DNA of 64,000 bases, taken from the sequence record NZ_CP027239.1. One strand, written 5' to 3'. Each line of letters starts with the position of its first letter. The stretch's first letter is position 1. This document shows, one piece after another, positions 1-64,000 of this stretch. Under the pieces are notes generated by a model. That model did not search any database. It had not been told where the DNA came from and worked only from the letters and a program-made list of their open reading frames with translations. This DNA comes from a plasmid. The position numbers and the translations under genes were made by a program.

Positions 1-146
1 CAACCGTTCATGCGGCGCTCAAGCGCTGCCGGCGCATCACGCCCAAGCGCACACCCACCCGACAGCCGGATCTCAAACACGCTGGCTGGGCAGTGCACCT
101 TACCCGGTGACCGTGCTGCGTTACGCCCCGCAGGCGCCGGGCATGC

Positions 147-692
147 TCAGCGCCGCCGCGATACCTCGGCGGCCAGGGCCTCGTTCATCCGGTCGAACAT
201 AGGGAGAGTCGTCTCGCGGATCGAGCCGATCATCGGTGGCACCGCGATTCCGGAGAACCGTTCCTCCTGGTGCAGGACCACCCGGCCGTCGCCGGCGGGC
301 TCGATGGTGAACCAGTGCTCGCCGTCGAAGATCCCCGGCAGCATCACCGAACCCTTCCACCGCAGCTCCCGGCCGGGCTCCACGGTGAGGACCGTCGGCG
401 TGAAGGTCATGCTCCCGCCGTTGGTGTCGATCAGTTCGTTGGTCAACGTCCCGCCCTCGACCAGGTCGCCGGCGGAGGAGACGATGAAGGGATTCCACCG
501 CGGGTACGATTCGCGGTCGGCCAGTACGGCCCACACCTCGTCAGCAGTGGCCTCGATCTCCAGGGCCGAGCTCATCTCGTAGTCGCGGGACACCGCCCAG
601 ATCGAGTACGCGACGGCCGGAAGCAGCACCGCCGTGGCGGCGATGGCGGTGTAGCGCAGGATCGGGCGTCGGCGTCTGGCGGCCTTGGCCAT
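147..692 (-). CDS. SRPBCC-fold protein (polyketide cyclase/dehydrase-like)
   Basis: ORF 147..833(-) trimmed to ATG at 692 (MAKAARRRRP...). Hydrophobic N-terminus, then the motif 'ESYPRWNPFIVS' typical of the SRPBCC/cyclase-dehydrase family (PF10604-like). Typical high-GC codon usage. Confidence 0.5.
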   Translation of the reverse strand: MAKAARRRRPILRYTAIAATAVLLPAVAYSIWAVSRDYEMSSALEIEATADEVWAVLADRESYPRWNPFIVSSAGDLVEGGTLTNELIDTNGGSMTFTPTVLTVEPGRELRWKGSVMLPGIFDGEHWFTIEPAGDGRVVLHQEERFSGIAVPPMIGSIRETTLPMFDRMNEALAAEVSRRR

Positions 693-806
693 GGTCGTAT
701 CTCCCTCGGGTGTCGGTGCCGCCGGGCGGCGACGCGCCCCACGGTAACCGTGCGGACTCACCGCCGTCTTGCCGCCCACTTTCGGAAGGGCCCCCAAACC
801 ACGACG

Positions 807-1328
807 GTGACACCGGCCAACTGGCCTGATCACGATTGCCTAGCGCCAATCGTCGAGCACTTTGAGATCGACTGGGAAAGGAAGTTCGGTCCCGGGATTC
901 CGCCAGTGCCGGAACCTGGCGAGTCGGCCGGCCATGCCTATTTTGCCAGCTACGCACCTACGAAGGCGACGGTTCGACTGTTGAATGTTTCCCCGAACAA
1001 TATCTACGTTCGAGGCGTGTTCTTTCAGGTCTTCTGGAAGGATCCTGACAATGTTGTTCGCTCAAATATCTACCAAAGCAGCGTCCCTTTCGAGTCTCTC
1101 CCTTACGTAGACTTTGGCTTCATTCCGAAGCAGGTCTATGGAATGGGAAAGAGGCGTTCCCCGGAAATGCTCTACGGCCGAGACTCGATCGAGTTCTCCG
1201 TCGAATACCCGGGCGCCGGCGACGTGCGTGTCGCAGGCGCCAGCGAACCGTCTAGCTGGATCGACCCCGATGGCATCGACTGGTGGTTTGCCGACCCGGA
1301 CGTTCGCCAACGATGCGGTCAGAGCTAG
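807..1328 (+). CDS. hypothetical protein in a low-GC patch
   Basis: 174 stop-free codons from GTG 807 within ORF 270..1328. Region about 840-1330 is visibly AT-richer (roughly 55% GC) than flanking DNA. No recognisable domain; start uncertain. Confidence 0.3.
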   Translation: MTPANWPDHDCLAPIVEHFEIDWERKFGPGIPPVPEPGESAGHAYFASYAPTKATVRLLNVSPNNIYVRGVFFQVFWKDPDNVVRSNIYQSSVPFESLPYVDFGFIPKQVYGMGKRRSPEMLYGRDSIEFSVEYPGAGDVRVAGASEPSSWIDPDGIDWWFADPDVRQRCGQS

Positions 1329-1360
1329 ACGCGCCCTGGGTCCAGCGGCGGACAGGGGAT

Positions 1361-4177
1361 TTAGCTCCAGATCGAAGGTTCTTCGTCGAACTCGTCGGCC
1401 GCATTCACCGGGCGCTCGGGTTCCACGTTCACAGGGTGAGAGCGTCCCGCCGGCGTAGACGCACGGCGTCCGCCGCGGGCCTTAGCTGTGGGCCCCGACG
1501 GTTCGTCCAGTGCGGGCGTGGTATCGGGACCAGGCAGAGTCGGTTGATCCTCGAGCTCGTCGTCCTGCGAGTCGAGCTCAGGAGCTTCGTCTGGGTGATC
1601 GGAGCCGGGGGCGTCGTCGCTGTCCGTGACCAGATACAGCTGGGCAGGTTCGGCGGAGGTAGCGGGCGCCGCAGCCTCGCTGCTGCCCTCGTCGAGGATC
1701 ACCCATCGGGGTTCCTGGCCGCCGTCGGCGTTGGTGACGGTGATCTGCTGGTAGCCGAGGTTGCGTAGTCGTTCGCGGGTCATGTCTTTGGTGCCTCGCA
1801 GCGTTTGCGCGGGGTCCCAGGGGCACGGCATCGGGTCGTCGGGCAGGAACATGACCTGCACCTGCCGGTACCCGTTCTTGGGGTCGTAGCCCCACGCTCG
1901 GCCCTTGGGGGTGCCGGCCTCCGGGAAGCGGGTGCCGTGGTTGGAGTTGAGGATCTGCTCGGACTCGTACTGGTCCAGGGGGCCGACGCCGAGTCGGAAT
2001 CCGAGCTGGGAGCGCAGCTGGGTGGAGATGATCTTGGCGTCCGGCTTCTGGGCGGCGCACACGATGTTGGTTTCCAGGGCTCGGCCGAGCCGGGCGATTT
2101 TCTCGAGGCTGGCTCGGGCTTCGTCCTTGAGTTCCTCCGTCTCGCTGTCCGCGCCGCGGGCCAGGAAGTCGGCGATCTCGTCGAAGAACAGGATGACCCG
2201 CTTGGGCACCGGTCCGTATTGCGCTTCCAGTTCCGGTTGCTGGGCGTACTTGGCGCGCAGCAGGCCCAGGTTGCGGGCCTGGGTGCGGTTGAGCAGGGTT
2301 TGAGCGGCGTCCATGCTCGCTCGTGCCGCGCCGACAGCGGCGCAGATTTCTTCGTCGGTGGCGGCGAATCGGATCACCGAGGGGAACTCTGGGGTCCAGG
2401 TGAAGTCGGTGCGTTTGGGGTCGCACACGATCACCGACAGGACGTCGGGCAGGTACATCGCGTAGAACAGCACGATCGACAGGGCTACCGACTTCCCGGA
2501 TCCCGTCTTGCCGCCGATCAGGCCGTGCGGAGTCTCTCCGAGATCCCAGTCCAGCCAGCCTCCGCCCTTCTGTGGGCCGAACCGGAAAATCCCCTTGTGG
2601 GCGAGCGTGACCGCCTCGTCGAACTCGGGTGTGCCGGGCTCGGGGAAGGCCAATTCTGTCGGCAGTGGAGGCACCGCGGTGATGGTGACCTTCCCCTTGG
2701 GGGCGTCCCACGAGTAGTGCCAGTCGTTGTCGGTGCTCAGGCTGTCCCAGTGGTCTTGGAACCCGTCGCGGGTGTCGCGGGCGTTGACGTCCATGGACCC
2801 GAACTTCACCTCGGCGACCTGCACCATCGCCGAGCCGTCGGCGCTGAGTTCGGGTTGCCACTCGAGGATGTCGCAGTCGACGAAGTTCTTGCTGGAGCCG
2901 AACTTGGACTCGATCACGTTGCGCAGGTTGCGTTCGGTGACCTTGCGGCGGGCCTGCATGCTGCGGGACGGGTACGCGGTCGCCTCGAGCCGGGTGGTTC
3001 CGCCAGGCGTCCAGTCGTACAGCCAGGTCAGGCCCTGGTAGCTGGCCTCCATGGCGGTGTCGAAGTCGGACTCGAACTTGTTGCGGACGCGGCGATCGCC
3101 GAGGTTGAGGGTGTCGAAGTCGATGGACACCGCCACCGGGTAGTGCTCGGGGAACTTCTTGCCCTCGGGCATCCATCGGGTGACTTCGCAGTCGATGCTG
3201 GTGGTCTTGGTGGTGCGGATCATCGAGTAGACGTCGGCGATGATCTTGCGGGCGACGATTTTGCGGCGGGCCCGCAGGTCGTCGTCCGGGACGAGCTCGA
3301 TCTGCAGCTCCCCGTCGGTGGACCAGTCGTAGACCCACACGCCGGGGCCGCGGACCTTGCGATCGAACTCGGCGGTGACACGCTCACGAAACTGGGGGTC
3401 GGTGGCATCGAACCCGCCGTATGACCAGGTCACCTTCGTGGGGAACTGGTAGGTCGTGCCGTTGCGTTCGCTCTCGGTGCGCTCTTCCACGGTCAGGGCG
3501 AAGTCGTAGTCGCCGGCGTTGCGGGCAGCGTCGAACAGGGCCCGGTCGCCGAGCGATCGGGCCATCTTGCGGTCGTGGCTGCGCTGCCAGACGCGGGGGT
3601 CCTCAGCGGGCACGGCGGTGGCCGTCACGTGTGAGGCGTCAGCCCACTCGAAGATCCATTCCTGTCCGTCCGCGGGCGGAGGCGTGGCTTTCTGGATCGC
3701 CTGCTCGAGCGGCATCCGCAGATAGGGGGCGGTGGTGGCGGGGGAGTCGGGACCGACGGTGAGCGTGAAGGTGCTCGGCTTGGCCTTGGCGCCCCACTTG
3801 GCGACTGTGACGTAGGAGTCGGGGCTGACCGGAGTGGTGGCCGTGGACCTGGGTAGGGCCGCAGGGCGTTGCATCGCCGCGTAGATCGCGGCGGTGGCTT
3901 TGCGCCGTCTGGGCATCACCGCCCCGGCCCGGGACAGCGTGTAGAGCAGGAACACGGCCAGGGCGATGCCGGCCCACATGCGCGGCACGACGGCAAAGTA
4001 CAGCGCCGCGATCAGTGCGGCCAGCATTGCCCAGTTCACCGCCACCAGCGGGACGGGGCCGAGCTTGGTGCCGTCCTTCACCCAGGTCAGTGCAGCCCAG
4101 TCGCTGAGCAGCTGCTGCCCCTGCTTCTGCGCCTGCTGCTGGATCCTCGATGGGGGGCGTTTCCGGCCGCGAGCCAT
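1361..4177 (-). CDS. FtsK/SpoIIIE-family DNA translocase (TraB/TraSA-like conjugative dsDNA pump)
   Basis: 938 aa from ATG at 4177 (MARGRKRPP...). Two N-terminal TM helices. Walker A 'GGKTGSGKSVAL' and Walker B 'VILFFDEIADF' with FtsK-like context (AAQKPD...). Acidic C-terminal tail. Confidence 0.85.
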   Translation of the reverse strand: MARGRKRPPSRIQQQAQKQGQQLLSDWAALTWVKDGTKLGPVPLVAVNWAMLAALIAALYFAVVPRMWAGIALAVFLLYTLSRAGAVMPRRRKATAAIYAAMQRPAALPRSTATTPVSPDSYVTVAKWGAKAKPSTFTLTVGPDSPATTAPYLRMPLEQAIQKATPPPADGQEWIFEWADASHVTATAVPAEDPRVWQRSHDRKMARSLGDRALFDAARNAGDYDFALTVEERTESERNGTTYQFPTKVTWSYGGFDATDPQFRERVTAEFDRKVRGPGVWVYDWSTDGELQIELVPDDDLRARRKIVARKIIADVYSMIRTTKTTSIDCEVTRWMPEGKKFPEHYPVAVSIDFDTLNLGDRRVRNKFESDFDTAMEASYQGLTWLYDWTPGGTTRLEATAYPSRSMQARRKVTERNLRNVIESKFGSSKNFVDCDILEWQPELSADGSAMVQVAEVKFGSMDVNARDTRDGFQDHWDSLSTDNDWHYSWDAPKGKVTITAVPPLPTELAFPEPGTPEFDEAVTLAHKGIFRFGPQKGGGWLDWDLGETPHGLIGGKTGSGKSVALSIVLFYAMYLPDVLSVIVCDPKRTDFTWTPEFPSVIRFAATDEEICAAVGAARASMDAAQTLLNRTQARNLGLLRAKYAQQPELEAQYGPVPKRVILFFDEIADFLARGADSETEELKDEARASLEKIARLGRALETNIVCAAQKPDAKIISTQLRSQLGFRLGVGPLDQYESEQILNSNHGTRFPEAGTPKGRAWGYDPKNGYRQVQVMFLPDDPMPCPWDPAQTLRGTKDMTRERLRNLGYQQITVTNADGGQEPRWVILDEGSSEAAAPATSAEPAQLYLVTDSDDAPGSDHPDEAPELDSQDDELEDQPTLPGPDTTPALDEPSGPTAKARGGRRASTPAGRSHPVNVEPERPVNAADEFDEEPSIWS

Positions 4178-4317
4178 AGATTCGCTGTCCTTCCGGTGGT
4201 GGGTCGGCCACATCGTCCCACCTGCTCATGCCGGGGCCTGGCGCCGTTTTCGCGGGGTATGGGCAAGGGCCCGGCCCCGTGAGTCAGGGTCGGGCCCTTC
4301 GGCCGGCTCTGGCGGGT

Positions 4318-5277
4318 CTAGGCGGGCTGCAGAAGCTGGAACGCGCGCTGCCGGAAGGCAGCGTTGGTGTCGTTGAACTGCGACAGGGCGCGGGCGGATT
4401 CTCCGCCGCGGGTGTTCTTGTGCCAGTCCAGGAACTCGCCGACGCTGTTGAGCGCCGCCCATCGGGTGTGGCGGCCCTCCTCCTGGGTGAAGGCGGTGCC
4501 CCACAGGTCCATCAGGGTGTTGCGCCGGTTCTCCCAGCGAGTGACGGAGGTCTTGCGGCCCTCGTCGGGGCGGGGGTCGAGCTCGGCCAGGAACCGGTCG
4601 AACTCGTTGGTGGTCATGGGGCTGGCGATGAGCGCTTCGGCGTGGGCGGTGAATGCCTTGGCGTACTGCATAGCGCCCTGCATGGCGGTGCGGGCCTCGA
4701 TGAGCCGCTGATCGGCGGACGCGGAGTGCCGGATCGACCAGGTACGGGGCGTTGAGCCGTTGTTGACGCCGATTGTCAGGCCATTGGTGCAGACCAGCCG
4801 CCGGGCGGTCACGGACTGCACCGCAGCCCCCTCTCCAGCGTGGGAGGTCGACATCACGACCTTGAACTCCACGGGATCGTTACCGCCGATCGCGGTGGTC
4901 GCCTCGGGAATCGACATCGACATATACGTGGTGCGGCCGTGGTCGACCTCGCCAGCGGCGTCGAACTGGGCGCCGAGCATGTGGGCGTGGTCGGCGACCT
5001 CGAAGGCTGCCGCGTTGTCGATGGTGGTGTAGCGGGAGCCGACGGCGGCCAGGATGGTGTTGTCGTCGTCGCGGACGATGAACCGTCGGCCGGGCATGCT
5101 GCCGATGGTGATGCCGTCAGCGGCCATGAGGGTGACGGAGTCGCCGGGGATGTCGCGCAGGCCCCAGTTCAGGCCGGCGATGGTCAGCGCTTCGTCGACG
5201 GTGCGGGCGGCGCTGATGTCGGTCCCGAGCTGGTGCTCGAACGGGACTCGGTTGGTGACCTTGAGCGGAGTGCTCAT
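4318..5277 (-). CDS. DUF932 / TIGR03299 phage-plasmid-like protein
   Basis: 319 aa. N-terminus 'LTIAGLNWGLRDIPG' and overall size/composition match the DUF932 family common on actinobacterial ICEs, plasmids and phages. Strong RBS GGAGGAGG upstream of ATG 5277. Confidence 0.65.
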   Translation of the reverse strand: MSTPLKVTNRVPFEHQLGTDISAARTVDEALTIAGLNWGLRDIPGDSVTLMAADGITIGSMPGRRFIVRDDDNTILAAVGSRYTTIDNAAAFEVADHAHMLGAQFDAAGEVDHGRTTYMSMSIPEATTAIGGNDPVEFKVVMSTSHAGEGAAVQSVTARRLVCTNGLTIGVNNGSTPRTWSIRHSASADQRLIEARTAMQGAMQYAKAFTAHAEALIASPMTTNEFDRFLAELDPRPDEGRKTSVTRWENRRNTLMDLWGTAFTQEEGRHTRWAALNSVGEFLDWHKNTRGGESARALSQFNDTNAAFRQRAFQLLQPA

Positions 5278-5455
5278 CGTTCCTCCTCCAGGGGTGGGGT
5301 TTGCGATGACTCAACTAAACCTCGACCGTTTTCAACTGCAGCAGGTCGCCATTCATCGACGTCAGCCCGCATTTTCTCGGCTCGCGGCGGGGGAGAGGCG
5401 GCCCGGAGAGGCTCCGCTGCTGGCGCCGACTACGGCTGCCTGCACACTGGAGCCC

Positions 5456-6157
5456 ATGACAATCGCGGTACTGCTCGTGCATGGGTTTGGTGGCGACACC
5501 GACACCTGGGACACCATCGCCCCGCAGCTGGGCGACGCCGGCCTGATCGTGGAGCGACTGTCGCTGTCCGGGCACGGCTCCGACGCGGCAGCGCTGGCGA
5601 CTACGCCGTGGACCGCGTGGGTCGAGGACATGCGTTCCGCGGTCGCGCAGCTCCGCGACCGCGCCGACCGGGTGGTGCTGGTCGGCTATTCGCTGGGCGC
5701 CACCACTGGCCTGTTCGCGCTCGCCGAGCACCTGGTCGACGCCGCGGTGTTGATCTCCCCGAGCGTGGACGTCTCACCGGTGCAGCGGGCTGCGGTCGGT
5801 GTCCTGTCGACTCTGCGGGTGCCGACGATCCCGCGAAGCCTCGTGGGCACCCGCGACGATGACACCGAGGACGAGGGCGAACCGTTGCCGGTGGCGGCGT
5901 TGGCGCAGAATCTCGCGTTCAAGGCCGCAGCCCGCGACCTGGAGCTGACTGCGCCGGCTCCGACGCTGCTGGTCGCCGGCGGGGCCGACGAGGTGGTCGG
6001 CCCCGATGCTGCCGGGCGTGTACTGGCGAAGTTCCCGCAGGGCACCCGGCTCATCACGCTCGCTGGGGGAGAGCACGACCTGCCCGGCGGGCCGCTAGCT
6101 AGTCAGGTCGCCGATCTGGTTGGCGAGTTCGTGAGCTCGACTGGCCGGGCGGACTAG
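5456..6157 (+). CDS. alpha/beta-hydrolase-fold protein (esterase/thioesterase-like)
   Basis: 233 aa from ATG 5456. 'LLVHGFGGD' oxyanion-loop start, nucleophile elbow 'GYSLGA', C-terminal 'GGEHDLP' (His). The upstream 134 codons of ORF 5054..6157 are compositional junk. Confidence 0.65.
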   Translation: MTIAVLLVHGFGGDTDTWDTIAPQLGDAGLIVERLSLSGHGSDAAALATTPWTAWVEDMRSAVAQLRDRADRVVLVGYSLGATTGLFALAEHLVDAAVLISPSVDVSPVQRAAVGVLSTLRVPTIPRSLVGTRDDDTEDEGEPLPVAALAQNLAFKAAARDLELTAPAPTLLVAGGADEVVGPDAAGRVLAKFPQGTRLITLAGGEHDLPGGPLASQVADLVGEFVSSTGRAD

Positions 6158-6374
6158 CTTCATCCGTCGGCTGCGGCGTGTACTTGCGGGCCAGCCCCTC
6201 CGGGGTTCCCCAGAACTGCCGGCCGGTCCGGAGGTTTCGCAGGCGTAGTGAGCGATTGCCTGCCCCTGATTCGGCACTGGAGTCCTCTACGACCAGCACT
6301 TCGGCATTGTCCGATTTCCGTTCCCATACCTGGCCTTGAAGGCTCGGCCGAGCGGGCCCTGCGCTCTTGGTCAT
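6099..6374 (-). CDS. small hypothetical protein (third gene of an ATGA-coupled triplet)
   Basis: 91 aa. Start ATG 6374 overlaps the stop of the upstream gene (ATGA at 6371-6374). Overlaps the 3' end of the hydrolase gene on the opposite strand by 58 nt. Confidence 0.4.
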   Translation of the reverse strand: MTKSAGPARPSLQGQVWERKSDNAEVLVVEDSSAESGAGNRSLRLRNLRTGRQFWGTPEGLARKYTPQPTDEASPPGQSSSRTRQPDRRPD

Positions 6375-6652
6375 GACTCACCTTTTCTCGTCGATTGTGC
6401 GCCTGGTCGAGGTCCGGCGCCGGTGGAGTACTGCTGTCCGGCTCGACGGGCGCGGTAGCCGGCCGCGTAGCCGTCTGCCCATGCCGCCGACACCTCGAGC
6501 GGGGCGACCGCGATCAGGCCTTTCTCTTGCAGGTCGCGGGCGGCTTTCTGGGCCATTCGCTCGAGCGGCACGGAGTACGGGTCTGTATCGCGGTGCAGGG
6601 CCCGGTAGATGGCGTCCGCAACCTGCTCGGTTGCGCGGTCCGGGCTCATCAT
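6371..6652 (-). CDS. small hypothetical protein
   Basis: 93 aa from MMSPDRATEQ. ATG 6652 overlaps the upstream stop (ATGA 6649-6652). Non-repetitive, ordinary codon usage. Confidence 0.5.
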   Translation of the reverse strand: MMSPDRATEQVADAIYRALHRDTDPYSVPLERMAQKAARDLQEKGLIAVAPLEVSAAWADGYAAGYRARRAGQQYSTGAGPRPGAQSTRKGES

Positions 6653-7122
6653 TGGTCGGCCTCTCGATACGGGTTGTCTGCCATCGCTTGACGCCGCGTC
6701 GCGCTGCCGATGGTCGGCTCGAGGTGGTAGACGGCCTCTACCCATCCTTCGGCTCGCCCCTCGCGCTTGGTCTCGGCGTGCAGCCGGTCGGCTGTCTCCA
6801 GCCGGGTCCACGAGCCGTCGCGGGTCAGGCGCCACTCGCTGCCGTCGGCTTCGTTGACGAGCCGGTAGTGCTCGGGGTGTCGGGTGGTGACTGCTGCTGA
6901 CACCAGCTCGCCGGCCGGTTCGGCCCTGTTGGCGACGTCGGGGCCGTCTGTCCGATTCGTTCGCTGCTCGTGCGACTCGGGCTTCGGCTGGTGCTCGTCG
7001 AGCCATGTCGCGACCGCGTCGAGGACTGCGCCCATCGCGCCCACGCCGTCTGTGTCCATCGCCTCGAAGTACACGTCGAACATTAACCCCGCGTCGGGCA
7101 GGTCTTCTCTGGTCCAGCTCAT
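6649..7122 (-). CDS. hypothetical protein
   Basis: 157 aa from MSWTREDLPD (ATG 7122). First gene of three translationally coupled genes. No known domain recognised. Confidence 0.5.
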   Translation of the reverse strand: MSWTREDLPDAGLMFDVYFEAMDTDGVGAMGAVLDAVATWLDEHQPKPESHEQRTNRTDGPDVANRAEPAGELVSAAVTTRHPEHYRLVNEADGSEWRLTRDGSWTRLETADRLHAETKREGRAEGWVEAVYHLEPTIGSATRRQAMADNPYREADQ

Positions 7123-7275
7123 GCGCTCATTCTCCCGTTCCAATTCGCTCTCCTCGGGCGGAATGACCGCCCGAGGAGAGCGCGGCCCCGGAGGGACCTC
7201 ATCCGGTACGCGTCCGATCAGCCCAACGCGGTCCCCTCCGGCGTTACCCGGCTGCCCCGGCCACACTCGCTTACA

Positions 7276-7878
7276 TCAGAACGGGGGTTCGTCGTCCTGG
7301 CCGCCGAAGCCTCCGCCCGCGTTGGCACTGGCGGCAGCGCCCCACGGGTCGTCGATCTGGTCAGATCCCTGACCACCTCCGAAGCCGCCACTCTGCTGGC
7401 CGCCGCCGAAGCCTCCCTCGGGCTGACCACCACCGAAGCCGCCCTGGCCACCTCCCTGGGGCTGGCCGCCGCCGAAGCCGCCACCCTGCTGGCCGCCGCC
7501 CTGGTTGCCGCGGCTGGTGCGGGTGACCTTGGCGGTGGCGTACTTGAGGGACGGGCCGACCTCGTCGACCTCGACCTCGTAGACGGTGCGCTTCTCGCCC
7601 TCGCGGGTCTCGTAGGAGCGCTGCCGCAGCCGGCCGTTGACGATGACGCGCATGCCCTTCTGCAGCGACTCGGCGACATTCTCCGCCGCCTGCCGCCAGA
7701 CGTTGCAGGTGAGGAACAGGCCGTCGCCGTCTTCCCACTGGTTCGTCTGGGAGTTGAAGCGGCGCGGGGTGGAGGCGATGCGGAAGTTGGCGACCGCGGC
7801 GCCCGACGGGGTGAACCGCAGTTCCGGGTCGGCGACGATGTTGCCGATGACGGTGATGGGGGTGTCGCCCTGACTCAT
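7276..7878 (-). CDS. ssb: single-stranded DNA-binding protein
   Basis: 200 aa. OB-fold N-terminus ([29 protein letters not shown]...), Gly/Gln-rich linker with GGFGGGQ repeats, canonical acidic tail DDEPPF. RBS AGGAGA upstream. Confidence 0.9.
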
Positions 7879-8031
7879 GGTGTCTCCTAGGTCGTGGGTT
7901 CAGGCGGTGAGCCGGTGTGCCGGTCTCGGGCAGGAGCATCGCACGACGATTTGCCGGTGTGGCGTCTCCGCGACCTGCACGTTGACGGGAATCGCCGGCA
8001 GAGTCTCGCTGGTCAAAGGCAAGGGAAGGGG

Positions 8032-8244
8032 AGGACCATCGCCGCTCGCGTGGGGAGCACGCGGCGCCGGCCTGGAGGATGCGCCGTTGCATGGGACCAT
8101 CACCGCTCGCGTGGGGAGGACCCCCGTACAGTGCGTCGGGCTGGAGCTGGCCCCAGGACCATCCCCGCTCGCGTGGAGAGCACTTGCCTCACCTGATGCA
8201 GACACCAGCTATCTCCGGACCGTCCACGCTCGCGTGGAGAGCAC
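8032..8244 (-). CRISPR. orphan type I-E-like mini-CRISPR array (4 repeats, 3 spacers, no cas genes in window)
   Basis: Four 29-bp repeats at 8032, 8093, 8155, 8216 with 32/33/32-bp unique spacers (period 61-62). Minus-strand repeats GTGCTC[C/T]CCACGCGAGCGG[C/G/T]GATGGTCC closely resemble actinobacterial I-E repeats (GTGCTCCCCGCGCGAGCGGGGATGATCC.). Repeats carry point differences, and the repeat hairpin stem is degenerate. Confidence 0.6.
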
Positions 8245-8402
8245 ACTCGCTACGCTGCGGGTTTTCTCCGTGTACGCGTGGTTGGGGATGGGTTCGGGAT
8301 TGCTCCCGAACGGTGACCACCGCGGTGGCCTTCACGCTTCGCCGGTCCCGCGCCGTTCCCGCCTGATAGCGGTTCGGGCACGGGGCCTCCACGTGCATTA
8401 AC

Positions 8403-8495
8403 GTCCCCACCCTCCGTGGGGACGGCCGCCCTCTCCGGCGGCTACGGCGCGGCCCGGGCCCCGACTATGCGGGCGGATGTGACCACATAGTCGGG
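8403..8495 (-). terminator. cluster of three GC-rich hairpins downstream of the 546-aa gene
   Basis: GTCCCCAC-cctcc-GTGGGGAC (8403-8423); GCCGCC-ctctcc-GGCGGC (8425-8442); CCCGACTATG-17 nt-CATAGTCGGG (8459-8495). No clear U-tract, so function as a terminator is an inference. Confidence 0.3.
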
Positions 8496-8501
8496 TGCCT
8501 G

Positions 8502-10142
8502 TCAGGCGGGAATCTGCTCGGGGTACTCCTTGTAGGCGTCGTGCGCTGCCTTGGTGAACGCCTTGGGGTCGGCCAGACCCGCGCGCACCATGCGCTCGAA
8601 CCGGTCGGCCGGGATCCTGCTCGACAGGTGGGTACCGAAGTTCTTCCGCAGGATCGGGTTCAGCTGATCAAGGTGCTGGGCCATGCCGATGGTCTCGATC
8701 AGCTCGTCCCACAGGCCCTGCAGGTCGTGGCGGTCGGCCAAGGTCTGCCCCTCCGGCACCGCCAGCGCAGAGTTCTCCACGGCGGGAGCAGGGGCCGGTG
8801 CCTGCTCCTGCGCGGGCTCCTGCGGTGCCGACTGCTCGGGCGGCGCCTGCTGTGCCGACTCCTGCTCGGGGACGTTGTGGCCGCCACCGTCGGGGCCGCC
8901 GCTGGAGGGCGCGCCGACGATGTCGGATGCCACTTCCAGGGCCAGCGCGTACAGGTCGCCGGCCGCCGCGGCGACCCGCTTGATCCATTCGGAGCTCTCG
9001 TGTCGATCCTCGACGTACTCGAGGACGAAGGGCTGCTCCGCCAGGGCGACCTGGGCCACCCACTTGGCGGCCTCGCGCCACGACGGCTCGGTCTGGCGCT
9101 GGTAGCCCAGTGCGGTCTGCTGGACCCGGCTCGCGGCCCACATGAGCGGCTTGATCAGCTCGGTCGCCGCGCGGCTCAGGCGCTCATCGCCCAGCTGTGC
9201 CGCCTTCTCCGGGTCGGCGTAGGCGGCGCTCTGCACCAGGTCGAGGGCGTCCTTACGGGCCCAGCGGACGGACTGCACGATGTACGAGGCCGGGTTGAGT
9301 CGACCGTCGAGGTTGACCAGCTCCCACGGCTTGCTTTCGACTGACCGCAGGCGCTGTACGGGCCGGTCAGTGTCGTCGCCCCGCATGATGCTGACGACCT
9401 GCTCGGCGATCTGGCGGGCATCGACTGCGCCGCCGGTCGGTGCGCCGGGCGCGGCTGCGGGGGAGGCGTTGTCGGAGCGGACGATCGCGCCGCCGGTCTC
9501 GCCTGCCTCGGTGAAGATGCGGACCCAACCCTCGGGCGGTGTGGAGCCGTCGCGGTTGTGCCGGAACAGGTCCCACTCTTCGGGGTTGGTGGAGGCTTCC
9601 GCACTGATGACGTTGCGGGAAGGGTCGCCGGCGGGACCCACGACGGCGATCACGTTGGCGCAGTTCTCGCCCGTGATGTTCGAGTTGGCGCCGCTGCCGT
9701 CTGGCGCTGAGCCGCGCAGCACGCACATCGGCACGGTGTACGGGATGACCTCGCCGGACTTGTTCTTGTAGCGGCGGCGGGTCTCGATGGCCACGTAGAC
9801 CGGTTCGCCATGCTCATGAGCCCAATGCAGCGCTCGGTGCACCTCCGAGCTCTCAACGGTGGAACCGGAGAAGTCGTGCCTGAGCTTCTTGTCGCTGCCG
9901 GTCTCCGAGGATGCGGCATCGAACGTCACCGACACCGAGCGCACCCCGCCGCGGCCCTCCCTGTCGGAGACCTTGATCTCCTTGACCAGAACGGACGTGA
10001 ACTCGCGGACGTACACCTCGGGACGCACGGGCCGCTGCGTGACGTCGCCGTCAGCGGTGAGCTTGACCGCGACGGGCTTGGTCGGTGCGCTGGCGTAACC
10101 GATCCAGCTGGTCGGGTGGGTCTGGCGGGTGAAGGTCGTCAT
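8502..10142 (-). CDS. hypothetical protein (546 aa), candidate replication/recombination factor
   Basis: Long ORF, non-repetitive N-terminal 250 aa, Pro/Gln/Ala-rich linker (EQESAQQAPPEQSAPQEPAQEQ). Divergently transcribed from the rusA-dnaB-like pair. No motif I can name. Confidence 0.55.
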   Translation of the reverse strand: MTTFTRQTHPTSWIGYASAPTKPVAVKLTADGDVTQRPVRPEVYVREFTSVLVKEIKVSDREGRGGVRSVSVTFDAASSETGSDKKLRHDFSGSTVESSEVHRALHWAHEHGEPVYVAIETRRRYKNKSGEVIPYTVPMCVLRGSAPDGSGANSNITGENCANVIAVVGPAGDPSRNVISAEASTNPEEWDLFRHNRDGSTPPEGWVRIFTEAGETGGAIVRSDNASPAAAPGAPTGGAVDARQIAEQVVSIMRGDDTDRPVQRLRSVESKPWELVNLDGRLNPASYIVQSVRWARKDALDLVQSAAYADPEKAAQLGDERLSRAATELIKPLMWAASRVQQTALGYQRQTEPSWREAAKWVAQVALAEQPFVLEYVEDRHESSEWIKRVAAAAGDLYALALEVASDIVGAPSSGGPDGGGHNVPEQESAQQAPPEQSAPQEPAQEQAPAPAPAVENSALAVPEGQTLADRHDLQGLWDELIETIGMAQHLDQLNPILRKNFGTHLSSRIPADRFERMVRAGLADPKAFTKAAHDAYKEYPEQIPA

Positions 10143-10322
10143 TACTGTTCCTTCGGCGTTCGGGGTGGGTCCGTGTTGCCCACATCAAATCACGCCGCAC
10201 TGACACTGCAGCACGACGAAATCGTGGCTGATCAGCGCGGCGGGCGCCTCGCCATTTCTCCGCACCGCGCGGTCGGTGTTCGGGGCCGTGGCGGCGGCAT
10301 GACCCGCCGATAGGGTCCGGCC

Positions 10323-11186
10323 ATGACCAGCATCGACCTGGGCCAACTGTTGGAGTCCGGCACCCACAAACAGTGCCCCGACTGCCAGTTCCGCATCATC
10401 CCGATCTCGGCACGCTCCTGCTCGCAATGCGCTGCCGGCCTCGCGGCGCCCTTGAGCGCACCCCCGAGTCGTCGGCGCACTATGGCGCGCGGCGGGGGCC
10501 GGAAAGTCGCCGCCACTGTCCGGCACCTGGGAGATGGGTCCCGCACCGGCGCCGGCACCGTTGCCCCCGATTTCCGAGGGGGACTGGACGCAGCGACCGG
10601 CGGAGTGTTCTGGCTGGTCGCACACGGTGTCCCCGTCACCCAGGGGTCCATGGTGGCCGTGGCCGCCGGGAAGATCCGCCGCGACAACGGCCCCGAGCTG
10701 GTGGCCTGGCGCGACGAGATCACCCGCCGGGCACGGCTGCAGGCCGGAAGTGGCTGGACGCCGATCAACGGGCCTGTGCAGGTCGCCGCATGCCTGACCG
10801 TGCCGTGGCCGGCCCGCATGCCGTTCAGCGGTTTCTGCGAGGCCATCGACGCGGTCGGCGACACCCCGGCCAGGCTCGCCCCCATGGGCACCCCAGATGG
10901 CGACAAACTGCTGAGGGCGGTCCAAGACGCACTGTCGCCGCGCGGGGCCAACAGGTTCCACCTCCTCGAAGACGATGCCCGGGTCATCGACTCGCAGGTC
11001 AGCAAGACTTTCCCCGCCCCGGAGCACACTCACCCGTGGGCGCTGGACACTCCGGGCCTGGTGCTGCGGGTGTCGATTCTGGGGGCGGATGTCGCGCCGA
11101 TGCCCGGTTCATCTCTGTCCGACCCCGGCGGGCTGCCGGACCCTGCACTGCGGCTGCACCGGTCCTTGGCCCGGCAAATCCGCTAG
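10323..11186 (+). CDS. rusA: RusA-family Holliday-junction resolvase with N-terminal Zn-ribbon-like extension
   Basis: Core 'DGDKLLRAVQDALS...FHLLEDDARVIDSQVSK' aligns with RusA 'DLDNLQKAAFDAL...FWLDDAQVVDYRV' (catalytic Asp cluster). N-terminus has CPDC...CSQC cysteine pairs. Confidence 0.7.
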   Translation: MTSIDLGQLLESGTHKQCPDCQFRIIPISARSCSQCAAGLAAPLSAPPSRRRTMARGGGRKVAATVRHLGDGSRTGAGTVAPDFRGGLDAATGGVFWLVAHGVPVTQGSMVAVAAGKIRRDNGPELVAWRDEITRRARLQAGSGWTPINGPVQVAACLTVPWPARMPFSGFCEAIDAVGDTPARLAPMGTPDGDKLLRAVQDALSPRGANRFHLLEDDARVIDSQVSKTFPAPEHTHPWALDTPGLVLRVSILGADVAPMPGSSLSDPGGLPDPALRLHRSLARQIR

Positions 11187-11225
11187 TCCGCACACCTTCT
11201 CTCCCCGTCGTTAGGCTGCGCCACC

Positions 11226-12653
11226 ATGACCGAAACCCACCCCGGGCACGTCCAGCCCGCCAACAGTGCGGGCGGGGACGCCTCCAGCCTGTCTGAGCGG
11301 GTTGTGCTCGGCACCCTGCTCGACGGCGACAGTGAGTTTCTGCGCTCGGCGATGCCGGCACTGTCTACCGAGTCGTTCACCAGACCCGACTTCAAGGCGA
11401 TCTTTCACGCGGTGGCGACGCTGGACCGGGTCGGCGATGCCATCGACGTCCCCAGCGTCATGCAAGCCCTGGACGAGGTAGGGCAACTCGCCGGCGTCGG
11501 CGGCCCGGCGGCGGTGACCCGCCTGGTCACTGACTCACTGGCCGCGGCCGTCCCGAGGGTGCATCTGCAGCGGGTGATTGAGGCGACCCAGCTGCGGCAG
11601 GTTCACGAGACGATGTCGCGGCTGTTGGCCGCGCGGGCGACACCGGACAGGGTGTTCGACGAGCTCGATGCGATCCGGGACGTGGGCGCCGATGTGTCGG
11701 TCACGCTGCCCGACCTCGCGGACCAGCTCGACGCCTACCAGCGGGAGCTGCAGCGTCGCCGGTCGATGGACACTCCGCTGGTGGGTGTGCCGACCGGGTG
11801 GCGAGAACTGGACGGCATCTACTCGCCGGATCCGGACAAACGACGAATCGGGCGCCTGCCTGGCGGGTTCGAGCGCAAGCACCTGGTGATGGTGGCGGCC
11901 CGCCCCGGCGTCGGCAAGACGTCGGTGATCATCGACTTCCTGCGGTCGGCCTGCAAATCCGGCAAGGGGGTGGTGTTCTTCTCCAACGAGATGCCGGCGC
12001 AGGAAATCATCGAGCTCATCGTGTGCGCGGAGGTGGCGCTCTACAAGCGGGACCGCTACAAGTTCCCCGAGGACATCCCGCCCAGCGGGTGGGACCGGAT
12101 CGCCGAGGTGCAGGCCGACATCACCCAGAACTGGCACCTGATCATCGACGACCAGGCATCCACGCTGGCCGACCAGCGGCGCGTCCTGGCCGCCGCGCGC
12201 ATGAAGTTCCGGGCCGAGGGCGTGGACCTGGACATCGCGTTCCAGGACTTCATTCAGCGGATGAGCACCCCGGGAGGCCGGGGCAGTAAGGCGCAGCACG
12301 AGGAGTTGGGCGACTTCTCCAAGGGCTGGAAAGACATGGCCAAGGAACTCGACATCGCCGCGGTGGTGGCGGCTCAGCTCAACCGGTCCAGCGTGGAGGT
12401 CGATCGGCTGCCGCGCGCCGACGATCTGCGCGGGTCAGGGTCCCTCGAGCAGGACTCTGACGTCATCATCGGGCTTCACCGGCCCTACGCCACGGGCGGT
12501 CAGGAGTCCGGCCACACCGCTGATGAACTGCAGGTCGTGATGATCAAGGTGCGCCACGGCGCTGCCGGGCACGTCTTCGAGCGGGCGTTCGTCGGCGAGC
12601 TGGCGCAGACGATGGAACCGGCCCGACGGGCCATGCCGGAGCCCCCGCCGTAG
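11226..12653 (+). CDS. DnaB-like replicative helicase
   Basis: 475 aa. N-terminal DnaB-N-like domain (ERVVLGTLLDGDSEFL), Walker A 'ARPGVGKTS', 'IIDDQAS', C-terminal 'LRGSGSLEQDSDVIIGLHR'. RecA-fold helicase hallmarks. Confidence 0.85.
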   Translation: MTETHPGHVQPANSAGGDASSLSERVVLGTLLDGDSEFLRSAMPALSTESFTRPDFKAIFHAVATLDRVGDAIDVPSVMQALDEVGQLAGVGGPAAVTRLVTDSLAAAVPRVHLQRVIEATQLRQVHETMSRLLAARATPDRVFDELDAIRDVGADVSVTLPDLADQLDAYQRELQRRRSMDTPLVGVPTGWRELDGIYSPDPDKRRIGRLPGGFERKHLVMVAARPGVGKTSVIIDFLRSACKSGKGVVFFSNEMPAQEIIELIVCAEVALYKRDRYKFPEDIPPSGWDRIAEVQADITQNWHLIIDDQASTLADQRRVLAAARMKFRAEGVDLDIAFQDFIQRMSTPGGRGSKAQHEELGDFSKGWKDMAKELDIAAVVAAQLNRSSVEVDRLPRADDLRGSGSLEQDSDVIIGLHRPYATGGQESGHTADELQVVMIKVRHGAAGHVFERAFVGELAQTMEPARRAMPEPPP

Positions 12654-12670
12654 GGGCGCCCCACCGCCGG

Positions 12671-13531
12671 CTAGGCGTCGCGCATGTCTTTGGCCTTCAT
12701 CATCTGCCGCTCCCACAGCAGGTTCAGAGTCGAGATCGCGTTGTCGGTGACCGACCCCCGGATCGTCAACGCGCCCTCCATCGTCAGGTCCCGGTAGCGG
12801 GACACCGCGTACAGGGTGCTGGTGGTGCCCAGGTTCCGGCCGTCCTGCAGCCGGGTCAGCGTGACCACGTAGACGCGGTTGTCGTCCATGCCCCAGTAGT
12901 CCTTCTCCACGGGCAGGACCTGCACCTTCTGCACGTGGTGGACACCGTCCTTGTCGAAAGTGGTGCGGGGGCACACGGCTGTCCACTCGTCGATCGTCGA
13001 CAACGGGCGGAGCTCGGGGTTGGCGATGTCGATGGTCATCTGCGCGTTGTAGGCCACCAACGTCAGCGTCTCCCCGGACCAGCTCGACGACCAGTCCCGC
13101 GAGACTTCCTGCGCCTTCTGGTGCAGCTCCCCACCGGGCACGCACTCGGCAGGGGAGGCCGCCGTGATCGTCTCGTCCGGCTCAGCGATGCCAGTCGGGG
13201 CCTCGCGCAGTTCACCCACCCAGCCGGTGAACGTCGGTGCGGGCAGATCCTGGCCGCCGGTATCGACCAGGTAGTCCTGGTAGGCGGTGGTGTCGGTTTT
13301 CGGCTCTCGCCCCCACATGAACATCGTCGTGGTGAGCAGCAGGCCGATGATGACCACCATCGCCCCGGCGCCCATCGCGGTCTTGGTGCTGCTGGACTGG
13401 CCCGCGAACCAGTCGCGGACACCGCCGGCCGACTTCCGCACTGCCGTCATCGCCTTGTTGCTCTTCACACCCACGGGGCCCTTCTCGCGCAGTCCATATC
13501 CGGAATCGGCGCCATCGTCCCACCGGCTCAT
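12671..13531 (-). CDS. membrane-anchored hypothetical protein
   Basis: ORF 12671..13597(-). Start could be ATG 13597 or ATG 13531 (MSRWDDG). Single TM 'AMVVIIGLLLTTTMFMW', then a roughly 200-aa extracytoplasmic domain. Confidence 0.45.
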   Translation of the reverse strand: MSRWDDGADSGYGLREKGPVGVKSNKAMTAVRKSAGGVRDWFAGQSSSTKTAMGAGAMVVIIGLLLTTTMFMWGREPKTDTTAYQDYLVDTGGQDLPAPTFTGWVGELREAPTGIAEPDETITAASPAECVPGGELHQKAQEVSRDWSSSWSGETLTLVAYNAQMTIDIANPELRPLSTIDEWTAVCPRTTFDKDGVHHVQKVQVLPVEKDYWGMDDNRVYVVTLTRLQDGRNLGTTSTLYAVSRYRDLTMEGALTIRGSVTDNAISTLNLLWERQMMKAKDMRDA

Positions 13532-13615
13532 GCCGCCGCGATCGGCTCGCACGGGCGGCGGCACGCCCATGGCCCATGCTGGTAGCCGCACCGCCAACGA
13601 AAGGTCAGTACACCG

Positions 13616-14740
13616 ATGCCCCCTGTGATGGCCGTCGACCTCGGGTCGGCCACGATCAGTGCTGCAGCAGCGCAGCCGTCAACGGAACCGGACCCGGCAG
13701 TGCTGACCGTTGACGGCCGATCCACCTACTCGCCGGCGACTTGCGTCGACATCGAGGGGGTGCCGCACCCGTCGACGTGGTCGGGGTCAGCAGTCGACCA
13801 CACACCGCGCCCCGACCTGCTCCTGGACCTGCCGCCGCAGATCATCGGCGACGTCCCCCTCTCGGGAGCGACCCTGGTCGGTGTCGCCATCGGACCAGCG
13901 CTGGCGGCTGCCGCAGACCACTTCGGGACCGAACCGACTGTGCTGATCGGGGTGCATCCGCACTGGTGGCCGGCGGGCAAGATCGCCGACTACGAACGGG
14001 CACTAGCCCGCCTGACTCCCCACACCGCTCTCATCCCCTGGCCAGAGGCTATCGCCGCGCAGACCGTGCCACCCGCGACGGCCTCCCACGTGACCGTCAT
14101 GGACTTCGGGGCATCAACTGCCACCATCACGGTGGTCTCCTTCTCCCGCCGAGGAGTGCCGCGGGTGCGGTTCACCCACACCGACCGGGCTGGCGGGTCA
14201 CGCGGTGTGGACCGGGTGATCGTCGCCGACGCAGCAGCCGAGGCCGGCATCGACCTGTCCGGGCAGGACCAGCACTGGTGGGAGGAGGCCGCTTCTCAGG
14301 TCGCGGCCAGTCGGCGCCGTCTGTGCACCGAGACCGGCTCCTGGCCGGCCGCCATCGACATCGAGTTCCCCGCACCGCTGGGCGCCCGTCAACTCCGCGG
14401 CCCCCGACTGCGGCAGCTCACCACCACGCACATGCAGAAGGTGGTGGCCGGGCTGATCGCCCATGAGGACGTTCAGTCCGCCTGGTCCGACGACCGCACC
14501 TCCACCACCACGCAGCCGCTGGTGGAGGTCACGGGCGGGTTCGGGCAGGACCCGTCGGTGCTGTCGGCGGTCAAAGCCGAGGCTGGCAGGGCCGACCTGG
14601 TGCCCGAGCCGGCCTCAGCTGCCGCATTTGGGGCGGTCCTGGCCCACGCCCCGGCGTGGGTTCCCGCCGATCAGAAGCCGTCCAGGTTCCGGTTCGGGCG
14701 CTCCCGCTCGGCCGTCCCCGCCCAGCGGGCACGGTCGTGA
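13616..14740 (+). CDS. ASKHA-superfamily (actin/Hsp70-like) ATPase, possibly ParM-like
   Basis: N-terminal phosphate-1 motif 'MAVDLGSATIS'. C-terminal 'VTGGFGQDPSVLSAVKAEAG...LVPEPASAAAFGAV' resembles the adenosine/phosphate-2 motifs of actin-fold ATPases. Confidence 0.5.
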   Translation: MPPVMAVDLGSATISAAAAQPSTEPDPAVLTVDGRSTYSPATCVDIEGVPHPSTWSGSAVDHTPRPDLLLDLPPQIIGDVPLSGATLVGVAIGPALAAAADHFGTEPTVLIGVHPHWWPAGKIADYERALARLTPHTALIPWPEAIAAQTVPPATASHVTVMDFGASTATITVVSFSRRGVPRVRFTHTDRAGGSRGVDRVIVADAAAEAGIDLSGQDQHWWEEAASQVAASRRRLCTETGSWPAAIDIEFPAPLGARQLRGPRLRQLTTTHMQKVVAGLIAHEDVQSAWSDDRTSTTTQPLVEVTGGFGQDPSVLSAVKAEAGRADLVPEPASAAAFGAVLAHAPAWVPADQKPSRFRFGRSRSAVPAQRARS

Positions 14741-15177
14741 CCACCAAGGGGCGCCGATACCGGCGAGAGACGCTGATCGCGCTAGTCGAACAGATCGACA
14801 TCACCGTTCCCGCGCTGTCGACCACCACGCTGATCCGGCGGTCGATCGCCCACTACAACCGACGGAACCCGACCTCGCGGCCCGCGAGCCTCGATTCCGA
14901 GACGGACTTCTTGTGCCGTCTGATGGTCAACTTCCTCAGGCACCAGTGTTCGGAGTACGACTCCCTGCGCACGTTCCTGCGCCAGCACGCCCACGGGGAC
15001 GACCACGAGTTCGTCGGCGCCATCGTCAAGGGCAGAGTGCTGCGTTTGATCGCAGCGCAGTACCCGATGCTGCGTTCCGAAGCCCGGTCCCAGGCACTGC
15101 GGGAAGACCAGGTCGTCAACGGGGCGCCACGCGCCCGCGCCCGCGGCCACGCCACAACGGGACGACCGCGGCGATAA
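14737..15177 (+). CDS. hypothetical basic protein, GTGA-coupled to the upstream ATPase gene
   Basis: GTG 14737 overlaps the stop of the ATPase gene. 146 aa, Arg-rich. No domain recognised. Confidence 0.4.
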   Translation: MTTKGRRYRRETLIALVEQIDITVPALSTTTLIRRSIAHYNRRNPTSRPASLDSETDFLCRLMVNFLRHQCSEYDSLRTFLRQHAHGDDHEFVGAIVKGRVLRLIAAQYPMLRSEARSQALREDQVVNGAPRARARGHATTGRPRR

Positions 15178-15213
15178 TCTCGCCTTCGAGCAGCGCACGA
15201 GCCAAGGAGCCCC

Positions 15214-16071
15214 ATGGACAACGGGATCACCCTGACCACCAACGGTCGGTCGTGGGTGTCGGTGGCCAACCCACTGCGCCACGACACGATCGCCGGGCTG
15301 GCCCAGGCGCAAGCCAAGTACGACACCTCCCAGGTGTCGGCTCGATCCGGCGCTGTGGGCGTCATCGTCGGCGTCGCGGTCGGGCTGCTCGCCGTCCTGG
15401 TTGGCCTGCCGGCATTGCTGGCGGTCGTGTGCGGACTGGTGGCATTGCCGGTGGCCTGGCTGCTGACGTTCCGGCGACTGCGCTCTCGGGCGGCAGCGTT
15501 CGAGTCCACGCTGGCTGCCAACGCCGAAGGCCTGGGGCCACGACGGATCGTGCGGGGCGAGTTCCTTCCCGGGGCGTGTGCCGACGCCGCCGACCAGCTC
15601 GTCATCGGGACGGTGCAGATCCTGCAGTCCACCGCTTACCGGTGCGGGGCGCTGGGAGAGACCAGCTTTGTCTACGACGAGATTCTCGACGCCACCTGGT
15701 CGCTGCTGCACAAGCTGCGCACCTACGAGCGGGAAGTGCGCGACATGGCGCGCATGGAGGAGCGGGCGTGCGATGAGCGCACGCGCCGCGATCTCGCCAC
15801 ACTGGCAGACCGCATGAATCATGTGTGGTCCGAACAGCTACTGCCCTTGGTGGATGCCCACCGGGATCTGGTCCGGTCGGTCGCAGACCTCGACCGGTTC
15901 CTCGACACCCCGCATGCCAGGGACCACGGCAAGCAGTTGGCTGCAGCTGACGACTCTCCCCGCACGGCCGCAGACGACCTGGATGCGCTGACCGGGCGGG
16001 TCGCCGCAGCTCGTGACCGCGCGTTGGCCTACCGGTCCGGCTATCCCGACGCCGACACGACCAGCCCTTAG
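15214..16071 (+). CDS. membrane protein (2 TM), hypothetical
   Basis: RBS AAGGAG before ATG 15214. Two adjacent hydrophobic helices (GVIVGVAVGLLAVLVGL / LLAVVCGLVALPVAWLL). Confidence 0.5.
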   Translation: MDNGITLTTNGRSWVSVANPLRHDTIAGLAQAQAKYDTSQVSARSGAVGVIVGVAVGLLAVLVGLPALLAVVCGLVALPVAWLLTFRRLRSRAAAFESTLAANAEGLGPRRIVRGEFLPGACADAADQLVIGTVQILQSTAYRCGALGETSFVYDEILDATWSLLHKLRTYEREVRDMARMEERACDERTRRDLATLADRMNHVWSEQLLPLVDAHRDLVRSVADLDRFLDTPHARDHGKQLAAADDSPRTAADDLDALTGRVAAARDRALAYRSGYPDADTTSP

Positions 16072-16113
16072 GCTCAGTGCAGCCTGTCGACGGCACTACG
16101 AAAGGGGGACCGG

Positions 16114-16758
16114 ATGGATCGCGAAAAGCTCATGACGAGGCGCGCTGAACTGATGGCCCAACTCGCTGCCAACACCGTCGAGCTGGAACGCGCCGAGGAG
16201 CACCTCGAGCAGAGCCAGGCCATCTACCGGTCGACCACCGACGGGTTGGCGATGTCCTGGAGGGCCATCGAGCGTGCCTCCATCAATCCGAACACCCCGC
16301 CCAAGGAGCTCAAGCAGCTCCTGCGTCTGCACGCCCGCGCGGAGACCGCCGCGGCCAAGGAGTACTCCGAACGCACGAAACGGTGGGGGCACCGCAGCGG
16401 GGACGGGCACCTGTTCGCCTGTCCGCTCGGGGACGTACCGCGGTTGAACCGACTGATGGTCTCCGCCGACGTACTGGGCACATACCGAGTTCCTCCCGAA
16501 GACCTCGAGAAGCCGTCGTTCTTCACAGTGGCGTTGTCACGGCCTGTACCTACGGGCGATGTCAACGCAGACGGCGAAATGCAGATGGTGAGGCTGCGGT
16601 CCCGGCTTCGTGTCCCGGTGGAACTGCGGCAAGGCAACGATCTGACGCTGCGCGATGTCCTGGCCTGCCGCCTGGACGACGCCAAGGGCACCGAGCAGCT
16701 CGCCCGCTTCTTCGGCGCCGACCTGCTGGCCTCGGTTCGCGCCTCCCTGGCCAAGTAG
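16114..16758 (+). CDS. hypothetical protein
   Basis: 214 aa with an RBS. Coiled-coil-like N-terminus. No domain recognised. Confidence 0.5.
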   Translation: MDREKLMTRRAELMAQLAANTVELERAEEHLEQSQAIYRSTTDGLAMSWRAIERASINPNTPPKELKQLLRLHARAETAAAKEYSERTKRWGHRSGDGHLFACPLGDVPRLNRLMVSADVLGTYRVPPEDLEKPSFFTVALSRPVPTGDVNADGEMQMVRLRSRLRVPVELRQGNDLTLRDVLACRLDDAKGTEQLARFFGADLLASVRASLAK

Positions 16759-16882
16759 CAACAGTCACCGGAAGCGGTCCACGACGAGCGATTTCGAGCC
16801 CCATCCGAGGTTCCCCGGCACGTTCACCCCTTAGGGTTCTGCACATCGGAATCTGACTGCACGCGACCAATCGAGGCACCCC

Positions 16883-18901
16883 ATGTGTCGATCCCAGCAC
16901 GAACCCGGCGGGCCACGCTCCTGCCCGAAAGAGCCCGGCGACACCGTCGTCATGGCAACCCAGCGCGTCCAACAGCTCATCGACCGCAAACTCGAGCTCG
17001 AAGCCGAACTCGCACTGATCAACAGTGGCCTCCTCGACGGCGACCACACCCAGGCCACCCAGAAGCTGGCCGCGACGATCGAAGACGTCACCGCCGCTGA
17101 CATCGCCCTGCGCGAGGCACACGCTGCCGCTGACGCCGTCGCCGCCCACAACGCCGCCCCTGGCAGCGCACTGGCGCACCTGAGCGACGACGAGCTACGC
17201 CAACACATCGACGACCGCGTCAGCGCTGACGAGTACACCGAACTCCTCGCCGTCCGCGATGCCGCCCGTGAGCATCGGGATGCCACCGCGAAGGCCTACG
17301 CGGACGCCATGTCCGCCGCCGGCGACGACGACCCCGACGCCCTGCACAAGCTGGCGCAGGCCCGAACCGACGCCTACGACGCGCACTGCGCCTACCTGGA
17401 AGCCAACGCCCCGGTCGAGGAGTACAAGGACGTCACCGCCCAGGCGGCAGCCGAGCTCGGTCGCCGCAACCCGGTCCCCGAATGGGAAGGCGAGCAGCTG
17501 GGGAACTGCTACAAGCAAGGCCACTACGAACCCGGAACGCGGGAGTGGCTCGAGGCTCGTCAGTCAGGGATCGGCGGATCAGATGTCGGGCCGATCCTGG
17601 GCATCGACCACCACGGGCGCAGCACCACCGACATCAAGAACTCCAAGCTGACCGAGATCAGCGACGCCGAACTCGAGGCGCAGGCGATCTCGCTGCAGTC
17701 CGCCAGTGGCCCGCTGGGCCGCGGGCACGCCTGGGAACCGGTCATCGTTCGGCAATTCGCCGACGACCACCCGGACCTGACGGTGATGAGCGCCAAGGCC
17801 ACCTGGCGCAACGACGACGTGCCGTACTCCGTCGTCAACGTCGACGCGGTGCTGTCCAGCGACGGCGGTGACACCGTCGACGGGATCTTCGAGAGCAAGA
17901 CCGGCTCCGACGCCGCCCAGTGGGCAGACGGGCCGCCCCCCGGATACCGGGCCCAGCTGGCTCAGTACCTGCACACCACCGGCCTCAAGTACGGGGTGAT
18001 CGCTGCGCGCATCGACGACCGCGAGACCCGCTACTACCGGATCAGCGTGGACGAACCGATCGTCGAGGGCGGCAAGCCAATCGCCGAGCACCAGGAGAAG
18101 CTGGCCTCCACCTGGAAGCGGTGGGAAGCCGAACGCCAGGACCCGCCCGGGCCGCGCCCCAACAAGGGCACCTTCTCCTGGGTGAAGAACCCCGGCACCG
18201 CCTCGTCTATGGAAAAGAACGCGACCACCGCACGCGACCTGGCCGCCTACCGCGGCATCAGCCAGGAGAAGGCCGCATCCCTGATCCAGGACGCCGTCTA
18301 CGCGGGCAAGAACCCCGATCATGCGGTGCGGGACCTGTACGCGAGCTACGACCCGGCCACCGATCCCGACCGCCGCTACGTCACCGTCGACTTCGAAACC
18401 AACTCGCGCTCCGCCAGCAAGGGGCAGATCATCCAGACTGGTGTGGTCGTCACCGACGGCCGCGGCAAAGTCGTCGAGCGGATCGACTCCCTGCACGGCA
18501 TCGACCCCCGCATCCGAGACAGCCAGGGCACCGGCGCCACCAGCGTCCACGGCATCACCCCGGCCATGGTCGATGGCCACACCCCGTTCGACCAGTCCGT
18601 GCAGCGCAAGCGGCTCGCGACACTGCTGGCCGACCCCAAGACCACGCTGGTGGCGCACAACGCGAGCTTCGAGAAGTCGTGGATCCGCTCCCACGGCATC
18701 CCCACCCCTCGCATCATCGACACGATGCGCCTGCGGCAGCGGTTCGACCACGGCACCGTCGGCTCCACCAACGCTGACTTCTGCCAAGCCAACGGCGTCG
18801 ACTACGTCAACGGCCACAACGCGGCTGCTGACGCCGACATGACCAGCCGGGCCCTGCACGGGTTCATGCGCCGGCTGTTCCACACGCCCCCCGGCTTCTG
18901 A
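16883..18901 (+). CDS. fusion of YqaJ-type PD-(D/E)xK recombination exonuclease and DnaQ-like DEDDh 3'-5' exonuclease
   Basis: Middle region 'REWLEARQSGIGGSDVGPILG...ESKTG' is YqaJ/lambda-exo-like. C-terminus 'YVTVDFETNS...LVAHNASFEKSWI...GHNAAADADMT' carries Exo I/II/III of epsilon-type proofreading exonucleases. Start may be ATG 16883 or ATG 16952 (MATQRV). Confidence 0.7.
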   Translation: MCRSQHEPGGPRSCPKEPGDTVVMATQRVQQLIDRKLELEAELALINSGLLDGDHTQATQKLAATIEDVTAADIALREAHAAADAVAAHNAAPGSALAHLSDDELRQHIDDRVSADEYTELLAVRDAAREHRDATAKAYADAMSAAGDDDPDALHKLAQARTDAYDAHCAYLEANAPVEEYKDVTAQAAAELGRRNPVPEWEGEQLGNCYKQGHYEPGTREWLEARQSGIGGSDVGPILGIDHHGRSTTDIKNSKLTEISDAELEAQAISLQSASGPLGRGHAWEPVIVRQFADDHPDLTVMSAKATWRNDDVPYSVVNVDAVLSSDGGDTVDGIFESKTGSDAAQWADGPPPGYRAQLAQYLHTTGLKYGVIAARIDDRETRYYRISVDEPIVEGGKPIAEHQEKLASTWKRWEAERQDPPGPRPNKGTFSWVKNPGTASSMEKNATTARDLAAYRGISQEKAASLIQDAVYAGKNPDHAVRDLYASYDPATDPDRRYVTVDFETNSRSASKGQIIQTGVVVTDGRGKVVERIDSLHGIDPRIRDSQGTGATSVHGITPAMVDGHTPFDQSVQRKRLATLLADPKTTLVAHNASFEKSWIRSHGIPTPRIIDTMRLRQRFDHGTVGSTNADFCQANGVDYVNGHNAAADADMTSRALHGFMRRLFHTPPGF

Positions 18902-18940
18902 CCGAAGCCGCCCGGCATGACCCGCTGAGACGATAAGCGC

Positions 18941-19483
18941 ATGAGCGACGACGAGCAGCCCCCGCTCGAGCACGCGTACGCGGTACTGCAGTACGCGAGC
19001 TGGCGGGCGGCCAACCCCGGCCGCGGTGTGCCCGCGGGGTTCGTCACCGACAGCGGGTTCGCACTGGGGACCTGGGTCCGCAGGATGCGCGCCGCCCGCC
19101 GGGCCGGAACACTAACCGCCGGCAGGGTGCACGAGCTCGACGAGCTCGGCTTCACCTGGAGCGGCGACGAGGACCGCAGACTCGGACGAAACCTACGCTC
19201 GGCGCACCGCTGGTCCGAGATGCTGGGAGAGCTGGACGCGTACCTCGCCGAACACGGCGATGTCATCGTCCCCGCCAAGTACGTCACCCCGTCTGGAAAC
19301 CGTCTCGGCGCGTGGCTGTCCACCCAGCAGCGCGCGTGGCGCCGCGGCGCCCTGGCTGAGGAACGACGCGCTGACCTACACCGCAGGGGAGTGCGCCCTA
19401 CCCGCGACGAGACCCTGCAGGCCGCCCTAGACCGCAGTCCGGTTCTGGCCGTGCATGATCCAGTCCGACGCCACCTGCCGTGA
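18941..19483 (+). CDS. helicase-associated (HA) domain protein, standalone
   Basis: Two copies of the HA-domain pattern (LGTWVRRMRAARRAGTL...LDELGFTW; LGAWLSTQQRAWRRGAL...LHRRGV). Confidence 0.55.
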   Translation: MSDDEQPPLEHAYAVLQYASWRAANPGRGVPAGFVTDSGFALGTWVRRMRAARRAGTLTAGRVHELDELGFTWSGDEDRRLGRNLRSAHRWSEMLGELDAYLAEHGDVIVPAKYVTPSGNRLGAWLSTQQRAWRRGALAEERRADLHRRGVRPTRDETLQAALDRSPVLAVHDPVRRHLP

Positions 19484-19504
19484 CCACCACGACCTGGGAG
19501 AGAA

Positions 19505-20164
19505 ATGCCTACTGCCTCCGCTGACCAGCCGTCGCTGCTGACCAGCCGCAAAGCCGCGGCCGAGTGGTGGCTCGACACCGCTGGCCGTGCCGCGCTGACC
19601 ATCGCCGACGCCCGGCGCCCCGCCGCTGTGCTGATCGCACCCGACGGTGATGTCGTGGTCGACGGTTCACCGCGGACGGAAAAGCGCCGGCCCCGCAATC
19701 TCAAGGTCCCCCAGAAGTACGTCAAGAGCCTCGCCGGCACCGACGAAGGCACCTGGCGGGCCGCCCACGCTGTGGCCGCGTCCCGCTGGTCCACCCGCCG
19801 CGACTCCATCCCCACCTTCACCATCCTGCTGACCGTGATGGCCCTGAGCATCGCGACCACCACCAGCGCTGGAAGCATCCCCACGATCGCCGGGTGGATC
19901 GCCGCAGCAGCGTGCGCCGCGATCGCAGTGGCCATCGCTGTGCACTCCCGGCGCAGCGCCGTGACCATCGTCCAGACCAGCGACCAGCAGGCCACCCGCA
20001 TTGCCGGCATCGACGCCGCCCGCGCGGTGTTGGGAGACAACGAGGACCAGGAGCTCTACAAGACTGCGTTGCACCAATGGCGAGCAGAGCGTGATCCGAT
20101 GCGGCCACGCAATCGTCTCACCAGGCTCGAGGAGTCGCTCGCCGGCGCCAGCGCGGAGGAGTGA
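19505..20164 (+). CDS. membrane protein, hypothetical
   Basis: RBS GGGAGAG. Two TM helices (FTILLTVMALSIATT / IAGWIAAAACAAIAVAIAV). Confidence 0.45.
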   Translation: MPTASADQPSLLTSRKAAAEWWLDTAGRAALTIADARRPAAVLIAPDGDVVVDGSPRTEKRRPRNLKVPQKYVKSLAGTDEGTWRAAHAVAASRWSTRRDSIPTFTILLTVMALSIATTTSAGSIPTIAGWIAAAACAAIAVAIAVHSRRSAVTIVQTSDQQATRIAGIDAARAVLGDNEDQELYKTALHQWRAERDPMRPRNRLTRLEESLAGASAEE

Positions 20165-20712
20165 TGAGCGCCGGCCGGAATGCTGGGTCGTCCCTGCTGG
20201 ACCGAGTGACCACGGTCAATGAGGACGGTCAGCGGCAGCTGGCACCGTTTGTGATGCCTCTGTTCGTGATCGTCGTGCTCAGTTTCATTCTGCTGTTCAC
20301 CCTGGGCCGGTGCGCTGTCGACACCGTTCACTCCATCACTGAGGAGCCCGAGCAGCGCCCGATGGTGACCCCGTCGTTTGAGCTCCCCGCGCCCCGCGGC
20401 TGCGGCGAAGTCAGTGACACCGTGATGGCCGCTATCGAGCAGGAGCTGCGGGATCCACGCATGCGGGTGGCGCGCGCGTACTCGCACGAGCGTGACGATG
20501 GGGTGCAGGCGATCGGGGTGACGATTCAGCGGGACGATCGCGCGATCCAGGCGGTCGCAGCGATCTTCGCAGCCGACCACACCGGCAAGCTGTTCTCCCT
20601 GTCATCGGATGCGCGGCAGATGTCGCGGTTGCCAGACGGTCGAGAGACGCTGCGGATGACCCCGGTCGACGATGAGGCGCAGATAGTGAACTCGTGCCTG
20701 CGGGACCAGTGA
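20161..20712 (+). CDS. membrane protein, hypothetical
   Basis: ATGA overlap with the upstream gene. TM 'FVMPLFVIVVLSFILLFTL'. Confidence 0.45.
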   Translation: MMSAGRNAGSSLLDRVTTVNEDGQRQLAPFVMPLFVIVVLSFILLFTLGRCAVDTVHSITEEPEQRPMVTPSFELPAPRGCGEVSDTVMAAIEQELRDPRMRVARAYSHERDDGVQAIGVTIQRDDRAIQAVAAIFAADHTGKLFSLSSDARQMSRLPDGRETLRMTPVDDEAQIVNSCLRDQ

Positions 20713-20817
20713 CACACGCGGGCAGCACGCCCGTTCCGTCACCGTGACGTTAGGGCAGGTCAGCGTGGGGACTGGACGTGCTGCCGCTTCTGCTGGGGGC
20801 TCGTCGCCGCTCTCGCA

Positions 20818-21414
20818 CTACTCCAGTTCGGAGGCCGGCACGTCGCTCATCAGCGTGTCGACCGGTTCAACAACCCCGTCAGAGACAGGGTCGGAGTCGG
20901 CAGTGGGGGCTTCGATCTCGCCGCGTCGAGTCAGTACTCGCCAGGCCCGCTGGGCACGGGGCTTAGCTTCTTCTTCTGCCCAGCGGCGCACGCGCGGCCT
21001 GGTCGCAACGGCGGCTCCACCGACGAGGACTAGCGCCGTCACCCCGAGCGCGACCGGGGCCCAGGAGCGGGAGTGCGGCGGCATCTCCGCCTGACCCTCG
21101 AACTCACCCTCGACGTCGATCAGCTCGACAGGTTCGCCACTTGAACCGGCATCGGAGGCGGAAGCTGCGATGTCGGCGTTGAGGGCCTCGGCGATGCTCT
21201 CGTCCCACGTTCGGACGGTCCAGGCGCGGTTGTAAGACTGGTAGCCGCCGGTTCCACGCTCGTAGTAGGTCTCTGAACCGAACTGCTTGCCCTTGTCGGT
21301 CAAGCCGTAGTCGCCGGGCCCTCCGTCCAGGTATCCGTGCTCGAAAAGAAGCGCATTCATCTCGCGCGCCGTCTTTCCCATGCCTCTACCGATGTCCTGA
21401 GCGGATCTTCCCAT
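20818..21414 (-). CDS. hypothetical protein with C-terminal TM segment
   Basis: 198 aa. AT-rich promoter-like DNA upstream. Alternative start at ATG 21381. Confidence 0.45.
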   Translation of the reverse strand: MGRSAQDIGRGMGKTAREMNALLFEHGYLDGGPGDYGLTDKGKQFGSETYYERGTGGYQSYNRAWTVRTWDESIAEALNADIAASASDAGSSGEPVELIDVEGEFEGQAEMPPHSRSWAPVALGVTALVLVGGAAVATRPRVRRWAEEEAKPRAQRAWRVLTRRGEIEAPTADSDPVSDGVVEPVDTLMSDVPASELE

Positions 21415-21627
21415 AAAGAAATAGTACTCGTACGCGATGGGGAGCCCAGCGGTTCACCTCGCGCGAGCGCCCGGCGCGAGTCGGCGGCAGCCACCGACAC
21501 CGCCAGCTACGCTGGAAGCCTGCCAGAATGACGGCACGGCACTGACACCGGACGGGCACGCTGACAATCTTGTCGGCAGCCAGGATGGCACACCGAAGCG
21601 ACGTTGCCGCTGCTAGTCCTGCCCCTT

Positions 21628-21653
21628 TGATGGATAATGTTTATTATCCATCA
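21628..21653. promoter_or_regulatory. perfect palindrome TGATGGATAAT-gttt-ATTATCCATCA
   Basis: 11-bp perfect arms, 4-nt spacer, AT-rich inside roughly 70% GC DNA. Seen directly in the sequence. Operator- or origin-like. Confidence 0.5.
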
Positions 21654-21699
21654 CGCTGCTGACCCTTCCCGAGATGCCGTCGGGCCGCCACCGTGTCGG

Positions 21700-21760
21700 T
21701 TGCCAAACAGTTTGTCAGTTTGCCAAACCGGTGTCAGCAGCGTGCCACGAGTTTGTCAGT
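21700..21760. repeat. iteron-like direct repeats (TGTCAG x3 at about 20-bp spacing; AGTTTGTCAGT x2; TTGCCAAAC x2)
   Basis: TGTCAG at 21713, 21732, 21754. 11-mer AGTTTGTCAGT at 21709 and 21750. TTGCCAAAC at 21700 and 21720. Confidence 0.45.
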
Positions 21761-21970
21761 GGTGGCTGCAAGTCTGGCAAGCAATACGGCGCGGATGTAG
21801 CGTCCCCGATCGAGCTAGCGACCTGTTGAGTTCGACGCAAGAGTCGGATCTGTCTTCCCCTGACCGCGCGATGCCCTCAATCTTCTTGACGAGCCGCCAA
21901 TCCATTCCCTTTTCAGGATCGGTAGACGGATACGCGCCGCGCCTACGGAGAAAGGGCACGGCGGCCCTGG

Positions 21971-22727
21971 CTATTTCTTGACGCCGCTGAGGTTCTTCTT
22001 GATGAGAATCTGGGCTACAAGGTGTCCAGACCCGCCGTTGAGTCCGGCGCCGGGGTGCGTGGAGGCACCGACGTGCCAGACTCGGGGCACGTGCGTCTGG
22101 TGCGAGGCGTGCGGCAGTGGTCGCCATAGGAGGTTCTGGTCCAGCTCCGACGAACCGCTGTACGGGTCGCCCTTGACGGCATTGGGGTTAGCTGCGGCCA
22201 GCTCCGGTGGAGTGATGGTGTCGATTTTGAGGATGGTAGAGGTCAAGCCTGGCGCGTGCTCCTCGAGCCTGTTCAGGACGCGGTCAACATAGGCTGCGGT
22301 CGTTTCTTGTGACCAGGTGCCGTCGACATCGATGGTTCCTCCGGCGTCGCCACGCGGTTGCCAGGGTGCTTCCTGCAGTTGAAGCCAGAGGGCACCTTTG
22401 CCTTCGGGCACACGGTCCGGATCCAGGATCTGCTGGCGGCCGACAACGATTGTCGGTTCGGTGGGAAGGAGGCCGGCGTCAGCTTGCGCGCATGCGATTC
22501 CGGTGCTCGCCGAGCCATCGCTGACGTGAACGAGTGGAACGTCGGAAAGTCGTTCGTCCGCGAACTTCAGGGGCCGGTCCAGGGCGACATGAATTTGGAT
22601 GGCCGCCCGACCGTACCGGTACTGCTGTGCTTCTCGCTGGATTCTCGGTGGGACGTCACTGAGCAGCGTCCCGTACAGTGCTTGCGGTGTGACGCTGGCG
22701 AGTACAGCGTGACGTGCGCTCACTAGC
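21971..22727 (-). pseudogene. CrtI/phytoene-desaturase-family FAD oxidoreductase, C-terminal fragment (disrupted by IS)
   Basis: Frame continues seamlessly across the IS: ...GVVTDKG|LVSARHAVLASVTPQALYGTLL... C-terminus 'GASTHPGAGLNGGSGHLVAQ' is typical of the family. Confidence 0.7.
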
Positions 22728-23809
22728 TGTACTGACCACGGACGTTGTGTCACTGGTCGGCATGGCGGGCTGACATAAGGAAGACCTCCGTGTGAGGTGT
22801 GAAAGCGACAAAGCAACCACACTCACAACGGAGGTCTTCATGTCCCACGGTAACGCCCCGCTGACTCCGACGGGCAGGCTGCGTCTGGCCCGGTGTGTCG
22901 TCGAGGACGGCTGGACCCGTGTCCGTGCTGCCGAGCGGTTCAACGTCTCGGTGGGCACCGTGCGCAAGTGGGTCAACCGGTATCGCGAGTACGGCAAGGA
23001 CGGCATGGTCGATCGCTCCAGCCGGCCCCACCACAGCCCGGGCCGGACACCGCGGCGGCGGGAGCGGCGGGTGATCGGCCTGCGCGTGTCCCGCCGGTGG
23101 GGGCCGGCCCGGATTGCCTACCACCTGGGCATGCAGCCCTCGACCGTGCACAAGATCCTGTCCCGCTACGGCTGTCTGCGCCTGTCGTTCACCGACCCGG
23201 CCACCGGCGCCCCGGTGCGTGCCGGCAAGCGGCAGGTGCGCCGCTACGAGCACGAGGCACCGGGCGATCTGGTGCACGTGGACATCAAGAAGCTCGGCCG
23301 CATCCCCGATGGCGGTGGTCACAAGGTCCTCGGCAGAGCCAAGGGAAAGCGCAACAGCAAGCGTCGAATGGGCTACTGGTACATCCACAACGCTGTCGAT
23401 GACCACTCGAGGCTGGCTTATAGCGAGCTGCTGGAAGATGAGCGCAAGGAGACCGCGGCCGAGTTCTGGAAGCGGGCCGAGGCCTTCTTCGCCGATGCCG
23501 GTATCACCGTGCGCCGGGTCCTGACCGACAACGGCAGCTGCTACCGCTCCCATGCCTTCGCCGACGCCCTCGGAACCGAGGTCACGCACAAGCGCACTCG
23601 CCCGTACCGGCCGCAGACCAACGGCAAAGTCGAGCGCTACAACCGCACGATGCTCGAGGAATGGGCCTACGCCGAACCCTATTCCTGCGAAGCCGACCGC
23701 GCGGCACGTCTACCGGCCTTCCTGCACCACTACAATTTCCACCGCGGCCACACCGCGCTAAGAGGCGCCTCACCCGCAGACCGCGTACACAACCTGCGTG
23801 GACAGTACA
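22728..23809 (+). mobile_element. IS481-family insertion sequence (1082 bp)
   Basis: Ends TGTACTGACCACG / CGTGGACAGTACA (13-bp IR, 1 mismatch). Flanked by a 6-bp direct duplication ACTAGC (22722-22727 and 23810-23815), matching the NCTAGN target preference. Single DDE transposase ORF. Confidence 0.8.
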
Positions 23810-23814
23810 ACTAG
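22840..23814 (+). CDS. IS481-family DDE transposase
   Basis: 324 aa. N-terminal HTH (ARCVVEDGWTRVRAAERFNVSVGTVRKWVNRYRE), DDE core (HVDIKKLG...LTDNGSCYRS...YRPQTNGKVERYNRTM). RBS ACGGAGG. TAG stop lies in the duplicated target CTAG, just outside the IS end. Confidence 0.85.
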   Translation: MSHGNAPLTPTGRLRLARCVVEDGWTRVRAAERFNVSVGTVRKWVNRYREYGKDGMVDRSSRPHHSPGRTPRRRERRVIGLRVSRRWGPARIAYHLGMQPSTVHKILSRYGCLRLSFTDPATGAPVRAGKRQVRRYEHEAPGDLVHVDIKKLGRIPDGGGHKVLGRAKGKRNSKRRMGYWYIHNAVDDHSRLAYSELLEDERKETAAEFWKRAEAFFADAGITVRRVLTDNGSCYRSHAFADALGTEVTHKRTRPYRPQTNGKVERYNRTMLEEWAYAEPYSCEADRAARLPAFLHHYNFHRGHTALRGASPADRVHNLRGQYN

Positions 23815-24642
23815 CCCTTTGTCGGTAACGACTCCGGTAGCCTGCTGGTCGGCCACGGTGATGGATTCAGCAGTTCTGCCGGTCATCACCGTTACTCCGA
23901 GCTCGGCGAACAGGCTCTCGAAGGCGGCCACGAAGTTTCCTGCGCCGCCAGCCACGATGGGCAGACCAAATCCGTGCATCGTGGCGGCGAGGACCGGGAT
24001 CATCATCCCGCCGGAAGCGTTGTCGGGCGACATCCCGGCGTGCAGTAGCCATGGCGCCCAGATTTGGTCCGCTTCGGTACCGTTGAACCGTGCCCTTGTG
24101 AATGACCGCCCGCTGGTCAGTGCGTCGCGGGCGAGCATTTCAACACCGTCGAGTTTCTGCTTGCGCAGTGCATCGAAACCCAGCTTCGCAAGGGTCTTCT
24201 TCGATCGCAGGTCTGACCCGAGGGCCCCGAACACTGTGCCTGAGCGTGCCCCCATCTCATCCAGCATCGCCACGTACGCATCTTGGTCGTGGGCTTCGGC
24301 GAACCCTTCGGCCGTGCGCTGGGGGTCTCGATAAGCGACCGAGGTAAGGTCGCGGGCGACGCTCCCAGTGAGGGCAGCGTCGGTGTTTCGATACTCGAGT
24401 CCGTGCGCATGGAGTTTGTCGCCGATTGCGGCGTAGGCGCCGCCGGAGACGAAAAGCGGATGCCAAGAAGAATAGATGTCATGTTCATATCCGGGCAGCG
24501 TTCGTTCGCCTGAGGCAATGAATCCACCTAGATTCTCATTGCGTTCAATGATCGCTACACGCCAGCCAGCCAAACCGAGCTCGGCGGCCGCGACGAGGCC
24601 ATTTACGCCAGATCCGATCACAACTGCGTCAAAAGGTTCCAT
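23810..24642 (-). pseudogene. CrtI-family FAD oxidoreductase, N-terminal fragment (disrupted by IS)
   Basis: Rossmann 'FDAVVIGSGVNGLVAAAELGLAGWRVAIIERNENLGG' near the N-terminus (ATG 24642; ORF extends to GTG 24663). Confidence 0.7.
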
Positions 24643-25183
24643 GATCTGTGCTCTCGCTTCCACTCGTTCCGCTGGCTCCAGGCTGCGTGTTGCAACCTCG
24701 GGCTGACTCTCCTTGGCGACGTCGGAGCGCCTGTTGAATCAGGCGGGCTGAGCACTCGACATGTGATGGGTACCGTTCAACCGCTCGTGCCCGACGCGTG
24801 TTCGATTGCTGATCGTCAAGTGCAGGAGTTCTGTGTTCAATGATCGGGCACCGGCGGCGTTCCCGCGGTCGATTTCGTGCATCGGGTCGGTCTTCGGCGG
24901 AAAGTGGCCGGAGCGCCGCGGAATTTGGCTGTGACGCGCATCTCCAGGGATCCTAACGTGAGATGCAGCGCACTGGCCTGCGGGTTTAAGAGGAGCCGAG
25001 TTCGGTCAGAAGAAGCTATTCCTGATTATGCAGACGGTGAAACACCGCATAGGAGGAATTGGCCATGGCAAAAGTGCCTACCGCACGCAGTGATCATCGC
25101 TCTCTGGCACCGAGGAACGGCAGTCGCTCGCGGCGTCGCGGTCGCGGACCACTTGGTGGACCGTCCGCTGTGTGCCTGGGTGC

Positions 25184-25501
25184 TCAGTAAGCGGCGCCGA
25201 GCTCAATTAGGAGTACGCCGCCGACAATGAGGATGACGCCGAGCCCCATCAACCAGGTAAGGGGCTCCCTGAACAGGAAACGGCTGATGATCGCCGTCAA
25301 CGCCACCCCAGAGGCGGCCCAAATTCCGTAGGCGACACCGAGAGCCATGCCGGCGGCCAACGCCAACGACAGCATCGTGAACGCCAGTAAGTACCCGACG
25401 GCCACGCCCGCGTACCAGAGCTTTTTGTCCACAGCGATGCGCAGTGAGATAGTGCCGAACACCTCAAATGCGATGGCGGCGATGAGAAAGAGCCAGGTCA
25501 T
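25184..25501 (-). CDS. SMR-family small multidrug-resistance transporter subunit
   Basis: 105 aa, 4 TM, conserved membrane-embedded Glu (IAFEVFGT). ATGA overlap with the upstream SMR paralog, so a heterodimeric pair. Confidence 0.75.
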   Translation of the reverse strand: MTWLFLIAAIAFEVFGTISLRIAVDKKLWYAGVAVGYLLAFTMLSLALAAGMALGVAYGIWAASGVALTAIISRFLFREPLTWLMGLGVILIVGGVLLIELGAAY

Positions 25502-25863
25502 CGGGCCACCTCGCCCTTCTTGTTCTTGTGTCCCATCTGGGCGCCGAGTTCCACACACAGCACTCCACCGATTACGACGACGGTGCCGATACTCATCAGC
25601 GTGGTCAGCGGCTCATTGAAAAACACCATCGACAACAATGCCGTCAACGCGACCCCGGATGCGCCCCAAATACCGTAGGCGACACCAAGGGCCATTCCTG
25701 TGCGCAGTACCAGAGCCAGGAACACGAACGCCCCCACATAGCCGATCACGACGACCGCATAGAGAGCAGGCGCATTAAGCGCGGCCTTCAGTGACAGCGA
25801 TCCCGCGACCTCCAATAGGATCGCGCCGACCAGCAACAGCCACCCCTTCGCTTGTCGGCTCAC
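25498..25863 (-). CDS. SMR-family transporter subunit (paired)
   Basis: 121 aa, 4 TM, 'LLEVAGSLSLK'. GTG start overlapping the TetR stop (GTGA). Confidence 0.75.
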   Translation of the reverse strand: MSRQAKGWLLLVGAILLEVAGSLSLKAALNAPALYAVVVIGYVGAFVFLALVLRTGMALGVAYGIWGASGVALTALLSMVFFNEPLTTLMSIGTVVVIGGVLCVELGAQMGHKNKKGEVAR

Positions 25864-26387
25864 TTTGCCCCACCTTCGTCCAGCAATCTCATCGCAGCCG
25901 AATACACTGCGTCTTCCTCATCCCCGCGAACCGCCTGAATGCCAAGTCCTTTGTTGAACCACGCCCCGTCAGCCAGGAGCCTGGCGGCCCGCAGCGCACC
26001 ACGCTGCCGGGGTGTCCCTGTGATCTCGGTCCCGAACCACGGGTCCATGCGTTGCGTCCACTGGGCTGCCAGCATTTCCCTCAGTCGGACGTCGACCAGC
26101 AGCGCAAGGTCGCTCTGGTCGAACTCTCCCGTCACCGCGTGCTCCACGTAGGCTCGCAATCTTTCGGCTGGGCTGCTGTCCTCTCCTGCCTGCTTGCGCA
26201 GCACTGTCAACCACCGATCTGCGATCCGGTCCACCACCGCCAGCACCAATGCCTCCTTAGTTTCAAAGTGGTGCACTACCCCTGGCTTCGTCAGGCCAGC
26301 CTCGCGCGCAACAGCATCGATCGCGAACGGCTCACCACGGCGCAGCACTTCGATCGCATCATCAAGAATCTCCGGTTTCGTGGCCAT
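25860..26387 (-). CDS. TetR-family transcriptional regulator
   Basis: N-terminal HTH 'ILDDAIEVLRRGEPFAIDAVAREAGLTKPGVVHHFETKEAL'. 175 aa. Confidence 0.8.
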   Translation of the reverse strand: MATKPEILDDAIEVLRRGEPFAIDAVAREAGLTKPGVVHHFETKEALVLAVVDRIADRWLTVLRKQAGEDSSPAERLRAYVEHAVTGEFDQSDLALLVDVRLREMLAAQWTQRMDPWFGTEITGTPRQRGALRAARLLADGAWFNKGLGIQAVRGDEEDAVYSAAMRLLDEGGAK

Positions 26388-26535
26388 GCCACCACCCTAC
26401 CGACCATATGGTAGGTCAGAGAGCTTCGACCGTCGTGGGCTCCAGATAGCCGGGTCGGAGTCGCTGTTGAGGATCGTCCAACGCGACAGCGATCCTCTGC
26501 TCGTGGACAGAAACGCGATCCGACAATGAGCCGAC

Positions 26536-27552
26536 TCAGGTGCCGTTGTGAGTCTCCCCGGCGCGGAGGTTCTCGTGTGGGGTGGCGCCGAACTGGCGGC
26601 GGTAGTCCGCAGAGAATCTCCCGTAGTTGTAGAACCCCCAGCGAGCGGCGACGGCCGTAGCGGTTGTGTCATGTGGGGAGGACTGGATGAGTTCGTGGCG
26701 GGCTCGCTCCAGGCGGACCCGGTGTCGGTATCGCATTGGCGTTGTGCCGACATGGCGGGTGAACCCGTCTTGGAGTGCACGGACGCTCAACGCCACTTCG
26801 CGGGCGAGATCGGAGACGGATGCGTACTCGAGCGGATTCTCCTCCAGTGCCTCGACGGCCGCGCGGATCGGTCGGGGGCCGGTGAAGCCAGATGGCGCAG
26901 CGAGCGCTTCTGTGTAGTTGCTCGGGATGGAATGGATCAGACTGCTGACGGCCATTCGACTGAGGTGGTGTGCAGTTCGCGCGCGCTCCAGGACGCTGGC
27001 CTGTCCAAGTTCCATGCGGAGCAGGGTCATTATCGATTCCAACGCGCGAAAGGTGCCGACTGGGGGGTGGGGGTCGAACCGAATCGGTTTGAGCACTGTC
27101 CGCCCGAGGGTTTGTGCGATCTCGTCATGGACCAGCTGTGGGGCAAACCGCAGGGACGTCGCACTAGTGTCACTGAAGTAGTCGACGGCCGCGTCTTCCC
27201 CCGCAGAGACGACCACGCACTGGTGGCCCTCGGTGGCGATCTCCCGGCCGCCGAGTCGCGAGACAACCTGGCCGGTCGTGGAGATTAAGACGCTGTAGAA
27301 GGGGTTCTCTGGCAGGAGCATGGACGCGGTCGAGATGGAGAAGTTAGCGAACCACAGTCCAGGAAGCTGATGCTCTTGGAACCGGACATCAACGACCCTG
27401 TTCAGCGGCGGTGAGTCGACCCGCGCGTCTGGGTAGACCTGGCTGAGCCGGGTGGACAACTCCGCAGGATCGCTTGTGGTGACTGTCACTTCGGTCGGTG
27501 TGGGGGTGTTGTCGGCCGTCGAGGTCAGATGGGCATTCATGGTGCGCGTCAC
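26536..27552 (-). CDS. AraC-family transcriptional regulator
   Basis: C-terminal double HTH '...VSDLAREVALSVRALQDGFTRHVGTTPMRYRHRVRLERARHELI...AVAARWGFYNYGRFSADYRRQFGATP'. Confidence 0.8.
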   Translation of the reverse strand: MTRTMNAHLTSTADNTPTPTEVTVTTSDPAELSTRLSQVYPDARVDSPPLNRVVDVRFQEHQLPGLWFANFSISTASMLLPENPFYSVLISTTGQVVSRLGGREIATEGHQCVVVSAGEDAAVDYFSDTSATSLRFAPQLVHDEIAQTLGRTVLKPIRFDPHPPVGTFRALESIMTLLRMELGQASVLERARTAHHLSRMAVSSLIHSIPSNYTEALAAPSGFTGPRPIRAAVEALEENPLEYASVSDLAREVALSVRALQDGFTRHVGTTPMRYRHRVRLERARHELIQSSPHDTTATAVAARWGFYNYGRFSADYRRQFGATPHENLRAGETHNGT

Positions 27553-27662
27553 CCTTGATTGGAGTGATGAGTATCACGCATCAGTGTAGTCGCGGGTGTC
27601 GCCGCCATCAGGTGACTGGCCTCCCTTTGTTAAACGGGCAGGCCGCGGGACTGCCCGGGGTG

Positions 27663-29291
27663 TCACCGCGGCAGCCGTTTCCGGCGGGGGAGGGTAGTGC
27701 CTCGGACTAGTTGTTCCGCCGAGCGCTGGCCAGATACCGCGTTGACCCCTGCACCTGGCCACGTCGATGCGCCGGCGAGGTAGAGCCCGTCTATTGGCGT
27801 GCGGTAGCGCGACAGTGACATCGAGGGCCGCATGCCGATGAACTGGTCGAGGTGATGGCTGCCCGAGACCGAGTCCCCGCCGTGGAGGTTGGCGTTGCCG
27901 GATTGCAGGTCGCTAGGGCTCTCCGCCGCATGTCCGATGACTGACTCAGTGACTCCGGGAGCGTAACGTTCGAGTTTCTCCAGGATTCGCTGGACGAACG
28001 GCTCGGTCGCTTCGTCCCACGACCGGCCGGTGAGGTCGCCACCGGCGCCGTGCGGATTCGCGTCACCGGTGATCTCAGCGGGGACCATCCGGACTTGAAT
28101 CCACACCGCGTGAAGCCGATCGTCCTCGCTGGTGTTGCGGCTCGGGTCGACGGTACTTGTTTGTCCGACCACTAACAGCGGTTCGTCAGGAAGAACCCCG
28201 GCGAGGGCCTGTTGGTAGGTGCGGGCCATGTCGTCGACGTAGGGCCCAAGATGCACGTAGGCCGAGTCCGCGAGACGACTGTCTTGCCATGGAATCGGAC
28301 CCGAGAGTGCAAGGTGAAGCATGAAGGTCCCGGGCCCAAAGCGGAAGTTGTCGGCGGCGAGAGCCATCGAGGAAGGCACCGGCTGGTTGCGGAGCAGGCG
28401 GTGGACCACGGCCGGCAGCGTGGCAGTGGACAGGATGCCGTGACGGGCGGTGATGTGTTCCCCGTCTGCGAGTCGAACACCCTGGACACGCCCGCTTGCC
28501 ACTTGGATCGACTCCACGGCCTTGCCGGTGTGGATAGGCACACCGCGGGTGGAGAGCATTGCGGCCAGCGCACGGGGAAGGTTGGAAGCCCCTCCTTTGA
28601 CTACATTCATTCCGTGTTCGGCATCGGCGTACATCTCCAGCAGTGGGAAGATCGCCCCGGCCGCGACATCGGGAGCGAAATCGACGTGCATGCCCCATGC
28701 TGCGGCCATTGATCGGGCCTCTGGAGATGCGAAGTATCTCTCGCCCAGCGAGCGGGTAGTGGAGGTCATGACCTGCAGGAGTTCGGACACGCTGGTGTGC
28801 TGCCGTTTGAAGAGCACCGAACGGATCACTGACGCGGTGCTGCGCGACGGGAAGACGTTGCTGGATAGCGGGCCGTAACTGCTGGCAACGTCGGCGAATA
28901 CCTCGCTCAGGCGACGCCAGCCCTTGGCATCCCCTGGATCGTGCTCCTCCCACATGCGCTGGTTCTCGTCGGCGTCGTCGGAGATCCGGATACTGGGTGC
29001 GTTGGGAAACGCCGAGGCATACGCGTGGCGACAGTGTGAGAACTCGAGACCGGCCGAGGACAGCTCATCACCGTAAGTGGCATAAAACGGTGAACCGAGG
29101 AAGAGGTTCATGTTCATGGCGTAGCGGTCGTGCACGAGACCGGGGCGCACTAGTTCACTGCTGCGGACCGCGCCGCCGATCTCGTCAGCCGCCTCCACCA
29201 CAACGACCTTCAAACCCGCATCGGCGAGCGTGATGGCAGCGACAAGGCCCTGGTGGCCTGCACCGATGACGACGACGTCGGTTGTGGGCAT
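27663..29291 (-). CDS. CrtI/phytoene-desaturase-family FAD-dependent oxidoreductase (intact paralog)
   Basis: Start ATG 29291 (MPTTDVVVIGAGHQGLVAAITLADAGLKVVVVEAADEIGG). C-terminus 'GLYLAGASTWPGAGVNAVSGQ'. The upstream 63 codons of the ORF are junk. Confidence 0.75.
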   Translation of the reverse strand: MPTTDVVVIGAGHQGLVAAITLADAGLKVVVVEAADEIGGAVRSSELVRPGLVHDRYAMNMNLFLGSPFYATYGDELSSAGLEFSHCRHAYASAFPNAPSIRISDDADENQRMWEEHDPGDAKGWRRLSEVFADVASSYGPLSSNVFPSRSTASVIRSVLFKRQHTSVSELLQVMTSTTRSLGERYFASPEARSMAAAWGMHVDFAPDVAAGAIFPLLEMYADAEHGMNVVKGGASNLPRALAAMLSTRGVPIHTGKAVESIQVASGRVQGVRLADGEHITARHGILSTATLPAVVHRLLRNQPVPSSMALAADNFRFGPGTFMLHLALSGPIPWQDSRLADSAYVHLGPYVDDMARTYQQALAGVLPDEPLLVVGQTSTVDPSRNTSEDDRLHAVWIQVRMVPAEITGDANPHGAGGDLTGRSWDEATEPFVQRILEKLERYAPGVTESVIGHAAESPSDLQSGNANLHGGDSVSGSHHLDQFIGMRPSMSLSRYRTPIDGLYLAGASTWPGAGVNAVSGQRSAEQLVRGTTLPRRKRLPR

Positions 29292-29397
29292 CAAGATGTC
29301 TCTGTTCTGCGCTGGTGACCGCAGGGCGGTCGACGGTGGTGAATGTACTGGGTGCTCTGGCGTGGCTGCGCTGGGGCAGCCACGCCAGAGGCTGGTA

Positions 29398-30258
29398 TCA
29401 ACGCCAGTCGGCGAGATTGTCGGCGAGGTAGTCGGAGAAGGTTCGCGCCGGTCGTCCGGTGAAGCGTCGCACCGTATCAATGCGAGGGTTCAACAGGCCG
29501 GTGTCGTACATGAAATGCAGTCCGACCAATGAGTCGGCGACCCATCCGGGAACGCCGTCAGCAACGAAATTGGCGCGCGCTTCATCAACTGAGACCTTGC
29601 GATACTCAATGCTTGTGTCGAGCGCCTCGGCCACCTGGGCGGCGCACCCCGAGTAGGTGACTTCCTCGGGACCGGTGATGAGGATGGTCTCGTTCTGGTG
29701 GTTGTTCTCGAGCAGGACCTGGGCGGCAACTGCGCCGACGTCGCGAACATCAATCATGGTGATTCCGGCGTCAGGCCGCACGGCGGCCTCCATGATCCCG
29801 TTCGCTCGGATGCGACCGGCGAACTGCACGGCCATGCTCTGCATGAACGAATGTGGGTGCAGGATGGTGTAGTCCAGCCCGCTGGCGGCGATGTAGCGGT
29901 CGTTGACGACGTGCCAGCGGCTGAATCCGCAGGGCGAGTCGTCTGCGGCCGTGTAGACCGACAGCTTCACAATGCTGTCGACACCGGACTCTACGGCTGC
30001 GTCGACGAGTTTGTTCTGAACTTCGACCTGATCTTCGGCCGGCGGGGTCAACATGAACAAGCTGGTGACTCCCTGCATGAAGTCACGGACGTCCTCGTCG
30101 TTACGAACGTCGCCAATTACGACCTGCACGTTGTCGCCGCTCAGTTTCTGTGCCGATTCGGGACTGTGCGCGAGGGCCTTCACCGGGACATTAGCCGCGG
30201 TCAATACCTCCATCAATGGTGCGCCGACCTGACCTGTGGAACCGATAACCCCGATCAT
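29398..30258 (-). CDS. NmrA-like / atypical SDR NAD(P)-binding protein
   Basis: 'MIGVIGSTGQVGAPLMEVL' Rossmann motif at N-terminus (ATG 30258). About 286 aa. Confidence 0.65.
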   Translation of the reverse strand: MIGVIGSTGQVGAPLMEVLTAANVPVKALAHSPESAQKLSGDNVQVVIGDVRNDEDVRDFMQGVTSLFMLTPPAEDQVEVQNKLVDAAVESGVDSIVKLSVYTAADDSPCGFSRWHVVNDRYIAASGLDYTILHPHSFMQSMAVQFAGRIRANGIMEAAVRPDAGITMIDVRDVGAVAAQVLLENNHQNETILITGPEEVTYSGCAAQVAEALDTSIEYRKVSVDEARANFVADGVPGWVADSLVGLHFMYDTGLLNPRIDTVRRFTGRPARTFSDYLADNLADWR

Positions 30259-30377
30259 GGGATTCCTTTCGTTGCCGTGGCGGCTTGCCACGGATTGGTC
30301 CGCAGAATGCGAACCGCGTGTAGTGGATGAGTGTGCTTAGTTCGGTTAGAGGGCCGGCCGCTTTTTCCGGCCCGTGG

Positions 30378-31871
30378 TCACGTGACCGGTGCCGTTATCG
30401 CGTGCGCCGCCGACGGCCGCAGTGTATGAGAAAGCGCGTCGGCTGCTTCGGCGCCCGCACAGGTGGAGTCTTGGGTGTGAGTGGCCCAGGCGACGTAGCC
30501 GTCGGGGCGGACGAGCGCCGCGGTGACTGCCGTCCAGCCGGCTGTATCGATTGCGTCTGCATCAGCGGCTACCGTGTGCACATCCTCGAGACCTTCGAGT
30601 GTGAGGTCGTCGCGATGAAGCAGCACAAAGCGGGGACGATCGAGCTGATCGAAGAGGCTCTGTCCGGCAGGACTGGTGAGCTGCACGTCGGGAGCGCGGG
30701 TGCCAACGATGGGAAGAGAACCCTCGGGCGCCAGGTAGCGCACTGCCAGCCCCGACAAGCGTAGGGCGAGTTCGTAGTTCATCTCTGTCACCGAGCCAAT
30801 GAGGTCGTTAGTCAGTGTGCGTAGACCTTGATCGCCCGGGGCGAAGGCTTTGATTACTGCGGTCTGAGCCTGACTGGTGGTCATCAGTGCTTGCCCGACA
30901 GGGTGGCGATCTGCGTGATAGCCCTCGAGGAGGTCTTCGTCGGCCGTTCCGTTGATGACGTGACCGAGCCGCCAGCCAAGGTTCAGCGCGTCCTGCAGGC
31001 CGATGTTGAGTCCGACTCCGCCAGCGGGGTAGTGAATGTGCGCTGAGTCGCCGGCCACGAAAACCCGCCCGTTTCGGTACTGCGACGCGAGCCGCGACGC
31101 GTCCCCGAACCGGGTCAACCAGACGGGGTCACGCATGCCGAAATCGTCTCCGGCCGTCCGGATCACCGTCTCTCGGAACTCGTCGAATTCGAGCGGGCCC
31201 TGTGGATCTTGGCGGGCAAGGTCGATGCCTGACACTCGATAGAAGCCACCGGGAACCGGTGCGACGAAGATGGCGCCGTGTTCACCGTGGCGAACGAAGC
31301 CGCGCTCGGGCGGAGAGTCGAGGTAGACCTCGCCGAGGAAGGACCAAAAGGTGACCTCTGAGCCGGGAAAGTCGATGCCGGCCGATTCGCGGACCACACT
31401 TCGGCCGCCATCACAGCCGACCAGGTACTCGACCTGTTCGGTGTAGTGCCCGTCGGGGCCATCGACCTCCAGCGTCACCTCATCGGCGGACTGACTGGCT
31501 GAGATGACTCGGTGCTCACGACGCAGTTCCGCGCCGGCCGAAAGGGCTGCGGATTCGAGCGTGTTCTCGGTGCCGACCTGCGGGTAGGCCAGCACGAATG
31601 CGTATGGGCTCGGCAGTTTGGAGTAGTCGATGCTGTTCGGCAGCATGGCGTAGTGGTGCCGGGGCAGCCTGATGCCGCCAGCGAGCATGTCGTCGGCCAA
31701 TCCGCGCATGGTGAGGATCTCGATCGTCCGGGCGTGGATGCCGAGGGCCTTGGAATAGGGAGAGCGTTCAGCTGCTGCTTCCAGCACGACTGTGCGCACT
31801 CCCTGCATCTGCAGTTCCCGGGCGAGCATGAGCCCGACGGGGCCGGCTCCGGCGATGGCTACTGTGGTCAC
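30378..31871 (-). CDS. FAD-dependent aromatic-ring monooxygenase (PheA/TfdB-like)
   Basis: GTG 31871 with RBS AGGAAG. 'VTTVAIAGAGPVGLMLARELQ', 'DGGRSVVRE', 'VAGDSAHIHYPAGGVGLNIGLQDALNLGWRL'. N-terminal 120 codons of ORF 30378..32237 are Arg-rich junk. Confidence 0.75.
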   Translation of the reverse strand: MTTVAIAGAGPVGLMLARELQMQGVRTVVLEAAAERSPYSKALGIHARTIEILTMRGLADDMLAGGIRLPRHHYAMLPNSIDYSKLPSPYAFVLAYPQVGTENTLESAALSAGAELRREHRVISASQSADEVTLEVDGPDGHYTEQVEYLVGCDGGRSVVRESAGIDFPGSEVTFWSFLGEVYLDSPPERGFVRHGEHGAIFVAPVPGGFYRVSGIDLARQDPQGPLEFDEFRETVIRTAGDDFGMRDPVWLTRFGDASRLASQYRNGRVFVAGDSAHIHYPAGGVGLNIGLQDALNLGWRLGHVINGTADEDLLEGYHADRHPVGQALMTTSQAQTAVIKAFAPGDQGLRTLTNDLIGSVTEMNYELALRLSGLAVRYLAPEGSLPIVGTRAPDVQLTSPAGQSLFDQLDRPRFVLLHRDDLTLEGLEDVHTVAADADAIDTAGWTAVTAALVRPDGYVAWATHTQDSTCAGAEAADALSHTLRPSAAHAITAPVT

Positions 31872-31953
31872 GGCGTTCTTCCTTTTCGCAGGACGCCTCA
31901 CCCGACTGCGCCTCGTAGCGCGCAGTCGAGTAGAGGTGTGGCGGTGGGTCGCT

Positions 31954-33489
31954 TCAGGTAGTGGGAGAGACGGGGTCGCGGAGTTCTCGTTTGAGGAGTT
32001 TCCCGCTCTGGTTCCTGGGTAGGGCATTGACGAAGTGGATCGACTTGGGCACCTTGAACGGCGCCAGCAGGGTCTTCGCGTGCCCGGTGAGTTCGGTGTC
32101 GCTGACCTGCTGGTCGTCCCGGACCACGACGAAGGCGGTGACCGCTTCGATCCAGCGGTCATCGGGTATTCCAACGACCGCAACCTCGGCGACCGCGGGG
32201 TGCTCGTAGAGGGCCTCCTCGACCTCGCGGGGTGCAATCATCACGCCGCCGGAGTTGATGACGTCCGAGAGGCGATCGACGACAGTGATGTACCCGTCGG
32301 CATCTTTGGTGACCAGGTCGCCGGAGTGGAACCATCCGTCGCGGAAAGCTCGCTCGGTGGCTTCAGGGTTGTTCCAGTAGCCCAAGCACAACTGCGGCGA
32401 CTGGTAGAGCACCTCCCCGGGCTCCCCGGGTTGGACGTCGTTCCCGGAGTCGTCGACGACCCGAGTGGTGACGAACAGGACCGATCGTCCGCACGATGCT
32501 GGCCGGGCGTCGTGTTCCTCAGGACGCAGCACGGAGGCCAGCGGGCCGATCTCGCTTTGGCCGAAGCAGTTGTAGAAGCCAGCGTTCGGCAGTGCCCGCC
32601 GCAGTTTCGCTAGCACTGGTGTGGGCATGATCGATGCGCCGTACTGCGCCTTTCGCAGTGCGCCGAGATCCCGGCGCGAAAGATCAGGGTGCTGGGAGAG
32701 CGGCACCCACACGGTCGGCGCCAGGAACAGGGAGGTGATCTGATCCTCTTCGATGCGACGGAGGATCAGCTCGATATCCGGCTTCCGGAGGAGTCGGATT
32801 GTCGTTCCGAGCATCAGGTACGGGACCGTGAAGATATGCATCCCGGCCGAGTGATACAACGGCATGCACACCAGCGGGCGATCCTGCTCGGTGAAGTCCA
32901 GCGCAGTGATCGTGGAGATGTACTCGCTGATCAGCGCCTGGTGGGACATCATCGCCCCTTTTGGACGTGAGGTCGTTCCCGAGGTGTACAGCAGCTGGAC
33001 CAGATCACCGGGGGAGGCGGGGCTCTGCCACTGCGGTGCTGAGCCGCGCTGAAGTTCCTCGGTGTCCAGTATCCCGTTTTCGCGATCTGAGAATTCCAAC
33101 ACCTGTAGGGCGCGATCGGCGATGACAGAGCGTACGAGCGGTGTGAGATCCGGATCGGCGACAATGGCTGCCGCACCGGAATCGGTGATCAAGTACTCGA
33201 GTTCCCTGCCGGTCAGTGCGTTGTTGATAGGGACATGCACCACTCCCGCCCGCGAGCACGCCAGATACAGCATGACGTAGAACGCGGAGTTGCCGCCGAA
33301 CGCCGCGACTCGGTCGCCCCGGTTCAGACCGAGCCGATGCAGGCGTGAGGTGACAACATCAACGGCGCGGTCAAACTCCTGGTAGGTCCACACCTGACCC
33401 TCGAACTCGATCGCCTCGCCGTCCGGGCTTCGCGATGCAGTCCGGCGCAGCAACCCGTCGACCGTGTGCGAGCGTGGATCTGAATACAT
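31954..33489 (-). CDS. AMP-dependent synthetase/ligase (acyl-CoA ligase family)
   Basis: 'LLYTSGTTSRPKGAMMSHQAL' AMP-binding signature. RBS AGGAGA. 511 aa. Confidence 0.8.
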   Translation of the reverse strand: MYSDPRSHTVDGLLRRTASRSPDGEAIEFEGQVWTYQEFDRAVDVVTSRLHRLGLNRGDRVAAFGGNSAFYVMLYLACSRAGVVHVPINNALTGRELEYLITDSGAAAIVADPDLTPLVRSVIADRALQVLEFSDRENGILDTEELQRGSAPQWQSPASPGDLVQLLYTSGTTSRPKGAMMSHQALISEYISTITALDFTEQDRPLVCMPLYHSAGMHIFTVPYLMLGTTIRLLRKPDIELILRRIEEDQITSLFLAPTVWVPLSQHPDLSRRDLGALRKAQYGASIMPTPVLAKLRRALPNAGFYNCFGQSEIGPLASVLRPEEHDARPASCGRSVLFVTTRVVDDSGNDVQPGEPGEVLYQSPQLCLGYWNNPEATERAFRDGWFHSGDLVTKDADGYITVVDRLSDVINSGGVMIAPREVEEALYEHPAVAEVAVVGIPDDRWIEAVTAFVVVRDDQQVSDTELTGHAKTLLAPFKVPKSIHFVNALPRNQSGKLLKRELRDPVSPTT

Positions 33490-33648
33490 CTGGTTTCTCC
33501 TGCAAATTCGGCGAATCCGGCAGGGTACGGGTGGGCCGGAGCCGAGTCGCTCGCTCAGGGAACGACCAGCGTCAGCTCACCCGCACCCTGCAGGTCGGTC
33601 GAGTGGGGTGGAGCACAGCGGGCTGGTGGTAAGCCCGCAGGCTGGGAG

Positions 33649-34677
33649 TCAGTACGTACCGCGGTCCCGCGTCTCGAACAGTCGGCGGGGATTCGCGACC
33701 GTAATCTGGTGGATCTGGTCATCGGTCACCCCGGCCTCCTGCAGCTGGGGAATGATGCGGCGCAGCACGGTTGTGTACGTCGGGTGCTGCCGCTCCGGCA
33801 TGGGGCCCAGATCATGGAACGTGGAGTCATCCTGCGAAATGAGGATCTGTTCGAGATAGCCACGATCGATCAGTCCAGTAATGCGCTCGACGCGCGTCTT
33901 CTGGATCGCATTGCGGTAGTCCTCGGGCCATTGGTAATCGAGCGCGGAAGTGTCGAACGACAGGAACGAGCCCTTCTTCGCGACGGCCTCGAACTCCTCG
34001 AGTTCAACCGACGGATCCGTCCAGTCGACGTGACCGAATTTCACACGACTGACATCGACGTCGAGCTGTTCGAGGTAGTCCTGCTGGTCCTGGGCCACGC
34101 GGATTCCCAGCCCGATACCAGTGTGGGTCACGATGGGCACGCCAGTGCGACGGTGGGCTTCTGCAGCATGGCGCATCACCAACTTCACACCGTCCATCAA
34201 GCCATGGTGATCACTGGTGATCTTGATGGTGCCTGCCCGCACACCAGTGTCGAGAATCCCTTCCTCGATGTCTTTCACGAACAAGTCAGCCAGGGACGGC
34301 CATGTCGTTGCTGCTGTCTCGGGCAGCATGTCCATGAGCATGAATGGATGCGGGGCATCGGTCCACGTGTACCACCCGGTAGGCACGATGATATTGACGC
34401 TGGTCCTCTGCGCGATCTCCTTGAGCAATCGAACATCACGCCCGGCGCCGGGGATCACGCGGTCACTGATCGTGTCGATGCCAGCAGATTTGGCGTGCTC
34501 GAGCTGCTTCGCGGCTTCGGAGATGCGCTCCTCCCGTGCAATGGAAGCGAAGCCCATCTGCGGCCAATTGGCCTCGACCTCAGCCGTTCGAGGCCCAATC
34601 ACACACTCAGTGACGAGCGTGAAACCTAGGTCACTGGAGTCGATCTCGTCACCGCGAGCAGTAGGGATCTTGGTCAT
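33649..34677 (-). CDS. phosphotriesterase (PTE)-family amidohydrolase with altered metal-binding motif
   Basis: Aligns to PTE along its length: 'GFTLVTECVIG' vs PTE 'GFTLTHEHICG'; 'IKITSD' (carbamylated Lys); 'HTGIG'; 'FGHVDW'; 'ISQDD'. First HxH is replaced by TxC. RBS AAGGAG at ATG 34677. Confidence 0.65.
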   Translation of the reverse strand: MTKIPTARGDEIDSSDLGFTLVTECVIGPRTAEVEANWPQMGFASIAREERISEAAKQLEHAKSAGIDTISDRVIPGAGRDVRLLKEIAQRTSVNIIVPTGWYTWTDAPHPFMLMDMLPETAATTWPSLADLFVKDIEEGILDTGVRAGTIKITSDHHGLMDGVKLVMRHAAEAHRRTGVPIVTHTGIGLGIRVAQDQQDYLEQLDVDVSRVKFGHVDWTDPSVELEEFEAVAKKGSFLSFDTSALDYQWPEDYRNAIQKTRVERITGLIDRGYLEQILISQDDSTFHDLGPMPERQHPTYTTVLRRIIPQLQEAGVTDDQIHQITVANPRRLFETRDRGTY

Positions 34678-35080
34678 GAAATACTCCTTGTCGTTCCCAG
34701 CGAACACCGCGGGATCTAGACGATTGGCCCGGCGACAAACGACGATCACGATCTGAATCGGACCTGCTCAGTAGCCGTACAAAGACCATAGGAGCCGGAG
34801 TGATAGGCATCACAGCCGATAAGCGCACGCAAACGGCCAGTTTCCGTAGCGCCGATCGGCGCCCGACCATTCGGGTTAGCCCTGCCGTGTTCTGCCGCAT
34901 CCAGCCGAATGGTGTCTCGGCGCAGCGGAAGCCTTCGCGCACGACATGACCCAGCTCGCGGAAGATACGTGTGACGCGGTGTCCGGCCATGCCGGCGGCC
35001 GCGTGTGGATCGTCAAGCGTATCGATGATGATCGGCGAGCAGTTCAGGCCGCCGTGGGACCGGCGGCAATTGCCGGCCGC

Positions 35081-35381
35081 TCACGGTTGGTAACGGGCGA
35101 GGTGGTCGTGGCGGGCGAGCCAGCGCTCTAGCGGGATGGACACCAGCGGCGGGATCGCCGCGAGGACGGCCTGGAGAGCGATCCAACACTTCCAGCGCAG
35201 AACGACCGCGGCGACGATCGTCACGGCGAGGAAGGCGACGCCATGAAGCGTCCCGAAGATCTTCACGCCGACCTCGGTCGTCCTAGTGACATATTTGAGG
35301 AAACATGCCGACGAGCAACCCGGTCCAGGTGGCGGCTTCGACAAGGGCGACCGTCGCAAAGACGCGGCCACTCTGCGTCAC
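35081..35381 (-). pseudogene. DUF3817-family small membrane protein with apparent +1 frameshift
   Basis: GTG 35381 frame gives 'VTQSGRVFATVALVEAATWTGLLVGMF' then a stop. The C-terminal two-thirds 'LKYVTRTTEVGVKIFGTLHGVAFLAVTIV...' continues in another frame (ORF 35081..35371). Junction is near 35300 (atgTTTcctc). Could also be a sequencing error. Confidence 0.45.
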
Positions 35382-35388
35382 CCCTCAT

Positions 35389-35487
35389 TGTCACCGGCTG
35401 TCAGTGGCTAGGATTCTGCCAATCTCGTGACAATTGACGCCTGACAGGCAGGTGACAAAGTACTGGTGGACTGGAAGCCCACTGACA
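35389..35487. promoter_or_regulatory. cluster of six [C/G]TGACA / TGTCA[C/G] hexamers upstream of the integrase gene
   Basis: TGTCAC 35389, TGTCAG 35399, then GTGACA 35427, CTGACA 35441, GTGACA 35452, CTGACA 35482. Same hexamer family as the TGTCAG repeats at 21713-21759. Confidence 0.45.
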
Positions 35488-35507
35488 AGCTGCTTGAGAA
35501 CCGACAC

Positions 35508-35534
35508 ACCGTATACCCCCCGGGGGTATGCGGT
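35508..35534. promoter_or_regulatory. GC-rich palindrome ACCGTATACCCCC-c-GGGGGTATGCGGT
   Basis: 13-bp arms with 1 mismatch, 150 bp upstream of the integrase start. Candidate att core or operator. Confidence 0.35.
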
Positions 35535-35684
35535 TCGGGTCCGTGAGCACTACGCGCCGCCGCGGTTGCCGCTCCGCGTTGCCGGCTTCCACGCCGCCGT
35601 CGCCTGAGCCCCGACGCCCGGGCCACTCGGCGGGTCCACCGGTTACGGTTATCTGAGAATCCGTAGGTCGCCTCGAGGAGCCGC

Positions 35685-36743
35685 ATGTCACGCACGCCGG
35701 ATACCGACGTGGACTCGACTCGCGTCGACGATGCACCGCTTCCGCTTGATTCGGCGTTCGACGAATACATGGCCTACAAGTCGGACGTCTCAGAGGCCAC
35801 CGCGAAGGCCTACCGCAACGACTACGTGAATCTGCGCGGACTCATCGCCCGCAATCTCGGTATTGAACCTGGCGATCTGACCGTCGAGCACCTCCGCGAC
35901 AAGACGGTGCTGTGGGCGGCGTTCGGCTCCCAGTTCAAGGACCGGCCCGCGTCCTCACGCCAGCGAGCCTGGTCGACGTGGAATGGATTGTGCGAGTTCA
36001 TGGTCAACCAGGATTACCTGCCGGCCAACCCGATGCGGGCCGTGCGTAAGCGCAGCTCTGGCGCCCCTCCCCCTCCTCCGAAGTCGATCGAGGGCCCGGA
36101 TGTCTTCCGCTTGCTCACGCAGCTGGCGATGCCCAACGAGGACGACCCCCACACTTGGCGCGAACGCGACCTCGCGCTCGTCCTGTCCGGCCTGCTGATG
36201 GGCCTACGTACGGGCGACATGATCAGCCTGAACATCGGAGATTTCACTCCCCGCCACGACGAGCCCGGCGCCATGACGGTCCAACTGCTCGGTAAGGGGT
36301 CCAAGTACCGGCACGTCACGGCCGAACCGGAGCTGACTCGAATCCTGGAGAAGTACCTCATCAGCAGGGCCAAGAGGCTCCCCGACACGGTCCCGGACGG
36401 GAGGCGCAAGAAGCGCAACCCGTGGCGACGGTTCGACCCGGAACAGCCCCTGTTCGTCGGCTCAGACGGACAGCGCATCACCCGCGGCACGATCCAATAC
36501 CGCGTCAAGCGGGCCTACGCCCGCGCCGGCATCACGCCCACGCCTGGGGCCAACACCCACCGCCTGCGCCACACCTTCGCCATCCAGCTCGCGGAAAGTG
36601 GTGTCCCGGTGCACGCGCTGATGGCGCTGCTCGGGCACAGCTCCATGGCCAGCACCCAGAAGTACCTGGAAGCGTCCGGGGTGGCCACCCGTGAGGCCGC
36701 CCGATCCAACCCGATTTACGCGGCAATCCCGCCCGACAGCTAG
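35685..36743 (+). CDS. int: tyrosine site-specific recombinase / integrase (XerC/D-like)
   Basis: 352 aa. N-terminal SAM-like domain. C-terminal catalytic 'HRLRHTFAIQLAESGVPVHALMALLGHSSMASTQKYL' (R...HxxR...LGH...Y). Confidence 0.85.
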   Translation: MSRTPDTDVDSTRVDDAPLPLDSAFDEYMAYKSDVSEATAKAYRNDYVNLRGLIARNLGIEPGDLTVEHLRDKTVLWAAFGSQFKDRPASSRQRAWSTWNGLCEFMVNQDYLPANPMRAVRKRSSGAPPPPPKSIEGPDVFRLLTQLAMPNEDDPHTWRERDLALVLSGLLMGLRTGDMISLNIGDFTPRHDEPGAMTVQLLGKGSKYRHVTAEPELTRILEKYLISRAKRLPDTVPDGRRKKRNPWRRFDPEQPLFVGSDGQRITRGTIQYRVKRAYARAGITPTPGANTHRLRHTFAIQLAESGVPVHALMALLGHSSMASTQKYLEASGVATREAARSNPIYAAIPPDS

Positions 36744-36875
36744 GCACTTTTCGCAGGTCAAACGGGTTCCCCCACTTGTCGTAGGTGCGCGTTAGGGTCG
36801 TCGCACACGGAACCCACCCCACCTATTCCGTCTTGCCCGACGTCCGCTTCGGCGGGCCCGTAAAGCGAGGCCATC

Positions 36876-37295
36876 ATGCGAACCCACCCCACCTCTGTCG
36901 TCACCACCATCCCCACCGACCAGGCCACCGCAGCCGCCGTATCGCCCCTGTGGTTGATCCTGGCCGGCATCGGAATCGTCCTCACACTCATCCTCGGCGT
37001 CGCCCTGGCGGTGCTCAGCTCTCCAGCTCACCGCACCATTCCCACCCTGGAGCGAGCAGTGCGGCTCCGCGACGTATTCGTCGCTCCGGCCGCGGCCGTG
37101 TGCTGCGCCCTCCTCGGGGCCGCGGTGCTGGGCACGTCGCACGAACTGGCCGCCAAGCGCGACAACGCCCACACCGATGCCATCGACAAGACCCAGTCCG
37201 CACTCGCTGAGCGGTTCGCCACCGCGTGGGCCTGCCAGGCGGTCGATGACTCCGCACCCTCGGCGACCACCGTGGCGTGCACGCCCATCCCGTGA
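36876..37295 (+). CDS. membrane protein (2 TM), hypothetical
   Basis: RBS AGCGAGG. 'SPLWLILAGIGIVLTLILGVALAVL' and 'FVAPAAAVCCALLGAAVLG'. Confidence 0.45.
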   Translation: MRTHPTSVVTTIPTDQATAAAVSPLWLILAGIGIVLTLILGVALAVLSSPAHRTIPTLERAVRLRDVFVAPAAAVCCALLGAAVLGTSHELAAKRDNAHTDAIDKTQSALAERFATAWACQAVDDSAPSATTVACTPIP

Positions 37296-37359
37296 GCGGC
37301 GGCGGCACGGCCCGCACTTAGGGTGAGGCCCAACCAACGGACCTGACCAGGAGCACATC

Positions 37360-37740
37360 GTGGACACCGCCGCCGATTACACCGACGAGAGCATCGCAGC
37401 GTTCCTCACCGCCGTCGCCGACATGCTCGACACCTGCGCAGACAGGGGAACCCAGGGCCGCTGGCAGGTCTCCCAGTCCCCGCGCACTTTCATCACCAAC
37501 GAGTCTGGCGGCGTGATCTGCGGGGCGGTCCAGAAGTCCAATGCGCGACTGATCCTGGCCGCCAGCCCTGCCGGTCCGCGCGCTACCGCCGCACTCTTGC
37601 GGGCCGTGGCCGAGCAGCCGGTCACCGACCAGTCTCGACCCGCTCGTGATGCCGCACTCACCCTGGCCATGCACCTGAACACGCAGATGATGCTCAAGGC
37701 CGACTCTCGCCTCCAAGCGGCGCAGGGCGCCGCCAGCTGA
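37360..37740 (+). CDS. hypothetical protein, coupled to the downstream helicase gene
   Basis: 126 aa. Stop TGA overlaps the helicase ATG (TGATG at 37738-37742). Confidence 0.45.
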   Translation: MDTAADYTDESIAAFLTAVADMLDTCADRGTQGRWQVSQSPRTFITNESGGVICGAVQKSNARLILAASPAGPRATAALLRAVAEQPVTDQSRPARDAALTLAMHLNTQMMLKADSRLQAAQGAAS

Positions 37741-39479
37741 TGGCCACCCGGATACGCCGCTCGACTCGGCGCAGCGCCCCGGCGAAGAAGAAGTCGACCA
37801 CGACGAAGCCTGCGCTGCCGACGATCCCGCCCGGTCAGCGCGTGTGGCTGCTGGAGCTGCCCTGGGGGGGACTGGACGGCGGGAAACCGGCTGGGGTCAC
37901 CTACTACAAAGCGCTGACCGCGCATGCTTACGTGGGCGTGTCGCTGCCGGAGAGGCTGGCTCCCTACGCCAGCAAGCCGTACTCGTATCTGCGGTGGATG
38001 GAGGACGAGCTCAACGGCGCGAAGGGCCCTGGGGCGACTTCGTCCCCGATGCAGTTGCGGCCCGAGCAGAGAGACGACGTTCGAGCGATCGCCGACGTCG
38101 CGGCGCGCGGGCTGCGTCAATGCCATCTTGGCAACCAGGTCGGCACGGGTAAGACGCTCGTCGCGGTGGCGGCCATGAAGGTGATCGCTCATATGCGGGG
38201 AGCCAAGACGGTGCTCGTGACTGTGGATCGGCCCGCGCGGATCACGATCCCGTCATGGCGGCGCACCATCGCGGCCCTGGGCGACGACGACCTGCGGTGG
38301 GTGATCATGTCCTCCGACAGTCTCGGCAAGCTCATCGGCCGCAATGGCAGACCAAAAGTGGCTTTTGACCTGGCCGTTATCGACGAGGCTCACCAGTTTC
38401 GTCACGACTCCAAGCGCACCGGCTACATGCGTCGCTTGACCCGGATGGATGCACCACCGGAGAAGGCGCCCTTCGTTCTGACAATCACCGCCACGCCGGG
38501 ACATCACCCTGGTGAGCTCGGATTTCTATCGTCGTTATATGCGCAGGTTCACGGGGATCCGCCGGCGGAATGGGCCGAGTTCGGCAAGAAGCTCGCCTCC
38601 CTCGGAGTGCCCCTGGAGCTCTCCTACGGCAGGTGGACTTGGGCACCGGAGGCGAAGCGATCCCTGCAGGTCCAGCAGGACGCGATCAGCTCGGTGCGCG
38701 ACACCCTGACGCGGCACGATCCGCCGCTCATGCTCACCAGGGCGGCCCCCTGGGGGCCGGCGCCGTTCGATGTGGACTTGATCGACCTCACGCCTGACCA
38801 GTGGCGTGCCTACGAGCTCGAGTGGGGAGACTTCCAGCGAGAGATGAAGCTGGCCCGTTCAGGCAACAACGTGGCCCGCGGGCTGGCAGCGATCGTGAGA
38901 TTGCGGCAGAAGGCGTCGATGATCCGGGTAGAGCACACGGTCGATGCCGTGCGTGCCGAACTGGAGCGTGGCTTCCAGGTGCTCGTGGCTACCGAAATGG
39001 TCTCCACCGCCGCGCACCCGGTCGCCGAGATGCTTGAGGAGCACGGCGTCTCCGTGGCCCGCATCTATGGCTCCAACCCGGAGGCCGAGGCGGAGCGGAT
39101 GCGGTTTCAGCGGGGTGAGGCCAAGGTGGTTGTGTTCAACACTCCGACGGCGATCAATCTGCAGGCGAGCGAGCAGTTCGAGGACGGCACACGCGCGACG
39201 TCCACACCGCGGCGAGGGTTCATGCACCAGGCGTCGTACAGCGGACTGCGTGCAGAGCAAATAATGGGCCGCAGTCACCGCAATTTTCAGGTGTGCGAAT
39301 GGTCACTCGTCGCGGGGGTCGGCACGATCGAAGAAAAGGCCGGATTGATCATGCTCTCGCGGCTAATTGCGTCCACTACCAGCACAGATGGAGACGTGTC
39401 AGCATTGTCTCAGGTTGCCGCCGTCTTCGGAGCAGACTGGATTCCCGCTGCTCAGCTCGCTCCCGAACTCGAGCAGTGA
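37740..39479 (+). CDS. SF2 helicase, SNF2/DEAH-like
   Basis: Motif I 'GNQVGTGKT', motif II 'VIDEAHQF', motif III 'LTITATP', helicase-C region with 'QIMGRSHRNFQ' (SNF2-type motif VI). 579 aa with a roughly 110-aa N-terminal extension. Confidence 0.75.
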   Translation: MATRIRRSTRRSAPAKKKSTTTKPALPTIPPGQRVWLLELPWGGLDGGKPAGVTYYKALTAHAYVGVSLPERLAPYASKPYSYLRWMEDELNGAKGPGATSSPMQLRPEQRDDVRAIADVAARGLRQCHLGNQVGTGKTLVAVAAMKVIAHMRGAKTVLVTVDRPARITIPSWRRTIAALGDDDLRWVIMSSDSLGKLIGRNGRPKVAFDLAVIDEAHQFRHDSKRTGYMRRLTRMDAPPEKAPFVLTITATPGHHPGELGFLSSLYAQVHGDPPAEWAEFGKKLASLGVPLELSYGRWTWAPEAKRSLQVQQDAISSVRDTLTRHDPPLMLTRAAPWGPAPFDVDLIDLTPDQWRAYELEWGDFQREMKLARSGNNVARGLAAIVRLRQKASMIRVEHTVDAVRAELERGFQVLVATEMVSTAAHPVAEMLEEHGVSVARIYGSNPEAEAERMRFQRGEAKVVVFNTPTAINLQASEQFEDGTRATSTPRRGFMHQASYSGLRAEQIMGRSHRNFQVCEWSLVAGVGTIEEKAGLIMLSRLIASTTSTDGDVSALSQVAAVFGADWIPAAQLAPELEQ

Positions 39480-39659
39480 GCAAATCTCGCACTGCCAGTC
39501 CGTGCAAAATCAGTGTGGAGGGCATATAGTCATCTGTGTCGCCCATGGTGACGTTCGGCTCAGCCGAACCCTGCAATCGTGGCGGTTCGCACTCCTACCG
39601 TCACGTCTGCCTGACTGTTGCTGCGAGGCAACCCCGGCAGTTTGTTTCCGATAAGTGGA

Positions 39660-39684
39660 GAGGCCCGAGCAACGCTCGGGCCTC
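39660..39684 (+). terminator. perfect 11-bp-stem hairpin GAGGCCCGAGC-aac-GCTCGGGCCTC followed by ACGCATATTTGCGG
   Basis: Seen in the sequence. About 180 nt downstream of the helicase stop. Confidence 0.4.
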
Positions 39685-39770
39685 ACGCATATTTGCGGCA
39701 AAATGCCGGCACGGGCATGCCCGACAATGAGGCCGCCACCCTCCTTGTCGGCGAGAGGATCCCCACACGT

Positions 39771-40850
39771 ATGTGCCGCGCCCAACCCGGCCCGCGCTGC
39801 CCCAAGCACACGCGCACAAAGCTCACCGCCCTGGTCGCCACGCGTCGCCGTATAGAAGCGAGGCTCGCCGCCGCCTCCCCCAACACCCGCGCCTACGAGC
39901 GCGCAGTGAAAGACCGGGAAGCCAACGACGACCAACTGCTCCTGGCCCACAACGAGCTCAACAGCTCCCCCACCCGGCAGAAGGAGCTCGAGGCCGAGAT
40001 CGACGCCGTCGCCGCCGCGGACCCCAACGACCCCGCCCTGCGCCACCTATCCCGCGATCTGGCCACCGGCCGACTCCTTCACGCCGAGCGACTGCGGCAG
40101 CAGAAGCTCATGCCAGAAGTTGACCTCACCTCCTGCTCGCCAGCCTCCCGAGAGGCGTGGCTTGAACTCGGCGAGGCCCGCGCGGACATGGCTCGCTACA
40201 AGGTGCGGATGGACGTCAACGGCTCACAGCCCGACGTGTGGGCCACCTGGCGTGACCGCCACGCCGACGCCGCCCGCCGCGCAGAACTCGCCGCGGCCCG
40301 CTTCCAAGCGGCCGAGAGCAACGGCCCGAACGCCTGGGCGGCCATGACCGACGCCGAGCGCAGCAAAGCACGTGCCGCCGTCAACGCGACAGCGGACTTC
40401 ACGACCCCCACCGCCCCGCAACCCCTCGAGGACGTGTTCAACGACTACATCGACGCCCAGAACGGCGAACGCCCTCACCTCTCCCCCGAGCTGGCCAACC
40501 AGGACGATGCGAACGCCCCGGCTCCAGAAGTCGATTCCCCCTCCTGGGCCGAGGCGCGAGCCAGGCAAGCCGCGGCGGAAGAAGGCAATCCCGAGCCGAA
40601 GCCGTTCTCCAACAAGCAGCAGACCCCGCCGGGGTACGCCAGCCGACGAGCCAACCGACGGCGGCGCTCCGGCGCAGCCAGGCAGCGCTTGCGCGAGCTA
40701 CGCCGCTCGGCAGAGAAGGCCGGGGACGACCAGCAGTTCCAGTCGTTGATCAGGCCGGCGCCCGGTCAGGACGGGGACCCATCCAAGGCAGCGATCTCGG
40801 ACCCGACCGGCATGATGATGCTGCTGTCGCTCTTTACCGAACGCCGGTAG
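39771..40850 (+). CDS. hypothetical Ala/Arg-rich coiled-coil protein with N-terminal Cys cluster
   Basis: Start ATG 39771 preferred (RBS GAGAGGA, MCRAQPGPRCPKH...). The listed ORF start 39618 would overlap the hairpin; ATG 39717 is also possible. Confidence 0.45.
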   Translation: MCRAQPGPRCPKHTRTKLTALVATRRRIEARLAAASPNTRAYERAVKDREANDDQLLLAHNELNSSPTRQKELEAEIDAVAAADPNDPALRHLSRDLATGRLLHAERLRQQKLMPEVDLTSCSPASREAWLELGEARADMARYKVRMDVNGSQPDVWATWRDRHADAARRAELAAARFQAAESNGPNAWAAMTDAERSKARAAVNATADFTTPTAPQPLEDVFNDYIDAQNGERPHLSPELANQDDANAPAPEVDSPSWAEARARQAAAEEGNPEPKPFSNKQQTPPGYASRRANRRRRSGAARQRLRELRRSAEKAGDDQQFQSLIRPAPGQDGDPSKAAISDPTGMMMLLSLFTERR

Positions 40851-40967
40851 TTCTGCAGCATCAACACTGGTAGAGGGGTTTCGGGTAAGGGTTATCCTTA
40901 CCCGGTTCACAGCGGCATACACAGGGCGCATACTGGTGCAGCAAGTGCAGATCAGAAAGGACGCGCC

Positions 40968-41327
40968 ATGTTCAGCTCACTCCTCACCATCGTCGCGATG
41001 GTGATCGCCGGTGTCATCACGATGGGGGCGCTCGGCCTCGTCGGACGGAAGAACACCGCGGTCTCCCTCCTCGGGGTGGCGATCACGGCAGCGGCCTCGT
41101 ACCTCCTAGTGCTGGCCCACCCCGCCGGCGCCGGCGAGCTCAGCACCCTGTGGCCGCTCCTAATTGGCCTCGGTGTCGCCGTGATCGCCAACGCCGCCGC
41201 TGCCTCCGACATACCCAAGCTGCCGACGCCGGTCGACTCCCGGCCCGGTGGCCGTGTGATCAACGCGGCGACGACCAGCCCGCAGGCAGTCGCCGCCCAG
41301 CCGGCGCCTCACTGGGCTCTCGGCTGA
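40968..41327 (+). CDS. small membrane protein (3 TM)
   Basis: RBS GAAAGGA. Hydrophobic helices throughout. 119 aa. Confidence 0.5.
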   Translation: MFSSLLTIVAMVIAGVITMGALGLVGRKNTAVSLLGVAITAAASYLLVLAHPAGAGELSTLWPLLIGLGVAVIANAAAASDIPKLPTPVDSRPGGRVINAATTSPQAVAAQPAPHWALG

Positions 41328-41398
41328 CACCGAACTGATCTGCGCACAACGAAGGCCCCGCACCAGACTGGTGCGGGGCCTTCGACCATTCTCTGCCC

Positions 41399-42811
41399 CT
41401 ACGCCTGCGGGAACAGGTCGTCGACGACAACCGCCAGGTCGTCGATCTTCGTTTGATCGGCGATGATCCGAGGCAGCTGACGGATCTCCTCCGCGATAGC
41501 ACGAACATGGCACACGATCGCGTCACGCTCGTGCAGCCCGACCTTGTCGAACAGCGGGATCGTGGCCGACTCCCGATCCATCCGCGCACCGTAGATCGAC
41601 AGCAGCACCGGAATCGTCGTCCCCTCCGGCATCTTGAGTGCCTTCTCGATCTGGCTCGCCTCCCACGACGTCGACGATGCCAGGGCGGCACTGGCCGGGA
41701 AGCCGTTGAGATACCACTCTCCGACCCTCGTGGGCTTGCCCGCGAACTCGGAGACACGGAACACCTCGTAGGCCCTCTGACGGGCCTCCAGGGCCGCAGG
41801 AGACAGTGCCTCATCCGGATGGTCCGGCGGCGCGGCATCGTCAGCCGCCTCCGCCGCCTTCACCGCCGCCTCCTGCAAAGGCACCTGAGTCGGATCCGTC
41901 GACGGCACCACGGAATCGTCGACGGTCTCGAAATCCAACTCCCGGTAGGTCATTTCCCCGGTCCTGTACTTGGAGTCCACCAGCGCCACCCCGTGTGGGC
42001 CGATCACGATGTGGTCCAGGTCGGCGTTCGAGGCGGGGATGCGACGGGAGTGCAGGACGATGTACTCCGCCCCCAGCTTGGACAATTCCTCAGCCGTCGC
42101 CTGCTCCGCTTCGATACCGACCTCGATGTTGCGCACCGACATCGGCGGCGGGATGCGCACCCCCAGAGACATCGACTCGACGGGCATGGCCGCCGTCTGG
42201 ATCTGCGACCGGGACTTCGCTTGCATCACCCGCTGGTCCGCGGCACGGTCAGCGACGGCCCACGCCAGCACAGAGCACAGCACCAGCGCCAGGACCGGGG
42301 GCGCGAACGTGATCCACTGCGTCAAGAACATCAGCGCGACCGTGGTCCACTGGCCGGCAGCCATGACCGGAACGACCGGCAAGCGGGTGCGGCGCCGGTT
42401 GATCGGCGTCAGAGTCACCCCAATCGCGGCGACCGCGATGAGGGCCTCCAGCCAGGTGACGTCGATCTGGAACGCCACCGCGGTAGTGGCGATCGCCGCG
42501 CCCGCCGCCGATCCGAGCAGGACCGACGCGCCCCGGGTCGCCGTGTAGAACCGAGCGACTACCGCGATCAGCAGAGCTCCGCCGCCGACCCAAGCAGCGG
42601 CCAGGGAGTGCCCCGTCGCGACCAGAACCACCATGGCGACAACCGCAGCGATCGCCACGAACAGCACCCCGTAGAGGATGGACTGCAGGCGTTCGTAGCG
42701 ATCGCGGTCGCTCAGGATCCCGCGCAGTGAGCCAGCGACGTCGGCGAGCTTGTCCCCGCGTGCGCTGTCCCCGCGGGTGCTGAGGATGTCCGGTGTAGTC
42801 ATGGCGATCAC
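41399..42811 (-). CDS. polytopic membrane protein with C-terminal NERD (nuclease-related) domain
   Basis: N-terminal roughly 200 aa with about 6-7 TM helices. C-terminal 'AEYIVLHSRRIPASNADLDHIVIGPHGVALVDSKYRTGEM' matches the NERD core. GTG 42811 / ATG 42802. Confidence 0.6.
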   Translation of the reverse strand: MIAMTTPDILSTRGDSARGDKLADVAGSLRGILSDRDRYERLQSILYGVLFVAIAAVVAMVVLVATGHSLAAAWVGGGALLIAVVARFYTATRGASVLLGSAAGAAIATTAVAFQIDVTWLEALIAVAAIGVTLTPINRRRTRLPVVPVMAAGQWTTVALMFLTQWITFAPPVLALVLCSVLAWAVADRAADQRVMQAKSRSQIQTAAMPVESMSLGVRIPPPMSVRNIEVGIEAEQATAEELSKLGAEYIVLHSRRIPASNADLDHIVIGPHGVALVDSKYRTGEMTYRELDFETVDDSVVPSTDPTQVPLQEAAVKAAEAADDAAPPDHPDEALSPAALEARQRAYEVFRVSEFAGKPTRVGEWYLNGFPASAALASSTSWEASQIEKALKMPEGTTIPVLLSIYGARMDRESATIPLFDKVGLHERDAIVCHVRAIAEEIRQLPRIIADQTKIDDLAVVVDDLFPQA

Positions 42812-42863
42812 CTTAAGCGGCGCCTATGCCGGTGTGGTGTGGGCGTGACCTGGGGCCGAGGTG

Positions 42864-43484
42864 TCAGCGGCGGACGGGAAGTCGCTCACCGAACTGGATG
42901 TCGTCAACGCGCCACACACCGTCCACCTTGCGGACATCGAGATAGTGCACCACTCGGAACTGGCCGATCTTCGAGCCGTTCCCGGCGGTGACGTATTCGT
43001 CGACCTCGACGGCGCGACGCCACCTGTCGGGCTCATCCTCCGGGTGCTCCTCGACCATGATGTGCGCCTCTGCGGCGATCGTCGCGTCTCGCTCCAGCCA
43101 TTCGGACCACTGCATGGACGGACGTGCCGAGCTGCTGTCGACGATCAGTGCGTCGCGCAGCTTGCCGGTCATCAGGTCCGCGGCCCGGGCGAACGAGTCC
43201 CCAGATCGGGGTTCGACGGTGGTGTCGCGGGTGTGAATGATGCGGATGGTCTCCAACGCGACTTGCTCCGGGTCGGTGTCGTCCACGTCGGAGCTCGCCG
43301 CGTCTGGCAGGTCGGCGCCAGGTTCGCGGCTCGGCCACTGTGGCTGGGGTGAGCTCGTCGGGCCACTGGAGGACAGGATCGGGGCCGATGGGGGCGCCTC
43401 GGGCTCGTCGGGGCTGCCGCACCCGGCAAGTGCCAGCGCCGCCGCCACCGCGCCGAGGAGGCTGATTCTGCTCTTCTGGTTCAT
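42864..43484 (-). CDS. lipoprotein, hypothetical
   Basis: Signal peptide with lipobox 'LALAGC' (MNQKSRISLLGAVAAALALAGCGS). Confidence 0.6.
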   Translation of the reverse strand: MNQKSRISLLGAVAAALALAGCGSPDEPEAPPSAPILSSSGPTSSPQPQWPSREPGADLPDAASSDVDDTDPEQVALETIRIIHTRDTTVEPRSGDSFARAADLMTGKLRDALIVDSSSARPSMQWSEWLERDATIAAEAHIMVEEHPEDEPDRWRRAVEVDEYVTAGNGSKIGQFRVVHYLDVRKVDGVWRVDDIQFGERLPVRR

Positions 43485-43523
43485 GCGGGCAATCGTCTCC
43501 CTCGTTGTTGCCGCCGTGGTGCG

Positions 43524-46500
43524 CTAGGCGGCCTCGGGGGCGGGCTCGAGGTCGTCAGCGGTGAAGCGCATCACGACGGAGTCGTCGGCCCACCGTTGGA
43601 ACTCTCCGACGGGGACTCCGTCCATCTGCGCCTCGTAGTAGGACACCCCGGGCTCGGCGACGAACGCCACGTGTTCGGGGCCGTTGCCCTCGAAGCGGGA
43701 GAACACCACGTCACCGGGTCTGGCCTCGTCCACGGGAACTTCTTGACCGACTTCTAGCTGCGCCTTTGTGCCGTGGGGAACGATGTAACCGATGTCGCGG
43801 AACGCGATCGAAATGAGGCCGCTGCAATCGAGCCCGGCCGGGGTCTTGCCTCCCCACACGTACGGCACCCCCTCGTACTTGCGGGCGGCTTCCAGTGCCA
43901 TCGCCCCGATGTCGCCGCGGCTGGCGGCACGACTGCCGGAGGGCTTCTTGGACCTGCCCGAGCCTGCCTGGCCCGTGCCCGCGAACTTCTCCCGGCCGGC
44001 CATGATTTTCGCGACGTACGGCTGGGTCTGGGTCGTGTAGTCGCCGCCGGAGGGCATGCCTCCCGCGTTCTGCACTGCGCCGGGGCCGGCGTTGTAGGCA
44101 GCGATCGTCAGCTCCATCAGGTCGCCCTTGACGCTGCCGTCGTCGATCCACCCGCTGATCTGGTCACTGAGTGCGCACATGAAGTCCGCTTGGGCCATGA
44201 CCGCGTCACTGATCTTGAACGGGTCGCCCGTACCCACCGGCCCTGTCGGCTTGCCGTTCTCGTCTCGGGGGCTGCCCCACTGCGGCCAGGTGTAGGGCAT
44301 GAACTGGGCCGGGCCCTGCGCTCCGACCCAGCTCTCAGCCCTGGGATTAAAACCGGATTCGGCGTCCAGCTGCGCCGCCAGCAACGGCGCGTCGATGGCA
44401 TCGCAGACCTGAGCACCGAGCTCGATCCACTTCACGAACTCGGGCGGCACCGCCCCGTCGTTCAGCGCCTGCCCGGCACCCACTGCGCAGCCGGCCTGCT
44501 CCTTCGGCAGTCGCTCCAGGCGGCGCCCGGCCTGCGCGTTCTCGTCGTCCCACAGTTCATCGACGATGCCCGCGGCCAGCGGCTCCCACCGCTCGAGCTC
44601 CTGCTCCAGAGCGGCCCGCTCCGGGTACATCTCGATCAGGACGTCCTGGCCGGGCTCGTCCGCCCATCCCGGCCGATCTGCTGCGACCTCCTCGAGCCGG
44701 TCCATGAACGTCTTCGCGGCCCGCATCGGGTCCATCAGCTGCTGCTGCGAGGTTCCCGCGAACGGGGCCTGCGCGAAGATGCCGACCTTGTTGACGTTGT
44801 CGTCGGCGTCCATGTTGATGAAGTTGGCCTGGTGGCCGGACAGCATCACGGCCAGGACTGCGGCCTGCGCCTGGTTGTCCAGATCCGACTCCTTGGCCTT
44901 GACGATGATCGCCTTGATGGTGATCTGCTGCTCGGGGGTCAGATCCATCGACAGGAGCTCATCGTCGCTGCCGCTGAGCCGCGCCGAACTCCGGTCCTCG
45001 GATCGTTCTGGGCCGTCCCCCAACGACTCGTAGCTGGTGTCTGCGTTGGGGGCGCCGTTGCCTTGGAACGACACGTGGACGTGGTCCATGTGGTTCTGCG
45101 TCGGGTCACCCTCGTCTGCCATGTCAGACCACTGGCCGCCCTCCCAGTAGCGCTGCTGCCAGATCACCGACACGACGTTGAGGTCCTCGGCGTGCTCGAT
45201 GAAGTAGTCAGCGATGCGGTCACCGAGCTCACGGCCTCCGCTGTCCATGGGAACCATGGCGTCAATGGCTCGGCCTGAAGGGTGGTCGGTGCTGCCGCCG
45301 CCGTTCGATCGCCAGCCGCCGATGGTCTTGACCTCTGGGAACTGCGCGACCACCGTGCGCATGCCGCGTACCGCGTCTACCTGGAGCTGGTCCTCTGACC
45401 CGACCTCGGCAGGGGTTGGGGGCAGTTCACGGCCACGGTTATCGTCGTCGCTGCCGCTCACGAAGGTGCCCGGCGGTGCTGGCTTGAGCTCCCGCAGTTC
45501 CGGGTAGGTTCCGCTGGTGCAGGCAGGCCACGCTGACCAGCCCTGCTCGGCGAGAACCTTGTTGGCGACCTCCATCTGCTGTTCGCGGGTCGCCTGACCG
45601 GCCGTGGGGGCGTACTCGGTGCCACCGAACGCCGTCCAGGTCTCGAGGGCGAACTGTAGCCCGCCTGAGTACCCGTTGCCGGTGTCGATTGACCAGTTGC
45701 CTCCCGACTCGCACTGCGCGAGTTTGTCCCAGTCCGCGGCCGTGACGGTGCCGGCGGGCTGGCCGTCGCCACGGTCTTGACGGTTCGCCACCTGCCGCGA
45801 CCTGGTCTCGGAGCCCTCGTCTTCATCGTCCCGGTCTTCCGGTTCGGGGGCCTGCTCGCGTAGCCGGTCGAGCCACGGTTTCGGGTCCACTCCCGCCCCC
45901 TGGGCCCACCCTCCCGGGTACACGCCGAAGTGCAGGTGGGCCCCGGTGGAGAAGCCTTCGTTGCCGATGTCGGCAATGTGCTGTCCGGCCTCAACCTGGT
46001 CGCCAGCCTGGACGTGCAGCCCATCCGACTGCATGTGCCCGTACAGACTGTCGACGATCTCCCCGTCGATCTCGTGCTCGATGATGATCCAGTTGCCGTA
46101 TCCCGAGGCCGGGCCGGATTCCTTCACCACGCCGTCAGCCACGGCGTAGATGGGGGTGCCGATGGGTCCGCCGAAGTCCAGCCCGTCGTGGACGGATCCC
46201 CAGCGGGGCCCGAACGGTGATGTCTCCGGGATGTCGGGATCCACCGGGTAACCCATCTGCCCGTTGCCGCGGGTGGGGCGCGGCGCGTCGGCCCCGCCTC
46301 CACGGGCGTTCGCCTCAACGCACTGACCTGCATTGAACGGGGCGGTGGAGCTGATGATTCCGCCGAGCACGGCCGAGGACACGACGTTGACGATGGTGAA
46401 CGCCACGAAGGTCAGGGCGACCAGGAAGGCCGCGATCGCCGCGTAGATGATGCGGCGCCGGCGCTTCTTCTTGGCCTTCTCGTCCGGGGAGTCCAGCGGG

Positions 46501-46661
46501 CTCGGCAGCAGCGCCAAGGCGGCCTTGCCGACACCTCCGGTCGATACCGCGACGGCACCCTCCGCTGCCCGCTTCGCCTGCTTCCTCCCGGCCGACGCCG
46601 CCGCACCCGACGCTCGACCGCGACGGTCGGGTCCGGGTGTGGGGCGTCCGGGGCGAGTCAC
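43524..46661 (-). CDS. multidomain conjugation-associated cell-wall hydrolase (M23 peptidase + transglycosylase-like + SLT-like + NlpC/P60)
   Basis: N-terminal TM. M23 '[20 protein letters not shown]...HLHFGVY'. Transglycosylase-like '[27 protein letters not shown]...W'. SLT-like '[13 protein letters not shown]...[13 protein letters not shown]'. C-terminal NlpC/P60 '[21 protein letters not shown]...HGT'. 1045 aa. Confidence 0.8.
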
Positions 46662-46688
46662 CAGTTACTACCTTTCGCGGTCAGCCCC

Positions 46689-47324
46689 TCAGGGGGACAG
46701 TGAAGAAAGACGAGGAGGGAACGGCGCCTTGGCGTCGGCTTCCCGGGCTCCCAGCACGAGCGGGACTCGGCGCCCGTCGGTTTCGACAGCTACGTCGTAG
46801 GTCTTGCTCTCCACCCGGCCCTCGTCCGCTCGCGCGTCAGCGTGATACAGGTGCCGCTCGACCGTGATTCGGGCGATGGACGTCGACTCGTTGACCTCCG
46901 CGACCTGCATGTCTCCGCGCCGCTGGCACCCGATCGCCTGGGTCTCGGTGTTCCACGCCCACGACCAGGAGTCGGTGAACGCGATCCGCTGCTGCTGCAC
47001 GAACTCCTCGGTCGCCAAGCCAGACCACGAGTCGAACCACTCCCGCTGCGGCTGTTGCGCGAAGGTGCGGTAGCACGCCCAGTTGATCGTGAACTTCTCC
47101 ACCGCCAGCTCGACGGCCTCGCGGTCGTCTCCCGGAACCGGTGTCGGCTCAGGCAAGGGAGTGCCGTCCATGCCCGGGGACGGCTGCGCAGCCTGCGTCG
47201 ACGTCTGCAGCTGCGCCGTGGTCGTCCCGACCTCGGCCTCATCGCCTGCGCCGCCACCGGAGCAGCCGGCGAGCGCGATCACTGCGGCGCCCGTCGCGGC
47301 CACCAATGCTGCTTGCCGCCTCAT
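46689..47324 (-). CDS. lipoprotein, hypothetical (T4SS-associated)
   Basis: ATG 47324 (MRRQAALVAATGAAVIALAGCSGG), lipobox. The upstream 75 codons of the ORF are discarded. Confidence 0.55.
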   Translation of the reverse strand: MRRQAALVAATGAAVIALAGCSGGGAGDEAEVGTTTAQLQTSTQAAQPSPGMDGTPLPEPTPVPGDDREAVELAVEKFTINWACYRTFAQQPQREWFDSWSGLATEEFVQQQRIAFTDSWSWAWNTETQAIGCQRRGDMQVAEVNESTSIARITVERHLYHADARADEGRVESKTYDVAVETDGRRVPLVLGAREADAKAPFPPRLSSLSP

Positions 47325-47602
47325 CGCCGCGCCCTTCCCGTTGTCGCCCCTGGTTGATGGGTCCGGTTCCGTCGATCTGCCAGGTTGTGCTTCGCGCGCC
47401 CACCGGCAGCGATCACCGTCGTCATGACCACGTCCAACAGCAGGGCCGCGATCATCACCAGGGACGCGGCCGTCAGCAGGTGCCGCACTTGCTCCGTGCC
47501 TGGTTCCCACCCGGCGAGCAGGACGATCAGGGCGCCCCAGATGAGCCACCGGACCGCGGGTAGGGCGAGCAGCGATCTGGTGCCGCCGCAGCGGGCACTC
47601 AC
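47321..47602 (-). CDS. small membrane protein (2 TM)
   Basis: 93 aa. ATGA overlaps with both neighbours. Confidence 0.5.
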   Translation of the reverse strand: MSARCGGTRSLLALPAVRWLIWGALIVLLAGWEPGTEQVRHLLTAASLVMIAALLLDVVMTTVIAAGGRAKHNLADRRNRTHQPGATTGRARR

Positions 47603-48144
47603 AGGATCACCCCGGCGATGGCCATGATCACGCCGACGACGACGGCCATCCCGACCAGCAGGAACTGGACCGGGATCCCGAACAGGCGGTAGTCCTGGCC
47701 CATCCAGGTCTTCACCGCCAGCGGGTCCGTCAGGCGCCCCACCCTGTTGACGGGGACAGCGTTGCTCCCGTCGTCGTCTTCGTCGTCGTATCCGTCGTAG
47801 TCGCCTCGGCGCCCGTCCAGGGGGAAGTCCTCGATGTCGTTACCTTCGGCCTCCCACTCGGCGATCTGCTGCGCCAGCTGCACGTCCTCGAGCTGGCGCA
47901 GCAGTGCCCGCACTTCCATCGGGCCCAACCCGACGTACACCGTGCCCAGCCGGCCCTCCAGGTCTCCGACGAGCAGCTCCATGACCGACGCGTGGGGGTC
48001 GTCCTCATCGAGCAGGATGTCCACGCTCGCGGCGTCGTTGGCCCACACGGGCGCCTGCGGCGCCGAGGCCACACCGTTGCCGGGGCCAGCCTCACCACCA
48101 GCAGTCGGATTGCCCGGCTGGTCCACCATGTCGTCACTGGTCAT
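47599..48144 (-). CDS. acidic hypothetical protein with C-terminal TM anchor
   Basis: 181 aa. 'GYDDEDDDGS' acidic patch. C-terminal 'FLLVGMAVVVGVIMAIAGVIL'. Confidence 0.5.
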   Translation of the reverse strand: MTSDDMVDQPGNPTAGGEAGPGNGVASAPQAPVWANDAASVDILLDEDDPHASVMELLVGDLEGRLGTVYVGLGPMEVRALLRQLEDVQLAQQIAEWEAEGNDIEDFPLDGRRGDYDGYDDEDDDGSNAVPVNRVGRLTDPLAVKTWMGQDYRLFGIPVQFLLVGMAVVVGVIMAIAGVIL

Positions 48145-48193
48145 CGTTGGTCCTCACGTCGTTGCGTCAGCCAGGCCTTCGGGCCGGTGATGG

Positions 48194-51100
48194 TCACTGG
48201 TTGCCCCTGGGAGGCCTGTTGACTGGGCCGGTCAATCCGAACTGGCGAGCAGTTCTCTCCTGATGCTTGAACCCGTCCCGCTGGGCTTGCCGTGCGACCC
48301 GCTCGGCGCGGATCTGCTCCCGAGCGGCCGCCCGGGCCTGCCGCCGCTGCTTCTCCAGGTCCTTCTCTGCGTCGCGGTCGGCCCGGCCAGCCTGGAACGC
48401 GGCATCGTTGCCGCCCTTCATGCCCCGCATCTGGTCGCGGGCCGACATGCTCATCGCGTCACGAGCGGAGCCGGTGACCTTGGTGATGCCATGCCCGGCG
48501 CGCCGAGCCCCGTAGGCGGTTACTGCGCCGACTTCTCGAGCGCCGGAGACCGTTCCTGCCGCGGCCACCCGCGCCTTATCGCCCACGCTCGCCGTGCCGT
48601 CACTGATACGTGCGCGTGCCGCTTCGGTTTTCGCGGTCGCCTTGTCGACAGCGGGGCGGGCCGCCCACTCCGCGCCCTGCCGGCCCTGACTCGCCGCCCA
48701 GCTGCCCGCGCGGCCGGTCGCCTTCGCACCGCCGATGGTTGCTGCTCGTCCCGCGCGCGCTCCGCTTCGAGCCACCGAACTGGCAGCCGATCCGGCGGCA
48801 CCCATCGCCGCCCCACCGGCCTTGGACCCGGCCTTGTAGCCGGCGTAGCCCACCACTGCCGCGGGCGCCGCGCCAGCGATCCGCCCGTAGCGGGCCACGT
48901 TGGGGGCCTTGTCTGCGGCCGAGTTCTGGATCTTCTGGATCAGCATCCACGTGGCGACCAGCACCAAGATGGTCCACAGGATCTTGATGCCGGTGTTGAT
49001 CTGCATCGCGAACACGATGGAGATGACCCAGATCATCAGCGTCATGGCGAAGCCGTACAGGACCCGTTGCGCGAACGTCGACAGCACGTTCGCGAGCCAC
49101 TCCTGCGCGACCTTCGCCTTGCCGGGGTATACCGCCCACAGCAGCTGGAACAGGCCCATGACGAACAGGGCCCACAGCCAGGCGTGCCACATCAGGGTGA
49201 TCACGCCCATGCTGCCCAGCCCGATTCCGGTGACGACGACACCGATGATCGACGAGAAGGCCTGCGCCACGTGGGGGAAAGAGCCCTGGCCGCGGTAGGC
49301 GGCGACGATGTCGGTGGCCTCGCTCGGGTACATGCCGCCGCCGTTTTCGGCCTGGTAGTACAGGTCGGAGGCGACCGCGTGGTACGGCTCGCAGCGGGCG
49401 AGAACCTCGTAGTCAACCTCGTCGTCACCGGTGTCGACGCCGGCGTCGTCCAGGCATGCCTGCATCCTGGCCGCGATGCTGGGGCCTCCCGCCTGGGCGA
49501 TCAGGTACGACCGCATGTCGCCACAGCCGATGCCGTTGAAGTCGGGGACGTTGTTGTAGCAGGGCAGTCCGGCTTCTTCGCTTCCGCCGCTGCCCTGGTC
49601 CATGGCGGGTTCTGCGTCGACTCGGGGGTCGGAGAACCTGGTCGCTTCGGTAGCGGTCGGGATCGGGTTTGCTCCGGCCAGCCCGAACTGTCCGATCGCC
49701 CATGGCTTGTACGCCAAGGACTCGGCGAGGATGCAGGAGGTGATCCGCTGCCCCGGCGCCACCGGGGAGACGTCGGAGCCTGCGGAGGTGGGCCGCTGGC
49801 ACATGGACACCTCGTTGGTGTCGACCATCGAGAACACCGCCTCAGCGAAGGCGTTGTTGAGCCCTCCGGCCGTGGTGTCGAGGAACTCGGCCGTCATGTA
49901 GAAGCCGTTGCTGTTGGGGTTGTCCCAGCTGGCTGCCGCGACGCCCATGTAGGTGAACCCCGCCAGGACACACACCAGCAGTGATCCGGCGACGTCGCCG
50001 AGGCCTTGGCGCAGTCCCTCGTTGCCGCGGGTGGCCCTGATGCCGATGGCCAGGCCGGCGACCATGAACATGACGCCGGCCATGGGCAGGAAGAACATCG
50101 AGAACACTTCGGCGACCAGGGGGTTGGCCCGGTCGTACAGCATCTCTAGAGGGTTCGCTACCTGCGACCATTCCTTGAACGCCAGGGTGGTTTGCAGCCC
50201 GTAGACGGTGACCTTGAACAGCATGTTGCCGGTCATCACCGACACCCATTGGGGGAAGCTGCACATGGAGTCGCCCATGTTGTCTTTCTGCCAGTTCACC
50301 CATTTGAGTCCGCGTAGACCGGCGATCTCGTACAGCGTGTAGTCCTCGAGAGAGAAGTTTGTCGCGCTGCTCGCTTTGGTGAAGTTGGTGGCCACGTCGG
50401 CGTACCGCGGGGGTTGCTCATTCGCGGGCAGGCCGGGCTTCTCGGCACCTCCGAAGTTGATGTTGGAGATCATGTTCTCCGGACCCGTCCCGATCGGCTC
50501 GTTGGACAGGTTCGGGGCCGACATTGAACAGGTGACGTCGTCCATCATTCCGCCGACGGCCCTGGTGAACGCGTTTCCGTTGGCGGTGCCGGGGTTGACC
50601 AGCGCCAGGGACAGTCCCATGAGTCCGACGACGAGGCTCACCGCCGCCGCTCGCAGCGCGCGGCGCCACCCGCGCGGCCGGGCCTCCGGTGCGACCTTGC
50701 GGATCCGCAGCCCCACCGCCGTCAGGGCCGCCACCATGCCGACCAGGACGACGACACCGCGCCAGCTCGTTCCGGTGGACCACACCGCCGAGGGCAGGGT
50801 GGCCAGCATGACGCTGTGGCCGACTGTGGCTGTCCATCCTCGGTGCACGCCCGTGGACGGCATGAGCCAGGCGCACGCCGACACCGCGAGGAACACCGCC
50901 GGGTAGACCAGGGCGAGCTCGTCGACGCCGATGAGCATCCACACCGGGTTCATCGCGGTGGCGGTGATCATCACCAAGCTGGTCGCCGCAACGGTGGAGG
51001 CGATCGTGCCGGTCAACTGGGGCGCGGTGCGGTAGCCGACGACGGTTCCGGCGATGGCGACTGCCACGACACCGAACACGACCAGGCCCGCGGTGCCGGC

Positions 51101-51238
51101 GACAGCGTGGGCGTGCCACAGCAGCACCGCCGCAACCCCGACGGCCAGGATTGCCTGGTAGATCGCCCGGGCGTGCCGGTCCACCCACGCCAGGGCGCGG
51201 TCCGGTCCGGCGATCAGGGCCGCAGCAGTACGGGCCAC
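48194..51238 (-). CDS. large polytopic membrane protein, VirB6/TrbL-like conjugal-transfer component (inferred)
   Basis: 1014 aa. GTG 51238 with RBS GAGGAGG. More than 10 predicted TM helices spread over 750 aa, then an Ala/Arg/Gly-rich low-complexity tail. Position next to the VirB4-like gene. Confidence 0.6.
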   Translation of the reverse strand: MARTAAALIAGPDRALAWVDRHARAIYQAILAVGVAAVLLWHAHAVAGTAGLVVFGVVAVAIAGTVVGYRTAPQLTGTIASTVAATSLVMITATAMNPVWMLIGVDELALVYPAVFLAVSACAWLMPSTGVHRGWTATVGHSVMLATLPSAVWSTGTSWRGVVVLVGMVAALTAVGLRIRKVAPEARPRGWRRALRAAAVSLVVGLMGLSLALVNPGTANGNAFTRAVGGMMDDVTCSMSAPNLSNEPIGTGPENMISNINFGGAEKPGLPANEQPPRYADVATNFTKASSATNFSLEDYTLYEIAGLRGLKWVNWQKDNMGDSMCSFPQWVSVMTGNMLFKVTVYGLQTTLAFKEWSQVANPLEMLYDRANPLVAEVFSMFFLPMAGVMFMVAGLAIGIRATRGNEGLRQGLGDVAGSLLVCVLAGFTYMGVAAASWDNPNSNGFYMTAEFLDTTAGGLNNAFAEAVFSMVDTNEVSMCQRPTSAGSDVSPVAPGQRITSCILAESLAYKPWAIGQFGLAGANPIPTATEATRFSDPRVDAEPAMDQGSGGSEEAGLPCYNNVPDFNGIGCGDMRSYLIAQAGGPSIAARMQACLDDAGVDTGDDEVDYEVLARCEPYHAVASDLYYQAENGGGMYPSEATDIVAAYRGQGSFPHVAQAFSSIIGVVVTGIGLGSMGVITLMWHAWLWALFVMGLFQLLWAVYPGKAKVAQEWLANVLSTFAQRVLYGFAMTLMIWVISIVFAMQINTGIKILWTILVLVATWMLIQKIQNSAADKAPNVARYGRIAGAAPAAVVGYAGYKAGSKAGGAAMGAAGSAASSVARSGARAGRAATIGGAKATGRAGSWAASQGRQGAEWAARPAVDKATAKTEAARARISDGTASVGDKARVAAAGTVSGAREVGAVTAYGARRAGHGITKVTGSARDAMSMSARDQMRGMKGGNDAAFQAGRADRDAEKDLEKQRRQARAAAREQIRAERVARQAQRDGFKHQERTARQFGLTGPVNRPPRGNQ

Positions 51239-51372
51239 GTGGTGCCTCCTCGTCGCCCGCAGGAGTCCACGCTCGACGCTCCCTGGGGCTCAGTTTGTTC
51301 CGATAGGGAAGATCGTCCCATGTGGGCATGCCGCGCAGCGCTCACCGGACTCTGCGGCGGGCGACTATGCGG

Positions 51373-54300
51373 TTAGGCGAGTTCTGCTTCCAGGTAGTCG
51401 TCCCAGTCGTCCATCTCGAACACGGCCGAGGTTGTGGCCCGGTGCTCTGCGAGGACGCCCCGGACGACGCCGGTGCGGAGCATGTCGCGGGTGGAGGGGT
51501 CGGTGGTCCAGTCCTTGCCCTGCGGGCTGATGGGGCGGTTCTGCACGGTGGAGCGCACGTTCGGGTTGGTCTCCACCGCCGCCCACAGCTCGTTGAAGAG
51601 CATGTCGGTGTGGATCGGGCCGACCCGGCCGTCGACGTCCTTCATCACGCAGCGCCCGGTGCCGAGGATCCCCTCGGCCTTGGTCAGTCTCCGTGCCAGG
51701 TCTCGCACTACCGCGGGGTCTTCGTCGGCGACTGATCCGCGCAGCAGCCGCAGGGCGGCCATCGCTTCGGCGTCGGAGTCCTGCCAGAACGCGAAGATCG
51801 TCGGGAACTGGTTGGTGGACACCTCGTCTCCCTCACCGGTGTTGGACTGCAGCGCCGCGATGTCCGAGGCCTGCTGCGAGATGAACACCACCACGAAGTT
51901 GAACGAGCGGCCCTGCCGCAGCGCAACCTGAATCAGGTCGCGGCCGGCGGGGATGCGGGTGATCATGTAGCCCTCGTCCACGAACAGAGCGCGGGGGCGG
52001 CGTTGCGGCGGGGCGTCGGCCGGGCCGTTCGGCTTGACCACCTGCCGCACCGACTGCAGTACATCGGAGATCCGGTAGAGGGCGGTGAACAGTGCCGCGG
52101 AGGCGTTGCGTTCCCGCGGTGACCACTCGTTCGGGTCGTCCTTCTTGGGCGGCTCGACACCGCGCAGGGTGATCACGGTTCTCCGCTTATCCAGGGTGCG
52201 CAGACGGCCGTCACCGGCCTCGTCACCGGTGCTGAACAGCAGTTTCGAGTAGTCCTCTTCGGCGGCACGGTTGAGCCGGTCGGCGACCGCCTGCAGATCC
52301 TTGATGCGGTCCCCGATCGACAGTCGCTCGGTGGCGGCCATGCCCTTGACCTGATCAGGCCCGAGGAACTCGCTGTTGAGGTTCTCGATCTCATCGCCGA
52401 TGTACTCGGCGATGCGGCGCATACCGATGGGGAAGTCCACCCCGTCGGCGGCAGCCCGGTCGTAGTCGGACTGCAGCTGCTGCAGTGCTCGCTCGACGAT
52501 CTTGCGCTCCGCCGGGTCCACGATCAGCTGCTGCAGAACCTCTCGGGCCAGGGACGCTCCCCGCCGCACGTCGTCGCACAGGACGAACGGATCGAGCATT
52601 CCGGCGTTGCCTCGCCACAGGTCGATGAGGTCGGTGTTGTCCCAGAAGTCGCGGTTGACGACGGTGAACTTGGAGTTCGGGCCGCCGAGTGGGGAGTCGA
52701 CGGCCTGGGTCTCTTCCTCAAATTGCGGGTCGGACACCTGGTCGCCGAAGGCGATGTAATGGCAGAACGCCTCGAAGTCGTTCTTCGGGTCTGCCACGAC
52801 TGTCTGCACCCCGGACTCCGATAGCCAGAAGAACAGCATCAGGGCCAGCGACGACTTACCGGATCCGGAGGCGCCGATGATGGCGACACCGCCGGCGTTG
52901 TTTCGGGCGATGGCCACGTGCGGGTCGAAGTGCACGATGGCGCCGTTCTCTGCGCTGTAGCCGATCATGTGTCCCAGCCAGCCCTTGGTCATGCCGCCGA
53001 TGAACTCGGCGCGGTCGCCGACTGTCGGGGTGGAATCCAGGCGGGGCAGGGCGAGAGCTTGCAGGCTCGACCAGCGTTCACCGATGTCGAGACCGCCGGC
53101 CCGCTTGGACAGGTACTTCTTGCCGATTCGTTCGACGTTGACCTGGCCGGGGAGCTGCTCCTCGAGCAGCGCCAGCTGAACGCCGCGCTTGCGCTCCAGG
53201 GTCATGGTGCTGACTGCGTTCTTGACCTCGCGCACCGCATCGGACAGTGCGTTCAGGGTCGGTGCGGCCACGACCAGACGCAGCTGTCCGATCATCACCG
53301 GCTCGGGCTCGAGTTGCAGTTTGGCGTGCAGCTCTTCGGCGGCATCCCAGGTGCGGTCGAACTTAAGGTCACCGGTGGGGGCGTCGGCAGGGTTGTTGGC
53401 TGCCTGATTGCGGTTGGCGGCCTCGTCGCGCAGGTCCTCGATCTTCTTCTTCGCGAACTTCTGCCACGCCTTCTCGCTCATCAGCGCGAACCGCCAGGAC
53501 ACCTCGACCGGGTAGGGCAGGTCTCGAAGCACCTTGCCCCAGGCGGAAGATTCGCCGAACTCCATGTGGGCGTCGGGAACGTTCGACACCGTCAGGGTGG
53601 TGATGTACGACCGCCGCGGGATCCCGTTGGCCGGGTCCGGCTCGAGCACCTCAACGGCGTCGGGCAGTACCCGGCCCGTCAGTACGGCCCACCGGTCGAA
53701 CCATGAGGCACGCCACGGGCGGGTTGCCGAGTAGCCGATCTCGGCTTCGGGCTGGAAGTGCCCCGACACGGTCTTGCGTACCAGCCACGACAGGTCGGCC
53801 CGGTCCATCGGCAGGGCCCCGTACTGGGACATGCGGTCGTAGAACTGCCGGGCGCGGTTACGGATGAACGCCAGTTCGTGGGCTTCGTAGTGCTCGTCGG
53901 CGATGCCGTCGTTCATCAGCGCAGACAGCGGATCGACCGTGGTCTGTCCCTTGATCACGCCGATGCGCACCATGATCATGCGTCGCCGCTCCGGGGTGGA
54001 ATCGGCGATGTGTGGCGCCACTCCGCTGCTCACCAGGTCGCTGAACAGGGCTGACGGGTTCCACGCCTGCTCGCTGTACTGCTTCTCCCAGCGGGCGACA
54101 TTCGCCGGCTGGAATCGGACGGTCTCGTGGCAGCGAACCTCGGTGAAGCCCTTCTCCCCCAGCTGCTGCATGAACCGCAAGATGCCGGCGTAGAGGTCGT
54201 TGAGGTGGCCGACGATGGCGACCTGCTCACTGGCCGTGCGGAAGGAGTCCTGGGTCGACTCGGGGACGATCCCGACCCAGACCTCGCCGCCGGAGATGAA

Positions 54301-54543
54301 GAAGAACGGGTCGTCCTCGGCGTAGGAGTAGTTGAGGCGTTTCTCCTGCTTGCGGGTCTTGCGCTGATCGACCAGGCGGTTGATCATCTCCTCGGTGCTC
54401 TCTCCGTCGTGCTCTACGGATGAGCCCTTGGGGGCGACGGTCTTGCCTCGCTTATGCCGCCACGGCGCGATCACCTTGACGACCAGCACGACACCGATCA
54501 CGAAGACGGCGACGAAGCCGAGAATGAGCAGGGGGAACGACAT
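51373..54543 (-). CDS. VirB4/TraC/TcpF-like conjugative ATPase
   Basis: 1056 aa. N-terminal TM. Walker A 'IIGASGSGKSSLALMLFFW', Walker B 'ALFVDEGYMI'. RBS GAGGAGAG. Confidence 0.8.
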   Translation of the reverse strand: MSFPLLILGFVAVFVIGVVLVVKVIAPWRHKRGKTVAPKGSSVEHDGESTEEMINRLVDQRKTRKQEKRLNYSYAEDDPFFFISGGEVWVGIVPESTQDSFRTASEQVAIVGHLNDLYAGILRFMQQLGEKGFTEVRCHETVRFQPANVARWEKQYSEQAWNPSALFSDLVSSGVAPHIADSTPERRRMIMVRIGVIKGQTTVDPLSALMNDGIADEHYEAHELAFIRNRARQFYDRMSQYGALPMDRADLSWLVRKTVSGHFQPEAEIGYSATRPWRASWFDRWAVLTGRVLPDAVEVLEPDPANGIPRRSYITTLTVSNVPDAHMEFGESSAWGKVLRDLPYPVEVSWRFALMSEKAWQKFAKKKIEDLRDEAANRNQAANNPADAPTGDLKFDRTWDAAEELHAKLQLEPEPVMIGQLRLVVAAPTLNALSDAVREVKNAVSTMTLERKRGVQLALLEEQLPGQVNVERIGKKYLSKRAGGLDIGERWSSLQALALPRLDSTPTVGDRAEFIGGMTKGWLGHMIGYSAENGAIVHFDPHVAIARNNAGGVAIIGASGSGKSSLALMLFFWLSESGVQTVVADPKNDFEAFCHYIAFGDQVSDPQFEEETQAVDSPLGGPNSKFTVVNRDFWDNTDLIDLWRGNAGMLDPFVLCDDVRRGASLAREVLQQLIVDPAERKIVERALQQLQSDYDRAAADGVDFPIGMRRIAEYIGDEIENLNSEFLGPDQVKGMAATERLSIGDRIKDLQAVADRLNRAAEEDYSKLLFSTGDEAGDGRLRTLDKRRTVITLRGVEPPKKDDPNEWSPRERNASAALFTALYRISDVLQSVRQVVKPNGPADAPPQRRPRALFVDEGYMITRIPAGRDLIQVALRQGRSFNFVVVFISQQASDIAALQSNTGEGDEVSTNQFPTIFAFWQDSDAEAMAALRLLRGSVADEDPAVVRDLARRLTKAEGILGTGRCVMKDVDGRVGPIHTDMLFNELWAAVETNPNVRSTVQNRPISPQGKDWTTDPSTRDMLRTGVVRGVLAEHRATTSAVFEMDDWDDYLEAELA

Positions 54544-54545
54544 GA

Positions 54546-55139
54546 CTATCTCTCCTCAGGTCCGTACATCTCGTCCAGTAGCTCTCCGCCGGATTCCCAC
54601 CACACCCGTCGCTGCCACTGCTCGATCGACTCGTAGGCGGCCGGCCACATCCGGCCCTGGACCGGTTCGATCGGGGCGTCCGCGGTGAAGCCGTAGTGCT
54701 CGTACTGCCGCACCGGCAGCGCTGGCCCTTTGGCTCCTGCGGGGCGGGCCACGATCGCCACCCAGGCGAAGTGGGTCGGCTCCCGGTCCTCCGCCATGCC
54801 GGCGATCTGCTTGGGCTGCTTCGCGATCCGCACGACCAGCAGCTGTATCCGCTGCATGAAGGTCTCTCGGCCTTCGGTGTCACGCTGTGCGACCCAGTAC
54901 ACCGCCACCCATATGCACAGAAGGATCGGCGCCGAGAACCACGCCGAGACCGGCACCAGCGCCATCCACCCGAGCACGATGGGTGTCCCAACTACCGCGG
55001 TGGCCGCCACGCCCCATCCGGCCGCGGGCAAGTCCAGTCCCCCGCCGGGCAGGCCTGACATATCAATGTCGTTGGCGGTCGCCATCCGGCGCCGGTGATG
55101 CACGATCGCGGTGTAGTCCGTGGCGTACGGTGCGTTCAT
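54546..55139 (-). CDS. membrane protein (2 TM), VirB3-like position
   Basis: 197 aa. 'AATAVVGTPIVLGWMALVPVSAWFSAPILLCIWVAVYWV'. Confidence 0.5.
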   Translation of the reverse strand: MNAPYATDYTAIVHHRRRMATANDIDMSGLPGGGLDLPAAGWGVAATAVVGTPIVLGWMALVPVSAWFSAPILLCIWVAVYWVAQRDTEGRETFMQRIQLLVVRIAKQPKQIAGMAEDREPTHFAWVAIVARPAGAKGPALPVRQYEHYGFTADAPIEPVQGRMWPAAYESIEQWQRRVWWESGGELLDEMYGPEER

Positions 55140-55214
55140 CTCGCCTGGCCTTTCCGTCGTGCGTCCTGCGCTGATTGCTGCGGCAGATAGTGACGCTCTG
55201 CCGCGGCCAGGTCA

Positions 55215-55577
55215 CTAACCGAGCTCGCCACCGAACTGCATGGCGAAGCCGACGAGCGTGGCGCCGCCACCGATGATCAGGCCGGCGATCAGCAGCCCGG
55301 ACAGCGACGACAGGGCCTCTCGGATGCCGCCGCCTTCCTTGCTGGTCACGGCCTTCCAGCCGACGACAATGCCGACGAGCACGACGCAGATCGCCAGGAT
55401 GAGCAGGCCGGCGTTGCGGACGAACTCGCCGATCTGGCGCAGCACACCGTAGAAGCCCTCCGCTCCCTGTCCGCCGCCACCGCCGCCGCCGCCGTCGGTG
55501 GGGGCCGGCGCCTGCTGGGCGAGGTAGGTGATGTTCTGAGCCATGTCGGGGTTCGCCAGGATGTCTACGAGGGACAT
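55215..55577 (-). CDS. small 2-TM protein, pilin-like (VirB2/TrbC-like by size and topology)
   Basis: 120 aa. Gly run, then two hydrophobic helices (LLILAICVVLVGIVVGW / LLIAGLIIGGGATLVGFAM). Confidence 0.45.
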   Translation of the reverse strand: MSLVDILANPDMAQNITYLAQQAPAPTDGGGGGGGGQGAEGFYGVLRQIGEFVRNAGLLILAICVVLVGIVVGWKAVTSKEGGGIREALSSLSGLLIAGLIIGGGATLVGFAMQFGGELG

Positions 55578-55639
55578 TGGGTGCTCCTTTGCAGTGGTGG
55601 ACGGCTCCTGGGTGGAGCCGCGAGTGTTCAGTCAGCCGG

Positions 55640-57613
55640 TCAGGGAGTGCCCGGCGAGCTGGTTCCCGACGCCCCGGGTGAGGTGCCGTCGCCGGACTGC
55701 AGGTCGTCCACCGACCCGAGTCCGCCGCTGTCTCCGCCGGTCGTGCCGCCGGAAGTCGAGTTCCCGCCACTGCGGGTGGTGTTGCCGGAGCTGCCGCTGG
55801 CGCCGCTGGGTCTGCCCGAGCTGCTGGAGCGTCCGACGTTGCTGCCGGAGGTGTCGATGACCCCGTTTTGGATGTCGTACACCAGCCACCGGTCAGCCTC
55901 GCGCACCAGCGACATCCGGTAGCCGGCCTGCTGAGTGGCTTCCGAGGCGGTGACGGTCCAGGAGGCCGTCACGTCGACGAACACGTAGTCACCGTCGACG
56001 TAGACCACCGTCTCGCCGGTGTTGACCGACTTGTTGGGCTTGGCGACGACGGTGCGGATGTCCGGCTGGGTCAGGGCCCCGCCGAGGCCGTTGCGGACGT
56101 TCGTGGTGGCGTCTCGCGCCATGAGTAGGTTCATCTGGCGGGTGTCGCTGGAGGCCCACGCTGTCAGGAACGGCTCGATGACGGTGCTGGACAGTTCGCT
56201 GCCCAGCTCTTGGTCAACGTTGCGGGGCTGCTCGGGTAGCGGGGCCTGCGCCACCGGGATGGTCGGCGACATGCCGATGGCTCCGACCACCTGCATGGCC
56301 ATGCCGCCGCCCTCGGTGGGGCCGACCCAGACTGGGACGCTCACCGCGAACGGTTCCCCGTCGAGGACCACATCGAAGCCGAGGTGGGCGGCTTCTCCGG
56401 TCCCGTAGCCGGGTACCGGGTCGGCGTAGCCGTTGAACATCACCGAATCGACGACCTGTTCCGCTCCGTCGTTCTGCCATCCGCAGTCGCGTGGCGCGGT
56501 GCCGGCGGACATCGACTCCAGTCGTGCCTGCCGTTGCTGCAGCTGCACGCTGTCGCCGTGCGTCAAGCAGGTCTCCAGGTAGCGGGTCGCGAACGCGGAC
56601 GCCGAGTCGACGGGGAACGTCGAGAGGTTGTAGGCAGCCGCCTCTTCGGGGCTGATCGCGCCTTCTGCGGGGATGCGTGAGGTGCCGACGACGATGCCCA
56701 TCAGCAGACCGGTCACGGTGGTCAGAGCCATCACTGCCCCGGCGGCGTAGACCAGGCGCTTTCCTCGCTGCCTGGTGTTGGACACCGGCGGCGCCCCGGG
56801 CGGGGTGACGTCGAAGTCACTGATGGGGACGCCGTGCTCGTCGTAGTAGGTGATGGCCGGCGTGTCGTCGGTGTCGGAGTGCCCGCGGGTTCCGGCCAGG
56901 TGGAACAGGCGAGACAGCCGGCCCTCGCCCTTGCTCTTGCCCTTGGGCTTCGTGGCGTTCGGCTCTTCGGGCGGGACTTCGTAGCCGTCGGCGTCGACCC
57001 AGATCAGTTCGTCGTTGCCGTCGACGTCCAGGATCGGTTTGCCCTGCTCGTCCGTGCGGGCCAGCAGCTGCCCGTCGGCGGTGGTCGCCACGGTCCCGCC
57101 CTCGACGTCGGTGGAGTACAGGTACCTGGTGGTCCCGGCGACGATCTCGAAGTACGGCTCGGGAGTGCGCTGCGGTGCCGGCTCGACGGGAGCGGTGACC
57201 GGCGCCGGGTCCGGATCGGCTGGCGGGGGCGGCTCGGTCGCGGCCGGGGCGGGGCTGGTGTCCGCGGCGGGCCACACTTGTACACCGGCCAGGCAGCGCA
57301 GGGCCTCGATCACTTCGGTGGGATCGTCGCCGGCCCCGGTGGGGGCGGGCTGCAGGTCCGCGGGGATCCCGGACTTGGGGAACACCGCGGTTTTCCCATC
57401 TCCGGTGGGGGCGGGAAACATGCCGGGGGGCAGGACGAGTCGACTCACTGGGCCACTCCCCGCCAGGCGGCGCAGTGCACAGTACTCATCCAGCCCCTCC
57501 TTGTTCCGCCAGGTCGGCCAGGTGTCCTGACCGCCTTCCGGCGAATGTTTGCTCCGATGGGGTGATCGTAAAGCCCACTCATGCCGGGGCGGGCCGGTCG
57601 ACGTGCCGCGCAC
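55640..57613 (-). CDS. bitopic membrane protein, VirB8/TcpC-like candidate
   Basis: Pro-rich cytoplasmic N-terminus, single TM 'LVYAAGAVMALTTVTGLLMGIVVG', roughly 300-aa extracytoplasmic domain, Gly/Ser-rich tail. Start uncertain (GTG 57613 or ATG 57421). Confidence 0.5.
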   Translation of the reverse strand: MRGTSTGPPRHEWALRSPHRSKHSPEGGQDTWPTWRNKEGLDEYCALRRLAGSGPVSRLVLPPGMFPAPTGDGKTAVFPKSGIPADLQPAPTGAGDDPTEVIEALRCLAGVQVWPAADTSPAPAATEPPPPADPDPAPVTAPVEPAPQRTPEPYFEIVAGTTRYLYSTDVEGGTVATTADGQLLARTDEQGKPILDVDGNDELIWVDADGYEVPPEEPNATKPKGKSKGEGRLSRLFHLAGTRGHSDTDDTPAITYYDEHGVPISDFDVTPPGAPPVSNTRQRGKRLVYAAGAVMALTTVTGLLMGIVVGTSRIPAEGAISPEEAAAYNLSTFPVDSASAFATRYLETCLTHGDSVQLQQRQARLESMSAGTAPRDCGWQNDGAEQVVDSVMFNGYADPVPGYGTGEAAHLGFDVVLDGEPFAVSVPVWVGPTEGGGMAMQVVGAIGMSPTIPVAQAPLPEQPRNVDQELGSELSSTVIEPFLTAWASSDTRQMNLLMARDATTNVRNGLGGALTQPDIRTVVAKPNKSVNTGETVVYVDGDYVFVDVTASWTVTASEATQQAGYRMSLVREADRWLVYDIQNGVIDTSGSNVGRSSSSGRPSGASGSSGNTTRSGGNSTSGGTTGGDSGGLGSVDDLQSGDGTSPGASGTSSPGTP

Positions 57614-57951
57614 TGCGGAAGCTGGGATTTTCGGGCGGACGGTTGGGATTGTGGGACTTTCGGGCGATTTCGCCGCCAGAGGTTGGGACCGCCTAAGGCT
57701 GCCCCGCGAAACGCCTGGTCAATGCCCGGCTGAAAGTAAGGAGGCGAGGGTTGCCTTGCTCCCGCAGTCCCATCTTGTCGAGCCCCGAAGTCCCAACTGG
57801 GCCGTTTGTGCTGGTCGAAATCCCAACGTGGGCGGGGCCCTCAACTCATCTGGACACGTCCGGGACGCGGAGCACGCCCCAGGCCCGCCAGGCACGCCCC
57901 GCGCGCCGCAGCGGTGTCAGTTGCGGTTCCACCGCCAGGCGGCGCGCTCGG

Positions 57952-59904
57952 TCAGCGGGCAGCGAAGGGATCCTCGAAGTCCTCAACGAAGTCGTCCTCG
58001 GACCACCCAGCGAAGTCGCCACCCTCAGAATCGTCCGGCGGCAGCCCGTGCGGGATGGAGGCCTCCTCCGGCAGATCCGGGCCATCCGGTAACGGCACCG
58101 ACTCGTCGAGCCCCGCTGCCGGCTGGGAGGGGGAGCTCTGACGGCCTCGAGGGAACAAGGCGTCCGGCACGTCGATGGCTGCCCGGCTGTCGACGTCGAA
58201 GGCCTCATCACGCCCGGTGAGGATCTGCGCCAGGAGCCGGTTGTCGCGCAGCTCCGCCAACTGCTCGGACATCACCTTCTCGAGCTGGGCGCGGGATTCG
58301 TCGGCATCGACGTCGTCATCGGCGTAGGGGTCCCACCGGTACGGCTTCTCCAGCACCGGCACCATGCGGATCGTCTCATACCAGTTGTTGGGCCCCTCCG
58401 GGCCGCAGGTGTGCACGGCAGTGTGCTCATCTGCACCGTTGATGAACAGCACCTCCCGCCGGTCATTGTCGGCGTCCACACGCAGGCCCATCACCGCGTC
58501 AGCGGGGATGCGGGTGGAGTCCTCGCTGGTCTTGCGGATCTTGGAGGTTTCCCCAGCGCCCTGCCCGAATCGGAAACGGTTGCGTTCGACCTGCGCTTCT
58601 TCGACGGCGTACATCTTGCGCACCTCTGACGATTCCGCGGCGAACAGCTTCGCGTCCTCCGACGATGACAGTTTCAGGGTCAGCAGGTGATCCATCTGCG
58701 CTCGCAGTCGCTTCCACACCACTCCCTGTCCGTCGTCGATCGCCAGGACGTCGGCGATGGACTGCGAGGACAGGATGGGCCGGATTCCCATGTCGGCGGA
58801 CTTGTTGAACAGCCCGATCATCGCGTTCGCCGCCTCCGGGGTGTTCGCCGATCCGACCTCTTCCATCTGCAGCACCAGCGGCGCCCACGGGGTTCCATCG
58901 ACGGTGCCGACGTCGGCTCCGACGTAGCGGGCCACGGTGTCGTACTTTGACCGCAGGGTCGCCACGGTGCTCTGCAGGTCCAGTAGCACGGTGGTCCCCA
59001 CCAGGGCCGCGGTGTCGGGGTAGTCCTGTGCCGGCAGCGAGAACACGACGATTTCCCGCCGCAGGATGGCCCGCACCAGGTCGATCCGCATCGCCGGCGC
59101 CGCACCTGGGGTGAGGCGGCCGTCCAGGGCGGAGTCGTTGAGGATGGTGCCGATGAGCGACGCGGTGTCGGAGATCGACCCGGACAGCGTCGAGCTGGCG
59201 CGGCGCAGCTGGTCGGAGAAGGTGGCCATACGCTGCTGGATTGCGCCTACCCTGTTCTGGGCGTCGCGTTCGCCGATGATTCCGCCACTGGCGCGGATGA
59301 CGTCGTCGACGGTCAGGGAGTTGCCGATCTGAACGATCGAGTCGGCGGCCAGGACGTTGGACAGCACCTGCAGCCCGGACTGGGGTTGGCCGCCCCTCTT
59401 GGTCTGGTCCAGGCCTTTGAGGGCGGCCAAGTCCCACGCCAGGGACACCGCCTCGTTGGCCTGCCGCAGATACACCGCGGCATCACCGTGGCGGGGCACC
59501 GAGTTCAGCAGCATCGACGCCTTGGACTTGCCGTTGCCTCGGGTGAACGGGTCGTAGTGCGCGGGCCGTGGAGGTGCATAGGGGTGAGCCGGCCGGTAGG
59601 TGGTGCGGGCCTTGGGTGCGAGCTCGAAGTGCAGGAAGGTGCGGCCGAGCTCGCGCGCCAGCTCGGCCTTGCGTCGCACCAGGTCGTGGTCACCCTTGAA
59701 GTCGAGCACGATCTGTCCGCAGCCGAGCTGGCGGGACTGCTGGTCAGCGATCGAGGTGGCCAGCCGTGTCTTACCGGAGCGGGAGGTGCCAAAGATCGCG
59801 ACGGCCTTCTTCAGTTGCGAGCACGGAACCAGTACCGGGTCACCGTATCGGCCGGTGCCGATTGCCACCGCCGGCCCGTCGTCAGGTTTCTGCCAAGGCC
59901 ACAT
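57952..59904 (-). CDS. VirD4/TraG-like type IV coupling protein, ATPase part
   Basis: 650 aa from ATG 59904 (MWPWQKPDDG). Walker A 'AIFGTSRSGKTRLA'. TraG/TraD-like C-terminus. The listed ORF 57952..60516 carries 204 junk codons upstream, in the frame opposite the TM gene. Confidence 0.75.
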   Translation of the reverse strand: MWPWQKPDDGPAVAIGTGRYGDPVLVPCSQLKKAVAIFGTSRSGKTRLATSIADQQSRQLGCGQIVLDFKGDHDLVRRKAELARELGRTFLHFELAPKARTTYRPAHPYAPPRPAHYDPFTRGNGKSKASMLLNSVPRHGDAAVYLRQANEAVSLAWDLAALKGLDQTKRGGQPQSGLQVLSNVLAADSIVQIGNSLTVDDVIRASGGIIGERDAQNRVGAIQQRMATFSDQLRRASSTLSGSISDTASLIGTILNDSALDGRLTPGAAPAMRIDLVRAILRREIVVFSLPAQDYPDTAALVGTTVLLDLQSTVATLRSKYDTVARYVGADVGTVDGTPWAPLVLQMEEVGSANTPEAANAMIGLFNKSADMGIRPILSSQSIADVLAIDDGQGVVWKRLRAQMDHLLTLKLSSSEDAKLFAAESSEVRKMYAVEEAQVERNRFRFGQGAGETSKIRKTSEDSTRIPADAVMGLRVDADNDRREVLFINGADEHTAVHTCGPEGPNNWYETIRMVPVLEKPYRWDPYADDDVDADESRAQLEKVMSEQLAELRDNRLLAQILTGRDEAFDVDSRAAIDVPDALFPRGRQSSPSQPAAGLDESVPLPDGPDLPEEASIPHGLPPDDSEGGDFAGWSEDDFVEDFEDPFAAR

Positions 59905-60524
59905 CAGGACCGTTCCTCCTGGAGGTAAGCGCCAGCGGCGATCTGCTCTCGCACCTTGCGTTCGTGTCTGCGGTCCAGCCAGCCCACGGGCCGCATGTTG
60001 GAGTAGGCCTCGCCCTCGACGGTGCCCTCGAGGCGCCGGGACCTGGAGCGGATGGCGCTGTAGATCGCTCCGATGGCCAAGCCTGTTGGGATGCCGAACG
60101 CCAGCTGCGTGAGGATCACCTGCGACATCGGCATCGTCGTGTGGGCTGCCGCCCAGCCCAGCACCCCGGTGTCGAAGCTCGACAGCAGGCCGGATGCCCA
60201 GGTGGTGGCGGCGAAGCTGGTCGACCAGGCCAGCCACACGCTGGTGTTGACCCCAGCGGCGATGACGCCGATGACCAGGGCCACCGCGGCCCACATGAGC
60301 CACCGACTGGTGCGTACGCGGCGGTACTCGATGCCGATCACGGCGCCGGCTGCGGCGAGCATGGTGCCGGGCAGTGCCGCGGCGGCCAGGATGAGCGCGA
60401 CTGCGGTCAGCAGCGCTGACTGGCCCTGTTTGGGGCGGGAGGCGGTGTCGTCGGCCACGGTGGCTCGTCTTTCGGGTGGGCGGCTGGTGGGCGCACCTAG
60501 TGTCCATGCAGGGCATGCCGCCAC
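59904..60524 (-). CDS. 4-TM membrane protein, probable membrane subunit of the coupling protein
   Basis: 206 aa. ATGA overlap with the coupling-ATPase gene at 59904. Helices 'LLTAVALILAAAALPGTMLAAAGAVIGI', 'LMWAAVALVIGVIAAGV', and others. Confidence 0.6.
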   Translation of the reverse strand: MAACPAWTLGAPTSRPPERRATVADDTASRPKQGQSALLTAVALILAAAALPGTMLAAAGAVIGIEYRRVRTSRWLMWAAVALVIGVIAAGVNTSVWLAWSTSFAATTWASGLLSSFDTGVLGWAAAHTTMPMSQVILTQLAFGIPTGLAIGAIYSAIRSRSRRLEGTVEGEAYSNMRPVGWLDRRHERKVREQIAAGAYLQEERS

Positions 60525-60556
60525 GATGATGGTCGCGAGCTCGCGCGGGTGGCGCT

Positions 60557-60608
60557 GGCCGCCGTCGACGGCGGCATGACGCTATAGCGCTACGACGCTA
60601 TGACGTCA
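60557..60608. other. oriT-like palindrome/repeat cluster
   Basis: Perfect 18-bp palindrome GCCGCCGTCGACGGCGGC (60557-60574), immediately followed by ATGACGCTAT-AGCGCTAC-GACGCTAT-GACGTCAT. That block has a GACGCTAT direct repeat, a TAGCGCTA palindrome, and ATGACG...CGTCAT ends. Lies in the divergent region between the T4SS operon and the primase gene. Confidence 0.4.
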
Positions 60609-60963
60609 TATCTGCCACCGGTCACACACTTTCGCGACTCACCGAGTGCGGGGGATCGCACAATGTCGATCCGATGCCACTATGATCGTCAGCATCGGGA
60701 ACAGGAAGGGTGTTCGGCCTCACGGTCACACCATGCACAACATGCACGGCAGTCCCTCGTGACGGCTCTGCATCACTGTAGGGACGATTCTCCCTTTTTG
60801 CCTCCGATGCCGGTAAGGCACAAATGAAGAGTGGTCTCGACCGCGCGCCAACGCGATCGAGACCAGGAAGTCTCTTCGTGAAGTTCGGGCACCACCCCGA
60901 CACTTCACAGCTCCTTACCGAATGTCCACACGACCGGAATACGGGTTGAAAGGAGTTTGAGTT

Positions 60964-63087
60964 ATGCAGCGGGCCGTAGAGGTCCGCGGCGTCGGGTCCC
61001 AGCTTAACAGGACCCGGGGCGAATCCGCGATACCACGCACCCTGAAATCGGTCTTGTCGCTGAGCCCCCGGACCACCTGCATGCTCGACAGAGACGGCAC
61101 GCACAACTACACGCCGGCTCCGCTCCCAACCGACTTCCCCCAGACGCCGTGGGCGCTTCACCTGACCGACCGTCAGCGACAATTTCGGCTCCTCGGCTTC
61201 GACCTCGACGACCACGACGGACACCGCGGCGCCGACGTCGCCACCGACCTGGCGTTGCTGACCTCGGTGTGTGACGAGCTCGAGCTGCCGTACCTCGTAT
61301 GCGCCTCCGGCAGCGGCGACGGCCGACACGTGTGGCTGCACTGCGAACCCACTTCTGCCGTCATCGTCGACCGCATCGCCTTGGCCACCAAGACCCTGTG
61401 CCGCACCTTCGATCCGACGCCGCTACGCAACCCCGACACCGGTTGCCTTCGCGCCCCCGGATCCCCGCACCGCTTCGGTGGAGCCTCCACAATCCGCCCC
61501 CACGGCGAGCATCCGACCGGGATGCACGCTCTGCGAGCGCTAGTCGCGAACCCTTCCGACGCCGCCCGAATCGAGGCCCTCGCGGACGCGCTGGCCGGGC
61601 TCGCGCACCAGCAGCTCGTGGCCCAGGAGCTCACGCCGGACGCCATGCCGGGCACGGCCCCTGCGGTCGTCGACAACGCCGCCAGCGACCGTATTTCCGC
61701 CGAACTTTCCGCGGACGCCCCGACGCATATCGCCGGCCCCGTCACGGGCCTGGGCGCCCGCCGCACGCTGCAACCGTTCGCAGTTGAGCTACTGGCTCGC
61801 GCTCCTGGCGACGACGCCTCACGCACCTCCCACACGATTGCTCGCGCCTTCGTCTACGCCCGCCGCAGTGTCGATGAGTTCATCCACGCCGCGCTGGTCG
61901 ACAAGGCCCCCGGCCTCGAGCACATCCGCACCGAACGCTCTAAGCGCTCCGATGAGCGCCGGCCCCGCACCCGTCCCGAAGCGCACGCCATCCGCCAGTT
62001 CCAGCAGGCCGTCGCCTCCATTCCGGCCCACCATCTTCGCGCGATCGACGGTGACTCGTCCGGGGCGTCGCAGCGCCGCCAGGAGGCCACCGAGATCGCC
62101 CTGAGTGCAGTGGAGATTGCCTACCGCGGTGCCGGATGGGTCGGCGCGACGGGAGCGGTTTTCCACCGCACGTTGGCGTCCTTGGCCCAGGTGTCGATCC
62201 ACCGCGGCAGGCGCGTCGTCACGCTCAGCTCCCGCTCCTGGGCGAAGCAGGCCGGTCTGACAGTGCCGCAGATTTCCCTAGTTTCCCGAGCCCTGGAGGA
62301 CGCGGGGTGGATCCGTTGTGTCGCCCCGGCAGCAGGGCCCCTGGCGGCGCAGTGGCAGATCGTCGACAGGAGGGAAGCACTGCGGTGGGTTACGCATTTC
62401 TCGAACACTGCGGGAGCCCACCCCCCGAGCGGGACTCCCCTGAGCACGGCTCGTCAGCTGGTGGACCTGGCCCCTGAATCCGGTCGGCACGACTGCTGGG
62501 ACCTGCCCGGCTTGGGTACTACTGGGCACGCGATCTGGCTGACCCTCCAGGTGCGCGGCCCCCTCTCCGAGGCTGGTCTGGCCGGTCAACTCGGAATGGA
62601 TCCCCGCACGGTCCGCAAGACCGTGGCCGCCCTGGCCCGGTTCGATCTGGTGCGCGGCTGCGGTGGTGAACTCCTGCGCCCACTGCCCCTGTCGCGCGCC
62701 GATTTCCACTGCGTCCGTCTCGCGTGCGCGGGCACTCAGGCGCAACGCTGGCACCGGTACGCCGTGGAGTCCGCGCGATGGGCTGTGCGGTGCGCTGAGC
62801 GCGTGTGGCGCACCAGTTTGGACAAGTCGAAGACGCCCGCCGAGGTGGCGATCCTGCGCAAATTCGTGTGCGTCGACGTTCCGATTATCCGCCCTGAATC
62901 GTCGTACCCGAGGCAGCGTGGAGCGTCGACGAGAGAGGTGCTGCAGTTCGCGCAGACCTGGTGCCGGCGACTGGTCGACAGCGATCAGTTGACGCACGCC
63001 GAACGGATGCTGCTCGAGCCCCCTTCTGAGGTGCCGCCGTCGGTGCCGCCACCGTTGTCACCGCGCCCGCTCACGGTCGCCGCGTAG
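60964..63087 (+). CDS. AEP-family primase-polymerase (Prim-Pol) domain protein, probable replication initiator
   Basis: RBS AAGGAG. AEP motif I 'LLGFDLDDHDG' (DxD) and motif II 'LVCASGSGDGRHVWLH' (SGxG-H). 707 aa. Confidence 0.65.
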   Translation: MQRAVEVRGVGSQLNRTRGESAIPRTLKSVLSLSPRTTCMLDRDGTHNYTPAPLPTDFPQTPWALHLTDRQRQFRLLGFDLDDHDGHRGADVATDLALLTSVCDELELPYLVCASGSGDGRHVWLHCEPTSAVIVDRIALATKTLCRTFDPTPLRNPDTGCLRAPGSPHRFGGASTIRPHGEHPTGMHALRALVANPSDAARIEALADALAGLAHQQLVAQELTPDAMPGTAPAVVDNAASDRISAELSADAPTHIAGPVTGLGARRTLQPFAVELLARAPGDDASRTSHTIARAFVYARRSVDEFIHAALVDKAPGLEHIRTERSKRSDERRPRTRPEAHAIRQFQQAVASIPAHHLRAIDGDSSGASQRRQEATEIALSAVEIAYRGAGWVGATGAVFHRTLASLAQVSIHRGRRVVTLSSRSWAKQAGLTVPQISLVSRALEDAGWIRCVAPAAGPLAAQWQIVDRREALRWVTHFSNTAGAHPPSGTPLSTARQLVDLAPESGRHDCWDLPGLGTTGHAIWLTLQVRGPLSEAGLAGQLGMDPRTVRKTVAALARFDLVRGCGGELLRPLPLSRADFHCVRLACAGTQAQRWHRYAVESARWAVRCAERVWRTSLDKSKTPAEVAILRKFVCVDVPIIRPESSYPRQRGASTREVLQFAQTWCRRLVDSDQLTHAERMLLEPPSEVPPSVPPPLSPRPLTVAA

Positions 63088-63350
63088 ACCCGTCCGCGTC
63101 GACACGAAGGCCGGGCGCGGTCGGTCTCCGCAGTCTGCTCGATCCGGGCACAGGAGGTGGCGTCATCGTCCCGGGCGGCGCTGCGACGGCACCGCGGGCA
63201 GGGTGGCGAGCGCTGTGCGAGAAGCGTCGGGCACCCACGCCCCGTGAACCCCCGAGCCGCGGCGTGTACCGCGCACCGTTGGTCGTGCAGCACACGTAAG
63301 GACCCGGGCACCGTCGCTTGGCACGCGCGCACGCGGCGGCCCCGCGCCAG

Positions 63351-63977
63351 TCAGCGAGTCAGGGCGAGACAGCGCTCGTGGTTTCCCGACAGCGAGATCC
63401 ACTGATGGAACGGCAGCTCGTCCGGTTCGCGCCCGAACTCGGGCAGATCCTCGAGCCACAGATCCCGCCACCGGCCCCACTCTCCGAGGGAGCAGTACAT
63501 GCGGTCGGGCATGAACAGCTGAGTCAGTCGCCACGCGATCCCGTCGTCGTCCGGCACGGGGATCAGTTCGCCACTCATCGGCCGTCCCTGGGCGACGCCG
63601 TCACGGTCGAACTCGACCGGAACGGTGGCCGCCTGCCCGGTCTGCTTGTTGCGGACACGACGCTGATACACGCTCGACGTGTCACCGACGTAGGGGTTGT
63701 TCTGGTCACCGTAGGACGCCCGGATCACCCCGAGCGCCGGGGCGCCGGTCACCGGGTGCACTCCCCCGCGGTGGCCCACCAGCTGGCGCCGAACCGACGG
63801 AGAACACAGCCACCGCACGTACCGGAATTGGCGATACCGCACCTGCGGCTGGCCGTCGTCACCGGTGACCATGAACGGGCCAGCATCCCGGTAGCCGTCG
63901 ACGTAACCGCGCAGCCGCGACATCTCCTTGTCGGACAACTCGATCTCGATCGCGCGAAGCTCACCGTCGTCGGTCAC
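63351..63977 (-). CDS. hypothetical protein (start at window edge, possibly truncated)
   Basis: ORF with GTG at 63977. No upstream stop inside the window, so the true start may lie beyond 64000. Confidence 0.35.
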   Translation of the reverse strand: MTDDGELRAIEIELSDKEMSRLRGYVDGYRDAGPFMVTGDDGQPQVRYRQFRYVRWLCSPSVRRQLVGHRGGVHPVTGAPALGVIRASYGDQNNPYVGDTSSVYQRRVRNKQTGQAATVPVEFDRDGVAQGRPMSGELIPVPDDDGIAWRLTQLFMPDRMYCSLGEWGRWRDLWLEDLPEFGREPDELPFHQWISLSGNHERCLALTR

Positions 63978-64000
63978 CTCGATCAGATCGGGGTAGCGCA

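What the first reader, a model, noticed from the sequence alone, without database searches (positions are those of the whole stretch)
8032..8244. Orphan type I-E-like mini-CRISPR array inside a mobile element, directly upstream of ssb
The array has four 29-bp repeats separated by 32/33/32-bp unique spacers. Read on the minus strand the repeats are GTGCTC[C/T]CCACGCGAGCGG[C/G/T]GATGGTCC, near-identical to the actinobacterial type I-E consensus. There are no cas genes anywhere in the 64 kb. The array sits between phage/ICE replication genes and is co-oriented with ssb and the ATGA-coupled small genes, as in conjugative leading regions that are expressed early after transfer.

This architecture is what has been described for MGE-borne mini-arrays used in inter-element conflict, and for RNA anti-CRISPR decoys that hijack the host Cas complex. 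The repeats are slightly degenerate and their hairpin stem is imperfect. That fits either a decaying array or a decoy that binds but misdirects Cas6e/Cascade.
Basis: partly seen in the sequence, partly recalled or inferred. Interest (0 to 1): 0.8.

Follow-up and report, generated by a model that had tools for sequence, protein, structure and literature searches.

The report
Cas12n CRISPR array missing its nuclease
The four repeats are a real CRISPR array, but it belongs to a small plasmid-borne type V-N (Cas12n) system whose nuclease gene has been cleanly deleted, leaving the guide-RNA scaffold and an array with a spacer against rival Dietzia plasmids.

Summary
In detail: there are four 29-nt repeats at 8032-8244 with 32/33/32-nt spacers, and none are expected by chance. 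The repeats are 25-27/28 identical to the actinobacterial type I-E repeat.

It is not an orphan I-E array. The 186 nt upstream (8245-8430) is the tracrRNA-coding 3' end of a cas12n gene (type V-N, formerly V-U4). A Dietzia cinnamea sibling element is 99.3% identical up to the junction and carries an intact 500-aa Cas12n exactly there. The window lacks those 1,354 bp. Relatives of this nuclease at 54-88% identity, in at least five genomic contexts, are each followed by the same scaffold and at least one repeat; most carry a short array with a 61-nt period.

The scaffold's anti-repeat and a pseudoknot triplet covary with each array's repeat. This matches the published RdCas12n guide-RNA architecture.

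Spacer 1 matches Dietzia kunjamensis conjugative plasmids (28/28 nt, AAG PAM) at the start of a conjugation-operon gene. A spacer in the sibling also hits Dietzia plasmids with an AAG PAM.

No cas12n or other cas gene is in the 64 kb. Three of the four repeats are mutated in the tract that pairs with the tracrRNA. The locus is most likely an effector-less, decaying remnant; activity in trans is not excluded.

The parts
8245..8430 (-). tracrRNA-coding region, the retained 3' end of a deleted cas12n gene. It still encodes the remnant of the disordered C-terminal tail. It ends in a 14-nt stretch (GCAGCGTAGCGAGT) that weakly resembles the end of an I-E leader.
   Evidence: It is 95.7% identical (178/186) to the region after the RuvC-III codons of the intact cas12n in the D. 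cinnamea sibling L122. It is 93% identical to L110 and about 83-86% to L064. tblastn with Cas12n aa 444-490 hits window 8423-8283 (85% identity, E 5e-18). It folds into four hairpins, and the stems covary across 10 loci. Literature: the Cas12n tracrRNA overlaps the ORF's 3' end (PMC12216341).
8403..8423 (-). tracrRNA stem 1 (GUCCCCAC-GGAGG-GUGGGGAC). The loop GGA (8413-8415) is the predicted pseudoknot partner of repeat positions -4 to -2 (UCC).
   Evidence: The loop triplet and the repeat triplet covary in all 10 loci: GGA:UCC, AGC:GCU, GGU:ACC and GGC:GCC. This matches the RdCas12n pseudoknot, in which -4U..-2C pairs with -168A..-170G next to stem 1 (PMC12216341).
8292..8311 (-). tracrRNA stem 4 (GUUCGGGA-GCAA-UCCCGAAC)
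   Evidence: The single-sequence fold shows it. Distant relatives carry fully compensated variants: CCGCCC/GGGCGG, CCACCC/GGGUGG, CCAGCGG/CCGCUGG and CCGGCGGA/UCCGCCGG.
8284..8291 (-). Anti-repeat CCAUCCCC, immediately 3' of stem 4. It pairs with GGGGAUGG of the repeat (positions -12 to -5).
   Evidence: Cognate duplexes are -10 to -17 kcal/mol, and the pairs covary: CCAU/AUGG, CGUU/AACG and CGUC/GACG. 86% of cells are paired against 69% in shuffles (0/500), and slid controls give 50% or less.
8216..8244 (-). Repeat 1 (tracrRNA-proximal): GTGCTCTCCACGCGAGCGTGGACGGTCC+G
   Evidence: Its last base, G, equals the last base of the AAG PAM of spacer 1's protospacer. Pairing with the anti-repeat is weakened (-5.6 kcal/mol).
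8184..8215 (-). Spacer 1: GAGATAGCTGGTGTCTGCATCAGGTGAGGCAA
   Evidence: The 28 PAM-proximal nt match Dietzia kunjamensis plasmids NZ_CP099715.1 (pDK313-83) and CP155441.1 exactly (E 2e-4). The match lies at the start of an 'SCO6880 family' gene in the conjugation operon and is preceded by AAG.
8155..8183 (-). Repeat 2: GTGCTCTCCACGCGAGCGGGGATGGTCC+T. This is the only copy with an intact anti-repeat pairing tract.
   Evidence: -17.2 kcal/mol, 8/8 pairs.
8122..8154 (-). Spacer 2 (33 nt): GGGGCCAGCTCCAGCCCGACGCACTGTACGGGG
   Evidence: No credible match in phages, plasmids, the window or the fetched loci.
8093..8121 (-). Repeat 3: GTCCTCCCCACGCGAGCGGTGATGGTCC+C
   Evidence: 7/8 pairs.
8061..8092 (-). 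Spacer 3: ATGCAACGGCGCATCCTCCAGGCCGGCGCCGC
   Evidence: No credible match.
8032..8060 (-). Repeat 4 (distal): GTGCTCCCCACGCGAGCGGCGATGGTCC+T
   Evidence: 7/8 pairs.
8430..8431 (.). Deletion junction. The 1,354 bp that hold cas12n in the sibling element (L122 7969-9322) are missing here.
   Evidence: blastn: L122 1-7968 matches window 16398-8431 at 99.27%, and L122 9323-11344 matches window 8430-6414. The junction sequences show only 1-6 nt of microhomology around GCCGCC. The same boundaries are seen against L110.
8431..8501 (-). Intergenic stretch after the 546-aa gene, with a 13-bp-stem hairpin (8460-8495). It is also present upstream of cas12n in the intact relatives.
7276..7878 (-). ssb, the downstream neighbour of the array, as in relatives L064, L110, L113 and L122
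   Evidence: Pfam SSB, E 3e-30.
8502..10142 (-). 546-aa gene of unknown function. It is the upstream neighbour, and in relatives it is followed by cas12n.

Best explanation
Positions 8032-8430 on the minus strand are what remains of a type V-N (Cas12n, formerly V-U4/C2c9) CRISPR-Cas locus. The locus sits on a Dietzia conjugative element. What survives is the complete tracrRNA-coding region (8245-8430) followed directly by a 4-repeat, 3-spacer array (8032-8244). The cas12n ORF was removed by a 1,354-bp deletion whose junction is at 8430/8431.

How the intact relatives work. Shown here or in the literature: a roughly 500-aa Cas12n with an intact RuvC D/E/D triad is encoded immediately upstream. 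Its 3' end and disordered-tail codons double as a tracrRNA of about 170-190 nt. Inferred from covariation and from the RdCas12n structure: the tracrRNA pairs with the 3' part of each repeat through an 8-nt anti-repeat, and its stem-1 loop pairs with repeat positions -4 to -2. Shown by two protospacers: the spacer guides the complex to DNA flanked by 5'-AAG, and the targets are rival Dietzia plasmids.

The repeats are I-E-like (29 nt, 32-nt spacers, PAM-derived last base). V-N loci have no cas1 or cas2 and presumably obtain spacers from a type I-E Cas1-Cas2 acting in trans. This step is inferred.

In the window itself there is no effector. I judge it about 60% likely that the array is an inert, decaying relic. 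The remainder is mainly use in trans by a Cas12n encoded elsewhere.
For: 1. Homology of the 'leader' to the cas12n 3' end. Canonical I-E arrays lack this sequence.

2. The sibling D. cinnamea element L122/L123 is 99.27% identical over 7,968 nt up to the junction. It carries cas12n (P0157, 500 aa) exactly where the window has the junction.

3. The protein family is Cas12n. P0001 against PDB 9J09 (RdCas12n) gives E 3e-88 (identity of 9J09 from PMC12216341). It is 56% identical to a 505-aa Actinomadura craniellae protein, and AcCas12n is 506 aa. It also carries the FHDVK motif of the AcCas12n-like, AAG-preferring clade.

4. Every relative fetched (54-88% identical, at least 5 genomic contexts) has the scaffold directly followed by at least one such repeat. 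Most carry arrays with a 61-nt period. Homology between contexts stops at the first repeat.

5. The anti-repeat and pseudoknot covary with the repeat, and stems 2-4 covary.

6. Spacer 1 matches Dietzia plasmids 28/28 with an AAG PAM. The sibling's spacer 3 matches Dietzia plasmids 31/32 with an AAG PAM. In both cases the last base of the preceding repeat is G.

7. For relic status: no cas12n in the 64 kb. The GGGG tract that pairs with the anti-repeat is intact in 17/17 repeats of close cas12n+ relatives but in only 1/4 here (hypergeometric 4/1330 = 0.003, calculated by hand).
Against: Only 64 kb of the host was searched, so a Cas12n or an I-E system may be encoded elsewhere.

The tracrRNA region is fully intact. 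It is 93-96% identical to cas12n+ relatives, while 4-fold sites of the flanking genes are only 58-70% identical to L110. That argues either for a recent deletion or for continued selection.

The cas12n-less version occurs with an identical array in at least 8 contigs from at least 6 samples. A cas12n+ locus with a near-identical tracrRNA occurs in the same metagenome as one of them.

The cas12n+ sibling L122 also has four non-identical repeats, so repeat heterogeneity alone does not prove decay.

No expression data exist, and no promoter was predicted. Adaptation by I-E Cas1-Cas2 is inferred, not shown. In the Dietzia clade the motif before the first repeat resembles the I-E leader end only weakly (8/14).
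Confidence: 0.8

Rival explanations
1. The tracrRNA and array form a trans-acting guide module. They are still transcribed and are used by a Cas12n encoded on another replicon or in the chromosome of the same cell. This is analogous to standalone omega-RNAs that work in trans with TnpB. Under this reading the element keeps targeting rival plasmids without paying for the nuclease.
For: The tracrRNA is intact and far more conserved than neutral sites in the flanking genes. Spacer 1 still matches extant Dietzia plasmids perfectly over the 20-28 nt that Cas12n uses. Repeat 2 has perfect tracrRNA pairing. The deletion variant persists in many samples. A cas12n+ locus with a 96%-identical tracrRNA is present in the same metagenome. 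Standalone omega-RNAs function in trans (PMC10691335).
Against: No cas12n is in the window. Repeat 1, which precedes the one spacer with a known target, has the worst tracrRNA pairing (-5.6 kcal/mol). Three of the four repeats are mutated in the pairing tract, which is invariant in cas12n+ relatives. Co-occurrence in a metagenome is not co-occurrence in one cell. The deletion probably removed any internal tracrRNA promoter.
Confidence: 0.22
2. This is the first reader's proposal: an orphan type I-E mini-array. The host's I-E Cas6e and Cascade process and use these crRNAs, so the element hijacks the host system against competitors.
For: The repeats are 25-27/28 identical to the canonical I-E repeat, with 29/32 architecture. 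The PAM is AAG and the last repeat base is PAM-derived. The related repeat family sits next to cas2e.
Against: The upstream flank is a cas12n remnant, not an I-E leader. All four repeats carry an A.C mismatch in the Cas6e stem, and three have a second disruption (and my reading of the sequence). In relatives such as L107 the I-E hairpin is lost altogether, while the 3' part that pairs with the tracrRNA is kept. So the constraint falls on tracrRNA pairing, not on the Cas6e stem. Among the 97 stretches returned by the GTDB species-representative scan, no multi-repeat array with this repeat core came from Dietzia other than the V-N mini-array itself. That pattern was narrow, so this point is inconclusive.
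Confidence: 0.1
3. The module is an RNA decoy or anti-CRISPR (Racr-like). The effector-less tracrRNA and degenerate repeats sequester or reprogram the Cas12n (or Cas6e/Cascade) of a rival element or of the host.
For: It is effector-less and borne on a mobile element. The repeats are degenerate. The tracrRNA is conserved. Sibling elements carrying cas12n circulate in the same species.
Against: The spacers are of normal length, and one has a true protospacer with the correct PAM. The structure is fully explained by a simple deletion of cas12n from a canonical locus. No dedicated promoter was found. No solitary repeat units occur elsewhere in the window.
Confidence: 0.05
4. This is a TnpB/IS607-family transposon end (omega-RNA) that happened to land beside a pre-existing I-E array. 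There is no functional link between scaffold and array.
For: NCBI annotates the relatives as TnpB or IS607-family TnpB. NCBIfam guided_TnpB passes its cut-off. The 14 nt before the first repeat resemble the I-E leader end in distant relatives. That is compatible with an ancient insertion into a leader.
Against: The association holds in every relative and in at least 5 different contexts. The scaffold's anti-repeat and pseudoknot covary with the repeat. No TnpA was seen next to any copy. The closest solved structure is a Cas12n that uses crRNA plus tracrRNA.
Confidence: 0.03

Closest known systems
Type V-N (V-U4, C2c9) CRISPR-Cas12n loci: AcCas12n (Actinomadura craniellae), RdCas12n (Rothia dentocariosa; PDB 9J09/9UDI)
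   Same: The relatives' effector is a close homologue (E 3e-88 to RdCas12n; 56% identity to the A. craniellae protein). The tracrRNA overlaps the ORF's 3' end and disordered tail. The pseudoknot lies between repeat positions -4 to -2 and the stem-1 loop. The PAM is AAG. The locus has no cas1/cas2. The host range is actinobacterial.
   Different: The window has lost the effector gene. These Dietzia loci sit on conjugative elements next to ssb, and their identified targets are other Dietzia plasmids. NCBI annotates the proteins as TnpB or transposase.
Type I-E CRISPR arrays of Actinomycetota (repeat GTGCTCCCCGCGCGAGCGGGGATGGTCC)
   Same: The repeat is 29 nt and the spacers 32-33 nt. The repeats are 25-27/28 identical. 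The PAM is AAG, and its last base becomes the last base of the repeat.
   Different: There are no I-E cas genes. The leader is replaced by a cas12n tracrRNA region. The Cas6e stem carries mismatches in every copy.
Standalone omega-RNAs of OMEGA/TnpB systems (PMC10691335)
   Same: It is a guide-RNA scaffold without an adjacent effector, which could in principle act in trans with a compatible nuclease.
   Different: Here the scaffold is a tracrRNA followed by a CRISPR array, not a transposon end with a single flanking guide. It arose by deletion rather than by mobilisation.
Effector-bearing but adaptation-less CRISPR systems carried on mobile elements that acquire spacers in trans and target rival plasmids (type IV-A3: bioRxiv 10.1101/2023.06.23.546257; C2c9/C2c10 sharing PAMs with co-occurring type I systems: 10.1101/2024.04.09.587696)
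   Same: The system is plasmid-borne and lacks cas1/cas2. Its repeats and PAM match those of a type I system. Its spacers are directed against competing plasmids.
   Different: The effector class is different. Acquisition in trans is inferred here, not demonstrated.
TranC transposon-CRISPR intermediates (LaTranC, PDB 9JFO)
   Same: It is a TnpB-sized nuclease whose omega-RNA-like scaffold is split into a tracrRNA and the crRNAs of an adjacent short array.
   Different: The relationship is only distant (E 6e-12 over about 80 aa). TranC repeats are 32-38 nt, not the I-E-like 29 nt.
Mini-arrays, solitary repeat units and RNA anti-CRISPRs (Racr) on mobile elements. This comparison rests on my own knowledge, not on a paper read here.
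   Same: It is a short array on a mobile element with no cas genes nearby.
   Different: It has an identifiable tracrRNA and a traceable deleted effector. The spacers are real and carry the right PAM.

Membership tests
Type V-N (Cas12n) CRISPR-Cas locus | A Cas12n effector gene immediately upstream of the array | tested here: not met
   The window holds only a 47-codon remnant of the C-terminal tail (8423-8283). The feature is met in the sibling L122/L123 (99.3% identical backbone) and in L064, L105, L107, L110, L111, L113, L114, L117 and L118. The window is therefore a deletion derivative of a member, not a complete member.
Type V-N (Cas12n) CRISPR-Cas locus | The effector of the lineage is homologous to characterised Cas12n | tested here: met
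   P0001 against PDB 9J09 (RdCas12n): E 3e-88 over aa 6-438. It is 56% identical to the A. craniellae 505-aa protein. The RuvC D/E/D motifs are present.
Type V-N (Cas12n) CRISPR-Cas locus | A tracrRNA region overlapping the 3' end of the ORF (disordered tail), directly upstream of the array | tested here: met
   Window 8245-8430 matches the sibling's post-RuvC-III region at 178/186. The defining statement is in PMC12216341.
Type V-N (Cas12n) CRISPR-Cas locus | tracrRNA:crRNA pairing, meaning an anti-repeat duplex plus a pseudoknot between repeat positions -4 to -2 and the stem-1 loop | tested here: met
   the pseudoknot is 100% paired with 4 different triplet pairs, and overall 86% of cells are paired against 69% in shuffles (0/500). 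Caveat: the structure was read from these same sequences, and only about 4 lineages are independent. In the window, 3 of the 4 repeats have a weakened duplex.
Type V-N (Cas12n) CRISPR-Cas locus | A 5'-AAN PAM (AAG for the AcCas12n-like clade) | tested here: met
   AAG lies 5' of the spacer-1 protospacer and of the sibling's spacer-3 protospacer. This rests on two protospacers only.
Type V-N (Cas12n) CRISPR-Cas locus | crRNA and tracrRNA are expressed and DNA is cleaved | not testable with these tools
   This needs RNA-seq and interference or cleavage assays.
Type I-E CRISPR array | 29-nt repeat and 32-33-nt spacers with the I-E repeat sequence | tested here: met
Type I-E CRISPR array | An intact Cas6e hairpin (6-7 G-C pairs and a tetraloop) | tested here: not met
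   Reading the repeats: an A.C mismatch occurs at stem pair 5 in all four copies, and three copies have a second mismatch or wobble. Only repeat 1 forms a perfect 6-bp stem, and only in a shifted register.
Type I-E CRISPR array | An I-E leader and linkage to I-E cas genes | tested here: not met
   There is no blastn similarity between 8245-8520 and the flanks of 97 stretches of DNA that carry canonical-type repeats. Only 8/14 identity to the conserved leader end GCAGGTCAAGAAGT was found. No cas genes are in the window. The rest of the host genome was not testable.
RNA anti-CRISPR (Racr) / solitary repeat unit | Repeat mimic(s) without functional spacers that act as a decoy for Cas proteins | tested here: not met
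   The spacers are of normal length, and one has a genuine protospacer with a PAM. No solitary copies were found. Decoy activity itself is not testable here.
IS200/IS605/IS607 TnpB-omegaRNA transposon | An omega-RNA ending at the transposon end with a single flanking guide, an associated TnpA, or multiple mobile copies | tested here: not met
   The scaffold is always followed by CRISPR repeats. No Y1 or serine recombinase lies next to any copy. The score against the IS607_TnpB model is below its cut-off (295 against 350).

The most novel reading that the evidence does not exclude
Effector-less tracrRNA-plus-array modules are not junk. Conjugative plasmids may maintain them as 'free-riding' guide cassettes that arm, or reprogram, a Cas12n supplied by a co-resident element or by the recipient cell. 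Sibling plasmids would then compete by capturing each other's nuclease. The tracrRNA's strong conservation, the persistence of the deletion variant across samples, and its co-occurrence with a cas12n+ locus in one metagenome are all compatible with this reading.
Probability: 0.15. Interest if true: 0.7.

Novelty: new member of a known kind. Interest (0 to 1): 0.4.

Why it matters
The result reclassifies what looks like an orphan I-E array as the guide module of a Cas12n system. A whole actinobacterial clade annotated as 'TnpB/transposase' turns out to consist of V-N CRISPR loci with I-E-style arrays.

It also gives a rare view of the natural biology of Cas12n, which is otherwise studied as an editing tool. 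The loci are carried on Dietzia conjugative elements beside ssb. Spacers with AAG PAMs hit rival Dietzia plasmids, one at the start of a conjugation-operon gene. Within one species, cas12n+ and cas12n- versions of the same backbone coexist.

The covariation data extend the tracrRNA-crRNA pseudoknot and anti-repeat architecture from the one solved structure to several lineages.

For annotation practice: mini-arrays on mobile elements should be checked for an upstream tracrRNA or effector remnant before they are called orphan or decoy arrays.

Tried and rejected
1. Rfam, at the gathering threshold and at E<=10, gave no CRISPR-DR or other family.

2. Megablast of 5-12 kb against phages and plasmids matched only ssb-level similarity.

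3. Near-identical contigs fetched through the 546-aa protein were too close (99.4-100%) to say anything about conservation of the array.

4. The tracrRNA DNA was searched against phages, plasmids and viral contigs with no result. The one metagenome scan, with a 22-mer, found only two contigs from the two JGI metagenomes already sampled. One is the window-type contig and one is a new cas12n+ locus.

5. I tried to confirm I-E typing of the large Gordonia, Saccharothrix and Tsukamurella arrays by finding cas genes within the 8-kb loci. None were found. This was resolved instead through a Streptomyces plasmid where cas2e abuts the array.

6. Spacers 2 and 3 of the window, and 7 spacers of relatives, gave no credible hits in phages or plasmids.

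7. The sigma-70 promoter and intrinsic terminator scans found nothing.

8. The Cas12n Mol Cell 2023 paper is not in the library. A literature search for Dietzia I-E systems returned nothing.

9. A protein-coding repeat was rejected. There is no GC3 signal, and the repeats sit in a non-coding interval conserved as RNA structure.

10. I first took repeat heterogeneity as evidence of decay. I dropped that argument because the cas12n+ sibling also has four non-identical repeats. Only the tract-specific argument (GGGG) is kept.
Full report
**Observation.** The window contains four 29-nt direct repeats at 8032-8060, 8093-8121, 8155-8183 and 8216-8244. They are spaced 61/62/61 nt apart. A degenerate repeat pattern allowing up to 3 mismatches matches only there, with none in 100 shuffles. 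A looser scan allowing up to 7 substitutions finds no extra copies. No ORF across 7899-8502 has the GC3 signature of coding DNA. Rfam has no match. On the minus strand the repeats are 25-27/28 identical to GTGCTCCCCGCGCGAGCGGGGATGGTCC. A scan of 185,579 species-representative genomes shows that sequence forming arrays of 20-100 repeats in Gordonia, Tsukamurella, Saccharothrix, Amycolatopsis and Actinosynnema. A repeat 96.6% identical to it abuts cas2e on a Streptomyces plasmid.

**Context.** The window comes from Dietzia. Its proteins are identical to D. cinnamea / 'MULTISPECIES Dietzia' entries, and the longest contig carrying them is 227.6 kb. The element is conjugative. It encodes a VirB4/TcpF-like ATPase, a TcpC-like protein, a TraD-like coupling protein, a 1,045-aa M23/transglycosylase/NlpC-P60 hydrolase and an FtsK/TraB-like translocase. 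It also carries DUF932, SSB, DnaB, RusA-like and YqaJ-exonuclease genes. About 50 ORFs were scanned and none is a cas gene (those calls).

**The turning point.** The genome scan returned one other 4-repeat mini-array with the same G-to-A repeat variant. It is in Dietzia sp. 179-F (L064) and also lies directly upstream of an ssb. Immediately upstream of that array is a gene with HTH_OrfB_IS605, OrfB_IS605 and Cas12f1-like_TNB domains. Alignment showed that the window's presumed 'leader' (8245-8430) is homologous to the 3' end and downstream region of that gene. The spacers are unrelated. The flanks of the 97 stretches of DNA carrying canonical-type repeats show no similarity to it.

**Identity of the gene.** The L064 protein (P0001) has as its best solved relative PDB 9J09 (E 3e-88). 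That structure is Rothia dentocariosa Cas12n, the type V-N (formerly V-U4) effector (PMC12216341). P0001 is 56% identical to a 505-aa Actinomadura craniellae protein, and AcCas12n is listed as 506 aa (PMC11641405). It has the RuvC D/E/D motifs and the FHDVK motif typical of the AAG-preferring AcCas12n-like clade. [quoted passage not shown] This is exactly the geometry seen here.

**The association is general.** I fetched contigs for relatives at 74-88% identity (L105, L107-L113, L122-L125) and at 54-59% identity (L114-L118). They cover at least five different gene neighbourhoods. In every case the conserved scaffold of about 190 nt is followed immediately by at least one repeat. Where more than one is visible, the repeats are 29 nt with a 61-nt period: 1 to about 7 repeats, with different spacers and lineage-specific repeat sequences. 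Between different contexts, homology runs from about 30 nt before the start codon to the end of the first repeat, and no further.

**RNA architecture.** The window scaffold folds into four hairpins. Stems 2-4 show compensatory changes across 10 loci. Two tertiary or trans contacts predicted from the RdCas12n structure are supported by covariation.

- The 8 nt directly after stem 4 (CCAUCCCC, window 8291-8284) pair with GGGGAUGG of the repeat. Other lineages carry CGUUCC:GGAACG, CGUUCCC:GGGAACG and CGUCCC:GGGACG.
- The first three bases of the stem-1 loop pair with repeat positions -4 to -2: GGA:UCC, AGC:GCU, GGU:ACC and GGC:GCC.

On an anchored alignment, 86.4% of cells pair against 68.8% in shuffles (0/500). 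The covariation score is 0.484 against 0.191 (0/500), and slid registers give 50% or less. The published pseudoknot (-4U..-2C with -168A..-170G, extending stem 1) has the same position and the same end bases. There are caveats. I derived the structure from these sequences, and only about four lineages are independent.

**The deletion.** A D. cinnamea sibling element (L122; L123 = GCA_025152065.1) is 99.27% identical to the window over 7,968 nt, up to window position 8431. It then carries 1,354 bp that the window lacks: cas12n from 32 nt upstream of its ATG through the RuvC-III codons. It resumes at window 8430. tblastn finds only the 47-codon tail remnant in the window. The junction shows at most a few bases of microhomology. 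Downstream of the junction, identity drops to about 94%, and all three spacers differ from the sibling's. The junction therefore coincides with a recombination boundary. The cas12n-less form, with an identical 623-nt intergenic region, occurs in at least 8 contigs from several samples.

**Targets and PAM.**

- Spacer 1, next to the tracrRNA, matches D. kunjamensis plasmids pDK313-83 and CP155441.1 over its 28 PAM-proximal nt with no mismatch (E 2e-4). The site is the start of an 'SCO6880 family' gene inside the plasmid's conjugation operon, and it is preceded by AAG.
- The sibling's spacer 3 matches Dietzia plasmids pI and CP155440.1 at 31/32 (E 5e-5), again after AAG.
- In both cases the last base of the preceding repeat is G. 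This is the I-E signature of a PAM-derived final repeat base.
- AAG is both the I-E PAM and the preferred AcCas12n PAM.
- A preprint reports that C2c9 (= Cas12n) systems share PAMs with co-occurring type I systems (10.1101/2024.04.09.587696).
- The 14 nt before the first repeat in V-N loci resemble the conserved leader end of canonical actinobacterial I-E arrays (GCAGGTCAAGAAGT). The match is 10-11/14 in L111 and L114-L118, but only 8/14 in the window.

I therefore infer, but have not shown, that V-N arrays are filled by I-E Cas1-Cas2 in trans.

**Functional state of the window copy.**

For a relic:
- There is no effector in the 64 kb.
- The GGGG tract that pairs with the anti-repeat is intact in 17/17 repeats of close cas12n+ relatives but in only 1/4 here. 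The hypergeometric probability is 0.003, calculated by hand.
- Repeat 1, which precedes the only spacer with a known target, pairs worst.
- No promoter was found.

Against a relic:
- The tracrRNA is structurally intact. It is 93-96% identical to cas12n+ relatives, while 4-fold sites in the flanking genes are 58-70% identical to L110.
- A cas12n+ locus with a near-identical tracrRNA is present in the same metagenome as a cas12n-less contig.

I put about 60% on inert and decaying, about 20-25% on use in trans by a Cas12n encoded elsewhere, about 10% on use by a host I-E system, and about 5% on a decoy.

**Verdict.** The finding is a real CRISPR array that was assigned to the wrong class. It is the effector-less remnant of a known kind of system (type V-N) on a Dietzia conjugative element. 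Its natural-history details are informative, but it is not a new mechanism.

Noticed in passing
L064 (Dietzia sp. 179-F) first spacer; matches window 8229-8259: The first spacer of the L064 V-N array (ACGCAGCGTAGGGAGTGCGCTCCCCACGCGAG) is a copy of the tracrRNA-end/first-repeat junction of V-N loci. It matches L110 at 29/31 and the window at 28/31. Its own locus differs by a 2-nt indel (the spacer carries an extra GA). In the targets it is preceded by AAC. It looks like a spacer acquired from a rival, or its own, Cas12n locus: CRISPR targeting CRISPR.
   Followed up: partly
window 8430/8431 and flanks (16398-8431 versus 8430-6414): Identity to the cas12n+ sibling L122 drops from 99.27% upstream of the deletion junction to about 94% downstream (97.4% further on). 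All spacers differ. The deletion junction therefore coincides with a recombination boundary between two diverged versions of the element.
   Followed up: partly
14 nt before the first repeat: window 8245-8258; L111, L114, L116, L117, L118: Canonical actinobacterial I-E arrays share the leader end GCAGGTCAAGAAGT. V-N loci have a related sequence at the 3' end of the tracrRNA region (10-11/14 in L111, L114, L116, L117 and L118; 8/14 in the window). This suggests that V-N arrays retain an I-E leader-repeat junction, either for integration in trans or as a trace of a TnpB insertion into an I-E leader.
   Followed up: partly
L107 (Dietzia cercidiphylli) 7506-7778: The five repeats of this cas12n+ locus (GTGCGCCCCGCGCACGCACGGATGGTCC) have lost the I-E Cas6e stem and instead form the palindrome GTGCGC-CCC-GCGCAC. 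They keep the 3' GGATGGTCC that pairs with the tracrRNA. The anti-repeat changed with them (CCAUCCAU).
   Followed up: partly
window about 20000-36800: This block has lower G+C (61-65% against 67-70%). It carries an IS481-family transposase (22792-23814), an AraC regulator, FAD oxidoreductases, an AMP-ligase and a phosphotriesterase-family gene, and it ends at a tyrosine integrase (35685-36743). It looks like an insertion into the conjugative element. The contig of GCA_025147785.1 breaks at window position 19426.
   Followed up: no
window 5321-7276: Among otherwise 99%-identical elements (L002-L004), the segment between DUF932 and ssb is replaced by different small genes, and ssb length varies (152/192/200 aa). 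It is a variable cargo slot right next to the CRISPR remnant.
   Followed up: no
window 7879-8031: The 153 nt between the last repeat and the ssb start codon are about 95% identical to L122. They contain blocks conserved as far as L064, L110 and L113 (CCACACCGGCAA, TGCGATGCTC, CGAGACCG, CTCACCGCC). This may be the ssb promoter or a regulatory region. No sigma-70-type promoter was predicted.
   Followed up: no
L122 9538-9572: The first spacer of the cas12n+ sibling's array is 35 nt (64-nt period) instead of 32-33 nt.
   Followed up: no
window 7369-7511: There are imperfect tandem repeats of 27/30/15 nt inside the 3' part of ssb. They encode the Gly/Pro-rich linker of SSB.
   Followed up: no
L036, L043, L061, L072, L077, L085 (Gordonia, Saccharothrix, Tsukamurella, Actinosynnema arrays): For six loci with canonical repeats, most of them next to arrays of 19-58 repeats, no cas gene lies within the 8 kb fetched. 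In two of them (L061, L085) a sigma-70-family gene lies upstream of the leader.
   Followed up: partly
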